Assembly (NCBI GenBank): GCA_005878525.1
Contig: VBMB01000136.1
Coordinates: 14,120 to 62,048, forward strand
DNA from: Methanobacteriota archaeon
Lineage (GTDB): Archaea; Thermoplasmatota; Thermoplasmata; RBG-16-68-12
Direction: 5' to 3'
Length of the DNA stretch: 47,929 nucleotides
Shown here: in pieces, positions 1 through 47,929 of the stretch
Numbering within the stretch: position 1 is the first letter of the stretch
Layout of the letters: every line of letters starts with the position of its first letter
The notes under the pieces: generated by a model
Told to the model about the DNA's origin: nothing
What the model saw: only the letters and a program-made list of their open reading frames with translations
Database searches by the model: none
Made by a program: the position numbers and the translations under genes

Positions 1-549
1 ACCGTGTACGCGTTCTCCACCGAGAATCTTCGGCGACCCAGCGAGGAAATCCAGCACCTCATGCACCTCTTCGCGGAAAACTTCCGAAAGGTCGGAGACG
101 ACGAACGCGTGCACCGGCACAGGATCCGGATCAACGTGTTCGGGGACCGCGAGCTGCTGCCCACGGAGGTCATCGAGGCCATCGAGTACGCGGAGGCGCG
201 GACGAAAGAGTACGACAGCTACCGCTTCAACCTCGCGGTCGCATACGGAGGACGAGAGGAAATCCTCCAAGCGATTCGGGATGTGGTGCGCGACGCCCAG
301 GCGGGGAAGGTGGACGCACACGACATCGACGAGAAGTTCTTTTCGAAACGGCTCTACACCGCGGACCTGCCGGATCCGGACTTGGTCTTGCGCACGAGCG
401 GCGAGGAGCGGATCTCGAATTTCCTCCTATGGCAGCTCGCCTATTCCGAACTGTATTTCGTGGACGTCTACTGGCCCGGTTTCCGAAAGATCGATTTCCT
501 CCGCGCCCTGCGGTCGTACCAGATGCGGCAGCGACGGTACGGGGAATAG
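1..549 (+). CDS. uppS: cis-prenyltransferase (undecaprenyl/polyprenyl diphosphate synthase), 5' end cut by window edge
   Basis: The frame is open to base 1. UPPS-family blocks are present: 'FSTENLRRP', 'AVAYGGREEI', 'DLVLRTSGEERISNFLLWQLAYSELYF' and C-terminal 'RRYG'. TAG stop. Confidence 0.9.
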   Translation, partial: TVYAFSTENLRRPSEEIQHLMHLFAENFRKVGDDERVHRHRIRINVFGDRELLPTEVIEAIEYAEARTKEYDSYRFNLAVAYGGREEILQAIRDVVRDAQAGKVDAHDIDEKFFSKRLYTADLPDPDLVLRTSGEERISNFLLWQLAYSELYFVDVYWPGFRKIDFLRALRSYQMRQRRYGE

Positions 550-595
550 GCACTACCGGAGCCCTTAAGTCCCCTTGCCAACTTGCGCGGGCCCG

Positions 596-1693
596 ATGAA
601 GGGGGAGGTCGTTTTCTACCGGCTCTTCGATTTGGGAGCGTCGGTCGACCTCGACGAAATCCAGGGGACGGTGGACATGCCATTCCTCGCCGGGCGGATG
701 CGTTCCGAGCGGGCGACCCCGAAGTACGCCCGGTTCGCCGCGCCCCTGCTCGTCTTCGTGGACCAGCGCACGCTCGAAACAAACGTCGGATCGTTGGTCG
801 CCTCCATCGCGGTGAAGCTCTACGGCGTCGGCGCCCTCGCCGTCGTCGTCCGCGCGCCGTTCGAAACGAGCGTCCTCCGCGACCTCCGGCCATTCGCGGG
901 CCTCCGAATCCGGGCCGCCGACAAGGAGGAGACCCTGGACGCGTATTGTGGACGGCTCGTCGCGCGGATCATCGAGGACCTCGTGCCGTTCCTCCATGAC
1001 TCCTACGAGGTCAACGTGGACCCGGAGCCGTACACCGTATATTGTGTGTCCGTCACCGAAACCCCCGTGCGCGTCTTCACCACGGCTTTGCGACGTGAGG
1101 TCACGGCCCTCCTCGCGAACGACCCACGGCCGGACGCGATCAGCGACGAGGAGGTCGAAGACACCTGGCGCAACTGGTTCTCGTATTACCAGGACGACCT
1201 AGTGGTGCTCGACTGGGATGCGGCCCTGGTCATCGAGCCCAGTGCGTCGTACGAAGATACGCTCACCGTCTTCGAACTCGCGAACCTTCAGCTCCTCGAG
1301 TTGCGCACCTACGATGCGTTTCTGGACAAAGTCGTCGACAAAGCGTACGACGATCTCGAGGACCTCTTCGCGCGCAGCTCGTTGCTGCGGAGCGGACACG
1401 ACACCGTGAAGGAATTGGCGGAGGTGCGCATGGACCTCGCCGAGGCGTCGTTCCAGGTCGACAACATCTCGAAGCTCTGGGGGGACTGGTTCCTCGGCAA
1501 AGTCTACCGGGCGTGCGCGAAGAAATTCGAGCTCGACTCATGGCGGAGGAACGTGGAGGAGAAGATGAAGGACCTCAGCGAGATCTACGAAGTCGCGGAG
1601 GCCGAACTCGAGGCCCGGCGACTCCTCATCCTCGAGTTCCTTGTCGTCCTGTTGTTCATCGTCGATCTCGTCCTGATCGCGTACCGCGGTTGA
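596..1693 (+). CDS. DUF155 / RMND1-like (COG1723) protein with C-terminal TM helix
   Basis: The C-terminal half resembles DUF155: '...WGDWFLGKVY...FELDSWRRNVEEKM...' followed by the hydrophobic 'LLILEFLVVLLFIVDLVLIAY'. The ATG at 596 lies ~30 nt downstream of the TATA-like 'CCTTAAGT' (563-570). The ORF track begins at TTG 575. Confidence 0.55.
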   Translation: MKGEVVFYRLFDLGASVDLDEIQGTVDMPFLAGRMRSERATPKYARFAAPLLVFVDQRTLETNVGSLVASIAVKLYGVGALAVVVRAPFETSVLRDLRPFAGLRIRAADKEETLDAYCGRLVARIIEDLVPFLHDSYEVNVDPEPYTVYCVSVTETPVRVFTTALRREVTALLANDPRPDAISDEEVEDTWRNWFSYYQDDLVVLDWDAALVIEPSASYEDTLTVFELANLQLLELRTYDAFLDKVVDKAYDDLEDLFARSSLLRSGHDTVKELAEVRMDLAEASFQVDNISKLWGDWFLGKVYRACAKKFELDSWRRNVEEKMKDLSEIYEVAEAELEARRLLILEFLVVLLFIVDLVLIAYRG

Positions 1694-1723
1694 CCGACGA
1701 ACTCTCGCGTCGTCCGGATTGCC

Positions 1724-2224
1724 TCAGCTGATCTGAATCGAGCCGAGGACCGGGCGGAATATCCACTGTCCACCGGCCGCATGGATCGAACTGGCGAGGT
1801 CGAAGTCCAGGGTGACGCGCACGGCCCCGCTCCCGGGTAATTCGAACGGCGTCGTGGTCTTGAGCTCGCCATTCGGGACGATGAGCGTGACGGGGGTGCC
1901 GTCGATCAGAATCCCGTTCACCGAATTCACGACGAGCCGGAGCTGGGTGTACTTCCCCGCGGGAGCGCGGTCCAACGCGAGGAGCCTCGTGAGATTCGCG
2001 AGGGCGACGAAATCGATGGTCGGGGAGGACAGCGGGAGGTGGATCCAACCGCTCTCGTTCCCCGCATTCGCGCGATGGACTTGGATGTCCGAGAACACGA
2101 CGTTCAACTGCTTCCACTCGGCCGGCGCATCGCGGACGTACACGTAGAGCGTCCCCGACGTGACGGAACCCAAGAACGCAATCCCGCCGATGAGAAGCAG
2201 GCCGGCGACCGCCATGGCAAACAC
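1724..2224 (-). CDS. DUF4382-like secreted or membrane-anchored beta-sandwich protein
   Basis: N-terminal hydrophobic anchor 'AMAVAGLLLIGGIAFLG'. The pattern 'VVFSDIQVH...W..L......IDF..L......L......AGKYTQLRLVV......IDGT...L.VP.G.LK' matches my recollection of DUF4382. Start is GTG 2224 or ATG 2215. Confidence 0.5.
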   Translation of the reverse strand: MFAMAVAGLLLIGGIAFLGSVTSGTLYVYVRDAPAEWKQLNVVFSDIQVHRANAGNESGWIHLPLSSPTIDFVALANLTRLLALDRAPAGKYTQLRLVVNSVNGILIDGTPVTLIVPNGELKTTTPFELPGSGAVRVTLDFDLASSIHAAGGQWIFRPVLGSIQIS

Positions 2225-2317
2225 GGTGCGCGGCCTCGTCAGTCCTCCTCCGCGACTATCATTCGCGGGGAGGGGTATATAGATTCTCGGAACTTCCCGC
2301 GTTCAATAACGAGAGCG

Positions 2318-2602
2318 TCATGCGGCGGCAATTGGCGCGACGAGGCCGACCGCTCCGTACACGCGGTCGATCGCTTCTCGCGCCAGCTTCTCGTCATCCG
2401 TCTTCGCGAGGACCTTGCCGCTCTCGTAGAGGGTGAGTTCCGGCTCTCCTTCGAGGATGAGCATGACTTTCACGTCGCTGACCCGCCAGCCTTGGCTCCG
2501 CAGGCGCTCGGCGGCCTCTGTGAGGTCGACCCGCCACGGCTTCTTCAACGTGGAGATGAACGCGGTGGCCGTGCGACAGGGCTTCAACAGGTAGTAGCTC
2601 AT
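2318..2602 (-). CDS. 94-aa protein homologous to the C-terminal extension of the adjacent ThiF/MoeB-like E1
   Basis: The ATG overlaps the upstream thiI-like stop (ATGA, 2599-2602). Hand alignment to E1 residues ~260-336: 'VDLTEAAERLRSQG' vs 'IDMEAVADRLAALG', and 'EGEPELTLYESGKVLAKTDDEKLAREAIDRVYG' vs 'EGRRLTIFPDGRALIRGVKDEAEARGVYAKYVG'. Confidence 0.6.
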   Translation of the reverse strand: MSYYLLKPCRTATAFISTLKKPWRVDLTEAAERLRSQGWRVSDVKVMLILEGEPELTLYESGKVLAKTDDEKLAREAIDRVYGAVGLVAPIAAA

Positions 2603-3264
2603 CCGGCCGTCCTCGGAGGGAGCGGTGCAGGAGGACCGTTGGCCTTGAACTTTTCCGACGCTAGCTTCGAGAGACAGGACGAAACGAGCTCAGGCAGGTC
2701 CAGCTTCGTCTCCTCGGCGAGGATCTGGTCCAAGCGCGCATGGGTCGAGGGACGCGGAGGTCCGAGAAGATCGCAGATCTCCGGCCCCTTCGACACCTCG
2801 TACGTGCCGATCAACTTGGCCCGGTCCACGATTTCCTGCTTGTCGAAGCCGATCAGAGGCCGGAGAATCGGGTGGTGGGCCACGGCGTCGATCGCTCGCA
2901 GGCTCGCGACGGTCTGGCTCGAGACCTGACCCAAGTTCTCCCCGGTCACGAGGACCTCGGCGCCTTCAAGGTCCGCAATGGCGTCGGCCAGTCGGACCAT
3001 CAGACGCTTGGTCAGAATGAAGTAGAAGCGGCGGTTCGCTTTCTGGGCGACCTCGGCGAACGCCTCTCCCACCCGAACGACGTACAACGAAGGGATCCGC
3101 AGGATCCCACACAAGGTTCGCGCCTTCATCGCGGCGGCGTCGTCGGTGATCGGCTCCAGAGAGAAATGGGCCGCGATGAGGTCGAGGCCCTGACGGGCCA
3201 TGAGGTGGCCGGCGACGGGACTGTCGAATCCGCCGCTGAGCAAGAGCACGCCCCGGCGTGCCAC
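2599..3264 (-). CDS. ThiI-like PP-loop ATP pyrophosphatase core (no THUMP or rhodanese domain)
   Basis: ThiI-type PP-loop 'LLLSGGFDSPVAGHLM', plus 'VTGENLGQVSSQT' and 'ILRPLIGFDKQEIV'. Only 221 aa. The GTG start lies 1 nt after the E1 stop. Confidence 0.75.
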   Translation of the reverse strand: MARRGVLLLSGGFDSPVAGHLMARQGLDLIAAHFSLEPITDDAAAMKARTLCGILRIPSLYVVRVGEAFAEVAQKANRRFYFILTKRLMVRLADAIADLEGAEVLVTGENLGQVSSQTVASLRAIDAVAHHPILRPLIGFDKQEIVDRAKLIGTYEVSKGPEICDLLGPPRPSTHARLDQILAEETKLDLPELVSSCLSKLASEKFKANGPPAPLPPRTAG

Positions 3265-3265
3265 G

Positions 3266-4276
3266 TCAAATCCCCACGTACTTTGCGTAGACCCCGCGGG
3301 CCTCCGCCTCGTCCTTCACGCCGCGGATCAAAGCGCGGCCATCGGGGAAGATCGTGAGGCGGCGGCCCTCCACGTCCGCGACGAGCAGGCCGCCCGCTCG
3401 ACGCGTCGACCCGAGCGCCGCCAGGCGATCCGCGACGGCCTCCATGTCGATCGAGCCGTGATGGACCGGATCGAGGGAAATCGTATCGCTCCCGCAGAGC
3501 GAAGCCAGGACCTGCGTCCGTTTCGCGCCCAGGTACTCACGTTCCCCCTGGACGCAAGTCGGACAATCGGAGCGGCGCCCGATGTGAATCCTCTGGATGT
3601 CCGGATGCCATCCGTCGACCACGAAGAGGACCCCGGATGGGGTCTCGCCGAGGAGCAGCCGAAGCGCCTCGCCCGCCTGGATCGCCCCCACCATGGCGGA
3701 GGCCGCGTTGAAGATGCCCGCGGTCTCGCACGTCGGGAGACTTCCCGGTAGAGGCGCCTTCGGGTTGAAACAACGGAAACACGCGGTGACCGGAGTGCGA
3801 ATCGCGAACGCCATCCCGTACGTCGCGATGGCCCCGCCGTACACGAACGGGACGTTCGCCTCCATCGCCGTCTCGTTGAGCAAGAACCGAGTCTCGAGAT
3901 TGTCCGTTCCGTCGACGACGATGTCGGTGTCGCGCAGGAGGCCCCGGACCGTCGCCGAGTGGACATCCTTCGAGAGCGGCTCGATCTCAATTTGCGAGTT
4001 CACGGAACGGAGGCGCTCCGCGGCGGCGTCCGCCTTCGGCCGGTCCACGTCCGATTCGGAGTACAGCGACTGCCGCTGGAGATTCGTGAGCTCGACGACG
4101 TCTCGATCGACCAGCCGAAGATGCCCGACCCCCGCCCGCGCCAGAAGGTCGGAGGAGATGCTTCCCAAGGCGCCCAAACCGATCACGACGGCTCGTGCGC
4201 GGGCGAGCTCTCGCTGGCCCTTCACGCCAATCTCGGGAAGGACTTCCTGACGACGATATCGATTGGGTGAAGGCAC
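3266..4276 (-). CDS. ThiF/MoeB/HesA-family E1-like adenylyltransferase with ~80-aa C-terminal extension
   Basis: 'RYRRQ...G..GQ..L....V.VIGLGALGS' Rossmann/ATP loop, 'LVDRDVVELTNLQRQ', and two CxxC pairs ('CFRC', 'CPTC'). The C-terminal 'LTIFPDGRALIRGVKDEAEARGVYAKYVGI' resembles long ThiF forms. Confidence 0.85.
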   Translation of the reverse strand: MPSPNRYRRQEVLPEIGVKGQRELARARAVVIGLGALGSISSDLLARAGVGHLRLVDRDVVELTNLQRQSLYSESDVDRPKADAAAERLRSVNSQIEIEPLSKDVHSATVRGLLRDTDIVVDGTDNLETRFLLNETAMEANVPFVYGGAIATYGMAFAIRTPVTACFRCFNPKAPLPGSLPTCETAGIFNAASAMVGAIQAGEALRLLLGETPSGVLFVVDGWHPDIQRIHIGRRSDCPTCVQGEREYLGAKRTQVLASLCGSDTISLDPVHHGSIDMEAVADRLAALGSTRRAGGLLVADVEGRRLTIFPDGRALIRGVKDEAEARGVYAKYVGI

Positions 4277-4460
4277 GCGTCACGAAAGGACGGCCGACTT
4301 ATGGCCTTTCGCCCCGCACTCAGTTGTGGCCGGGTTCGCTCAGCCGCGATCGAAGCGACGCGATGAATTGCGAAGAACGCGCCAAAGCGGATCGGGCTCC
4401 GCCGTGCGGAAAGCTCTTTCGCGTTGGCGATGATGGGCACGGGGCAACCCAACGGATTCA

Positions 4461-4724
4461 ATGGTGTCTACCGTGCCGTCCGCGTGGCTCACGATGGAGA
4501 ACGCACTCGCCCGGCTTGCGAGGGACTTCACGATCTTGACGATCCTCCCGCTCGTTCTCGTCGTCGTGAGCCTCCTCTCCTGGTTCCGGACCGGGGTTTT
4601 GGATCTCGGGTTTGTCCTCGCAATCGCGGTCCTCATCGCCCTCCGCGACCTGGATTCGTTCCGTCGCGGAGCGATGGAGCGGATGCATCAGTTGAGCCAG
4701 ATGGTCTGGTTGACGAGCCCGTGA
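4461..4724 (+). CDS. hypothetical small membrane protein (2 predicted TM helices)
   Basis: High third-position GC. Hydrophobic stretches 'FTILTILPLVLVVVSLLSWF' and 'LGFVLAIAVLIAL'. An alternative start is ATG 4494. No recognisable family. Confidence 0.4.
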   Translation: MVSTVPSAWLTMENALARLARDFTILTILPLVLVVVSLLSWFRTGVLDLGFVLAIAVLIALRDLDSFRRGAMERMHQLSQMVWLTSP

Positions 4725-4780
4725 GGAGGAGCGACGCGCGCCGATCTTGAAACCTTCGAGATTCCGAAGACGGCGACGGA

Positions 4781-4945
4781 TCAGTTGTAGAGGTTGAATT
4801 CGTCCTTCTCCGGGACCGAGTCCCAGTCTTCGTCCCCTTCCTCGAAGACCGCGTTGAAGAGCGCGCTGACGACCTCGCGGAGCTGTTGAATCTCCGTCCG
4901 GAGGCGCGCCAATTCCTTCATCACTTCCTCGTTGGAAGCAGGCAT
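4781..4945 (-). CDS. hypothetical 54-aa coiled-coil/acidic protein (shorter than any ORF listed in the supplied track)
   Basis: My translation: MPASNEEVMKELARLRTEIQQLREVVSALFNAVFEEGDEDWDSVPEKDEFNLYN*. GC3 is very high, like the real genes here. 'AGAGGT' sits 7-8 nt upstream of the ATG, and the TATA-like 'AAAAAGATATGA' (4981-4992, minus strand) is ~40 nt upstream. Confidence 0.5.
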   Translation of the reverse strand: MPASNEEVMKELARLRTEIQQLREVVSALFNAVFEEGDEDWDSVPEKDEFNLYN

Positions 4946-5050
4946 TCACAACCTCTAACCCGTGCTATCACGGGGTAGGTTCATATCTTTTTGCCTTCGA
5001 TTCTTGATGCTAATTCTCGGAACGGAACGGTCACGGCATTTGCGACGGTT

Positions 5051-5821
5051 TTACCGATGTCGTCCGCGGTCTCGATCCCTTCCCCCGCGGCCGCCAGGAC
5101 CGCGTCCGTCGCGACCTCGACCCCCGCCTCGCTCTCTGTACCGATCGCGCCCACCGCCCCGATCTCGGTCTCGTCCACCGCGATCGTGACCCTCGCTCCG
5201 AGGCTCCCGATGTTTCGCCTCCACCTTCCCACCGCCGAGTTCGGTCGCGGGCACGAAGAGCCTCAAGTCTGCATAGTCGGCCGCGAGCTTCCGTCGTTCC
5301 GTGCGCTCGTCCCGCGGGCAGTAGAGTTCCCGATCCCGGAGCTCGAGAGGCCCTCGGCAGATCGAACAGAGGGCCTTCACGACCCCAAGATTCCGCTCCG
5401 CCGTCGTGAGCTGGACCGACGGCTTGACCTGGATCACCTTGGCGCGGATGATGTCCCCGAGGCGGAACATGTCGCGAATGTCCTCGGTGTACTCTTCCGA
5501 TACGTTCGAGATGTGGATCGTCCCCTCCGATTCGCCGCTGATCTGGCGCGTCCGTCCATGGATCGCGAGGATCGTCGCGGTCGCCATCATGCCGCGAATA
5601 TCGTCCACGACGCCGTACACGATGTCCCCGACTTTGAGCTCCGCGGGCGGGTTGAACGCCCGCACCCGCGCGACGCGGTTTGCCGGGTCGAGGATGAGGA
5701 CACCCGGCGTCGCCGCGAACACAAGCCCATTCCGCTCGTAAGTCCCTTCCCCGGGCTCGAATTCCTCCGCGACGGCGATCTCATCGCCCGGGAGGACCAT
5801 CTTTGGCTCCATCTGGTCCAT
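5051..5821 (-). CDS. csl4: exosome cap subunit Csl4 (S1 + degenerate zinc ribbon) with ~60-aa RG/RD-rich tail
   Basis: 'VLPGDEIAVAEEFEPGEGTY', S1 domain 'KVGDIVYGVVDDI...GTIHISNV...FRLGDIIRAKVIQV', and 'CSICRGPL...LYCPRDE'. Tail: 'GHDRGGRDRDRGGGRDRYRERGGGRGRDGRGPGGRGGRDRDRGRHR'. Confidence 0.85.
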   Translation of the reverse strand: MDQMEPKMVLPGDEIAVAEEFEPGEGTYERNGLVFAATPGVLILDPANRVARVRAFNPPAELKVGDIVYGVVDDIRGMMATATILAIHGRTRQISGESEGTIHISNVSEEYTEDIRDMFRLGDIIRAKVIQVKPSVQLTTAERNLGVVKALCSICRGPLELRDRELYCPRDERTERRKLAADYADLRLFVPATELGGGKVEAKHREPRSEGHDRGGRDRDRGGGRDRYRERGGGRGRDGRGPGGRGGRDRDRGRHR

Positions 5822-5859
5822 CGACTCCTGCGGGTCGCACGGAGTAGAGCCGTCGGTAT

Positions 5860-6438
5860 TTATCTCTTCCCCACTTCAAGACGATAGAGGACGACGTCGA
5901 TGCGGCGAAGCTCTTCCCGATGGAAGGCGAAGGTGTGGGGAATCGGAAACGCATACGCGAGACGGTCGGTGATCTTCCCGGCCGCAGACTCGATGCGATG
6001 CCGCACGTAGGCTTCGGCCTTCGCGTTCAGGAACGTGTAGACGATGTGGCCTGATGCAAGCGCGGCGTCCAGGAATGGACGGTCTGCATGGCGCCTCTGA
6101 GAACCGAACGGTGGATTCATGAGGACGGTGTCGAAGGTCTCATGGATGGCCTGGACATCGGCGAGGCGCCACGCGACGTCGACCTGCGCACGTTCTGCGT
6201 TCCGCCGCGCGACCTCCACGGCCAATGGATCCGAGTCCACGCCCGCCACGGGCCCCGCGCCGAGAAGTTTCGCGGCGATCGCGAGCACACCGTTCCCGCA
6301 TCCGAGGTCCACGACCGACCGACCCTGGATGTCGCCTTTCGCGTGAGCGAGGTAGGCGACCTCGGCCGCGATTCCCGCGGGCGTCGGATACTGCTCCGCG
6401 GACGGCGCCGGATTCGGGAGCGGATCGAGGGACTCCAA
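5860..6438 (-). CDS. METTL5-like class I SAM-dependent RNA methyltransferase (COG2263, NPPF motif)
   Basis: 'EQYPTP', '[13 protein letters not shown]', '[19 protein letters not shown]'. This is a typical neighbour of csl4 in archaea. The first canonical start is TTG 6438. The family-like N-terminal sequence 'KKVQLERI' continues upstream in frame without an ATG/GTG/TTG, so the true start is uncertain. Confidence 0.8.
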
Positions 6439-6490
6439 AATCCGCTCGAGCTGGACCTTCTTCGTAGGCTCACCTCGCGGAGCGGTCTTC

Positions 6491-7279
6491 TCACTCCTCT
6501 TCCCATGCCGACGCTCGTTTGGTGGCCGCGGTCCCGCGCGGAGTAATCACCGCGGTGAAGTCCGAGGTGCCGTGCCACAGTAGCGTCAGGAGGCCTTCTC
6601 CCTCGAGGCGAGCGAGCTCGCTCTGCAGGTCGTCGAAGTTCACGCCTCGGAGGATCTCGAAGAACTGGTTCTTCTTCAATCCGATCGAGCCGCGTTTGTC
6701 GAGGAGCACCAAGACCTTGTCTCGAAGGCCGCGCTCGACTGCCCGGGCTGCATCTTGGCGGAACGCGCGGTCGACGATCTCGATCGCCAGCGCGTTGAAG
6801 GCGTCCTCCACGAAGGTGCCAGTCCGCGCCGACGTATACACGATCGGGGCGGCAAACGGTTCGGCGACATGGCGGATCTCGTCCTCGGTGATCGCCCGGC
6901 GCTCCTCGAGGTCTTTCTTGTTCACGACCAGGTAAACCGGGACGTCGCCCGCAATCTCGAGCGCGGAGGGGATCCATTCGTTCAGGGCGTACAGGCTGTC
7001 CTTCCGCGTGAGATCGCAGACGCCCATCAGAGCCTGGGAGCCATGGTAGTACGTCTCCCGGACGAGGTCCTTGAATCCCCGCTGGCCCATGATGTCGAAG
7101 ATCGACATGTCCATCTGGACCTCGGTGTCAGCGCCGTGGGGAACCGTGAGCTCGACCTTGCTCACTCGGGTCCCGACCGTGTGGAGATATGTGTCCTGGT
7201 ACTCGTTGAGGACGAACCGCCGGATCAAGGAGGTCTTGCCGACACCGCCCTCTCCCATCAGGGCGAGCTTTGCCTTCAT
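6491..7279 (-). CDS. Ras-superfamily (Rab/Arf-like) small GTPase fused to a C-terminal winged-helix-like domain
   Basis: G1 'GEGGVGKTS', switch I 'YLHTVGT', G3 'DIMGQ', G4 'NKKD', G5 'SAR'. The C-terminal ~75 aa ('[22 protein letters not shown]...[12 protein letters not shown]') look like a wHTH. The TATA-like 'GCTTATACC' (7332-7340, minus strand) favours ATG 7297 or 7279 over 7321. Confidence 0.8.
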
Positions 7280-7786
7280 GTGTCGGACCGTCGGCATGGG
7301 AGACCCCGGGCGGCTCCTCATTCGGAGCGCGGGTATAAGCAGTTTCGTCGTGGGGATCCGACGGATTCAGTTCTCGACGCGTCGTCCGCAACGTCGATCG
7401 TCGCGGAAACTCCGTCGACAGGTCCGCCGCACGTAGAGTTCAAAAATCCAATCGATCCGTCTCCGGCAATTCGGATCGCGTCGACCAAGCGAATGTCGCG
7501 GGCCATTATCAGGTCCCGGCGCGCTGCGTTCTATCTACCGAGAATTGAAATCAGCACGAGCATCGATGCCTTTATCCCTCAAGGGTGCCAAGTCGTCGTC
7601 ATGCGATTTCGCCCCGAGGGGCCACGGATTCCCGTACCGAACTGGCTCATCGAGTGGTCGAAGTCCCGCGACCTTTTTCTGACCCTCGCTCACGACCCAT
7701 GGGTCTTCCGGCCGAACTGAGTGGCCCGGAAAAACCGAAGACGTTATAGGAGCCCGATTGATGCACTGCGCCGGTCCGAGTATTCG

Positions 7787-8617
7787 ATGGCGCACCCGGA
7801 GCCCGCGGGCCATGAAGAGGAGGAGCATCATGGCAGCCCGTGGCCCGTCATCATCGCCGTGGGGATGGGCGTCGCCTACGTCGGAATCGTGACCGCGAGC
7901 ATCCCGATGCTCCTGGCGGGATTCGTGATCTTCGCCGGCGGCGCGGGCGGCTGGATTCATCAGGACATGCAGCGGCCCTCGAGCGCGTTCTACGGGCTCG
8001 CGGCCGCCGTCGAATCGAAGTTGCCGAGGGTGAGCGCCCGGAAGCTCGGGCTCTGGCTGTTCCTAGCGACCGAGATCATGTTCTTCTCCGCGATCATCGG
8101 GGCCTCCTGGACCTTGCGACTCCGCACGACGACGCTCGGGGACGCGTTCCAGGGACCGTGGGCTCAGCCGGGAGAGATCCTCAATGTCCCCCTCACCGGC
8201 CTGAACACCTTCATCCTGATTTGCAGCAGCCTCACGATGGTCGAAGGGCTCGCCGCGGCCGAGCGGGGCGATCAGAGGAAGCTGCGCATCTTTCTCCTCG
8301 CCACGTTGCTCCTCGGCATGACGTTCCTCAGCATCCAGGCGTTCGAGTACCAGAAACTGTACTTCGGCGAGGGGCTCACGTTCAAGACCGCCCCCTTCGG
8401 GGTGAATCCGCTCTACGGCCCGACGTTCTACGCGCAGACCGGAGTCCACGGATCCCACGTGACCGCAGGGGTGCTCGCGATGGCGTACATCACCCGGAAA
8501 GCATTCAAAGGCGGATTCACGAAGGAGAATCACGAAGCGGTCGAGCTCGTCGGATTGTATTGGCACTTTGTCGATGTGGTCTGGATCTTCCTCTTCACGA
8601 TCGTGTATCTGATTTGA
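7787..8617 (+). CDS. heme-copper (cytochrome c/quinol) oxidase subunit III
   Basis: 'LWLFLATEIMFFSAII', 'GVHGSHVTAGVLAMAYI', 'GLYWHFVDVVWIFLFTIVYLI'. The ATG at 7787 is ~40 nt downstream of 'CGTTATAGG'. Confidence 0.9.
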   Translation: MAHPEPAGHEEEEHHGSPWPVIIAVGMGVAYVGIVTASIPMLLAGFVIFAGGAGGWIHQDMQRPSSAFYGLAAAVESKLPRVSARKLGLWLFLATEIMFFSAIIGASWTLRLRTTTLGDAFQGPWAQPGEILNVPLTGLNTFILICSSLTMVEGLAAAERGDQRKLRIFLLATLLLGMTFLSIQAFEYQKLYFGEGLTFKTAPFGVNPLYGPTFYAQTGVHGSHVTAGVLAMAYITRKAFKGGFTKENHEAVELVGLYWHFVDVVWIFLFTIVYLI

Positions 8618-8625
8618 GGTGACGA

Positions 8626-8934
8626 ATGGCGACGGCTACGGCAACGGAGACCGCAGGCCCCCATGAGGAGGCGAGGAAGCGCCCCTACGTGGTCGTCTTC
8701 GGCATCCTTGCGGTCGTGACTCTCGCCGAGCTGAACGTCTACGGTCTGGGGATTCCGCACCTCGAGACAATCACGATCCTGGTCGTCCTGGCGACCATCA
8801 AGGCAAGTCTCGTGGTGGCGTACTACATGCATCTGCGATACGAGCCGCGGTGGATCGCGCTGATTCCACTCGGAGGACTCGCCCTCGTCGCGGTTCTCGT
8901 CGCGGCGCTCACCGCGACGTCGGTCCACCCGTGA
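8626..8934 (+). CDS. prokaryotic cytochrome oxidase subunit IV-like (COX4_pro) small membrane protein
   Basis: Starts 9 nt after subunit III. 'YVVVFGILAVVTLAEL' and 'ATIKASLVVAYYMHL' follow the CoxD/CyoD-like pattern. Three TM helices. Confidence 0.7.
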   Translation: MATATATETAGPHEEARKRPYVVVFGILAVVTLAELNVYGLGIPHLETITILVVLATIKASLVVAYYMHLRYEPRWIALIPLGGLALVAVLVAALTATSVHP

Positions 8935-8980
8935 CGCGGCCGCGAATCCCTCGGCCTGCGAGCCCGGTCAAAGGGAACGA

Positions 8981-9053
8981 TGGGCTCGACCGGATTCGAA
9001 CCGGTGACCTTCGCTGTGTGAGAGCGATGTCATAACCGCTAGACCACGAGCCC
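8981..9053 (-). tRNA. tRNA-Val: tRNA-Val (anticodon CAC), no encoded CCA
   Basis: The reverse complement reads GGGCTCG..TCGCT-CTCACAC-AGCGA..GGTTCGAATCC..CGAGCCCA. It has a 7-bp acceptor stem, a T-loop 'GGTTCGAATCC' and the anticodon loop C-U-CAC-A-C. Confidence 0.9.
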
Positions 9054-9078
9054 GCGGGGGCGCGCAAGGGCCCGGACG

Positions 9079-9087
9079 GTATAAATC
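9079..9087 (-). promoter_or_regulatory. TATA box for tRNA-Val(CAC)
   Basis: 'ATTTATACC' on the minus strand lies ~30 nt upstream of the tRNA 5' end. Confidence 0.5.
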
Positions 9088-9171
9088 TCCATCGAAATGC
9101 GCGTTTGTCTACGCCCGCCCTCAGAGCTTTTATTACCGCTGACCGGTTTGGGCCGGCGGGAGGCGCTCTCG

Positions 9172-9480
9172 ATGGCAAAGGAAGAGAAGTCCGAGATGGC
9201 GACAATCGCGAAGAAGCAGCTAGAGGGCCGCGGCTACGTGCTTTCCCTCTCGACGACCCGGGACGGTGAGAACCTGATCGGCAAGGTCCGCGTGACCGAG
9301 GCGTCCACACAGCGGACCGTCGCGAGTTTCGTCAGCGTCTGGAAAATTGACAACATGGAACTCGTGTTCGGCATCGATGCGGGCGAGGGCATCGCACGCG
9401 ACCTGGTGAACCAAGCGATGAACCTCTTCGACCTGTTCAAGTACGTGCTGCCCGGCGCACAAGTGAAGGAAGAGGCGTGA
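9172..9480 (+). CDS. hypothetical 102-aa protein
   Basis: The ATG is preceded by 'GGAGGCG', and the TATA-like 'GCTTTTATTACC' is ~40 nt upstream. Codon bias looks coding. No family recognised. Confidence 0.5.
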   Translation: MAKEEKSEMATIAKKQLEGRGYVLSLSTTRDGENLIGKVRVTEASTQRTVASFVSVWKIDNMELVFGIDAGEGIARDLVNQAMNLFDLFKYVLPGAQVKEEA

Positions 9481-9529
9481 GTACACAGCACGGTTAAATA
9501 GTCTGGACCACCTGGGATGGGCGCTCCCA

Positions 9530-9757
9530 ATGGACTCCTCGAACGTGCTCCTGGCTCTGGATGAACAGAAGAAGTGGCGGGAGCGCCGAAAGCGGATCCG
9601 CGATCGGCTGCGGGCGCTCGAACGGCGGAGGACCACCTTGCGGCAGGAGCTAGAAGGGGTCCGGAAGAAGATCCTCGAGTACAACCGGGTCCTCACCGAC
9701 CTGCGCGACGGTATGCCCACGCGGGCCGTTCTTCCGCCCAGCGCCCAGGGGCGATGA
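9530..9757 (+). CDS. hypothetical 75-aa Arg/Glu-rich coiled-coil protein
   Basis: High GC3. Heptad-like 'KKWRERRKRIRDRLRALERRRTTLRQELEGVRKKILEYNRVLTDL'. The stop overlaps the next ATG (ATGA at 9754-9757). Confidence 0.5.
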   Translation: MDSSNVLLALDEQKKWRERRKRIRDRLRALERRRTTLRQELEGVRKKILEYNRVLTDLRDGMPTRAVLPPSAQGR

Positions 9758-9990
9758 CGATGGGACGCGAAATAGAGGCGACGCGCAAGGAGATCGAACG
9801 TTGGAGGCACCGGGAGAGACGCCTCCTCGACGCCCTCAGGGACGTCGACGAAGAACGAAGCCGCCTGGACGATGAGCTCGTCAAGGTCGAACAGCAACTC
9901 GCGTATTACGACTCCCTCGCGCGGGACATGAAGCGAGTGCTCGGCCGGCCGGGGCTCTCGAGCCTGCTCTCCTCGCTGCGGCGTCCGTAG
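9754..9990 (+). CDS. hypothetical 78-aa coiled-coil protein, apparently a paralog of the preceding ORF
   Basis: 'EATRKEIERWRHRERRLLDALRDVDEERSRLDDELVKVEQQLAYYDSLARDM' has the same layout as the upstream ORF. The two are translationally coupled. TAG stop. Confidence 0.5.
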   Translation: MTMGREIEATRKEIERWRHRERRLLDALRDVDEERSRLDDELVKVEQQLAYYDSLARDMKRVLGRPGLSSLLSSLRRP

Positions 9991-10000
9991 GAGCAATTCC

Positions 10001-11038
10001 GTGCGCGTCACGATCGACGGCGTCCCGCGGGAGATGCGAACCGTCTGGTTCGACGACGGAATCGTGAAATTGATCGACCAACGCTACTTGCCGTTCGAGG
10101 TCCGCGTCTACGAGGCGAAGACCTACGAAGATGTCGCCGTCGCGATCGAGGACATGGTCGTGCGGGGGTCGCCGGCGATCGGGGCGACGGCCGCATACGG
10201 GATGGCGCAGGCCGCCCATCAAGGACTCGACCTCAAGGCCGCCGCGGACCGGCTGCGAAAGACCCGACCGACGGGCCACGACCTCTTCTTCGCGATCGAC
10301 TCGATGATGAAGGCTGCGTCCGGCGGGGACGACCTCGTCGAGGTCGCCGAGCGGTACGCGCAGGACAACATCGAGCAGTGCCGAAGGATCGGGGAACACG
10401 GGGCGAAACTGATTCGAAACGGCACGCGAATCCTCACGCACTGCAACGCCGGCGCCCTGGCGGCGGTGGACTATGGGACCGCGACGGCGCCGATGCGCGT
10501 GGCTCATGAGAACGGGCGACGCTTCTTCGTCTATGTGGACGAGACCCGACCCCGCCTGCAAGGAGCCCGCCTCACGGCGTGGGAGCTCTTGGAAGCCGGG
10601 ATCGAGCACGCAATCATCACGGACGGCGCCGCGGGCCACTTCCTCGGGCACGGGGAAATCGACCTCGTCCTCGTCGGCGCGGATCGGATTGCGGTCAACG
10701 GCGACACGGCGAACAAAATCGGCACCTACGCGAAAGCGGTCGTCGCGAAGGAAAACGGCGTCCCGTTCTACGTCGCGGCGCCGACGAGCACGATCGACGT
10801 CGATCTGGCGTCGGGTGCGAAGATCCCCATCGAGGAGCGATCTCCACAAGAGGTGCTCCATCTCGACGGGCAAGTCATTGCCCCGAAGGAAAGTCCGGCC
10901 CGCAATCCCGCCTTCGACGTCACGCCGGCCAAGTACATCACGGGAATCATCACCGAGCGGGGGATCCTGAAGCCTTCTCAACTCCGGTCTTCCGGGAAGG
11001 CCGCGCCGAAGAAGAAAGCGCGCACCAAGTCTCGGTAG
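10001..11038 (+). CDS. mtnA: S-methyl-5-thioribose-1-phosphate isomerase family (MtnA / aIF-2B-I like)
   Basis: 'VRGSPAIGATAAYG', 'THCNAGALA', 'VYVDETRPRLQGARLTAWEL', 'GADRIAVNGDTANKIGTY', 'NPAFDVTPAKYITGIITERG'. GTG start after 'GGAG'. Lys-rich C-terminal tail. Confidence 0.85.
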   Translation: MRVTIDGVPREMRTVWFDDGIVKLIDQRYLPFEVRVYEAKTYEDVAVAIEDMVVRGSPAIGATAAYGMAQAAHQGLDLKAAADRLRKTRPTGHDLFFAIDSMMKAASGGDDLVEVAERYAQDNIEQCRRIGEHGAKLIRNGTRILTHCNAGALAAVDYGTATAPMRVAHENGRRFFVYVDETRPRLQGARLTAWELLEAGIEHAIITDGAAGHFLGHGEIDLVLVGADRIAVNGDTANKIGTYAKAVVAKENGVPFYVAAPTSTIDVDLASGAKIPIEERSPQEVLHLDGQVIAPKESPARNPAFDVTPAKYITGIITERGILKPSQLRSSGKAAPKKKARTKSR

Positions 11039-11079
11039 GCGGATACGCTTTTACGGACCGAGCCCGTTCGCCTCGCGCC

Positions 11080-12150
11080 ATGCTCCTCTTGACGACGTGG
11101 TTCGGCTCGTTCTTACTCGATGAGGGGACGGTCGTCGACAAGAGGCTCTTCCCGATGGACCCCAATGCCCTCGCGGACCGCCTCGCTCAGGTCGAAGACT
11201 GGAGAGTCCTGGACGAGGAGCGCGACCTCATGACCCGCGCGGACGAGGTCTTCGTCACCGAGCCGCGATTGGAGCGGGCCGGCGGCAATCGCACGACGGT
11301 GCGCCCTCCGTTCCTGAAGCCGGAGGACTTCGGCTATGGCCGTGAGCTCCTGCACGGGGCGATGGTCCAGCTCGCGAAGCGGCGAATGCGCAAGGCGATC
11401 GGACCCGAGGATCATCTCCGGCAGGCGGTCGGCGCCCTCGACGAACTTCAGGAAGAAGAGAACGTTCTCGTCGAACGACTGAGGGAATGGTACGGGCTTC
11501 ACTTCCCGGAGCTGGCACCGATGGTGGATACCGCGACGTACGTCGAGCTCGTATCGATGCACGGGCGACGGGAACGGATGCCCATCGACCATCGGGAGAG
11601 CGTCGGAGCGGATCTGGCGGAGCGGGAGGAAGCCGAATTGAAGGCGCTCGCCGGCCTTGCGAAACTCGTTGCGGACCAACGGAGAGCGGTCGAGGGCTAC
11701 GTGGAGCGATCGATCCGCGAACTGGCGCCGAACGTCTCCGAACTCGCGGGCCCGATCATCGCCGCGCGGCTCGTCACCCTGGCGGGCGGCGTCGACGATC
11801 TCGCGCGCGCGCCCGCCGGGACCGTGCAACTCCTAGGTGCGGAGCGAGCACTCTTCCGCCATCTCCGGACCGGATCGCGGCCGCCGAAGCATGGCGTGCT
11901 CTTCCAGCATCCATGGGTCCACGGAGCGCCCCCGTGGCAGCGGGGCGCAATCGCGCGCGCTTTCGCCGCGAAGATTTCTGTGGCGGCCCGAGCGGACGCG
12001 TACACGAAACGCAAGATTGCCCCGGACCTCTTGAAAAAGCTCGAGGTCGCCATCGAGGAAATCCGTCGGCGCAGAGCCAACAAACCGGCGCGACCGAAGC
12101 GTCCAGCCGCGCCGAAAAACCGCGCGCACGGGAGACGGACGCGCCGCTGA
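11080..12150 (+). CDS. nop5: C/D box sRNP core protein Nop5 (Nop56/58)
   Basis: Nop-domain block 'GAERALFRHLRTGSRPPKHGVLFQHPWV...RGAIARAFAAKISVAARADAY' and a basic C-terminal tail. The ORF-track N-terminal extension (10579-) overlaps mtnA and is Arg-rich junk. Confidence 0.85.
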   Translation: MLLLTTWFGSFLLDEGTVVDKRLFPMDPNALADRLAQVEDWRVLDEERDLMTRADEVFVTEPRLERAGGNRTTVRPPFLKPEDFGYGRELLHGAMVQLAKRRMRKAIGPEDHLRQAVGALDELQEEENVLVERLREWYGLHFPELAPMVDTATYVELVSMHGRRERMPIDHRESVGADLAEREEAELKALAGLAKLVADQRRAVEGYVERSIRELAPNVSELAGPIIAARLVTLAGGVDDLARAPAGTVQLLGAERALFRHLRTGSRPPKHGVLFQHPWVHGAPPWQRGAIARAFAAKISVAARADAYTKRKIAPDLLKKLEVAIEEIRRRRANKPARPKRPAAPKNRAHGRRTRR

Positions 12151-12192
12151 GGAAACGTTTTTAGGGTCGCCTCACATCGCCGCGCGAACGCG

Positions 12193-12579
12193 ATGTCCTG
12201 GGAGCAAGCGGAGATTCGAGAGCTGAAGGTGAACCGGTACATCGTCATCGACGATGAGCCGTGTCGCATCATCTCGATCCAGACCTCGAAGCCAGGGAAA
12301 CACGGCGAAGCGAAGGCGAGGCTCGAGGCGGTCGGTCTGTTCGACGGGCAGAAGCGGTCGATCGTGCATCCGGTGACCCACAAGGTCCGAGTCCCGATCA
12401 TCGACAAACGGAAGGCCCAGGTCCTCTCGACCCACGGCAACCTCGCCCAGCTGATGGACCTCGCGACGTACGAGACGTTCGAACTCCCCGTGCCCGAGGA
12501 GTTCCAGGGCAAACTCGCTTCCGGTCAGGAGATCATGTACGTCGAAGCGCTCGGCCGGCGCAAGCTCTCGTCGAATTGA
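12193..12579 (+). CDS. eif5a: translation initiation/elongation factor 5A
   Basis: Hypusination loop '[22 protein letters not shown]' and the typical ~128-aa length. Confidence 0.95.
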
Positions 12580-12622
12580 GCGGGGTCGTCCTCAAATAAG
12601 CGCACGCGATTTCCGTTCGCCC

Positions 12623-13489
12623 ATGGCTGCGCCTCGCTTCGCGGACGCCGTCGCGAAGTATGACGAGGCGTGGATGGCCCTGTTTGGAGTGCCGTACGAC
12701 CGCACCTGCTCCTTCCGGGGCGGCTCCCGCTTCGGACCTCGTGCGATCCGCGAGGCGTCGTACAACTTCGAGACCTACATGATGGACCACCAGCGCGACC
12801 TTCGAGACGTCGCGGTGGCGGATCTGGGTGATACGCCGACCTTCGGGGCGTCGACGGAGATGGTCGAGGGCGTGACGCACATGGCGGCGGATGTCGTCCG
12901 CGCCGGGAAGATTCCGATCGTCATCGGCGGTGAACACAGCCTCGCACCGGCGGTCGTGCGTGCATTCCCGAAGGACATCGGCGTGATCGGAATCGACGCC
13001 CACCTCGACTTCCGCGACTCGTACCTCTCCGACAAGTGGTCCCACGCCTGCTCGGCGCGCCGGATCGCGGACCACGTCGGCGTCGAACACGTCGTCTACA
13101 TCGGCGTTCGGTCGTACAGTCGGGAGGAACGGGAGGACCTCGAACGACTCGGTTTGACGTACGTGAGCGTCTTCGACATCCATGAGCGAGGGATTGGTGC
13201 CGCGGTGGACCGGGCGCTGAAGGCGATCCACCGCGACAAGATCTACCTCACGATCGACATCGACGGCGTCGATCCGGCGTTCGCTCCGGCCGTCGGCAAT
13301 CCGGAGCCGTTCGGGCTCGCACCCCTGCAAGTCAAGAAAGTCATCGGGATGCTCGCGCCGGACCTGGTCGGGATGGATCTGAACGAGGTGAGTCCCGCAT
13401 GGGATTTCGGGCAAACGTCGTTGCTCGCCGCGCGCCTCATCCGGGAGGCGATCGTGGCCATCGCCGACGCGCGTGGGCACCTCGGATGA
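12623..13489 (+). CDS. speB: agmatinase (ureohydrolase family)
   Basis: Mn-binding blocks 'GGEHS', 'GIDAHLDFRD' and 'LTIDIDGVDPAFAPAVGNPEPFG'. It sits next to aIF5A, as in many archaea. Confidence 0.9.
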   Translation: MAAPRFADAVAKYDEAWMALFGVPYDRTCSFRGGSRFGPRAIREASYNFETYMMDHQRDLRDVAVADLGDTPTFGASTEMVEGVTHMAADVVRAGKIPIVIGGEHSLAPAVVRAFPKDIGVIGIDAHLDFRDSYLSDKWSHACSARRIADHVGVEHVVYIGVRSYSREEREDLERLGLTYVSVFDIHERGIGAAVDRALKAIHRDKIYLTIDIDGVDPAFAPAVGNPEPFGLAPLQVKKVIGMLAPDLVGMDLNEVSPAWDFGQTSLLAARLIREAIVAIADARGHLG

Positions 13490-13544
13490 AGCGCCGGCTG
13501 ACCTCCCCTGACGAGGGACGTCGGAGACCTGAGAACCTCGCAGG

Positions 13545-13740
13545 AAAAGGGCGCGACGAGCTCTGGTCGCCCGCGGGACCGCGGCCTCCCCCGATTCCCT
13601 CCCCCCCAGTCCTCGGGGAACCCGGGCCCCACGAATCCCGGCCGCGCATGCCCACCCGAAGGCGACGCAGGAAGAGCGGAACCGGAGCTCGTCCCAACCC
13701 GTGGCACGGGATAACACGCCCGGGCATGAAGTTTACGACC
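13545..13740 (-). ncRNA. candidate structured small RNA (family unknown)
   Basis: Lies in a 311-nt non-coding gap. GACGAGCTC (13555-13563) is perfectly complementary to GAGCTCGTC (13685-13693), and GGGCG (13549-13553) to CGCCC (13717-13721). On the minus strand there is a C(UUCG)G hairpin, a 'CCCGUGCCACGGG' hairpin and an oligo-U run right after the closing stem. The strand and ends are tentative. Confidence 0.3.
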
Positions 13741-13800
13741 GACCGACGGCGTGCGCGAACGTTTATGTGCACTCGGCACGTAGGCGCCTTTCTCGATGCC

Positions 13801-15261
13801 ATGGGCGACGGATGGAACGGCCCTCTGAACAAAGTCGACGCGTTCCGCTACGAAATCCCGCGGTCGTATAAGCCCGCCATGCGCACGAACGGCTTGGTGT
13901 TCATCGACGAATCGATGGTGCCGCAGCTCCGGCAAGACCAGGCGCCGGAGCAGGTGGCAAACGTCGCGACGATGCCCGGGATCCTCGGGGCCGCGATGGC
14001 CATGCCCGATATCCACTGGGGCTACGGATTTCCTATCGGTGGCGTCGCGGCCTTCGACTACGACGACGGTGTGATTTCGCCGGGCGGAATCGGTTACGAC
14101 ATCAACTGCGGCGTACGGCTCATCCGGACGAACCTCCTCGCAGCCGACGTCCGTTCGAACCTCCGAGCGTTGACGGACGCGTGCTTCGAGAACGTCCCGA
14201 GCGGCGTGGGCGAGGGAGGGATCACGAAAGTGTCGCGGCAGGACCTCGCGAAGCTCGCGACCGAGGGCGTCGGCTGGTCGGTCGAGAAGGGATACGCGTG
14301 GTCCGACGACCCCGACCACATCGAGGCGCGCGGCCGCCTCGAGGACGCGGACTTTTCGAAAGTCGGCGAGCGGGCCATGGCGCGCGGAAAGGACCAGGTC
14401 GGAAGCCTCGGCGCCGGAAACCACTTCGTGGAGATCCAGAAGGTCGACCGGGTGGACGACGAACGGGCCGCGAAAGCTCTCGGGATCGGGGAGCCGGGCC
14501 AGGTATGCGTGATGGTCCACACCGGATCTCGCGGGTTCGGCCACCAGATCGCCACGGACTACATCGAGGTGTGCGAGCGGGTCGTGAAGCGGGAGAAGAT
14601 CGACTTGCCGGACCTCCAGCTCGCCTGCGCGCCGATCGGCTCGAAGGAGGGGCTCGACTATTGGCGGGCCATGTGCTGCGGCGCAAACTTCGCCTGGAAC
14701 AACCGCCAGGTGATCACGTACGGGGTACGGAACGCATTCTCGAAGGTCCTCGGCCAATCGCCAGAAGCGCTCGGCATGGACATCGTCTACGATGTGTGCC
14801 ACAACATCGGGAAAGTGGAGCAGCACGTCATCGAGGGCGCCCGACACAAGGTCGTCGTCCATCGGAAAGGGGCGACGCGCGCCTTCCCCGCGGGACACCC
14901 GGAGACTCCGGCCGAGTACAAGGCGGTCGGCCAGCCCGTCCTGATCCCCGGGGATATGGGCACGTGCTCGTTCGTCCTCGTTGGCTTGCCGACCGCGATG
15001 GAGCAATCCTTCGGCTCGAGCTGCCATGGCGCTGGGCGCCAGATGTCGCGAAAGGCCGCGACTCGGAAGTACGATGCGAACGAGGTCGTGAAATCGCTCG
15101 ATAGGCGCGGGATCTATCTCCGGGCGGCCTCGCGGGCCGGAATCGTCGAGGAGGCCCCCGGAGCCTACAAGAACGTCGAGGACGTCGTCCGGGTGGCCGA
15201 GGGAGCAGGACTGACGAAAATCGTCGCCCGGTTGGTCCCGCTCGGAGTCGTCAAAGGATGA
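13801..15261 (+). CDS. rtcB: RNA 3'-phosphate ligase RtcB (tRNA-splicing ligase)
   Basis: 'MPDIHWGYGFPIGGVAAFD', 'GGIGYDINCGVR', 'GAGNHFVEIQ', 'HTGSRGFGHQIA', 'SSCHGAGR'. At 486 aa there is no intein. The TATA-like 'GTTTATGT' is ~37 nt upstream of ATG 13801. Confidence 0.95.
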   Translation: MGDGWNGPLNKVDAFRYEIPRSYKPAMRTNGLVFIDESMVPQLRQDQAPEQVANVATMPGILGAAMAMPDIHWGYGFPIGGVAAFDYDDGVISPGGIGYDINCGVRLIRTNLLAADVRSNLRALTDACFENVPSGVGEGGITKVSRQDLAKLATEGVGWSVEKGYAWSDDPDHIEARGRLEDADFSKVGERAMARGKDQVGSLGAGNHFVEIQKVDRVDDERAAKALGIGEPGQVCVMVHTGSRGFGHQIATDYIEVCERVVKREKIDLPDLQLACAPIGSKEGLDYWRAMCCGANFAWNNRQVITYGVRNAFSKVLGQSPEALGMDIVYDVCHNIGKVEQHVIEGARHKVVVHRKGATRAFPAGHPETPAEYKAVGQPVLIPGDMGTCSFVLVGLPTAMEQSFGSSCHGAGRQMSRKAATRKYDANEVVKSLDRRGIYLRAASRAGIVEEAPGAYKNVEDVVRVAEGAGLTKIVARLVPLGVVKG

Positions 15262-15776
15262 TCCTTACCCTCCAACCCGTCGGCCGCACCGATGCATCTG
15301 TCCTTGAACGAATCGGATCCGAGCTCGCGCCGTTTGGGGAGGTGCGCATCGCGAGTCCGAAGCCCTTGCCGAGCCGACCCCTCGGTCACGGTTCGAAACG
15401 GTACCGAGCGGCAACGTTCGGTCGGGTCTGCAAATCCTCGGATGGCGATCGCGTCATCGCGATCACGGACGTCGAGCTCTGCGACCCGGAGCTCGGGCTG
15501 AGGTTGGTCTTCGGTCATGCGGACATCCAAGGTCGATGGGCGGTCGTCTCCCTGTCGCAGTTTGGGGGAGAGGGCGAGGAGAAACTCGTCGAACGGGCTG
15601 TGAAGACCGCGGTCCACGAACTCGGACATACCCTGGGCCTCGGCCATCACGATGCGAATCCCCAATGCGTGATGTTCTTCTCCGAGAAACTCGCGGATAC
15701 GGATCGGAAGGGTCGGGACTTCTGCCAACCATGCGCGGAATCGGCGAATCTTACCTTGTCGCGCCTACGAACGTGA
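15258..15776 (+). CDS. amzA: archaemetzincin (zinc metallopeptidase)
   Basis: 'HELGHTLGLGHH' (HExxHxxGxxH), then 'C..MFF' and 'FCQPC' cysteines. The ATG overlaps the rtcB stop (ATGA, 15258-15261). Confidence 0.85.
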   Translation: MILTLQPVGRTDASVLERIGSELAPFGEVRIASPKPLPSRPLGHGSKRYRAATFGRVCKSSDGDRVIAITDVELCDPELGLRLVFGHADIQGRWAVVSLSQFGGEGEEKLVERAVKTAVHELGHTLGLGHHDANPQCVMFFSEKLADTDRKGRDFCQPCAESANLTLSRLRT

Positions 15777-16482
15777 AGCGGGCCGAGATTTCGAAGCGGT
15801 CTCCGTAGCGCCGGGGCATCTCGGTCTCCAAGAATCGGAGCCCTCGCTCATACTCACCCGGAGGCAGGAGATCGAAGGTCGAGAGGTACCGGTGTCGTAC
15901 GCGGTCGAGTTGCTCTTCCGTCGTGAGCGTTCGAACGTACGCGCGGTCGACGACGATGGGGGCTCGAAAGCCCGCCGCCTCAAGCGCGTGAACGATCGCC
16001 GGAATCGGCGGGAACCGTTTCCGATCGATGGCCAAGAGGCTTGGAAAGGCCTCTTCCAATATGCCGAGGCGACGTGTGGTCATGTCCGAGGTCGCGACGA
16101 CGACTCGATGCGCCACCCGCGCGGCGTCACGCAGGGCCGCGCCATAGTCGCCGAGATGGTGGAGGACCATGACGACCATGGCGAGGTCGAAGGTGTCTGC
16201 CCGGAACGGCAGGCGGTGGCCATCGCCCTCCACACACTCGAACGGACCTTTCGCGCGGGCGATCCGGAGCATGGCGTCCGAGGAATCGATGGCCACGACG
16301 CGATTCGTCGTCGATAAGAGCTGGGCAAATCGGCCGGTCCCGGCTCCGAGGTCCAGCACGCTCTCCCCGTCTCGCAGGTGTCCGACTTCGACGAGTCCGC
16401 GGAGCCAGAACTCGCGGTCCATCGCCTCGTCGGCCCGAACGCGATCGTAGTCCGCGGCATGCCGCGAGTAGTCGACGGCCAC
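15751..16482 (-). CDS. class I SAM-dependent methyltransferase (Methyltransf_11/25-like)
   Basis: Motif I 'VLDLGAGTGRFAQLL', 'VVAIDSSDAML' and 'FDLAMVVMVLHHL'. Confidence 0.75.
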   Translation of the reverse strand: MAVDYSRHAADYDRVRADEAMDREFWLRGLVEVGHLRDGESVLDLGAGTGRFAQLLSTTNRVVAIDSSDAMLRIARAKGPFECVEGDGHRLPFRADTFDLAMVVMVLHHLGDYGAALRDAARVAHRVVVATSDMTTRRLGILEEAFPSLLAIDRKRFPPIPAIVHALEAAGFRAPIVVDRAYVRTLTTEEQLDRVRHRYLSTFDLLPPGEYERGLRFLETEMPRRYGDRFEISARFTFVGATR

Positions 16483-16528
16483 AAACTTGCAAGAGGCGGG
16501 CGGCTTATCAGGCTAGCGGGGTCGGGCG

Positions 16529-16837
16529 ATGACCATCGCGGAATTCAGCATCACGCCGATCGGGAAGGGCGTTAGCGTCGGGGAATACGTGGCGCGGTCC
16601 GTGGACATCGTGGACCGCAGCGGTCTCCCGTATCGCCTCAATCCCATGGGGACGGTGATCGAGGGCTCGTTCGACGAGATTCTCGCCCTCATCGCGCGCT
16701 GCCACAAGGCCGTCATGGAGGACTGCGAACGCGTCTCGACGATCGTCAAGATCGACGACCGCAAAGGCGCGTCGAAGCAACTCGAGACGAAAGTCGTGGG
16801 AGTGGAGCGGCGCCTCGGCCGAAAGATTAGGACTTAG
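16529..16837 (+). CDS. MTH1187/YkoF-family (DUF77) small ligand-binding protein
   Basis: 'IAEFSITPIGKGVSVGEYVA...L.....Y.LNPMGTVIEG' is the typical DUF77 N-terminus. About 100 aa. Confidence 0.8.
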   Translation: MTIAEFSITPIGKGVSVGEYVARSVDIVDRSGLPYRLNPMGTVIEGSFDEILALIARCHKAVMEDCERVSTIVKIDDRKGASKQLETKVVGVERRLGRKIRT

Positions 16838-18035
16838 CCGGCGCTTTCCACAGGGAGAGTCCGATCGCCGCGATCGTGGCGGCCATCGCCCCGAATGCGA
16901 ACGTCGCAGCCCCGACCGGGAAGGTCGGCGTCGGCGCGAAGGCGATCCACAGGAGTCCGGCGACCACGCCGGACGCCAGCTTCACCGCCCCGACGCATGT
17001 GTGATACGCGCCCAGCACCGTGGCCTTGATGTTGGGTGGGGCGAAGTCTGCAACGAGCGCGCGCTGCGTTCCTTCCGCCATTCCGTAGCTCAGACCGTAA
17101 AGGACGAAGGCGAGGACCAGGATGGCGAGGAGGTCTGAGAAAACAAGGAGGGTGGCCATGGCGATGAAGGCGATGTATCCGGTCAGCACGACCGGCTTCC
17201 GTCCGACCCGATCGGACAAGATCCCCGCGGGGAACGCGTGAGCGGCGTACACGATGTTGTAGACCACGTACAGCTGGATGGCCACGGTCGTCCCGTGGGT
17301 CCCTGCACGCAATAGGAGAAACGCATAGGAAAAATCCGCGAACGAGAAGAGGCTCGCGATCCCGATGAACGTCCAAAGCGGCTTCGGAATCCCGCGGAAG
17401 GTGACCCGAAGGGGCTGCTTCGGACTGCGCTGACGGACCGGCTCGCGGACGAGGAAGACGATGAAGACGGAAATCACGGCCGGGATGGCGGCGAGGAGCA
17501 GGATGAGGCGATAGTTCGGGACGGGAGAAGCGGCGATGGTCGCCAGGAGGACGAGCGTGATGATCGGACCGGCGATCGCCCCGGTCGTGTCCATGCTCCG
17601 GTGGAAACCGAACGCTTTCCCGCGGGTCTCGGCCGGCGTGGACTCGGTCAAGAGCGCGTCCCGGGGCGCGTCCCGGACGCCCTTCCCCGTCCGTTCCACG
17701 ATCCGCATCCCGAGGAACTCCGGCCAGCTCTGCGCGAACGGAAAGAGGACCTTCATCAATGTCGAGAGGGCGTAGCCCGCCCCGACGAAGCGCTTCCGCT
17801 TCCCGGCCGCATCGGAGAACCGGCCCGAAAAGATCTTCATGAACGAGACGACGCTGTCCGAGAGCCCTTCCTGGATCCCGACGATGAGGACGTTCGCGCC
17901 AAGGACCTGAATCAAGAAGAACGGCAGAATCGGCAAGATCATTTCGCTGCTGATGTCCGTGAAGAGGGACACGACCCCGAGGACGACGACGTTCGCGGTA
18001 AGTCCGTACGCGAGGGATCGACGGGTACCGGCCAT
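16827..18035 (-). CDS. MFS transporter
   Basis: About 12 hydrophobic segments and an MFS loop motif 'GRFSDAAGKRKRF' / 'LSDRVGRKPV'. ATG 18035 lies 4 nt after the upstream antiporter stop. Confidence 0.8.
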   Translation of the reverse strand: MAGTRRSLAYGLTANVVVLGVVSLFTDISSEMILPILPFFLIQVLGANVLIVGIQEGLSDSVVSFMKIFSGRFSDAAGKRKRFVGAGYALSTLMKVLFPFAQSWPEFLGMRIVERTGKGVRDAPRDALLTESTPAETRGKAFGFHRSMDTTGAIAGPIITLVLLATIAASPVPNYRLILLLAAIPAVISVFIVFLVREPVRQRSPKQPLRVTFRGIPKPLWTFIGIASLFSFADFSYAFLLLRAGTHGTTVAIQLYVVYNIVYAAHAFPAGILSDRVGRKPVVLTGYIAFIAMATLLVFSDLLAILVLAFVLYGLSYGMAEGTQRALVADFAPPNIKATVLGAYHTCVGAVKLASGVVAGLLWIAFAPTPTFPVGAATFAFGAMAATIAAIGLSLWKAPAKS

Positions 18036-18039
18036 GGGC

Positions 18040-19119
18040 TCACGGCGGAGGTGGATGGAACAAGAACGCCACGGCAATCACGGCGTACACCATCACGAGC
18101 AATGCGCCCTCGTACCAGTTGCTTCGGCCATCCGAGACGACCGCCGCAACGACGGCCGTCGCCAAGGCCAACGAGGCGAGCTCGAAGATTTCAAAGTCGA
18201 GCGTCATGACTTTCGCGGTCAGGAGAGAAACGAAGACGAGGATCGGCGCCACGAACAACGCGACCTGGGTCGTCGAGGTCGTCGCGACCGCGACACTCAA
18301 TTCCATCTTGTTTCTCCAGGCCATGAGGATCGCACTGCCGTGTTCCGCGGCGTTCCCGACGATGGCCACGATGATGACTCCGACAAACAGTTCGGTCAGG
18401 CCCAGGCTCTGCCGCGCCGTTTCCAGGGAGCCGACCAGGATCTCGCTCTCGACCGCGACCAGGACCGTCGAAGCGACGAGGACGCTCAGGGCGAACCGTT
18501 TCTCCCAACGCGGCTTCTCCGAGACTTCCGTCACCGGATTGAAGATGTCCCGGTGCGTGCGAAGGGAGAAGAGGAGACCGAACACGTAGGCGAGGAGCAG
18601 GATCCCGGCGATGCCCAGGCTCATCTCTTCCAGGGCCACGCCGGACCGAATCCCGGTCGAGAGGACGTACAGGGCGGGCATCACGAGGCCGATGACCGCG
18701 ACGACGAGCATCGTGATCTGAATTCCGGAAGCCTCGCGGGAGAAGTGCTGCGCTTTGTATTTCACGCCGCCCGCGAGCATGCTCAACCCGAGGACGAGAA
18801 GAAGGTTTCCCACAATCGAGCCCGTGAGCGACGCCTTGACGACCTCTGTTAAGCCGCGCGACAGCGCAAAGACGGCGATGATCAGCTCCGTTGCGTTCCC
18901 GAATGTCGCGTTGAGGAGACCGCCGACCCCGGGGCCCGCGTGCTTGCCGAGTTCCTCGGTCGCGAGCCCGAGGAACCATGCGAGCGGAACGATGGCGAGA
19001 CCCGCGACCGCGAAGACGATGACGCCGGGCCCGAGGAGGAGGTCGAGGATCCAGCTCAGCGGGACGAAGAGGCCCAACAGGAGGGCCCACGTGTACGCCC
19101 GCAACGGTTCGAAGTCCAT
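18040..19119 (-). CDS. Ca2+/cation:H+ antiporter (CaCA/CAX family)
   Basis: Two alpha-repeats, 'GNATELIIAVFAL' and 'GNAAEHGSAILMA', and about 11 TM helices. Confidence 0.9.
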   Translation of the reverse strand: MDFEPLRAYTWALLLGLFVPLSWILDLLLGPGVIVFAVAGLAIVPLAWFLGLATEELGKHAGPGVGGLLNATFGNATELIIAVFALSRGLTEVVKASLTGSIVGNLLLVLGLSMLAGGVKYKAQHFSREASGIQITMLVVAVIGLVMPALYVLSTGIRSGVALEEMSLGIAGILLLAYVFGLLFSLRTHRDIFNPVTEVSEKPRWEKRFALSVLVASTVLVAVESEILVGSLETARQSLGLTELFVGVIIVAIVGNAAEHGSAILMAWRNKMELSVAVATTSTTQVALFVAPILVFVSLLTAKVMTLDFEIFELASLALATAVVAAVVSDGRSNWYEGALLVMVYAVIAVAFLFHPPPP

Positions 19120-19192
19120 CGCGTCCCGAAATGTCCGATCGTTCTTAACTCCGCGGGCAACGTTTAACTAGCGTCGGCCGAATGCGCGCCCG

Positions 19193-20629
19193 ATGATTTC
19201 TCCGGCGGAGATGCGCGTCCTCGATCGGAACGCCCAATACTTCGGCGTCTCGATCTTGGAACTGATGGAGAACGCCGGGAAAGCCGTGGCCGACGTCGCG
19301 CGGTCTGAGTTCGGCGCGGCCGGAAAGAACGTCCTCGTCCTCTGCGGCACCGGGAACAACGGCGGCGACGGGCTTGTGGCCGCTCGCCACCTCGCGAAAG
19401 AGGCGCGGGTCACGGTACTCCTCGCACGATCGCCGGACCAATTCGTCACCCAGGAGTCGGGGACGAACTTCGAGCGGCTGAGGGACACGCAAATCCTGGC
19501 GGGCCTCGACAAGAGCGAGGAAGCGATCGCGGCGGCCGACCTGTTGATCGACGCCCTCCTCGGGATTGGCGCGGAAGGCCCACTTCGCGAGCCGTACGTC
19601 GCGCTCATCCGCCAGGTGAACGCCTCCGGCAAGCCGATCCTCAGTGTGGACGTCCCCAGCGGGTTCGGAACGGACCTCGCCGTCCGACCGACGATCACCG
19701 TCACGCTCTATGATGTGAAGGAGGGGATGACGGCCGAGAACTCGGGACGGATCCGCGTGGCGGACATCGGCATCCCCGCGAGAATCGCCGCGATGATCGG
19801 GCCCGGCGAATTCACGCTCTACCCGGTGCCGAAAGCGACGAGCCACAAGGGTCAGAATGGACGCGTCCTCGTGATCGCCGGAGGACCGTACACCGGCGCC
19901 CCCGCGCTCGTCGGGTATGGCGCCCTTGGGGTCGGCGCGGATCTCATCCATGTCGCGACTCCGGCCTTGGCGGCCTCGGTGGTCGCATCGTATTCGCCGA
20001 TGTTCATCGTGCATCCGCTGGTCGGTCACCGCCTGCTCCGGGAGGACACGCGGCAGATCGTCGACTTGGCGTCGCGCGCCGACGCGATCGCGATCGGCCC
20101 TGGACTGGGCGATGCCGAGGGGACTCTCGACGCCGTGCGGGAGATCGTCCGGAGCGTCTCGCTGCCGCTTGTGGTCGACGCAGACGCGGTCCGGGCGGTG
20201 GCCACGGATCCGAAATGTCTTGTCGGGAAGCGCGCGGTCATCACGCCTCATTCCCGCGAATTCCAGACCCTGACGGGCAAGACCCTCCCGGATGCCCCGG
20301 ACGAACGAGCCGAGATCGTCCGCGAGGCCGCGAAGGCGTTCGGGGCCACCATCCTCCTGAAGGGCCACATCGACATCGTGACCGACGGGGCGCGGGTCAA
20401 GTTCAACTACACGGGGAATCCGGGGATGACGGTGGGCGGGACGGGCGACGTCCTGTGCGGCGTCGTGACCGGCCTCATGTCGAAAGGGATGTTGCCGTTC
20501 GACGCGGCGCGCCTTGGGGCCTTCACGAACGGGTATGCCGGCGATCTCGCCTTCAAGGTCAAGAGTTACGGGTTGACCTCGGTCGACGTCGCGGAAAACC
20601 TGGGCCGCGTCCTCGCCGAGTTTCTTTGA
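19193..20629 (+). CDS. nnr: bifunctional NAD(P)H-hydrate repair enzyme (epimerase + ADP-dependent dehydratase)
   Basis: YjeF_N 'CGTGNNGGDGLVAARHL'. The C-terminal carbohydrate-kinase part has 'HKGQNGRVLVIAGG', 'IGPGLG' and 'GTGDVLCGVV'. Confidence 0.9.
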   Translation: MISPAEMRVLDRNAQYFGVSILELMENAGKAVADVARSEFGAAGKNVLVLCGTGNNGGDGLVAARHLAKEARVTVLLARSPDQFVTQESGTNFERLRDTQILAGLDKSEEAIAAADLLIDALLGIGAEGPLREPYVALIRQVNASGKPILSVDVPSGFGTDLAVRPTITVTLYDVKEGMTAENSGRIRVADIGIPARIAAMIGPGEFTLYPVPKATSHKGQNGRVLVIAGGPYTGAPALVGYGALGVGADLIHVATPALAASVVASYSPMFIVHPLVGHRLLREDTRQIVDLASRADAIAIGPGLGDAEGTLDAVREIVRSVSLPLVVDADAVRAVATDPKCLVGKRAVITPHSREFQTLTGKTLPDAPDERAEIVREAAKAFGATILLKGHIDIVTDGARVKFNYTGNPGMTVGGTGDVLCGVVTGLMSKGMLPFDAARLGAFTNGYAGDLAFKVKSYGLTSVDVAENLGRVLAEFL

Positions 20630-20696
20630 GCCCCGTCGCACGAGGAGAGACTCGGACCCGGCACAACCATTAAGCCGACCCGCCCTTGGAGCCGAC

Positions 20697-21467
20697 GTGG
20701 ATCTCGAGCCCGTCCCCGATGAGCCCGCCCTCATGGCGGACGATATCCTCGTCGTCGCGGACCTCCATATCGGGATCGAGGAAGAGCTGCACGAGAAAGG
20801 GATTCGGGTCCCGAGCCGGGCGGAGGTGATGGGCCGAAAGCTCGTCGAGCTGGCGGACCGCCGGGGCGCGAGCCGACTCGTCATCTTGGGAGACGTGAAG
20901 CATCTCGTGCCGAAGATGGCCTCTCGGGAGCGGCGTGACGTCTACGTGTTCTTTCGCGACCTCGCGCCGAGGTTCCGCGAAATGTACATCGCCCAAGGCA
21001 ACCATGACGGGATGCTGAAGAACATCGTACCCCGGAGCGTGCGTTTCAAGCCCGCGTACGGCTTCCGAATCGAGGATGTCGGGTTCTGCCATGGGCACGC
21101 TTGGCCGTACAAGAAGGTCATGGAGGGATCCGTCCTCCTCATGGGACACAACCATCCGGCCGCGGCGTTTCGCGACGCGATGGGATCCCGGCAGATTGTC
21201 CCGTGCTGGATGCGGGTCCCGTTCCTTCGAAAGCACAAACGATATCCGAAGCTCCCGAAGGAAGCGATCGTCGTGCCCTCATTCAACGACCTTTGCGGCG
21301 GCATGCCCGTGAACGATGTCCGGGCGCGATTCATCGGGCCTCTCTTCGACGAGGACCTCGTCCGCGTCGAGGACGCATCCGTGCATCTGCTCGATGGCAC
21401 GAACCTCGGACGATTGCGAGACATCAAAGTCGACCTGGGCTTCCGGCCCGAGGACTACCGACAGTGA
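20697..21467 (+). CDS. calcineurin-like metallophosphoesterase (archaeal MJ0037-like)
   Basis: 'VVADLHIG', 'ILGDVKH', 'GNHD', 'GHAWP', 'GHNHP'. GTG start. Confidence 0.8.
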   Translation: MDLEPVPDEPALMADDILVVADLHIGIEEELHEKGIRVPSRAEVMGRKLVELADRRGASRLVILGDVKHLVPKMASRERRDVYVFFRDLAPRFREMYIAQGNHDGMLKNIVPRSVRFKPAYGFRIEDVGFCHGHAWPYKKVMEGSVLLMGHNHPAAAFRDAMGSRQIVPCWMRVPFLRKHKRYPKLPKEAIVVPSFNDLCGGMPVNDVRARFIGPLFDEDLVRVEDASVHLLDGTNLGRLRDIKVDLGFRPEDYRQ

Positions 21468-21480
21468 GGCACCGGGCGAG

Positions 21481-21834
21481 ATGCGGTGGAAGTGGCGGCT
21501 GGGTCTCCTGGTGATCGCGGGACTTGAGGTTCCCCTCCTGCTGTGGATCTCCACGGCGATGGGCGCGTCCCCAGAAATTCTCCTCTACGCGGGCGGCATT
21601 CTGGCGCTGGTCCTGATGGCGATGCTCCTCGTCCGGCCCCTCTTCTTCACCTTCTTGGTCGTGTGGCTCGGAGGCCTGATGGGATCGGCGTGGTATCTTG
21701 TCCGCTTCCTGCCGCCGACCGCGGCGCTCGGACTCGGCGCGACCCTTTCCACAGTCGTTTCCGCGGTGGGTGCGCCCGTCCTGTCCCGCGCGCTCGGCTT
21801 CGTCCTTCGACAGAGACTGTGGATTCGGCACTGA
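21481..21834 (+). CDS. hypothetical small membrane protein (3-4 TM helices)
   Basis: Hydrophobic throughout ('LGLLVIAGLEVPLLLWI', 'ILALVLMAMLLV', 'FFTFLVVWLGGLMG'). The ATG is 14 nt after the upstream stop. Confidence 0.45.
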   Translation: MRWKWRLGLLVIAGLEVPLLLWISTAMGASPEILLYAGGILALVLMAMLLVRPLFFTFLVVWLGGLMGSAWYLVRFLPPTAALGLGATLSTVVSAVGAPVLSRALGFVLRQRLWIRH

Positions 21835-21845
21835 GATGGAACCGA

Positions 21846-21918
21846 TGGGCCCGGTCGGAATCGAACCGACGACCTCGACTTTGTAAGAGTCGCATCATAG
21901 CCACTAGACTACGGGCCC
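21846..21918 (-). tRNA. tRNA-Val: tRNA-Val (anticodon UAC), no encoded CCA
   Basis: The reverse complement reads GGGCCCG..CGACT-CTTACAA-AGTCG..GGTTCGATTCC..CGGGCCCA. Confidence 0.9.
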
Positions 21919-21961
21919 GCGGCACGAAGGGTCGTGGCCTCATTAAGGCTTCCCGGAGCGC

Positions 21962-22318
21962 TCAGTCCAAATCCTTGGCGGCGGCCTGCGCGAATCGCAA
22001 AATCGCCGCGTCAAGATCGGAGACCACGCGCTCCGGCGATACGACCAGCACCACCATGGCGCGTCGGCCGATTTCTTGGATGACGACGGTCGCGTCGTCG
22101 GACTCGAGCAGGACGCGGTGCGGCGCCGTGTGGCCCAGCTCCGTCGCGGCGGTCATCCCGGCGCCGAGGATTGCGGCGCACATGATCGAGAACGTCTCCT
22201 GCGAGACATTTCGCGGAAGCTCGGCCGCCACGATCCCGCCATCGCGATTGACGACCGCGACCGCCTCCGCCTTCGTCACGTCGCGGAGCGCGCGGACCAT
22301 GTCCGCTACGGCGGTCAC
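21962..22318 (-). CDS. Roadblock/LC7 (MglB-like) domain protein
   Basis: 'AEAVAVVNRDGGIVAAELP....ETFSIMCAAILGAGMTAATELG......V.LE.DDATVVIQEIG..AMVVLVV' follows the Robl/LC7 pattern. The GTG start overlaps the upstream stop (GTGA, 22315-22318). Confidence 0.75.
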   Translation of the reverse strand: MTAVADMVRALRDVTKAEAVAVVNRDGGIVAAELPRNVSQETFSIMCAAILGAGMTAATELGHTAPHRVLLESDDATVVIQEIGRRAMVVLVVSPERVVSDLDAAILRFAQAAAKDLD

Positions 22319-22722
22319 GCTCCGCCCTCCCGTTCGAAGACGCATTCACGACCGCCCGTACTCACGCACTCCACTTCCGCGAGGCGCACGCGGTGTTTCG
22401 TCTTCGCTTCAAGGAGCTTCGAGAGAATCCCGCGAAGCCGGTGGCACGTCTCCACGTCGCCCCCGGGCATTGCCTCGATCGAGCCGCGCACCCTTGCGCC
22501 CGAATCCGTGAAGGCCACCTCCTCCGCCCAGCCCCGCTCGAGGATCACTTTCTTGCCGAACTCGAGCGGATCCTCACCGAGGGCCAAGTTCCTCGTGACT
22601 TCCTCGGCGAGGACCATGCCCTCTCGGAAGAAGAGGCCGTGGCACGCGTACGACATGACGCTCTCGTAGAGCTTGCGGATCGAATCGAGTTCTTGCTGAG
22701 AAACCTTGACGGATCGGGCCAA
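22315..22722 (-). CDS. V4R (4-vinyl reductase-like / Bet3-fold) domain protein
   Basis: 'GDVETCHRLRGILSKLLE...VRLAEVECVSTGGRECVFE' matches the conserved C-terminal Cys pattern of V4R domains. The only start at the ORF top is TTG 22722. Confidence 0.7.
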   Translation of the reverse strand: MARSVKVSQQELDSIRKLYESVMSYACHGLFFREGMVLAEEVTRNLALGEDPLEFGKKVILERGWAEEVAFTDSGARVRGSIEAMPGGDVETCHRLRGILSKLLEAKTKHRVRLAEVECVSTGGRECVFEREGGA

Positions 22723-22745
22723 TGGCCGGCCGAACCTGGGAACGG

Positions 22746-22755
22746 CCTATAAAGG
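22746..22755 (-). promoter_or_regulatory. TATA box for the V4R-Roadblock pair
   Basis: 'CCTTTATAGG' on the minus strand lies ~28 nt upstream of the V4R start. Confidence 0.45.
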
Positions 22756-22795
22756 TTCCGCGGCTGTTATCCGCGCGTCTCCGACGACGGGCACT

Positions 22796-23329
22796 TCAGC
22801 CGCCACGGCACTCGGGACAGACGAGCAAGTTGCGATCCCACACGAGGTTCGTCGAATACACTCCGCACGCCTCGCAGTGGCCCTCGATGCCCTTCGCGAA
22901 CTGGGACTCGAGTCCGGCCCGTGCGTATTCCCGCGTGACCTCAATCAGTTGAGGCCACACCCGGATGATGTCGTTCTCCGTGATCATCCCGACGAGCTTT
23001 CCTTCCTGGACGACGGGGAGTCTCCGAATCTTGCGCTGCGACATCAGCTTCGCGGCCTCGGCGACTTCCTCGTGCGGATGGACCACGACCACGGGGGACG
23101 TCATGATGTCTCGGACGAGGACGCGGCTCGGTTGTTTGTCCGGCGCTGCGACTTTCGTCACGATGTCCCGCTCCGTCACGATGCCCATCGGCTTGCCGGT
23201 CTCGACCACGACGAGGCTCCCGATCTCCCGGTCTCGCATGAGGTCTGCGGCATCTTTCGCGGTCGCGTCGGCCGGAATCGTCACCGGGGACTGCGTCATG
23301 ATTTCGATGACGGGGACGCGCGCTCGCAT
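22796..23329 (-). CDS. CBS-pair domain protein with C-terminal zinc ribbon
   Basis: Two CBS repeats ('IMTQSPVTI...GSLVVVE...GIVTERDIV' and 'IMTSPVVVV...RRLPVVQ.GKLVGMITENDII'), then 'CEACG...CPEC'. Confidence 0.85.
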   Translation of the reverse strand: MRARVPVIEIMTQSPVTIPADATAKDAADLMRDREIGSLVVVETGKPMGIVTERDIVTKVAAPDKQPSRVLVRDIMTSPVVVVHPHEEVAEAAKLMSQRKIRRLPVVQEGKLVGMITENDIIRVWPQLIEVTREYARAGLESQFAKGIEGHCEACGVYSTNLVWDRNLLVCPECRGG

Positions 23330-23487
23330 GATGTGCCGCGGTGCATGAGAGGTCAGGGCCGATAAAGGTTGCGAGGCCAGTCGCACGGTGCGAGTTCCAA
23401 TCGAAGGAGCGGGAGCAACACCTCCCGGAATGGCGATCGGAGAATCGTGCCGACAATGTTAAGGCACGCGCCTTGTTGTCGAGGCGA

Positions 23488-24105
23488 ATGTCGTACGCGG
23501 ACCGCGACGGCGAACTCGCCGTCCGCATCGCGCGCGAGGCCCTCGAGGCGTACGTGATCAAACGCGCGAAACGAACCGTTGAAATCCCCAGGGCATTCGA
23601 AGAGAAGTCGGGAGCGTTCGTCACCCTCAACGAGCATCCGAGTGGCTTGCTGCGCGGTTGCATCGGCTACCCGCAACCGTTCTTCCCGCTCGTCAAGTCG
23701 ATCGAGAAGGGCGCGGAAGGCGCCGCGGAGGATCCGCGGTTCCCGCACTTGACCCCGGAAGAGCTCGACCGCGTCACCGTGGAGGTGAGCATCCTGACCC
23801 CGCCGCGATTGATCGAGGTGAAGAAGCCGAAAGACCTCACAAAGTCCGTCGCCCTCGGCGTGGATGGCTTGAGCGTGGCCCAGGGTCCATACCGCGGACT
23901 CCTGCTCCCGCAGGTCGCGGTCGAGTACGCCTGGGACGCGGCCGAATTCTTGTCCGAGGCGTGCATGAAAGCGGGCCTCTTGGCCGACGCGTGGCTCGAC
24001 CCCGCGACCCGGGTCTACAAGTTCCAGGCCGAGGTCTTCGCGGAAACCCAGCCCCGCGGTCCCGTCGTGCGCCGGACCTTGGAGGCGGCGCGTGCGGGTC
24101 ATTAG
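23488..24105 (+). CDS. AMMECR1 domain protein
   Basis: 'SGAFVTL......LRGCIGYPQP', 'AAEDPRFP', 'VEVSILTPP', 'GLLLPQVA'. Confidence 0.85.
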   Translation: MSYADRDGELAVRIAREALEAYVIKRAKRTVEIPRAFEEKSGAFVTLNEHPSGLLRGCIGYPQPFFPLVKSIEKGAEGAAEDPRFPHLTPEELDRVTVEVSILTPPRLIEVKKPKDLTKSVALGVDGLSVAQGPYRGLLLPQVAVEYAWDAAEFLSEACMKAGLLADAWLDPATRVYKFQAEVFAETQPRGPVVRRTLEAARAGH

Positions 24106-25342
24106 CGGCCGCGTGTTCTTTCGCGGCCAGCTGGAGCCCTTGAGCATCGGGATTGACGAAAAAGGCCAGATCGCCGCGATCAAGAAAGTCCTCCGAGGCG
24201 ACGAACAGATCGACCACGGCGACGCGCTGATCCTCCCGGGATGCGTCGACCTCCACGTCCACATGAGGGACCCGGGGCTCCGGCGCAAAGAAGACTTCCC
24301 GAGCGGGACCCGTTCGGCGGCGATCGGCGGTGTGACGACCGTGGCGGACATGCCGAACACGGTCCCGGCGGTAACGACAACGGCGGCGCTGGATGCGAAG
24401 GCCGCCGAGCTCCAGGGACGGGCCGCCGTGGACTATGCGCTGTATGCCGCACCGCGATCCCCGGAGGCGGTCCTGCGACTCAACGATGCCGTCGCGTTCA
24501 AAGTCTACATGGCGGAATCGACGGGAAATCTCGAAGTGACGGTGCCGCGACTGGAAGAGATCCTTCGAGCCGCGGAAGCGCAATCGAAGCTCGTCGTTGT
24601 CCACGCGGAGGACCCGGGAAAATTCAGTAGGCAGAAAGCGAAGAACCTTCGGGACTATGACGCCGCGCGACCGAAGGTCGCCGAAGAAACCGCCATCGCG
24701 ACCCTGGCGCGCATCCGAGGCGGAGCAAGGGTGCACGTCGCTCACGTCAGCTGTCTGGAGGCCCTCAACTCGGTGCCTGCGGGGGCGACGTGTGAGGTGA
24801 CGCCCCACCACCTCTTCCTCGACGCGTCAAAGGCACTCGGTGCTCGAGGCAAAGTGAATCCCCCGCTCCGATCACCTGCGGATCGCGACGCGCTCTGGGA
24901 CGCCTTCCGCCAGGGCCGAATCGACGCGGTCGCGAGCGACCACGCCCCGCACACCATGGACGAAAAGAGCGCCCTCTTCGAGGAAGCACCCGCCGGACTC
25001 CCCGGCGTCGCGACCGCGTTCCCGCTCCTCATGCGTCGGATCCGGGCGGGCGACCTGGACCTCCCGCGACTCGTCTCGGCGATGGCAGTGCGACCCGCCG
25101 AGATCTTGGGGATCGCGAAGGGGACGATCGACGTGGGCCGGGATGGAGACCTCCTCGTGGTCGACCCGCGGAACATCGAAGCCGTCACCGCGAAACGGGT
25201 GCGATACAAATGCGGGTGGACACCGTTCGAGGGAATGGAAGGCTGCTTCCCTCGAGCCGTGTACCTCCGAGGAGAACCGATCGTCGAAGACGGCGAGGCC
25301 ATCTCGGAAGGGCAGGGTCGAATGATTCGCGCTTCGGCGTAG
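24092..25342 (+). CDS. pyrC: dihydroorotase (amidohydrolase superfamily)
   Basis: 'PGCVDLHVHMRDPG', 'GGVTTVADMPNT', 'VVHAED', 'VAHVS', 'EVTPHHLFL', 'ASDHAPHT', 'DGDLLVVDP'. The GTG start overlaps the AMMECR1 end. Confidence 0.8.
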   Translation: MRVISGRVFFRGQLEPLSIGIDEKGQIAAIKKVLRGDEQIDHGDALILPGCVDLHVHMRDPGLRRKEDFPSGTRSAAIGGVTTVADMPNTVPAVTTTAALDAKAAELQGRAAVDYALYAAPRSPEAVLRLNDAVAFKVYMAESTGNLEVTVPRLEEILRAAEAQSKLVVVHAEDPGKFSRQKAKNLRDYDAARPKVAEETAIATLARIRGGARVHVAHVSCLEALNSVPAGATCEVTPHHLFLDASKALGARGKVNPPLRSPADRDALWDAFRQGRIDAVASDHAPHTMDEKSALFEEAPAGLPGVATAFPLLMRRIRAGDLDLPRLVSAMAVRPAEILGIAKGTIDVGRDGDLLVVDPRNIEAVTAKRVRYKCGWTPFEGMEGCFPRAVYLRGEPIVEDGEAISEGQGRMIRASA

Positions 25343-25348
25343 CATGTG

Positions 25349-28258
25349 TCACGAGGCGTGGACCGCGTCCTCGATCGCGTAGTAATATTCGCCGGCGGAC
25401 TTCTGCTCTCGATCCAGGCGGGAGTCGAGCTTGTTGATCCGCGGGCGGTTCGTGTCCGCGTCCCGGCGGAACGTGATGCCGACCATTTTCAGGAACTTGT
25501 TCATCCCGTCCCGCATCGGGAATGGACCTTCGCCGACGCCGGTATGGCCCGGATCGCCCGAGAAGACCATGATGCTGTCCGACACCATGTCGATGAAGTA
25601 CACATCGTGGTCGACGATGAGCCCCGTCCGGGCTTCCTTCTCCATGACCCGTCGGATCGTCCGCGCGGCCTCCATCCGCTGATTCGAATCGAGATAGGCG
25701 GACGGCTCGTCGATCAGATAGATGTCCGCATCCCGGCCTAGGCACAGGGCGATCGCGACGCGCTGCAACTCGCCGCCGGACAACGTCGAGACGTCCCGCT
25801 CCAGCATTCCTTTGACCTTGAGCGGCTGGAGGATCTCCGTCTCGAAGTAACCCGTGTCCGCCTTCTTTCCCACCGCGTTGCGAAGCAATTCCCCGACCGT
25901 GCCTTCGTAGACGGCCTCGAGGTATTGCGGCTTGTAGGAGACCTGCCACCGCCCCTCCACGGCGCCCGACGTCGGCGTCTCCTGGCCCGCGAGCATCTTG
26001 ACGAACGTCGTCTTGCCGGTGGCATTTGGCCCGACCACGCCGACGACCTCGCCTTTGCGCAGCCGTCCCGGATGGACGGTGAGCTCGAAGCCCTCGAACC
26101 GTTTCGTGAGTTCGTCAAAAGTGACGAGCGTCTCGGCCTTCCAGTCGCTTCGAGGCGGGCGGGTGTCGAAGCGAATCTCGCGATCTCGGAAACGGATGTT
26201 CTCCTCCTTCAGGTAGCCGCCGAGATACACGTTGATCGCGGTGCGGACCGGCCTCGGCTGCGCGATGATCCCATACGCACCCTCCTCGCCATACATCAGG
26301 AAGACCGTGTCTGCGAGGAAATCAAGGACGGCCAGATCGTGCTCCACGACGACGACGTACTTCTCCTTCGAAAGGGACTGAATGACCTTCGCGACCTGGA
26401 GTCGCTGGTAGATATCGAGATAGGAGGACGGCTCGTCGAAGAAGTAAATGTCGGCCTCTTTGAGCATCGTCGCGGCGATCGCCATGCGTTGCAACTCGCC
26501 GCCGGACAGTTGCGCGATATCCCGGTCAAGGAACGACTCGAGGTCGAGGGACACCGTCAGATCCGCGAGGCGACCTCGCTTGTCGGCTTTCGTCAACAGA
26601 TCCCGGACACGGCCCGTGTAGATCTTGCTCAACTTGTCGACGTACTGCGGCTTGATAGCCGTCGTGAGTTTCTTGTTCGCAATCTTCGCCAAGTAATCGT
26701 GGAGCTCCGTTCCCGCGAAGTAGTCGAGGACTTCTTCCCAGTAAGCCTTCTTTCTCCGATAATGGCCAAGATTGGGCGCGACCTCTCCGCTGAGGAGACC
26801 CACACATGTGGTCTTGCCGATTCCGTTCGGGCCGAGCAGACCGATGACTTCCCCTTTCTTCGGGACCGGGAGACGGAAGAGCCGGAACGCGTTCTTCCCA
26901 TACTGATGGACCAAGTCTTCCTTGAGAGCCTCCGGTAGACCAATAATCCGAATCGCGTCGAACGGACATTTTTTGACGCAATTATGCACCACCTGTCCAG
27001 CCGCAGTATAGGTCTGGTCTTCGTCGACTTCGAGATTGAAAACCTGCAGACTTTCGACAGGGCGAACCTCTATCTTGCGAATCGCAGCGTAAACAAAATC
27101 CGCATCGACAAGGTAGTGACTGGCCTTTCGATTGCGGGTGTCCGAGAATTCTACTTGCAACAACGCGGCCATCTGTTGCGAAAATTCTGCTGTAACATGA
27201 AGGTGGTACACGCGACGCTTCCCTGAAGGGGAACTCGTCGTCACACCCGCGGCGATCCCGAGTCCACTGAGGATCTCCTGCACCTGGTAAGCCAAGTGGG
27301 CGGATGTTGTCACTATGCCGAAGTAGTTGCGGTCGTACTCGCGATGACCGTCGCCTCTCCACAACCCACGAACGAGCTCCTCGCGGACCGCCTTCGGGGC
27401 CGTCATAAAGGCCGGAGGAACAGACTTCTTGTCACACTTTTTCCCGAGAGAGCCGAATACGCGGGCCAGCACAACTGAATCGTATCGAACGTTGCGGCCT
27501 AGGCCCGTATTCTTTGTTTCGTATCCACGAAGACCGAGACTCCGGTGGATGATGCGGCGCACATCATTTCGATAGTTCTGCTCCTTTTCATGAAACGAGA
27601 ACACGAGGCGCCGGTCATCCACAGAACCTTCGGCAAGATAGTATCCGACCAGTCTTCCTAGATCCGGCGTCAACGGTAAGGATACCAACTGATCCGACCA
27701 CTGCGGATATCTGCCCCCGGAGAGGACCATCGGAATCGGAACGTCCCATGAGTCTTGCGCCGCTTCGCGAGTCCTCGGTTTGACGAGATAATCGCCGACC
27801 TTGAGGTCGACTGGCCGAACCCAACGAAGGACTCCCGTTGCCTTTTCGAGTCTCCGTCCACCTTTGATCCGCCGACGAATCACAGCCAGGACTGGATGCT
27901 CCTCGGTAACCTCAAGCGAATCCGGTTGGCCTGTGACCCGAATGCGATACAAGGGCCCATCGTACATACGTGTCTGGACGCGCGTGACGACTCGATACCG
28001 TCCCTGATGCGTGAGAACGCGAGTGCCAACCGTCATCTTGTCTATCGGGACGACTCCGGAATCCGTGGAGATAGGTACTCCTGCCGGGAGGCAGATTCCG
28101 CAGGAGATGCACGTCTCCTCGCTGATCGCGGCCTTCGTGGTCTCCGGATCGATCCAGATGACTTCCGTGCCAGTCCGCTGCGGTGGGCAGAAGGCGATGC
28201 ACTCGAGATGGCAGCGCTTGGGCTGACATCGATCTTTGAATACGACGGCGACGCGCAC
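25349..28258 (-). CDS. abce1: ABCE1 / RNase L inhibitor (ribosome recycling ATPase) carrying a 371-aa intein
   Basis: N-terminal FeS domain 'DRCQPKRCHLECIAFCP' and a split 'CISCGI//CVKKCPF'. Two ABC cassettes ('GPNGIGKTT','LSGGELQR','FFDEPSSYLD'; 'GPNATGKTT','LSGGELQR','LIDEPSAYLD'). The exteins sum to 598 aa. GTG start. Confidence 0.95.
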   Translation of the reverse strand: MRVAVVFKDRCQPKRCHLECIAFCPPQRTGTEVIWIDPETTKAAISEETCISCGICLPAGVPISTDSGVVPIDKMTVGTRVLTHQGRYRVVTRVQTRMYDGPLYRIRVTGQPDSLEVTEEHPVLAVIRRRIKGGRRLEKATGVLRWVRPVDLKVGDYLVKPRTREAAQDSWDVPIPMVLSGGRYPQWSDQLVSLPLTPDLGRLVGYYLAEGSVDDRRLVFSFHEKEQNYRNDVRRIIHRSLGLRGYETKNTGLGRNVRYDSVVLARVFGSLGKKCDKKSVPPAFMTAPKAVREELVRGLWRGDGHREYDRNYFGIVTTSAHLAYQVQEILSGLGIAAGVTTSSPSGKRRVYHLHVTAEFSQQMAALLQVEFSDTRNRKASHYLVDADFVYAAIRKIEVRPVESLQVFNLEVDEDQTYTAAGQVVHNCVKKCPFDAIRIIGLPEALKEDLVHQYGKNAFRLFRLPVPKKGEVIGLLGPNGIGKTTCVGLLSGEVAPNLGHYRRKKAYWEEVLDYFAGTELHDYLAKIANKKLTTAIKPQYVDKLSKIYTGRVRDLLTKADKRGRLADLTVSLDLESFLDRDIAQLSGGELQRMAIAATMLKEADIYFFDEPSSYLDIYQRLQVAKVIQSLSKEKYVVVVEHDLAVLDFLADTVFLMYGEEGAYGIIAQPRPVRTAINVYLGGYLKEENIRFRDREIRFDTRPPRSDWKAETLVTFDELTKRFEGFELTVHPGRLRKGEVVGVVGPNATGKTTFVKMLAGQETPTSGAVEGRWQVSYKPQYLEAVYEGTVGELLRNAVGKKADTGYFETEILQPLKVKGMLERDVSTLSGGELQRVAIALCLGRDADIYLIDEPSAYLDSNQRMEAARTIRRVMEKEARTGLIVDHDVYFIDMVSDSIMVFSGDPGHTGVGEGPFPMRDGMNKFLKMVGITFRRDADTNRPRINKLDSRLDREQKSAGEYYYAIEDAVHAS
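26981..28093 (-). mobile_element. class-1 intein with LAGLIDADG homing-endonuclease domain inside ABCE1
   Basis: Cys1 'CLPAGVPI', block B 'VTEEHPVL', LAGLIDADG-like 'LVGYYLAEGSV' and 'LVRGLWRGDGH', block F/G 'VFNLEVDEDQTYTAAGQVVHN', and +1 Cys. Boundaries were checked codon by codon: TGC at 28091-28093, AAT at 26981-26983. Confidence 0.9.
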
Positions 28259-28280
28259 TACGAATTTGATGAACCCTGAG

Positions 28281-28294
28281 CTATTTAAACATAT
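28281..28294 (-). promoter_or_regulatory. TATA box for abce1 (divergent region shared with nac)
   Basis: The AT-rich 'CTATTTAAACATAT' lies ~27-30 nt upstream of the GTG at 28258. A second box, 'CCTTTATCC' (28319-28327, plus strand), lies ~35 nt upstream of the nac ATG. Confidence 0.5.
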
Positions 28295-28357
28295 GACGGA
28301 GAGGTCGGACGCGCAGAACCTTTATCCGAGTCGCGACCATCCTTTCCATGTGATGCG

Positions 28358-28732
28358 ATGATCCCGGGCGGACGCGTGAACCCGCGGCAGATGCGCCAGG
28401 CCATGAAGCGGATGGGCATCGAGCAAGAAGAGCTCGAGGGCGTCGAGGAAGTCATCATCCGCACCGCGAGCAAAGAGTACGTGATCCGGGATCCGAACGT
28501 CACGGCAATGACCGCGCAGGGTCAGAAAATCTGGACGGTCGTCGGCGAGCCCATCGTCCGGGATCGAGTCGACGCGAAGAAGCCGGATGCGACCCAAGGA
28601 TCGGCGATCCCGGAAGAAGACGTCCAGCTCGTCGCCGAGAAGGCCGGCGTCTCCGAGGCGGAGGCGCGCAAGGCTCTGGAAGAGAGCGGTGGCGAGCCCG
28701 CGGAAGCGATCATCCGCTTGATGAGCAAATGA
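28358..28732 (+). CDS. nac: nascent polypeptide-associated complex protein (NAC + UBA domains)
   Basis: 'NPRQMRQAMKRMGI', the NAC beta-barrel part, and a C-terminal UBA 'VSEAEARKALEESGGEPAEAIIRL'. Confidence 0.9.
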   Translation: MIPGGRVNPRQMRQAMKRMGIEQEELEGVEEVIIRTASKEYVIRDPNVTAMTAQGQKIWTVVGEPIVRDRVDAKKPDATQGSAIPEEDVQLVAEKAGVSEAEARKALEESGGEPAEAIIRLMSK

Positions 28733-28989
28733 ACATCGAGCGGATCCGATCGATCCTCGGTGTCTGGGCGCCGATGGCGATCGGGCTGTTCATCATCGTG
28801 ACATCGATCAACTTCTACTTCACCGCGAATCTCACGAACGGACTCTTCGTAGGGAACCTGGAATCGTGGCGGCTCGTCTGTTCCGCGGGCGCCTTCTTCG
28901 TCGGAGGAGTCTTGCTCCTCTCCACGTTCGGGCGGTATCGAAAGACGAAGGCGGCCCGGCTCGAGCAGCGAGTGAACCGGTCCAAGTGA
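28729..28989 (+). CDS. hypothetical small membrane protein (2 TM helices)
   Basis: The ATG overlaps the nac stop (ATGA). 'MAIGLFIIVTSINFYF' and 'AGAFFVGGVLLLSTF', then a basic tail. Confidence 0.5.
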   Translation: MNIERIRSILGVWAPMAIGLFIIVTSINFYFTANLTNGLFVGNLESWRLVCSAGAFFVGGVLLLSTFGRYRKTKAARLEQRVNRSK

Positions 28990-29004
28990 GGTCCGAAGCT
29001 CGGA

Positions 29005-32000
29005 TCATTCCCTCCGACGGCGTGAACGTGCGACCACGAGGGCGATGACAATCGCGATGACGACAATCACGACGATGAGACTGTACGTGACCGTCGGGCT
29101 GCCCAGGATTCCGACGGTCGCCCAGTTCGCGTGCACGACCAACGGGCCGTTCACCGTCACGAAGACTTCGGTCGCGGACGAGCTCACGCCGCCGGTCCAG
29201 CCCGAGAAGCGATACGTCTGTCCGCCGTAGGCCACCTCTTGGGGCGCGCGGAGCGTTGCCTGCGTCCCGGCGGGGTACCAGCCACCCCCATCGATCTGAA
29301 CCTGAATGTCGCTGTCGATACGGACGAGGTATTCGACCTTCCACGTTGCGTGGGCCGTCTTGGGTCCGTCCATCGCGATCAGATTCGACAAGGCGCCGGA
29401 TGATCCCGTCGCGTCCCCGCTCCAACCGGCGAACGCTTGGCGCTCGGTCCCACTCACTGAGATAATCGACGAGTTCACCGACGCGAGGCCGAAGGATCCG
29501 GCCGCGTACCACCCGCTTCCGGAAGCGCTGCCGAATGCAGTTTCCACCGTGAGATAGTATTGCACTTGCCAGACGGCCACGACGAGCTGCGCGCGGTCCA
29601 TCGTGATGGCCGAAGACCCGGACGAGTCGGTACCCGAGGCATCTCCGAACCAGCCTTGGAATAGCGCGCGGGCGCCATTCCCGAGGGAAATCGTCCCCAC
29701 GTCGAGACGCGCCGTGGTCTGCGTGCCGGCGTCATACCAACCCGCGGTCAAGGCCGTGCCATATGCGGTGTCGATTCGGAGATTGTATTGGAGCTTCCAA
29801 CTCGCGATCGCGACCTTCGGTCCGTTCATGAGAATGGGCGCCGAGGTCGTGCCGGATCCCGACGCGTCTCCGCTCCAACCGTTGAAGGCCTGGCGCGATC
29901 CGGAAGAAACGGGCACCGTCCCGGGTGCGGTCGCGTAGGCGGTGTTGCCCGACGCATACCATCCGCCTCCGGTGACCGTGCCGTAGGCGGACTGGACATC
30001 CAGGTAGTATTCTGTGCCGAACAGGGCGATTGCCGTCTTCGGACCGTCCATCAAGATTGGGTCCGATTTCGTGCCGGTTCCGGTCGCGTCTCCACTCCAG
30101 CCTTGGAACGCAAGACGCTCCCCCGGACCGACGGACTGAATCGGGTTCGCGACGGTCGCATAGGCCATCGAACCGCTGAGGTACCAACCTTGGCCGGTGG
30201 ACAGAGGATCCGGAGGGTCAACGGACAGGTAGAATTCTGTTTTGAACCGGGCCGTCAGGGCCATTCCCGCGCTGATCGTAATCGGGTGAGATGGACCGCC
30301 ATGGTCGCTCCATTCGAGATATCGATACCGGACGCCCGGGGCTCCAGATTGCAGCGTGTCGACGGCAATCGTATGGTTCGAACCGAGCGGAAGCCAGAAC
30401 GTGGCAGGGCCCGCCTGGGGCGCTCCGCTGTCCAGCGAGAATTCCAATCCCTCGGGATCGGTTTGCACGAGGAGCGTGCGTTCGGGCTGGAACGTCGCCG
30501 TGACATCCACCGCCGCGTTCGCCGTGACCCCGTGCGCCCGCGCCTCCGAATCGCTCCAGGACACGAAGGCGAAACGAGAATCCGGAGCGATGAACTGGGG
30601 CGACGGCGCTTCGAGCCAATGAGCCGATCCCTGGTCCCACCACAACGTCGTCGGGCCTAGATAGGATGCGTTGTCGACGAGAATGCTGGGACTCGGAGGA
30701 CCCGTCGGGGAAATCGCAAACTTGGCTTGGAACTGTTTCTTGAACGTTGCCACGAGGCTCAGGTCCGTGTCCAAGGTCACGGTGTGCGTTCGGGCACCGC
30801 CGTCGCTCCATGACGTCCAGATGTATCGGGACATGGAGCCAGAGGCCTGCGGATCCGGCATGCTGACCGAATGGGTGGATCCGAGCAAGACGACCTTCTG
30901 GGCTGGACTCGTGTACGTCGTTCCGTCAATCTGGACCTTGAGGCCCGCAGGATTCGTGGAGGCGGTGAGCGTCGCCACAGAGAAGCCGGGGTTTCCTGCG
31001 AAATAAATCTCGTAGTCGGAGCCATCGGAGGTGCGGCCGTCGCTCCAGACGACGTAGGCCTGGTTCTCCGGTCCGGCTTCAATGGCGAAGTAGTCGCCGG
31101 GACGAACGAGAGACGACGACGTCTCCTCGTCCGTGACCCTGAGGTTCGTGGACCACGTCTGGCCGCCATTCGTCGAGTTCGAGTAGAAGATGTTGTGGTT
31201 GCCGGTCCGATCATCGATCCATGCGGCGTGGACGGTCCCCGCGCTGTCGATCGCGAGATCCGGCATCCGCTGATCGCCGGTCGTCACATCGTTCACGCGG
31301 ACGTTGGTGCCCCACGATTGCCCTCCGTTCGTCGAGGCCGCGATCATGATGTCCATCGACCCGCTGCGGCTGTCCGTCCAGATGTTGTAAAGCGTCCCGG
31401 AGTTCGGGTCCACGCCCATCGCCGGCATCGGAAGCGACCATGTTCCGGTCGCCATTGCGGAACCCGGAACGCTGTTGACGCGGACGTCGGTGTGCCAAGT
31501 CATCCCGCGGTCCCAAGACCAGTCGAAGAAGATGTTGTCCGAGTTGAAGTCCCACCACGTCAGGTACACCGTGCCGTTCGACGAAGTCTGGATGATGGCC
31601 CCGAGGACTGCGCAACAAACGTCGTCGGGGAACTTGAACGGCGCCCAATGCGCACCGTCATCGTCGGACCAGCTGACCATCATCTCGTTCCCTTCGTCCC
31701 ATGCGGCGTAAATCCGACCGAACGGATCCACCGCGATCGAGTCCTTGTCCGTGAGCCCTCCCCCACCTGGCATGTAGCGGGCGTTGCTCCATGATCCCCC
31801 ATCGCTTGTGTTGGCGATATTGAGCCCCGCGGGTGGAAATGAACCACAGGTGTACTCCAAGTAGGCGTACTGCACGCGATCGTCAGGCGCGAGGGCCATC
31901 CACGGGTCCGAATTGCAACGACCTTGGTTGGGATGCGTTTGGTTCATGAGAATGTTCGGCGCCCACGTGGCGCCTTGGTTGGTCGAGTAGGACGCTCCAA

Positions 32001-32316
32001 CTCGAATTCCGGCAGCAGTTGTTCCATCGGTTTCCTTCCAGCCAACGAAAATCGTGCCCGAACGGTTCACCGCCATCGTCGGCTCGACTTGATCCGTGAA
32101 GCCAGAAGTCCCGTCCGTCACGCGGATGTTCGGGAAAAACGGCTGCGTGGTCGTCGGAGCGCTCGTCATAGACAGTCCCGGAACGCTCGCGGACCCGTTC
32201 GGGACGTGACTCGAGGTGGCCACCGCGAAGCCGGGCGATGCCACCGCGAGACATCCAAAGACTATCAGAACGCGAAGTAAGCCAGAGGGCGGCATCCGCC
32301 TCTCCCCGCTTATCAA
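29005..32316 (-). CDS. large surface protein: signal peptide, BNR/Asp-box beta-propeller, eight Ig-like repeats, C-terminal TM anchor
   Basis: Signal-like 'LLRVLIVFGCLAVASPGFAVA'. Six Asp-boxes ('STNQGATW','TSDGGSWS','SDDDGAHW','SWDRGMTW','STNGGQSW','STNGGQTW'). Repeats with 'F.GWSGDA.G......I.MDGPK.A.A.W'. Anchor 'LIVVIVVIAIVIALVVA' followed by 'RSRRRRE'. Confidence 0.8.
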   Translation of the reverse strand: MISGERRMPPSGLLRVLIVFGCLAVASPGFAVATSSHVPNGSASVPGLSMTSAPTTTQPFFPNIRVTDGTSGFTDQVEPTMAVNRSGTIFVGWKETDGTTAAGIRVGASYSTNQGATWAPNILMNQTHPNQGRCNSDPWMALAPDDRVQYAYLEYTCGSFPPAGLNIANTSDGGSWSNARYMPGGGGLTDKDSIAVDPFGRIYAAWDEGNEMMVSWSDDDGAHWAPFKFPDDVCCAVLGAIIQTSSNGTVYLTWWDFNSDNIFFDWSWDRGMTWHTDVRVNSVPGSAMATGTWSLPMPAMGVDPNSGTLYNIWTDSRSGSMDIMIAASTNGGQSWGTNVRVNDVTTGDQRMPDLAIDSAGTVHAAWIDDRTGNHNIFYSNSTNGGQTWSTNLRVTDEETSSSLVRPGDYFAIEAGPENQAYVVWSDGRTSDGSDYEIYFAGNPGFSVATLTASTNPAGLKVQIDGTTYTSPAQKVVLLGSTHSVSMPDPQASGSMSRYIWTSWSDGGARTHTVTLDTDLSLVATFKKQFQAKFAISPTGPPSPSILVDNASYLGPTTLWWDQGSAHWLEAPSPQFIAPDSRFAFVSWSDSEARAHGVTANAAVDVTATFQPERTLLVQTDPEGLEFSLDSGAPQAGPATFWLPLGSNHTIAVDTLQSGAPGVRYRYLEWSDHGGPSHPITISAGMALTARFKTEFYLSVDPPDPLSTGQGWYLSGSMAYATVANPIQSVGPGERLAFQGWSGDATGTGTKSDPILMDGPKTAIALFGTEYYLDVQSAYGTVTGGGWYASGNTAYATAPGTVPVSSGSRQAFNGWSGDASGSGTTSAPILMNGPKVAIASWKLQYNLRIDTAYGTALTAGWYDAGTQTTARLDVGTISLGNGARALFQGWFGDASGTDSSGSSAITMDRAQLVVAVWQVQYYLTVETAFGSASGSGWYAAGSFGLASVNSSIISVSGTERQAFAGWSGDATGSSGALSNLIAMDGPKTAHATWKVEYLVRIDSDIQVQIDGGGWYPAGTQATLRAPQEVAYGGQTYRFSGWTGGVSSSATEVFVTVNGPLVVHANWATVGILGSPTVTYSLIVVIVVIAIVIALVVARSRRRRE
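29119..30984 (-). repeat. eight tandem ~75-85-codon InlB-B-repeat-like modules within the surface protein
   Basis: Residues ~445-1066. Recurring 'x(F/Y)xxWSxxx....(I/V)T(M/L)xxxxxxxAx(F/W)...(Y/F)xLx(V/I)....G...GxGWY..G'. The last five copies are clearly more similar to each other than to the first three. Confidence 0.7.
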
Positions 32317-32383
32317 AAGGAAGGTTCCGCCGCGACATAACCCTTCCGTTCTGCAGCGCTCTCGACATCAAGACCGAGAAAGC

Positions 32384-32390
32384 TAAATAT
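32384..32390 (+). promoter_or_regulatory. TATA box for SRP RNA
   Basis: 'TAAATAT' is centred ~25 nt upstream of the proposed SRP RNA 5' end. Confidence 0.5.
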
Positions 32391-32411
32391 GATGCGTCTG
32401 TTGAGAACGAC

Positions 32412-32722
32412 GCTAGGCTTGACCGGGGGGTTGGGCGTCCCCTTGTAGACCCAAATCGTCCTCATGGGGCGGTGACAATCGGGGGCGGTGCTCCCAGTCT
32501 GGCGCTGGTCCGGATGCCGACGTTGAGGTTCTGTCCCGCGGGGCTGGAGGCGACAGGGATCGCAGCTGGAGAGCGGCGATCCCCGTCCCGATCGTGGGGA
32601 ACGGGTCAGGCACGGAAGTGAGCAGCCTCACCGCGGACTACCAACGCTCGCGGGGGTGCGGGACCGAGGACGCATCCGGGTCACCCGGCGTCGGAGCTGA
32701 GCATCCACCTCGATGGCCTAGC
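32412..32722 (+). ncRNA. SRP_RNA: signal recognition particle RNA (archaeal 7S RNA)
   Basis: Helix 8 signature 'GGGUCAGGCAC-GGAA-GUGAGCAGCC' (compare E. coli 'GGUCAGGUCCGGAAGGAAGCAGCC'). Helix-6-like hairpin 'GGGAUCGCAGCU-GGAG-AGCGGCGAUCCC'. The 5' GCUAGGC (32412-32418) pairs with the 3' GCCUAGC (32716-32722). Length ~311 nt. The ends are accurate to a few nt. Confidence 0.85.
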
Positions 32723-32729
32723 TCCCCTC

Positions 32730-33383
32730 TCAACGCTCAGTCAGTTTCATCTGCTTCGTCTCGAGGACCAAGGCGCCCATCCCGAACCGTTTGATGACCA
32801 GGTCGTACAGGATCTCGTCGCGAACCTCGTTCCGACGCTCCGGCATGGCGTATGCCGGTTCGTTCGTCGGGACCGGGAGGCCGAGCTTCACGAGACCCCG
32901 GCGCGCTTCCTCTCGCTCTTCCTTCGGGGACTGCGGGGCGTCAATCGCCCCGCCGAATCCGCATTCGCGCAGCTCTCGCAGAAAAATCGGACGACGAAAG
33001 AGTTTTTGCAGGACCGCCACAGCGAGCCGCACCTGGTCCGTCTCCTCCCGCGTGGCCTCGCGGCACCGGGAACCCACGAGCTCGTACAGGTTCGGCTCTC
33101 GGTGTGCGGACGTGCCGTACACCTTCGCGGGCGGGATGTCTTTTTCCCGGAGGATGCCTGCGTCGGCGAGGGCTTTCAGGTACCCTGTCACGAAGAGTCG
33201 ATGGAACGGATACCCGTCCTGACGGAGTTGCTTCGTCAGCGCGCTGATCGAGCGTTCCTGTTCGCGAAGGTACGAGACCACGAGGTCCTTGAGGTTGCGC
33301 TCAGGGACAAACAACAGCTCCCGACCCGGACCTGGTAACAAACCGGATAACAAATAAACGTTTCCAGCCGAAACTTTGCTCAC
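32730..33383 (-). CDS. hypothetical protein with putative winged-helix segment
   Basis: 'RSISALTKQLRQDGYPFHRLFVTGYLKALADAGILREKDIPPAKVY' looks like a wHTH. No family recognised. GTG start. Confidence 0.45.
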   Translation of the reverse strand: MSKVSAGNVYLLSGLLPGPGRELLFVPERNLKDLVVSYLREQERSISALTKQLRQDGYPFHRLFVTGYLKALADAGILREKDIPPAKVYGTSAHREPNLYELVGSRCREATREETDQVRLAVAVLQKLFRRPIFLRELRECGFGGAIDAPQSPKEEREEARRGLVKLGLPVPTNEPAYAMPERRNEVRDEILYDLVIKRFGMGALVLETKQMKLTER

Positions 33384-33546
33384 AGACCGAGTGCAGAAAT
33401 CATCTTATCCTCGGCGTCCTGTCGTCTTCCAGTTCGCGCTTACTCCCCCTTTCTTTTTTTGTTTTCCTCCATAAGCCCACGACATGCTCCCGGTGATAAC
33501 GGCCTCGGAACGGTTATACGCGCTCCTTCCAATGGAATGCCTTGCT

Positions 33547-34257
33547 ATGGGCCAGGGAGACCGTATCCGCACCTTCATCCACGGTTTTGACGACAAGCTC
33601 GGGGGCGGCATCCCCGAAGGCCACGTCGTCCTCCTCGCGGGAGAGCCCGGGACGATGAAGTCCACGATCGCGTTCAACATGATCTATCAAAACGCGCTTC
33701 GCGACGGGAGGCCGGGCACCTACATCTCCCTGGAACAAGGCCGCGAGAACCTCACGCGCCACCTGGACCAGATGAGCCTGAGCCCGCGGGATGTCGAGAA
33801 CAAAGTCAGCATCGTGGACCTCGGCATGATCCGTCGCAACCTCGACGGGATGGCCGACCGCACGTGGCTCGAGATCTTCAAGATGTATGCGATGAACCTG
33901 AAGCGCTCCCTCAACTACGACATCCTCGTCGTCGATTCGCTCCCGGTCCTCGAAGTCATGTCGCGGTTCGAAAACCCGCGCGAAGATCTCTTTCAGCTGT
34001 TCGAGTGGATCCGCGATCTGAAGGCGACCACGATCCTGATCAGCGAGATGAAACCGGGCAGCGAGGACTTCGGCAAGAACGGCGAGGAGTATCTCAGCGA
34101 TGGGATCATTCACACGAAGATGGAACGCGTCGACGACGCGAACATCCAGCGACGGATTCGGTGCGTGAAACTCCGCGGCACGAACCATTCGCCGAACTAC
34201 TACACGCTCATCTTCCAGAGTGGGATCTTGCAGGCGACCCGGATCATCGCGGAGTGA
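33547..34257 (+). CDS. KaiC-like / RecA-superfamily single-domain ATPase
   Basis: 'GFDDKLGGGIPEGHVVLLAGEPGTMKST' (Walker A), 'ILVVDSL' (Walker B), 'TTILISEM' and 'IRCVKLRGTNHS'. The TATA-like 'GGTTATACG' is ~30 nt upstream of ATG 33547. The ORF track starts at 33484. Confidence 0.8.
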   Translation: MGQGDRIRTFIHGFDDKLGGGIPEGHVVLLAGEPGTMKSTIAFNMIYQNALRDGRPGTYISLEQGRENLTRHLDQMSLSPRDVENKVSIVDLGMIRRNLDGMADRTWLEIFKMYAMNLKRSLNYDILVVDSLPVLEVMSRFENPREDLFQLFEWIRDLKATTILISEMKPGSEDFGKNGEEYLSDGIIHTKMERVDDANIQRRIRCVKLRGTNHSPNYYTLIFQSGILQATRIIAE

Positions 34258-34307
34258 ACCCGCATCGGAACCGATTTTCGATTTCGAATTTGGGCCAAAA
34301 GTCTAAT

Positions 34308-37300
34308 GTGCGCGCCGTCGCATCTCGCGATCCCGAGGCACAGGCCCGCCGCCTGCGCGTCCGAAGGAGGCACGGCCACACGGCCCTTCTCGTCGTTCGT
34401 GTTTTCGTGACGCTTGCGCTCGCGATGTTCCTCCTCGTCCAACTGCCTTCTCCCGGCCCGCGCCCGGCCGTGCCCGCGGCCGTCCCAATCAGTAGCCCCG
34501 TGACGTTCCGCACCGATGCGACCGAGGCGGAAATTACCGCAGCCGGTGCCCATCTCCTCGAATCGTACGCATCGTTCGCCGTTGCGCGCGGCTCCGAACG
34601 AACCCTCGCGCTCCTCCGTTCACACGGACGATACGCAATGCCGTTCGCGCGCGCATCGGAGCTCCAATTCGCAGCGGGGGCCGTAGATGTGGCGGCGCTC
34701 CCGTCTCCCTCGACATGGTGGTCCGAAGATTCTCGCGGGATGAGCGTCGGTGTCGTCCACTTCGATGCACCGATCAAGTCGGCGTGGCAGGACGAGCTGG
34801 CGTCACGCGGCCTCGCGCTTCTTCGATACGTCCCGCAAGACGGGTTCGTGGTCCGTGGTCGGCCGTCGGATCTCCGAGGTGCGTCCTCCCTGCCATACGT
34901 AGACTGGGTGGGGCCCTACGAAGCCGCTTGGAAGATTCGCCCGGGGACGCCGACCACCGGCGTCGTGAACGTTCGGATCGTCGTCCTCCCGGGAGAAAGT
35001 CCCGAGACGGTTGAAGCCTGGCTCGGCCATGCGGGAATCCCGGCGGACAACGGGGCGGGAATGGGGCCGGGCCTCCTGGGCGCGTTCGGAACCGGAGACT
35101 TCCGATGGGTCCTCGCTCGAATTCCCGCGGGGCTCGTCTCCCCGCTCGCGGACCAGGGCGCGGTCGAGTTCATCGATCCGGTCCAGCCGGTCCATCCTTG
35201 GAACGCAGAAACGGACTGGGTGATCCAGACGAACGTCACCGGGAACGACCGGTATTGGAGCTACGGCCTTGACGGGACCGGACAGGTGATCGGGATGGCC
35301 GACACCGGCCTCGACTATGACGGCCCGCCGTTCCGACAGAGTGCCGCGGCGATCACGCTCGGGGACATCTACAACACGACAGACTCGGCCCGACGCAAGG
35401 TCGTACGGTACGTGAATATGGGCGTCCTCTCGGGAGCGCTCACGTGGCCGGGAGGCGGCGGCCCCTGGGATCCGTTCTCGATCAAGGACTGCGCGAACGG
35501 CCACGGGACCGGAGTCGCATCGACCTTGGCGGGGAACGATAACGGAATCGGCGCTTCGCCGAACGAAGGGAACGCCTTGGGCGCGAAAATCTACCTTCAA
35601 GACATCGGCGGTTTCCAAGGCCTCGCGATTTGTCCGAACGAGGGACTCATCTACATCCCGGAGAACTACAACGATCTCTTCGGCCCAGCCGGGCTCGTCT
35701 ACAACGATCCGGCGGCGCCGGTCCGGATTCACAGCGATAGCTGGGGTGCGGACACGAACGTGTACGACGTCCAGGCGCGGATGGTCGACGCGTTCGTCTG
35801 GGCTCATCCGGACATGACGATCGTCTTCGCCGCCGGGAATGCCGGCAGCAACGCCGGGACGATCGGAACGCCGGCGACCGCGAAGGATGTGGTCGCCGTC
35901 GGCGGAGCGTACAACCCGGACACCGCCGGAGGCTTGGATCAGAACGACTTGGCGCCGCAAGCAAGCCGCGGGCCGACCACCGACGGACGGATCAAACCGA
36001 CGATCGTCACGATTTTCGACGGCGACTCCGCGATGTCGGATGGCGACCCGTTGAGCGGGACCGGCCTTGCGGACGCGCACTGGGCGGGGACGAGTTACTC
36101 GACGCCGGCGGCGGCCGCCGCGGCGGCAATCATCCGCCAGTACTTCGTGGACGGATGGTATCCCTCCGGCGCCCCGATCGCGAACAACTCGATGAACCCG
36201 AGCGCCGCGCTCATCCGCGCGATCCTCATTGCGTCCGGACAGCAGGTCACCGGGAGCGGGACCGTCGCTCGGTCTTCGACGGACACCTGGCCGAACAACG
36301 AACAGGGATTCGGGCGAGTCCTCCTGTCGAAGGTCCTTCCGATCTCGGCGGTGGGAGACACATTTCGAACGCAGGTGGTCGATGGGACCGCGGGACTGCT
36401 CGCCGGGGACGACGCCGCGTACACGTTCCGCGTGAGCTCCGCGGGCCCCGCGAAATTCGTCCTGACATGGAGCGATTACCCCGGGACGATCGGAGCGACC
36501 AAGGCCCTCGTGAACGACCTGGACCTCGAGGTGACCGCGCCGGGAGGGACCGTGTACCGGGGGAACCATTTCGCGCCGTTCGCGCAGGGCCAGTCCCTGC
36601 CCGGCGGGACGTTCGACACGACGAACGTCGAAGAGGCGGTGATCCTGAAGAGCGCGATGGCAGGGGACTGGTCGGTCCGGGTGATCGGATCCAATGTCCC
36701 TGTAGGCCCGCAGCCGTTCGCGCTCGTTACGACGGGCAACTTGGACACCTCCTACAGTCGGCTGACACTGGACCGGGTCGTGTACTCGGAGGCGGACAGG
36801 ATCCGCATTTCGGTGGACGACTCCGACGCGACGTCAGTCATCGCGCACGTCTCCTCGAATATCGAGCCGGCGGGAGAGAACGTCACGCTGACTCGGGGAG
36901 GCCCAGACGAGACCTGGCACGGCTCGATTGCCACCGCGTTCGGGACCGCGACGCCGGACAATGTGCTCCAGGTGCGCGAGGGAGACATCGTCACGGCGGC
37001 GTACCAGGACATCTCGCCCCGGCACACCGCGACGGCGAACGCGAATATCCTCGCGAGCGGCCCGACGATTCACGACGTGACCGTGGTTTCGATCGGCTCG
37101 ACCACGGCGACGGTTCGGTGGACCACGAACGAGCCTGCGACGACGGAAGTGAGATACGGCACGGGCGTCGGCGCGTTGACCTTCGGCGCGAACGCGTCCG
37201 ACCTCCGAACGGCGCACACGATTACACTGACGCGTCTCCGCCCCGAGACGCTCTACTATCTCGAGGTCACCTCCCGCGGACGGCTCGCGAACGCGACCAC

Positions 37301-37973
37301 GGACACGAACGATGGGACCGAATACCAGTTCCAAACGTCGCGGATGGGCGACGTCCTTCTCGTTGTGGGCGGGAGCTCGTTCCCTCCCGAGCGTGAAGCC
37401 TCGTACGCCGCCGCGTTCGACGAGGACGGATGGACGTGGTCCTTGTGGCGCGTCGCGGAGCTCGGGCTTCCTCCCCTCGGAGTCCTGCAAACCCGTCGCG
37501 CGGTGATCTGGCAGGTCGGACTGGAGCAGTACCCGCCGTTCAATGCGTCCGCGAGAGCGTTGGTGCAGAGCTATCTGGACGGTGGCGGGCGACTGATCGT
37601 CTCCTCTCACGACGCCGCGTGGGCCCTCGGAGGTTCGTCATCCCCGTTCGCGACCGCCGAAACGGAGTCCTGGGTCCGGGCGGTGCTCAAGGCGACGTTT
37701 GTGTGCGACCCTCTGACAATCGGTCAAGCGAAGGGCGTTTCCTCGGACCCGATCAGCGGTTCGTATGCGGGAGGCGTCCTCTACACGCCCCACCGGGACG
37801 GAGGGGCCGACGACCAGCTCTCTCCGAGTGCGGCGGGCGGGACGACTTTGACGGATTGGACGGACGGTCTGGTCCAAAGTCCGTCCGGGGGGCCGTTGTG
37901 TGCCCAAAATCAGCCGATCGGACTTCGTTGGGTCTCCTCGTCGCCAAACGGCACCGCTGGCCAAGGCGTGTAG
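34308..37973 (+). CDS. secreted subtilisin-like (S8) serine protease with FN3-like and GATase1/ThuA-like modules; ends at an in-frame TAG
   Basis: Signal/TM 'ALLVVRVFVTLALAMFLLVQLP'. Catalytic triad blocks 'GMADTGLDYDG', 'HGTGVASTLAGN' and 'GTSYSTPAAAAAAAII'. FN3-like 'TATVRWTTNEPATTEVRYG'. The GTG 34308 start is tentative (TTG 34290 is possible). Confidence 0.8.
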   Translation: MRAVASRDPEAQARRLRVRRRHGHTALLVVRVFVTLALAMFLLVQLPSPGPRPAVPAAVPISSPVTFRTDATEAEITAAGAHLLESYASFAVARGSERTLALLRSHGRYAMPFARASELQFAAGAVDVAALPSPSTWWSEDSRGMSVGVVHFDAPIKSAWQDELASRGLALLRYVPQDGFVVRGRPSDLRGASSLPYVDWVGPYEAAWKIRPGTPTTGVVNVRIVVLPGESPETVEAWLGHAGIPADNGAGMGPGLLGAFGTGDFRWVLARIPAGLVSPLADQGAVEFIDPVQPVHPWNAETDWVIQTNVTGNDRYWSYGLDGTGQVIGMADTGLDYDGPPFRQSAAAITLGDIYNTTDSARRKVVRYVNMGVLSGALTWPGGGGPWDPFSIKDCANGHGTGVASTLAGNDNGIGASPNEGNALGAKIYLQDIGGFQGLAICPNEGLIYIPENYNDLFGPAGLVYNDPAAPVRIHSDSWGADTNVYDVQARMVDAFVWAHPDMTIVFAAGNAGSNAGTIGTPATAKDVVAVGGAYNPDTAGGLDQNDLAPQASRGPTTDGRIKPTIVTIFDGDSAMSDGDPLSGTGLADAHWAGTSYSTPAAAAAAAIIRQYFVDGWYPSGAPIANNSMNPSAALIRAILIASGQQVTGSGTVARSSTDTWPNNEQGFGRVLLSKVLPISAVGDTFRTQVVDGTAGLLAGDDAAYTFRVSSAGPAKFVLTWSDYPGTIGATKALVNDLDLEVTAPGGTVYRGNHFAPFAQGQSLPGGTFDTTNVEEAVILKSAMAGDWSVRVIGSNVPVGPQPFALVTTGNLDTSYSRLTLDRVVYSEADRIRISVDDSDATSVIAHVSSNIEPAGENVTLTRGGPDETWHGSIATAFGTATPDNVLQVREGDIVTAAYQDISPRHTATANANILASGPTIHDVTVVSIGSTTATVRWTTNEPATTEVRYGTGVGALTFGANASDLRTAHTITLTRLRPETLYYLEVTSRGRLANATTDTNDGTEYQFQTSRMGDVLLVVGGSSFPPEREASYAAAFDEDGWTWSLWRVAELGLPPLGVLQTRRAVIWQVGLEQYPPFNASARALVQSYLDGGGRLIVSSHDAAWALGGSSSPFATAETESWVRAVLKATFVCDPLTIGQAKGVSSDPISGSYAGGVLYTPHRDGGADDQLSPSAAGGTTLTDWTDGLVQSPSGGPLCAQNQPIGLRWVSSSPNGTAGQGV

Positions 37974-39398
37974 GGCGGGACTCCATCGCCCCTCGCATAC
38001 TTCGCCTTCGATGTCACCGGGATTGACTCGACGGCAACGAACCTGAACCCAACGAGCCCGACCCGCGCGGCGATCCTCGATGCAGCTCTCCGCTGGCTCG
38101 CGAGTGTGTCGACCGCAGCACTGGATCGCGACCACCCGGACGTGAACGTCACCGCGCCGAACGGTGGCGTCTTCTCGGGCCCGTCGATCCAGCTCCTATG
38201 GACTGCGACGGCGTACGGGGCGGGCGTAGCGATCTCAAATTTCACGTTGTCCTTCAGCGAGGATGGCGGTGTGACCTGGAATCCGATAGTCGGCTTGCCG
38301 GGCTCCGCGCGATCGTACATGTGGGATGTCAACGCGCTCCCGAACGGACCGCGCTACCTGGTCCGCATCGCGACCCAGGACGACGGAACACCTTCCCTGG
38401 GTGGCTCCGACGTCACGGACGGGACGTTCTCGCTTGCCCGCCCGGGGGGTGATACGGAGGGACCAACCTTGTGGGCCGGAAGCGTTCGCGTGAGCCCGAG
38501 ACCGCCGGGAACCGGGTACCTCGCGACCTTCCGGGCGACGGCGGACGACCGGACCCGCGGCGGGAGCGCAGTCGCGGCGGCGGAGCTGTTCCTACAAATC
38601 GCACCGCCCAACCCGGTGGACTCGGGGATGGGCCTCCCGATGGGTGCAACGGACGGCAGCTTCGATGGCTCCGTCGAAAATATGTCATGGCTCGGGCGCC
38701 TAACGTTGCCGGAGGGCAATACGTGCGTGTGGGTTCACGCGCGCGACGGCCCAGGGAATTGGGGTCCTTTCATGGCCTCTTGCTTCGTCGTGATCAATGC
38801 GACGAACCAGCCGCCGACCGTTTCGATTGTATCTCCCGCGCAAGACCAGGCGTTCCCGGCGTCCTCGACGATCACGTTCACCTGGACGATGTCGGATGAC
38901 CTGCTCTATCCGGCGCAACTGCTAGTGTGGGCCAACGTGACGATGAACAATGCGACGACTCCGCTGCTTGTGGCATCGTCGGGCGCGACCTCCGCGGTGT
39001 GGACGGCGCCGGATCTCGCCGTGGACCGGGTTGTGTTCCACCTGGACGTCGTCGATTCGTCCGGCTTGCGGGGGTCAGCCGAACGTACGTTTAGCTTGAC
39101 CCGCGAATCTCCTCCGCCACCGCGGTCTCCGCTCGTGTTCATTGTTGCTGCGCTGATTGTGGTGGTCCCCATAGCCTTTCTCCTCATCGGGTTCCTACTC
39201 GATCGCCGGAGGAAGGCGAAGCAGCCGCCCCGGACGATGTACGTGCAGTCGCTCCCGCCGCCACCCATCGGCGCCGCCTCGGCATTCGCCGCCGCGACAA
39301 AAGTGTGCCCGCAATGTCACACGACGGTCAACGCAGCCGACGTGACGTGCTTCTTCTGTGGCCACCGATTTCCCGGTGAAGCCCGACCACCCATGTGA
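37974..39398 (+). CDS. same-frame continuation of the S8 surface protease (Ig-like modules, TM anchor, cytoplasmic zinc ribbon); first start codon is GTG 38106
   Basis: The frame is the same as 34308-37973, with no further stop between 37974 and 38106. 'FTLSFSEDGGVTWNPIV' Ig-like modules, TM 'LVFIVAALIVVVPIAFLLIGFLL', then 'CPQCHTTVNAADVTCFFCGHRF'. No signal peptide of its own. Confidence 0.6.
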   Translation, partial: GGTPSPLAYFAFDVTGIDSTATNLNPTSPTRAAILDAALRWLASVSTAALDRDHPDVNVTAPNGGVFSGPSIQLLWTATAYGAGVAISNFTLSFSEDGGVTWNPIVGLPGSARSYMWDVNALPNGPRYLVRIATQDDGTPSLGGSDVTDGTFSLARPGGDTEGPTLWAGSVRVSPRPPGTGYLATFRATADDRTRGGSAVAAAELFLQIAPPNPVDSGMGLPMGATDGSFDGSVENMSWLGRLTLPEGNTCVWVHARDGPGNWGPFMASCFVVINATNQPPTVSIVSPAQDQAFPASSTITFTWTMSDDLLYPAQLLVWANVTMNNATTPLLVASSGATSAVWTAPDLAVDRVVFHLDVVDSSGLRGSAERTFSLTRESPPPPRSPLVFIVAALIVVVPIAFLLIGFLLDRRRKAKQPPRTMYVQSLPPPPIGAASAFAAATKVCPQCHTTVNAADVTCFFCGHRFPGEARPPM

Positions 39399-39422
39399 GG
39401 AGACTGCCGGGCCCTTCCTGAC

Positions 39423-39896
39423 TCAGCGTTCGTCGATTTCGAATACGTCGGATTCCGGGATCGCATGATAGAACAAGGACTGTTCGATCTCCTTCTCTTT
39501 CGACATCTCCCGATCGATCCGCTCCCTCCATCCGGGCTTCAGGGCGACCCGCAGGCGCCGTCCCTCTTTCTCGAACGTGACCGCCGGATCCGTGGCAGAC
39601 TCGAGGCCGATGTTCCCCTTCCCCATCGTGCAACCGCTTGAGAATTGGATCCCGTCGAGCACGCAGCGCATCGGCGGCTCGAGCCGGCTCTCCACGAGCG
39701 CGCGCAGACCCTTGTAGTGTCCGAATCGCCTCTTCCCGATTTCACCCATTCGGAGGCCGAGGGTAACATAAACGCCCAAGTGACCGTGGAAGCGCTGGAG
39801 ATCGGCGAGTTCCTCGGGGAGCTCCATGGCGGGACGAAGGCTACGCACGCGCAAGAACCTTCGTGCACTTTCGGGATCAATCGCACTTTCGGCCAC
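39423..39896 (-). CDS. FmdE/FwdE-family domain protein
   Basis: 'FHGHLGVYVTLGLRMG' and 'CVLDGIQFSSGCTMGKGN' are hallmark FwdE blocks. An alternative start is ATG 39827. Confidence 0.8.
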   Translation of the reverse strand: MAESAIDPESARRFLRVRSLRPAMELPEELADLQRFHGHLGVYVTLGLRMGEIGKRRFGHYKGLRALVESRLEPPMRCVLDGIQFSSGCTMGKGNIGLESATDPAVTFEKEGRRLRVALKPGWRERIDREMSKEKEIEQSLFYHAIPESDVFEIDER

Positions 39897-39953
39897 CCCT
39901 CCCCTTCGTCCCTTTTAGGCGAACCGCGTCTACGCCCCAAAGGGGCAAAGGCC

Positions 39954-40100
39954 TTGAGCGTCTCTTCCATCGACGGCGAAGCGACATCCGCCGAGATCCA
40001 CAGCGGTCTCCAAATCAGGTGTCCCGAATGCCGCGCGGCCCTCCAGCACGTGGACGGCTGCACTCGATGTGGTGTGTGCGGGTACTCGCAATGCGAGTGA
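39954..40100 (+). CDS. possible 48-aa zinc-ribbon protein
   Basis: TTG start. 'RCPECRAALQHVDGCTRCGVCGYSQC' has CxxC...CxxCxxC. The TATA-like 'CCTTTTAGG' is ~35 nt upstream. Weak. Confidence 0.3.
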   Translation: MSVSSIDGEATSAEIHSGLQIRCPECRAALQHVDGCTRCGVCGYSQCE

Positions 40101-40191
40101 ATCTGCGCGACGCGCGTTTGTTCCAGTGGAAATGGTCCGACCTATACTCACGCTTAAGAGATGGACCAGTGGAAGGGGGACTCAAAACGAT

Positions 40192-42342
40192 ATGACCATT
40201 CCCGATGCTGCGCCGTTTCCGAGCCGGGGGAAGGAAGTGCTCGTCGAGTTTCCGCAGGATGAGCTGATCGCGAAGTGGGAGGAGTTCTTCGAGGAGATGG
40301 GTTACCTCTCGAAGATCATCGCGGTGGCGGACCGCTATCCCGAGTCGCGGAGCCTCGAAGCTTCGTTCCTGGACCTGAACCGCTTCGACACGGACATGGC
40401 GATCTATCTCTTGCGGCACCCACTGAACGTCCTGATGGCGGGCGAGGAAGCGATTCGTCGCCTCGTGCCGCCCGGAGAAGAGGCCCCCCAGATCCACCTC
40501 CGGATCAGCGGCCTCCCCCGGGACCGCCGAGTGCAGATTCGGGATCTGCGGGCGAAGCATCTCGGCCAATACATCTCGGTCGAAGGCCTGGTTCGCAAGA
40601 GCACGGAAGTGCGTCCCAAGGTCGTGGGGGCTCTGTTCCAGTGCCTGCGCTGCGGGACGATCATCAAGGAAGAGCAAGACGGCCAGACGTTCCGAGAGCC
40701 CCTCGAGTGTTACGAGGAACAGGGGGGTTGCAAGCGCTCTGCGAGTGCGACGAAGTTCAAACTCTTGACGGAGACGTCGCTGTACCTGGACACGCAAAAG
40801 ATCGAAGTCCAAGAATCGCCGGAGGGCCTGCGGGGCGGCGAGGAGCCGCAGCGGCTCAGCGCCTACGTCGAAGACGACTTGACGGGTCGCATCACACCCG
40901 GGCAGCGCGTGATCTTGAACGGCGTGCTCCGGAGCGTCCAGCGCGGACGACCGGGGCAGCGCTCGACTCTCTTCGACATCTTCGTGGACGTCAACTCGGT
41001 CGAGATGGAACGGGTCGAGTTCGAGGAGATCGAGGTGACGGAGGAGGACGCCCACCGGATCCGGGAGATCGGATCGAGCCCCGATATCTTCCGGTTGATC
41101 ACCGCGTCGATCGCGCCCTCGATCTATGGGATGCACGTGGAGAAGGAGGCCCTCGCCCTCCAGCTGTTTGGCGGGGTCGCGAAGATCATGCCCGACGGGC
41201 GGCGGATCCGCGGAGATATCCATCTGATCCTGGTCGGAGATCCGGGAACGGGCAAGAGCGAGCTCTTGTCCTACATGATCCGGCTCTCCCCCCGCGGAAT
41301 CTACGCGACGGGGAAGGCCGCTTCGGCGGCGGGCCTGACCGCAGCCGCCGTCCGGGACGAATTCGGCGAGGGCCGATGGACCCTCGAAGCGGGAGCCTTG
41401 GTCCTTGCCGATCTCGGGCTCGCCGCCATCGACGAAATCGAGAAAATGAATCCACAAGACCGGTCGGCGATCCACGAAGCGATGGAGCAGCAGCGGATCA
41501 GCGTCGCGAAGGCAGGCATCACGGCCGTCCTCCAATCCCGGTGCGCGATCCTCGCCGCCGCGAACCCGAAGTTCGGCCGGTTCGACGAGCACAAGTACAT
41601 CTCCGAGCAAATCGACTTGCCGCCCGCGCTGCTCAGCCGGTTCGACATCATCTTCTCGATCATAGATCGCCCGCAGACGGACCGCGACCGCGAGCTCGCG
41701 GAGCACATCCTCAAAGGACACAAGGTTGGAGAGATCCGGCGGCGACGCGAGGCGGGCTTCGCCGTGGAAGAGTCGACGCTCCTCGAGGAACCCTTCACGC
41801 CCCATTTCGACCCGGACTTCTTCCGTAAGTACGTCGCCTATGCGAAGCGCATTTACCCGGTGATGACGGACGAGGCGATGGAGATCATCGAAAAGAAGTA
41901 CTTGGAGATCCGGAAGACCGGGGAGGCCGCGGGCTCCAGCGTGCCCATCACCCCGCGGCAGTTGGAGGCGATCATCCGGCTCTCGGAGGCCGGCGCTCGG
42001 CTCCGGTTGAGCGAGGCGGTCGACGCGGAAGACGCGGAGCGTGCGGTACGGATCGTCGAGTACTGGATGGGCAAAGTCGCCGGCGAGGAAGGGCGCTTCG
42101 ACATCGACATCATCCAGACCGGGATCAGCCAGTCGCAACGCGAGCAGATCATCTCGATCCGCGACATCATCAACGAGCTCGCGGGCCCCGAAGGCGTCGC
42201 GGACTACGAGGACATCGTGCGGATCGCGCAGGAGCGTGGTATCCCGCCCGCGAAAGTCGACGCGTGGTTGAAGCGCTGGGCCCAGGAGGGCGAGATTTAT
42301 AGCCCCGCGAAAAACAAGTATAAGCTCGTCGAGCGGTTGTAA
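40192..42342 (+). CDS. mcm: MCM replicative helicase
   Basis: Zn finger 'CLRCG', Walker A 'LILVGDPGTGKSELL', Walker B 'AAIDEIEKM', 'SVAKAGI', Arg finger 'LLSRFDIIF', and a C-terminal wH. At 716 aa there is no intein. Confidence 0.95.
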   Translation: MTIPDAAPFPSRGKEVLVEFPQDELIAKWEEFFEEMGYLSKIIAVADRYPESRSLEASFLDLNRFDTDMAIYLLRHPLNVLMAGEEAIRRLVPPGEEAPQIHLRISGLPRDRRVQIRDLRAKHLGQYISVEGLVRKSTEVRPKVVGALFQCLRCGTIIKEEQDGQTFREPLECYEEQGGCKRSASATKFKLLTETSLYLDTQKIEVQESPEGLRGGEEPQRLSAYVEDDLTGRITPGQRVILNGVLRSVQRGRPGQRSTLFDIFVDVNSVEMERVEFEEIEVTEEDAHRIREIGSSPDIFRLITASIAPSIYGMHVEKEALALQLFGGVAKIMPDGRRIRGDIHLILVGDPGTGKSELLSYMIRLSPRGIYATGKAASAAGLTAAAVRDEFGEGRWTLEAGALVLADLGLAAIDEIEKMNPQDRSAIHEAMEQQRISVAKAGITAVLQSRCAILAAANPKFGRFDEHKYISEQIDLPPALLSRFDIIFSIIDRPQTDRDRELAEHILKGHKVGEIRRRREAGFAVEESTLLEEPFTPHFDPDFFRKYVAYAKRIYPVMTDEAMEIIEKKYLEIRKTGEAAGSSVPITPRQLEAIIRLSEAGARLRLSEAVDAEDAERAVRIVEYWMGKVAGEEGRFDIDIIQTGISQSQREQIISIRDIINELAGPEGVADYEDIVRIAQERGIPPAKVDAWLKRWAQEGEIYSPAKNKYKLVERL

Positions 42343-42356
42343 CCGCGACCTGGCCG

Positions 42357-42653
42357 ATGCCCATCCGCATGAAGGTATACCATCAGGGAAAAGAGACCCT
42401 CGTCGCCGCCGCGGACGCGGACCTGATTGGCAAGACGTTCCGCGAAGGCAAGTTCAAGATCGAGGTCGGCAAGTTCTACGAGGGCGACGTCGTCACGGAG
42501 GAACGATTCGCCTCCGAGCTCCGACTCGCGACGATCGGGAACTTCGTCGGAAAGGAGACGATCGACGCGGCGAAAGAGGCGGGTTTCGTCGCGGACGACG
42601 GAATCCTCTGGATCAACGGCGTGCCCCACGCGCAGTTCGTCTTGATGATCTAG
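42357..42653 (+). CDS. DUF424 domain protein
   Basis: 'MKVYHQGKETLVAAADADLIGKTF.EGK..I.V...FY.G' ... 'INGVPHAQ' follows the archaeal DUF424 pattern. Confidence 0.75.
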   Translation: MPIRMKVYHQGKETLVAAADADLIGKTFREGKFKIEVGKFYEGDVVTEERFASELRLATIGNFVGKETIDAAKEAGFVADDGILWINGVPHAQFVLMI

Positions 42654-43206
42654 CGGGGGGCGTTCGCGAACGCTCATCGGGCTCTGGCTGCGCCTTTCGC
42701 CACCGCCTCCAGACACGTTTGGCATGTTTCTTCAGCAAGAGGGCGTATTGGCCCATTAGCGTGTGGCTCACGATCCCGAAGAGGATCCCCAGCCCGGTCA
42801 GCGAGGTCGTGTACGGGATGATGGCGGTTAGGGGGGTGCCGGTAACCAAGAGGGCTTGGGCGAGTCGGCTGACGAGGCCGATTAGGCTGACCCCGATCCC
42901 CAGGCCGACTAAGAAACGACCTCGGCCCACCCGGCCCCACGAGAAGTGAAGGCCACCGAGGAGGACGAAGACGCCGCCGAAATAGGTCGTGAAGCCTAGG
43001 ATGATTAGGGCCACGATGAGGATGAGAAAGCCCGGATTGTTCAAGGCACCCGACTGCAGGATGTACTTCTCGTAGACGTTCGGGATGTCCTGGTTTACCA
43101 GTTCCCCCGCGAGAAGGAACGAGGATGACAACACGGCGAGCGCAACGGCGTCGCGGTGGCGGATCTGCCGCATGCGCCACCACGAACGGGGCTTCGCCTT
43201 CGCCAT
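42613..43206 (-). CDS. hypothetical polytopic membrane protein
   Basis: Four to five hydrophobic segments ('FLILIVALIILGFTTYFGGVFVLLGGL', 'FLVGLGIGVSLIGLV', 'LTGLGILFGIV'). The convergent 3' end overlaps DUF424 by 41 nt. Confidence 0.5.
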   Translation of the reverse strand: MAKAKPRSWWRMRQIRHRDAVALAVLSSSFLLAGELVNQDIPNVYEKYILQSGALNNPGFLILIVALIILGFTTYFGGVFVLLGGLHFSWGRVGRGRFLVGLGIGVSLIGLVSRLAQALLVTGTPLTAIIPYTTSLTGLGILFGIVSHTLMGQYALLLKKHAKRVWRRWRKAQPEPDERSRTPPARSSRRTARGARR

Positions 43207-43316
43207 CGACAAGAGCGACGCGCCGACGGATACTTATGGCCTTCTCCTCCGGTATCGGGCGCGAGGTCGCCCACGCCAGTTCTTAAGTAGCGCGGTGCCG
43301 TTCGAAAACAGCGAAG

Positions 43317-44242
43317 ATGTTTTGCGTCGAGTGCGGAGCCGAAGGGCCGACGTATCAGGGCCTCTGCGCCCGGGACTTCCTGAAGAAACATCCCGTCGTG
43401 GCACCACCGGAGGTCCTCGACATCGAACGATGCACGTCCTGCGGCTCGTTCCGGCTGAAATCGGGCTGGTCCAAGATCGACCGCGAACTCGCGCTCACGG
43501 GACTACTTCGCGAGGCGATCCCGAAGCTCTCGCCGTGGGAACGGGTAACTTTCACCCACGTCGCCCGCGACGAGGATGCGAACAACCTCTCGCTGACCGT
43601 CAAGGCGCTCGGACGGTTCGAGGATCTGCAGTCCGTCCAGGACTTTCGGCTTCGCGTGCGCATCAAGCCGTCTCTCTGCGATTCGTGCGCGAAGCAGCGG
43701 GGTCGGTACTTCGAAGGCACCTTGCAGGTCCGCGGAGACGGCCGCGAACTCACGCCGCAGGAAATGCGCGGCGTGCGAACGTTCGTGATCGCCCGCGTGG
43801 ACCGGGCCGGGGATCCGGCGGCGTTCGTCTCGCGGATCGAGGAGGTCCACGGCGGCCTCGACTTCTACCTGAGCACGAACGCCCTCGGCAAGGCGCTCGC
43901 CCGCGAGCTCTCGGAGTCGTTCGGCGGGAGCGTGTCCTCGTCCCCGAAGCTGTTCGGCCAGAAGGAGGGCCGCGAGGTCTACCGCGTGACGTCCCTCGTC
44001 CGCCTCGGCCCGTTCCACATCGGCGACGTCGTGCGATACAAGGAATCCCTCGCCGAGGTGACGTCGGTCCGACCGTTCGTCGACACCTGGAGTCCGGCCA
44101 GATCGTCGCGGTCCATCCGGAGTCTGAGGAGGCGCGGCCTGTGCGCCCTCCGCCGAAGGGACGGACCGCACATGCGGTCGTCGTGTGGACCCAGGACGGG
44201 GCGTACTTGTCGCTCCTCCCGCCGCAGAGTTCGAAGCCTTAA
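43317..44242 (+). pseudogene. nmd3: NMD3-family (pre-60S/50S associated) protein with an apparent 1-nt frameshift near 44084
   Basis: The N-terminus has 'MFCVECG...GLC..C', 'CTSCGSF', 'LCDSCAKQRGRYFEGTLQVRG' and 'GGLDFYL' in frame 3. After '...VRPFVD', protein-like sequence continues in frame 2 ('LESGQIVAVHPESEEARPV...AVVVWTQDGAYLSLLPP', TAA at 44240-44242), while frame 3 becomes Arg/Ser-rich junk. Confidence 0.7.
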
Positions 44243-44267
44243 AGGGCGCGGCGACTTTGTCCAAGCA

Positions 44268-44936
44268 ATGAAGGTAGCCCTGGGCTGTCGGGCCCTGGAC
44301 GACCTCCTGGGCGGGGGAGTCGAGGAAGGCTGCATCACGCTCCTGCACGGGGAGGCGGGGAGCGGCAAGACGAACTTCTGCTTGCAGCTCGCCCGGAACG
44401 TCGTCCGCGCGGGTCACAAGGTGATCTACATCGACACGGAGGGCGTGTCCCTCGACCGCCTCCAGCAGATGTGCGGCGACGATTTCGACGTCGTGGTGAA
44501 GAACATCCTGTTCTCGGAGCCATACAGTTTCGAGGAACAAGAAAAGCGGATCGAGGAGGCCGTCAAGCTGGCGGACGGCAATCCCAAAGTCGGACTCATC
44601 GTGATCGACAGCATCACGATGCACTACCGCCTCACGATGCGGGACGAGACCCGCCGGGATGAACGGTACGGCCTCACGCGGCAGATTGCGAAGCTGCTGC
44701 GCGCGTCTCGAGTCCGCGGCATCCCCGTCGTGGTCACGTCGCAGGTTTACACGGACATCGAGACGGGGGCGTACATGCCGCTCGGCGGCCACATGCTCAG
44801 TCACAACGCGAAGACGATTGTGCGCTTCGAGCGGACCGGGGTGAGCACCCGGGCCGCGGTCCTCGTCAAGCATCGCCACCGGGAGGAGGGCGCGCGGGCC
44901 ACGTTCCGGATCACGGCCCACGGGCTCGAGGACTAG
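44268..44936 (+). CDS. radB: DNA repair/recombination protein RadB
   Basis: 'LDDLLGGGVEEGCITLLHGEAGSGKTNFCLQLA' (Walker A), 'LIVIDSIT' (Walker B). 222 aa, with no N-terminal HhH domain. Confidence 0.85.
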   Translation: MKVALGCRALDDLLGGGVEEGCITLLHGEAGSGKTNFCLQLARNVVRAGHKVIYIDTEGVSLDRLQQMCGDDFDVVVKNILFSEPYSFEEQEKRIEEAVKLADGNPKVGLIVIDSITMHYRLTMRDETRRDERYGLTRQIAKLLRASRVRGIPVVVTSQVYTDIETGAYMPLGGHMLSHNAKTIVRFERTGVSTRAAVLVKHRHREEGARATFRITAHGLED

Positions 44937-46054
44937 CGCACGCGAGTCCGTTGCGCCTCGAGGAGCGTTTCCAGCAGCTTACGGGCCCCGGGGTCTTTCG
45001 GCGGTAGCCGATCGAGGGCTCGCCGCGCTTCGACGAGATGATCGGCGATGCGCGCCTCCATCGTCGGAAGGACGTTCTCCCGGAACAGATTCCGGACGCT
45101 GCGTATGTCGTTCTTTGTCGTGCGGGGACCGCGTCCGTATGCGCGGAGAAAGGACGCGCGATCCTTGGGCGCGAGTCGTTGCACGGCGAGGACGAAGAGC
45201 CGGGTTCGCTTTCCCTGGCGGATGTCCCCTTCCGCGGAGCCACCGATGCGGGACTCGACGACGCCGGCGCCGAGGAGGTCGTCGCGATCTTGGAACCCGA
45301 TCGCGAAATTTCGCGCGAATGCTTCGAGCGCCGCTCGGTCCTCGGACGACGCGCGGGCCGCAATCGCGGCGGTCGCCGCCGCGCCGAGGTAGAGGCGAGC
45401 TGTCTTGGCCCCGCTCATCCGGACGTAGTCGGCCTCGGGGATTCGGTCCGCGCGCTCGAAATCGATGTCGAGGCCTTGGCCATCGCTGAGGACGAGATCG
45501 ACCTGAGTCAGTTCGGAAAGGAGCTCGAGCCGCACGGACGCGTCGAGATCGGTGGCCCCTTCAATCGCTCGCTCCGCGAGCGACCGGATCCTCAGGGCGT
45601 CGAGGATGGCCTGCGACACCCCGTATCGAAGGCGCTGGGTCCGAAAGACCAGCGCGGGACGGTCGGCCCCGGGGCCTCGGAACAACTTCGCGTCCGTGGC
45701 CCACGCGCTGGCCAGCGTCCGCCTCCGGACGTCCTCGTCCATGATGTCGTCGAGGAACAACGTGTATAGGTGGTACCATTCGAGCCACGTCGCCGCCCGT
45801 TCGAGGCCGCGGGACGGTGGCTCTCCCGTCAGGAGTTGATATCCGGCCAGGGCGAGGGCGTACCGGTACCGCTTCCCCGCCGTGAAGAGCCGCGAGTTGT
45901 CCCGCATCGTCCGGCTGGACGGGAACGCATCGACCGGATGCTCCGCCGCGAACTCTTCCCAGATCGCCTGGATGTGCGCGTTCGATCGGTCGCGGTACGG
46001 CTTCAGGAGGGATTCGAGTCGGTCCTCCGCGGACGAGGACGTGAGCGCCGACAT
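44933..46054 (-). CDS. idsA: trans-polyprenyl diphosphate synthase (GGPP synthase-like)
   Basis: First Asp-rich motif 'LFLDDIMDEDVRRR' and second 'FQDRDDLLG'. Confidence 0.8.
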   Translation of the reverse strand: MSALTSSSAEDRLESLLKPYRDRSNAHIQAIWEEFAAEHPVDAFPSSRTMRDNSRLFTAGKRYRYALALAGYQLLTGEPPSRGLERAATWLEWYHLYTLFLDDIMDEDVRRRTLASAWATDAKLFRGPGADRPALVFRTQRLRYGVSQAILDALRIRSLAERAIEGATDLDASVRLELLSELTQVDLVLSDGQGLDIDFERADRIPEADYVRMSGAKTARLYLGAAATAAIAARASSEDRAALEAFARNFAIGFQDRDDLLGAGVVESRIGGSAEGDIRQGKRTRLFVLAVQRLAPKDRASFLRAYGRGPRTTKNDIRSVRNLFRENVLPTMEARIADHLVEARRALDRLPPKDPGARKLLETLLEAQRTRVR

Positions 46055-46057
46055 CGC

Positions 46058-47128
46058 TCACGCCTCTCCGGCCTCGAGCCAGCTCGCGGTCGGCGGACTC
46101 ACGATGACGGGACGCTCCTGCAACGCCTCGATCGACGTCGAACCGGTGAGGAACATCGCCGCCTTCAATTCCTCGACGACCGCGCGCAGCTCCTGGACCG
46201 CGGCGTCCGCGGAGACCGTTGCGGCCTCGAGCATCGGCTTCGCCATCCCCGCCATCGTGGCCCCGAGGGCGATCCCTTTCGCGACGTCGAGACCGCTTCG
46301 CACGCCGCCCGTGGCGACGAGTGGCAAGCCGACGTCCGCCAAGAGGATTGATGCCGGGGTCGGAATCCCCCAGTTCCAGAACGTGGCGCCGAGGCGCTCT
46401 TTCAGGCTTGCGGCCTCTTTCCGCGCGCGGTAATGCTCGACCGCGGAGAACGAGGTGCCCCCCAGGCCGCCGACGTCGATGGCGCGTGCGCCAGACGCTT
46501 TCAGCTTCTGCGCCGTTTCCCGGGAGATGCCGGCACCGGTTTCCTTCGCCATTAACGGGAACTTGGAGGCCAACGCTTTGATCGCCGAGAGGCAGCCCTT
46601 CGCGCGCCGATCGCCCTCCGGCTGGACGACCTCTTGAAGGAAATTCAAGTGAATGATGATCGCGTCCGCGTCGATCATGTTGATCGCCTTCCGAGCGTCG
46701 GCGACGCCGTACGCGCGCTTGCCTTCTTGCGGCACGAGCTGCGGTGCCCCGAGGTTCGCGAAGACGAGCGGGACGCCGTAGTCCTTGACGACGGCGTAGG
46801 TGGGCTCGAGTTCCGGCTTCTCCAGCGCGGCGCGTTGCGAGCCGACGCCCATCGCGACGCCGACTTCGGCGGCCGCCTTCGCGAGGTTGCCGTTGATCTC
46901 CTTCCCCATGCCGAACCCACCAGTCATCGAGGAGATGATCAAGGGAGCTTCGAGGCGCTTGCCGAAAAACTTCACGCTCACGTCGACATCGTCGAGGTCG
47001 ATTTCCGGGAGGGCCGTGTGAACGAGCCGGACATCGTTCCAGTAGTTGTACTCCGCAGAGACGTTCTCCTGGAGGATGATGTTCACGTGCTCCGCTTTGC
47101 GCTGCTCCGTCTTGGAGGGCTCGGCCAT
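46058..47128 (-). CDS. fni: type 2 (FMN-dependent) isopentenyl-diphosphate delta-isomerase
   Basis: 'RKAEHV', 'PLIISSMTGG', 'MGVGSQRAALE', 'IIHLNFLQEVVQPEGD', 'KETGAGIS', 'IDVGGLGGTSF', 'VATGGVRSGLDVAKGIALGA'. ATG 47128 lies 1 nt after the ipk stop. Confidence 0.9.
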   Translation of the reverse strand: MAEPSKTEQRKAEHVNIILQENVSAEYNYWNDVRLVHTALPEIDLDDVDVSVKFFGKRLEAPLIISSMTGGFGMGKEINGNLAKAAAEVGVAMGVGSQRAALEKPELEPTYAVVKDYGVPLVFANLGAPQLVPQEGKRAYGVADARKAINMIDADAIIIHLNFLQEVVQPEGDRRAKGCLSAIKALASKFPLMAKETGAGISRETAQKLKASGARAIDVGGLGGTSFSAVEHYRARKEAASLKERLGATFWNWGIPTPASILLADVGLPLVATGGVRSGLDVAKGIALGATMAGMAKPMLEAATVSADAAVQELRAVVEELKAAMFLTGSTSIEALQERPVIVSPPTASWLEAGEA

Positions 47129-47129
47129 T

Positions 47130-47909
47130 TCAGGGACCTCGGACGACCCGGGTGCCGACGACCCGCCGGCCCCGCAGGGCATCCCGGACGCGGTTCTTTA
47201 CATTACCGTTGACGATGAGACATTCTCCCACATGTTCCGCGATTTCGAACATGCGACGAAGCTTTCCCTCGATGCTCCCTGTGACGTCGGTCCGCGACGC
47301 GGATGAGAATTCGATTTGATCGAGGTCCTCCGACCGTGCCACTTCGAGCAGGGGTGCATCGCGGCGCCGCTTCGGATCCGCGGTGAATAGGCCGTCGACA
47401 TCGGTCGCAAAGATCGCGCGTTCCGGACGGAACGCCCGCGCGAGCTCGAGCATCATCACGTCGCCGGAACAGACGGCGATCCCGCGGTGCAGGTCTCGGA
47501 CGACGTCTCCAAACGTCACGGGCGTGAAACCCATCGAGGCGAATTCCCGGAACGGGGTGAGATCCGCCGTCGCGACGGTCCCGTCGTTGAGGCTCAGGAC
47601 AGCCGATGGTGCGATCGGGATCGCCGCGATCCCGACGTCGAGGAGCGCGTTCACAACGAGACCATCGAGCTCCTTCACATCTTGCTGGACCCGCGACGCC
47701 GCGATCCGCTTCGCGACCGAGACGCCTCCTTGGTTCAGCTGGTGTCGGCGGGCGAGGATGTGTCCGTACGAACCGGCCCCATGGACGACGAGCAGGGATT
47801 GCCGGACGGCCGCGAGCTCCGACGCGAGGCGCCGAATCGCCGCGCGGCGCGCGGTTCGGAGGCGTGCCTTGTCGGTTAGAACGCTGCCACCGAGCTTCAC
47901 GAGGAGCAT
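47130..47909 (-). CDS. ipk: isopentenyl phosphate kinase (amino-acid kinase fold)
   Basis: 'LLVKLGGSVLTDK', 'LVVHGAGSYGH', and 'VCSGDVMM' (read by eye as the IPK 'SGD' block; not checked against an alignment). First gene of the ipk-fni-idsA operon. Confidence 0.9.
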   Translation of the reverse strand: MLLVKLGGSVLTDKARLRTARRAAIRRLASELAAVRQSLLVVHGAGSYGHILARRHQLNQGGVSVAKRIAASRVQQDVKELDGLVVNALLDVGIAAIPIAPSAVLSLNDGTVATADLTPFREFASMGFTPVTFGDVVRDLHRGIAVCSGDVMMLELARAFRPERAIFATDVDGLFTADPKRRRDAPLLEVARSEDLDQIEFSSASRTDVTGSIEGKLRRMFEIAEHVGECLIVNGNVKNRVRDALRGRRVVGTRVVRGP

Positions 47910-47929
47910 CGCAACGCGGGCGACGCGCC

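Follow-up and report, generated by a model that had tools for sequence, protein, structure and literature searches.

Described examples of splicing controlled by junction thiols include the P. abyssi MoaA intein, in which a native disulfide between Cys(−3) and Cys1 controls splicing, and the Pab PolII intein, which is blocked by a disulfide between Cys1 and Cys+1 (PMC3922620, PMC10663303). In yeast, the Fe–S clusters of Rli1/ABCE1 are labile to ROS, and Rli1 is a growth-limiting ROS target (PMC3442406). In the survey by Novikova et al. (2016, PMC4760082), translation-machinery proteins are said to "contain few inteins". ABCE1 is absent from its top 15 archaeal intein hosts, and in the literature searched no paper links inteins to ABCE1, to RNase L inhibitor or to ribosome recycling; both agree with the impression in a first-pass annotation of the DNA described here that ABCE1 is not a classical intein host. 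ABCE1 is an essential ribosome-recycling factor in archaea and eukaryotes. Here we analyse a DNA stretch of 47,929 nt (the window) from a soil archaeon of the Thermoplasmata. Its ABCE1 gene very probably carries a class-1 intein that is mobile, encodes a homing endonuclease of apparently intact function and separates cysteines two and three of a CxxCxxCxxxCP motif. The type of element is ordinary; the host protein and the insertion site appear new to the literature searched.

The intein and its insertion site

The features of the locus are as follows.

25349..28258, minus strand: ABCE1/RLI precursor gene, 969 aa and stop, GTG start (ORF list, NCBIfam, Pfam)
28094..28258, minus strand: N-extein, 55 aa (translation)
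28184-28228, minus strand: first ferredoxin motif of the N-extein, CQPKRCHLECIAFCP (translation)
28094-28111, minus strand: CISCGI of the N-extein, N-terminal half of ferredoxin motif 2, with Cys at −6 and −3
26981..28093, minus strand: intein, 371 aa, precursor residues 56-426, class-1 Hint with nested LAGLIDADG endonuclease
28091..28093, minus strand: Cys1, first nucleophile (block A, CLPAG)
27896..27907, minus strand: block B, TEEH (TxxH)
27158..27679, minus strand: LAGLIDADG endonuclease domain, intein residues about 139-312
27620-27652, minus strand: LAGLIDADG motif 1, LVGYYLAEGSV, acidic residue E155
27344-27376, minus strand: LAGLIDADG motif 2, LVRGLWRGDGH, acidic residue D248
26981..27043, minus strand: blocks F and G, VFNLEVDEDQTYTAAGQVVHN, with the penultimate His and terminal Asn
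25349..26980, minus strand: C-extein, 543 aa and stop, +1 Cys first, twin ABC ATPase body after
26978-26980, minus strand: +1 Cys, first residue of the C-extein
26963-26980, minus strand: CVKKCP, second half of the second ferredoxin motif

The exteins score 860 bits with the ABCE1/RLI equivalog model NF009945 (NCBIfam), whose cut-off is 469, and contain Fer4_RLI and two ABC_tran domains (Pfam). They follow the domain plan of ABCE1, an N-terminal 2x[4Fe-4S] region (CX4CX3CX3CP ... CX2CX2CX3CP) and then twin ABC ATPases. The 969-aa reading frame, the extein sum of 55 + 543 = 598 aa and the insert at 26981–28093, all given in the first-pass annotation, were reproduced to the base, and its boundaries (CGI|CLPAGVPI on the N side and QVVHN|CVKKCP on the C side) are correct. 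After splicing, the motif CISCGICVKKCP aligns gap-free to CTGCGICVHKCP of the solved P. abyssi ABCE1 (3bk7, 3j15). Residues 1–590 of the spliced sequence score 701 bits against this protein with no gap at the junction, and eight of the eight cluster cysteines are present and matched in the alignment. Because the second ferredoxin motif is split between CISCGI and CVKKCP, the +1 Cys doubles as the third of its cysteines, as had been proposed and as the translation (VVHN|CVKKCP) bears out. Six N-extein residues, C11, C16, C20, C24, C50 and C53, are invariant among 22 homologues. From the clostridial-ferredoxin ligand pattern, we take each [4Fe-4S] cluster of ABCE1 to need one ligand from each side of the junction. 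A second, intein-free copy of ABCE1 may lie beyond the visible 48 kb of the genome; no further intein was found by tblastn in the window.

Profile searches and a predicted structure together confirm that the insert is a class-1 intein in which a double-motif LAGLIDADG endonuclease is nested. Each of the class-1 splicing elements listed by the first-pass annotation (Cys1, TEEH, His-Asn and +1 Cys) was located where it had been placed, as were both LAGLIDADG-like motifs, and Pfam LAGLIDADG_3 (PF14528, 1.3e-14) matches two stretches of the intein. Hom_end (PF05204, 6.9e-5) exceeds its cut-off, and Intein_splicing (6.6e-7) and Hint_2 (2.3e-5) are significant and lie slightly under their curated Pfam cut-offs. 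In NCBIfam, intein_Cterm (TIGR01443, cut-off 15.6) reaches 16.3 bits, and the intein portions of the models for intein-containing RpoA'', Tes, GyrA and RecA also match the insert. Hint and LAGLIDADG domains were thus both detected by HMM, and the fold agrees. The AF2 model of the intein (pLDDT 85.9, pTM 0.84) has the TliVMA and PhoVMA inteins, PI-SceI, PI-PkoII and PI-PfuI as its top Foldseek matches (E 3e-20 to 1.6e-12), with the TliVMA intein at TM 0.74 and 7qsu at E 3e-20 and TM 0.74. Model residues from about 139 to 312 superpose on I-DmoI with a target-normalised TM of 0.67–0.75 and also on the PI-SceI and PI-PfuI endonuclease domains.

Cys1 is unchanged in 18/18 ABCE1 inteins as well as in 69 related ones; T63 and H66 of block B, together with H370 and N371, are invariant. 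In block F, the ABCE1 intein has Asn353 and Gln360 where the Mtu RecA intein has Asp and His. The Asn is also found in SufB inteins, NuoI site-a inteins and 25 other related inteins, and we rejected it as a special trait since it is common to the wider intein group.

By analogy with the family, the gene would be translated as a 969-aa precursor in which Cys1 undergoes an N–S acyl shift aided by Thr63 and His66 of block B, and the +1 Cys then attacks the resulting thioester. Asn371 would cyclise with the assistance of His370, and an S–N shift would join ...CISCGI to CVKKCP... to give a normal 598-aa ABCE1. In carriers, every ABCE1 molecule would have to be spliced, and a cluster-binding motif thereby restored, before it could be active.

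Distribution, base composition and probable homing

The same intein at the identical site is carried by 13 species genomes in GTDB and by about 30 protein clusters from metagenomes, the carriers all being Thermoplasmata-like MAGs from soil or sediment and the samples MAGs or metagenome contigs throughout. Seventeen homologous proteins, with intein identities of 57–86%, share the site, Cys1, HN and the +1 Cys, as do the loci of the 13 genomes, and the clade is restricted to one archaeal lineage. Presence is patchy: of the 120 best-matching ABCE1 clusters, about 31 have the intein and about 89 are without it, and the intein-free 598-aa orthologues have extein identities of 83–97%. The empty alleles in relatives for which the first-pass annotation had proposed a search do exist and are continuous across the junction. 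One (L015) has 97% extein identity to the window, and another (L001) matches its NAC / ABCE1 / amidohydrolase synteny; the junction DNA is uninterrupted in both. A viral vector was considered and rejected, since in phage and viral collections the best matches were inteins of 22–27% identity in unrelated genes; close relatives of the intein were not found there.

Proteins of C-extein length (P0094–P0101, 542 aa) raised the possibility of a split gene or split intein, which was rejected on the evidence of L001. There the 598-aa gene is intact, lacks an intein and starts with TTG, and the 542-aa calls are therefore mis-called GTG starts. The mis-called starts fall directly 3' of the +1 Cys codon. 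ABCE1 intein sequences are already public under generic names, for example 'LAGLIDADG family homing endonuclease, partial'. Such naming, and the occasional truncation to 542 aa with loss of the Fe–S domain in related intein-free genes, hide an essential marker in MAG annotation.

The GC content is 56.2% in the intein, 60.7% in the exteins and 64.1% in the window, and the difference is clearer at third positions (GC3 0.61 in the intein versus 0.80–0.81 in the exteins). Four hand counts of GC in the first-pass annotation were correct (recomputed as 0.50, 0.50 and 0.55 versus 0.683), although the stretches were favourable choices. Low GC, which it took to be consistent with recent horizontal arrival, is one of its weaker points, and we rejected low GC as an arrival date: in all 13 alleles examined, including deeply diverged ones, intein GC3 is 0.60–0.76 versus 0.81–0.95 in the bulk of the C-extein. 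Low GC3 therefore characterises the intein lineage and gives no arrival date for this genome. GC3 is also lower (0.67) in the first 75 codons of the C-extein. A co-conversion tract was rejected as its origin, as L015 (0.68) and L001 (0.75), both empty alleles, show the same dip; thus, it belongs to the gene and is no homing scar.

As dS is saturated for most alleles, usable dN/dS values come from the closest comparisons only; against L002 the ratio is 0.09 for the intein (0.08 for the endonuclease, 0.10 for Hint) and 0.04 for the C-extein. These values bear on whether the insertion is a non-working intein: a relic in decay, a chimeric assembly or a pseudogene of ABCE1. The metagenome-type assembly and the Intein_splicing and Hint_2 scores marginally under their cut-offs speak for such a reading, but it is very improbable and largely refuted by the remaining evidence. 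At the loci of 13 independent species genomes the insertion keeps the reading frame and contains no stop codon, every splicing residue is invariant, the insert is under strong purifying selection, the Hint and LAGLIDADG folds are confidently predicted and the extein ratio is that expected of an essential gene.

The histories of intein and host differ. Extein dN from the window is nearly equal for L002 (0.026) and L004 (0.027), whereas intein dN is unequal (0.078 and 0.224, respectively), and one protein (P0007) has 98% extein identity yet 69% intein identity. Since intein and extein divergence disagree between lineages, the intein looks like a live homing element, and the population signature of homing is present in the patchy occurrence, the empty alleles of near relatives and the discordant histories. 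The endonuclease domain would cleave intein-free ABCE1 at a conserved site of roughly 48 bp, and repair of the cut allele would copy the intein in, which would explain its patchy presence among near relatives.

It is also conceivable, though unlikely, that the endonuclease is now inactive beside a working splicing domain and that the intein is inherited vertically and occasionally lost, as late in a homing cycle. The first catalytic acidic residue is replaced by Gly in 1/18 ABCE1 inteins, and the confinement of the clade to one archaeal lineage and the lack of close relatives in the phage and viral collections (best match ≤27% identical) would fit as well. Against this, E155 is retained in 17/18 and D248 in 18/18 non-redundant ABCE1 inteins, block D Lys223 is conserved and dN/dS of the endonuclease domain is as low as that of the splicing domain, although purifying selection on the former could be due in part to the need of the precursor to fold and splice rather than to endonuclease activity. 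Intein and extein divergence do not match (L002 versus L004; P0007), which favours exchange between lineages, and empty alleles are present in very near relatives. In the favoured reading, the ABCE1 intein is most simply a selfish passenger, and it would persist because its site encodes indispensable cluster ligands, so that imprecise loss would be lethal.

Junction cysteines and possible redox control

Two of the invariant N-extein cysteines, Cys50 (−6) and Cys53 (−3), give the precursor the arrangement C(−6)xxC(−3)xxC1, in which Cys(−3) forms a CxxC motif with Cys1 (C53-G-I-C56). Redox- or Fe–S-conditional splicing, raised as plausible in the first-pass annotation, is like low GC among its weaker points, though the MoaA redox trap gives this CxxC a sequence precedent. 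An alternative to a selfish passenger is a reading in which the intein would have been co-opted as a conditional switch and the precursor trapped when oxidised or limited for Fe–S. The trap might be a Cys(−3)–Cys1 or Cys1–Cys+1 disulfide, or the binding of a metal or cluster at the junction cysteines, and active ABCE1, with its oxidant-labile clusters, would be made only under permissive conditions. The MoaA and Pab PolII inteins offer a precedent for disulfide control (PMC3922620, PMC10663303), the clusters of yeast Rli1 are ROS-labile (PMC3442406) and the nearest relatives of the intein are likewise found in Fe–S hosts (NuoI-like subunits, SufB and one IscU-type protein) at cluster-ligand cysteines. 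We nevertheless think co-option improbable. The −3 and −6 cysteines are already explained as ligands of the host cluster, and their presence is therefore no evidence of selection for a trap. Many near relatives are without the intein, and an intact endonuclease with discordant histories is the signature of selfish homing and not of a fixed regulator.

Apart from co-option, there is a rather small chance that splicing of the inteins at the ABCE1 and NuoI sites is gated by redox, Fe–S or metal supply through the junction thiols. Gating would proceed by a disulfide trap or by cluster or metal binding to Cys1, +1, −3 and −6. If it were true, oxidative stress or Fe–S supply would act post-translationally on the output of a ribosome-recycling factor and, through it, on translation capacity. 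The locus provides a natural test case for whether splicing and Fe–S cluster insertion compete or run in order, and for whether redox-trap control of the kind seen in the MoaA intein reaches the translation apparatus.

Relation to other inteins

An exhaustive search gave NuoI-like inteins as the best non-ABCE1 matches (217, 206 and 200 bits); SufB inteins are of similar closeness (196 and 187 bits, 33% identity). Overall, the nearest non-ABCE1 inteins have 33–36% identity and reside in NuoI-like subunits or SufB. Individual intein groups are monophyletic with 96–100% bootstrap support. The grouping of ABCE1 with NuoIa and NuoIb has 47% support (NJ), and that of ABCE1 with a single NuoI group has 13–14%. 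Per-domain identity to the ABCE1 intein is 0.32–0.38 for NuoIb, NuoIa and SufB alike. On the 47% value and the equal identity of the SufB inteins, an exclusive clade of ABCE1 and NuoI inteins is no more than a candidate grouping.

The NuoI-like inteins match the ABCE1 intein in size and architecture, and their site b (CVFCGL|C...N|CVDACPFDAL) is homologous to the ABCE1 site (CISCGI|C...N|CVKKCPFDAI). They differ in host protein, in archaeal phylum and in sequence (34% mean identity), and some NuoI carry a second intein at site a, six residues upstream. Their hosts are 2x[4Fe-4S] subunits in complex-I/hydrogenase-type operons of Bathyarchaeia, Thermoproteota and Nitrososphaerales. We found public sequences of these inteins, and no papers on them in the literature searched. 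Their position at the same motif hints that a short shared protein or DNA motif can serve as a landing pad in unrelated genes, which bears on the routes by which inteins reach new hosts. On a related and rather improbable reading, one intein lineage would have jumped between unrelated proteins by recognising a shared sequence that codes for CxxCGxCVxxCPFDA. A DNA target common to NuoI and ABCE1 was rejected on a single NuoI allele (L016, of the CCFCHF|CTDYCP type, less close to ABCE1 than the CVFCGL|CVDACPFD type), whose reconstituted site has 23/48 bases in common with that of ABCE1.

The SufB inteins, for example that of Mycobacterium tuberculosis, also have an Fe–S related host and a +1 Cys that is a conserved functional cysteine. 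They differ in host, in motif (HYVEG|C...HN|C[ST]AP) and in forming a clade of their own (96% bootstrap). Another example is the Ferroplasma SufB intein in InBase.

The ABCE1 intein shares with PI-SceI/VMA1, TliVMA, PhoVMA, PI-PkoII and PI-PfuI the Cys1, TxxH, His-Asn and +1 Cys. Like inteins of the PI-SceI/VMA1 type, it has two LAGLIDADG motifs with acidic residues and the block D Lys, and interrupts an essential host protein within a conserved functional motif. Its predicted fold superposes on the solved class-1 inteins 7qsu, 7qss, 7qst, 1vde, 2cw7 and 1dq3, although sequence identity to these is 11–17%.

The P. abyssi MoaA intein resembles it in having an N-extein Cys(−3) that makes a CxxC with Cys1 and an oxygen-sensitive Fe–S host (PMC3922620, PMC10663303). 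The two differ in that redox control is experimentally established for MoaA and conjectural for ABCE1, and in that Cys(−3) of ABCE1 goes on to serve as a cluster ligand in the mature protein.

The ABCE1 precursor and its intein

The ORF at 25349..28258 on the reverse strand of the window encodes 969 aa, in which an insert of 371 aa (window 26981..28093), bounded by CGI/CLPAGVPI and QVVHN/CVKKCP (slashes mark junctions), separates exteins of 55 and 543 aa, 598 aa in sum. The first-pass annotation had proposed an intein here; its insert coordinates match the boundary strings exactly, its ORF length and extein sum are reproduced by translation, and each motif it quoted lies at the expected place:

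28091-28093, reverse strand: Cys1
27896-27907, reverse strand: block B, TEEH
27620-27652, reverse strand: LAGLIDADG motif LVGYYLAEGSV
27344-27376, reverse strand: LAGLIDADG motif LVRGLWRGDGH
26981-27043, reverse strand: VFNLEV...VVHN
26978-26980, reverse strand: +1 Cys
Predicted spliced junction peptide: ...AAISEETCISCGICVK
(all motifs located in the translation)

The +1 nucleophile is the third Cys of the second ferredoxin motif. The exteins belong to ABCE1/RLI, the ribosome-recycling ATPase, with 860 bits to the NCBIfam equivalog NF009945 (cut-off 469) and with Pfam Fer4_RLI and two ABC_tran domains. Profile searches of the insert, a check proposed on first-pass annotation, detected both LAGLIDADG and Hint signatures: LAGLIDADG_3 matches two stretches (1.3e-14), Pfam Hom_end and NCBIfam intein_Cterm exceed their cut-offs, and Intein_splicing (6.6e-7) and Hint_2 (2.3e-5) fall slightly below the curated Pfam cut-offs. 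The insert also matches the intein parts of the NCBIfam models for intein-containing RpoA'', Tes, GyrA, DnaB and RecA. An AF2 model of the intein, built from ten ABCE1 inteins (pLDDT 85.9, pTM 0.84), has TliVMA as its top PDB match (7qsu, E 3e-20, TM 0.74); PhoVMA, PI-SceI, PI-PkoII and PI-PfuI are further matches, all of them endonuclease-bearing inteins, and I-DmoI superposes on the central domain. The alignment to intein-free ABCE1 likewise proposed earlier proved colinear: the computed 598-aa spliced product matches Pyrococcus abyssi ABCE1 (3bk7, 3j15) over residues 1-590 with 701 bits, and CISCGICVKKCPFDAI of the product lies opposite CTGCGICVHKCPFNAI of P. abyssi, gap-free at the junction. 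From the profile matches, the fold and the gap-free spliced product, the insert is a class-1 intein with a nested double-motif LAGLIDADG endonuclease; it is real and apparently intact.

Carriers, empty alleles and base composition

Among the best 120 clusters (90% identity level) found with the whole precursor as query, ~30 were of ABCE1 with the insert (961-977 aa) and ~90 of intein-free ABCE1 of ~598 aa, 73-94% identical over the aligned exteins; those named are Thermoplasmata, Euryarchaeota or 'Methanobacteriota' MAGs. The insertion site, Cys1, HN and the +1 Cys are the same in 17 full-length carriers (identity 57-86% in the intein, 65-98% in the exteins). With each GTDB species represented by one genome, a scan found 13 carriers, all of them Thermoplasmata, Thermoplasmatota, Methanomassiliicoccales or 'Methanobacteriota' MAGs from soil or sediment, with the same site in every case and a stop codon in none. 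Empty alleles in relatives, which the first-pass annotation had suggested seeking, occur at loci L015 (97% extein identity) and L001, where the DNA is uninterrupted at the junction and the NAC / ABCE1 / amidohydrolase synteny is common to both.

Compared with the closest allele, the intein-bearing L002, the intein has a dN/dS of 0.09 (0.08 in the endonuclease, 0.10 in the splicing domain) and the C-extein one of 0.04. The exteins of L002 and of L004, another occupied locus, are equally distant from those of the window (dN 0.026 and 0.027), but the distances of their inteins differ threefold (dN 0.078 and 0.224); protein P0007 has 98% extein but 69% intein identity. Of 18 non-redundant ABCE1 inteins, 17 retain the first LAGLIDADG acidic residue, and all 18 retain the second as well as the block D Lys. 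The carriers, empty alleles, selection, incongruence of intein and extein and kept acidic residues together appear to mark a homing element that is active, or was until very recently, and that has passed between related lineages. In the tree alignment, the first LAGLIDADG catalytic Glu (E155) is Gly in one of the 18, a change that points to endonuclease decay in one lineage or more.

The GC content rises from 56.2% in the intein to 60.7% in the exteins and 64.1% over the whole window, and the contrast is sharper in GC3 (0.61 vs 0.80-0.81). The low intein GC had been noted earlier from four hand counts, which were correct, the overall contrast being smaller than they implied. It had also been read as a sign of recent arrival, a reading that did not survive: intein GC3 (0.60-0.76) is below that of the bulk of the C-extein (0.81-0.95) in all 13 alleles. 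Low GC therefore belongs to the ABCE1-intein lineage and gives no date for arrival in this genome. The first 75 C-extein codons (window 26756-26980) have a GC3 of 0.67-0.75 vs 0.84-0.93 in the rest of ABCE1. A co-conversion tract was ruled out, since the dip is present in occupied and empty (L015, L001) alleles alike; it is thus a local property of the ABCE1 gene, unrelated to the intein.

Public record and the remainder of the window

Our literature search found no paper linking inteins with ABCE1, RNase L inhibitor, ribosome recycling or NuoI. In Novikova et al. 2016 (PMC4760082), ABCE1 is not among the top-15 archaeal intein hosts and few inteins are recorded in core transcription and translation components. 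On the literature searched, a well-known type of element here occupies a new host, ABCE1, and a new insertion site; conditional splicing and motif-hopping are two testable ideas that extend from it. The sequences were already public, labelled only 'LAGLIDADG family homing endonuclease, partial' or 'ATP-binding cassette subfamily E protein 1'. Among P0304, P0306, P0315, P0347 and P0124, names were apparently transferred via the intein part, and a 'Candidatus Methylomirabilales bacterium' label on one archaeal ABCE1-plus-intein fragment probably reflects a mis-binned contig. Several public intein-free calls (P0094-P0101) are of 542 aa; they begin at the GTG (Val) codon that follows the second ferredoxin motif's third Cys, and therefore lack the entire Fe-S domain. 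A split gene is ruled out by the intact 598-aa gene with a TTG start at L001:4833-6629 (public contig ERZ25039477 contig_17467); the short calls are an annotation artefact.

No intein was found in three classical archaeal intein hosts in the window:

40069-42342, forward strand: MCM (757 aa)
13399-15261, forward strand: RtcB
43317-44936, forward strand: Rad51/RadA-like ATPase

In the RtcB ORF the start is probably called too far upstream, which would account for a 184-aa N-terminal extension. The Rad51/RadA-like ORF (539 aa, one frame) has an NMD3 domain at residues 3-230 and a Rad51 domain at 317-539, and could represent either a fusion or a pair of genes joined by the ORF listing. Two very large ORFs, 29005-32316 (reverse) and 33864-37973 (forward), flank the region, with probably secreted or surface products. 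One, of 1103 aa, combines BNR and InlB B-repeat domains with a hydrophobic stretch at its C-terminus; the other, of 1369 aa, is a subtilase that carries a purple-acid-phosphatase N-domain. L001 has a comparable large subtilase close to its ABCE1.

Predicted splicing, cluster ligands and related inteins

In clostridial-type 2x[4Fe-4S] domains, three of the Cys ligands of a cluster come from one motif and the fourth, the CP cysteine, comes from the other, an established pattern that we take to apply to ABCE1. On that pattern both clusters would need a C-extein ligand (C427 and C431), so that full cluster assembly should follow splicing, or at least require the formed junction. Beyond the observed anatomy, fold, site and population pattern, the splicing steps are those we infer from the class-1 mechanism (reviewed in PMC10663303): an N-S shift by Cys1, aided by Thr63 and His66, would be followed by transesterification by the +1 Cys, cyclisation of Asn371 and an S-N shift finishing ligation to the 598-aa ABCE1. 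That splicing is conditional, with the intein as a switch, we consider rather unlikely; the precursor does have C(-6)xxC(-3)xxC1, arranged as in the MoaA intein's native redox trap (PMC3922620), and the clusters of Rli1 are oxidant-labile (PMC3442406), but the -6 and -3 cysteines are present as host cluster ligands and the population data look like those of a selfish element.

Searched exhaustively with phmmer, 1.84 billion representatives gave 8036 matches, 124 of them at E <= 1e-30. The best-scoring non-ABCE1 inteins are those at site b of NuoI-like subunits.

Related inteins, ranked by single-domain scores
NuoI-like 2x[4Fe-4S] subunits, site b: same motif position as ABCE1, e.g. P0171, CVFCGL/C...TSN/CVDACPFDAL; 217, 206, 200, 191, 185 bits
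SufB: HYVEG/C...HN/C[ST]AP; 196, 187 bits
NuoI-like subunits, site a: before first Cys of motif, DYGR/C...HN/CVFCGFC; 180 bits

NuoI inteins are plentiful in Bathyarchaeia, Thermoproteota and Nitrososphaerales metagenomes, in NuoD / NuoI / FrhB-type operons. Some NuoI-like ferredoxin subunits (P0156, P0157, P0158) have two full-length inteins, separated by only six residues, within a single CxxCxxCxxxCP motif, site b being before its third Cys; this observation also refers to P0376-P0384, and the site-a intein of P0158 resembles a mini-intein. Wider relatives (P0135, P0128, P0164, P0169, P0207) cluster in Fe-S biology, the hosts including SufB, an IscU/NifU-type scaffold whose CAAAIATSS contains the +1 Cys, and another ferredoxin-like protein with CIADGICLQVCP following the junction. 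Inteins usually prefer conserved cysteines, and the clustering could simply reflect that. Close relatives were not found in phage and viral collections.

In a neighbour-joining tree (100 bootstraps) the ABCE1 (100%), NuoIa (100%), NuoIb (99%) and SufB (96%) inteins are each monophyletic; ABCE1+NuoIa+NuoIb group at 47%, the branching order between groups not being settled by this tree. Mean identity of the ABCE1 inteins is 0.34 to NuoIb, 0.33 to NuoIa and SufB and 0.29 to other inteins, with no domain-specific signal in the per-domain identities, and the reconstituted DNA site of one NuoI allele (locus L016) has only 23 of 48 bases in common with the ABCE1 site. Because of this bootstrap value, these near-equal identities and the few site bases in common, an origin of the ABCE1 intein by motif-hopping is an attractive lead, not a result.

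The ABCE1 intein resembles the MoaA intein in the arrangement of its -3 Cys and Cys1 (PMC3922620), and the NuoI site-b inteins in occupying the homologous position of the same ferredoxin motif; it differs from the SufB inteins, which lie in a different host motif.
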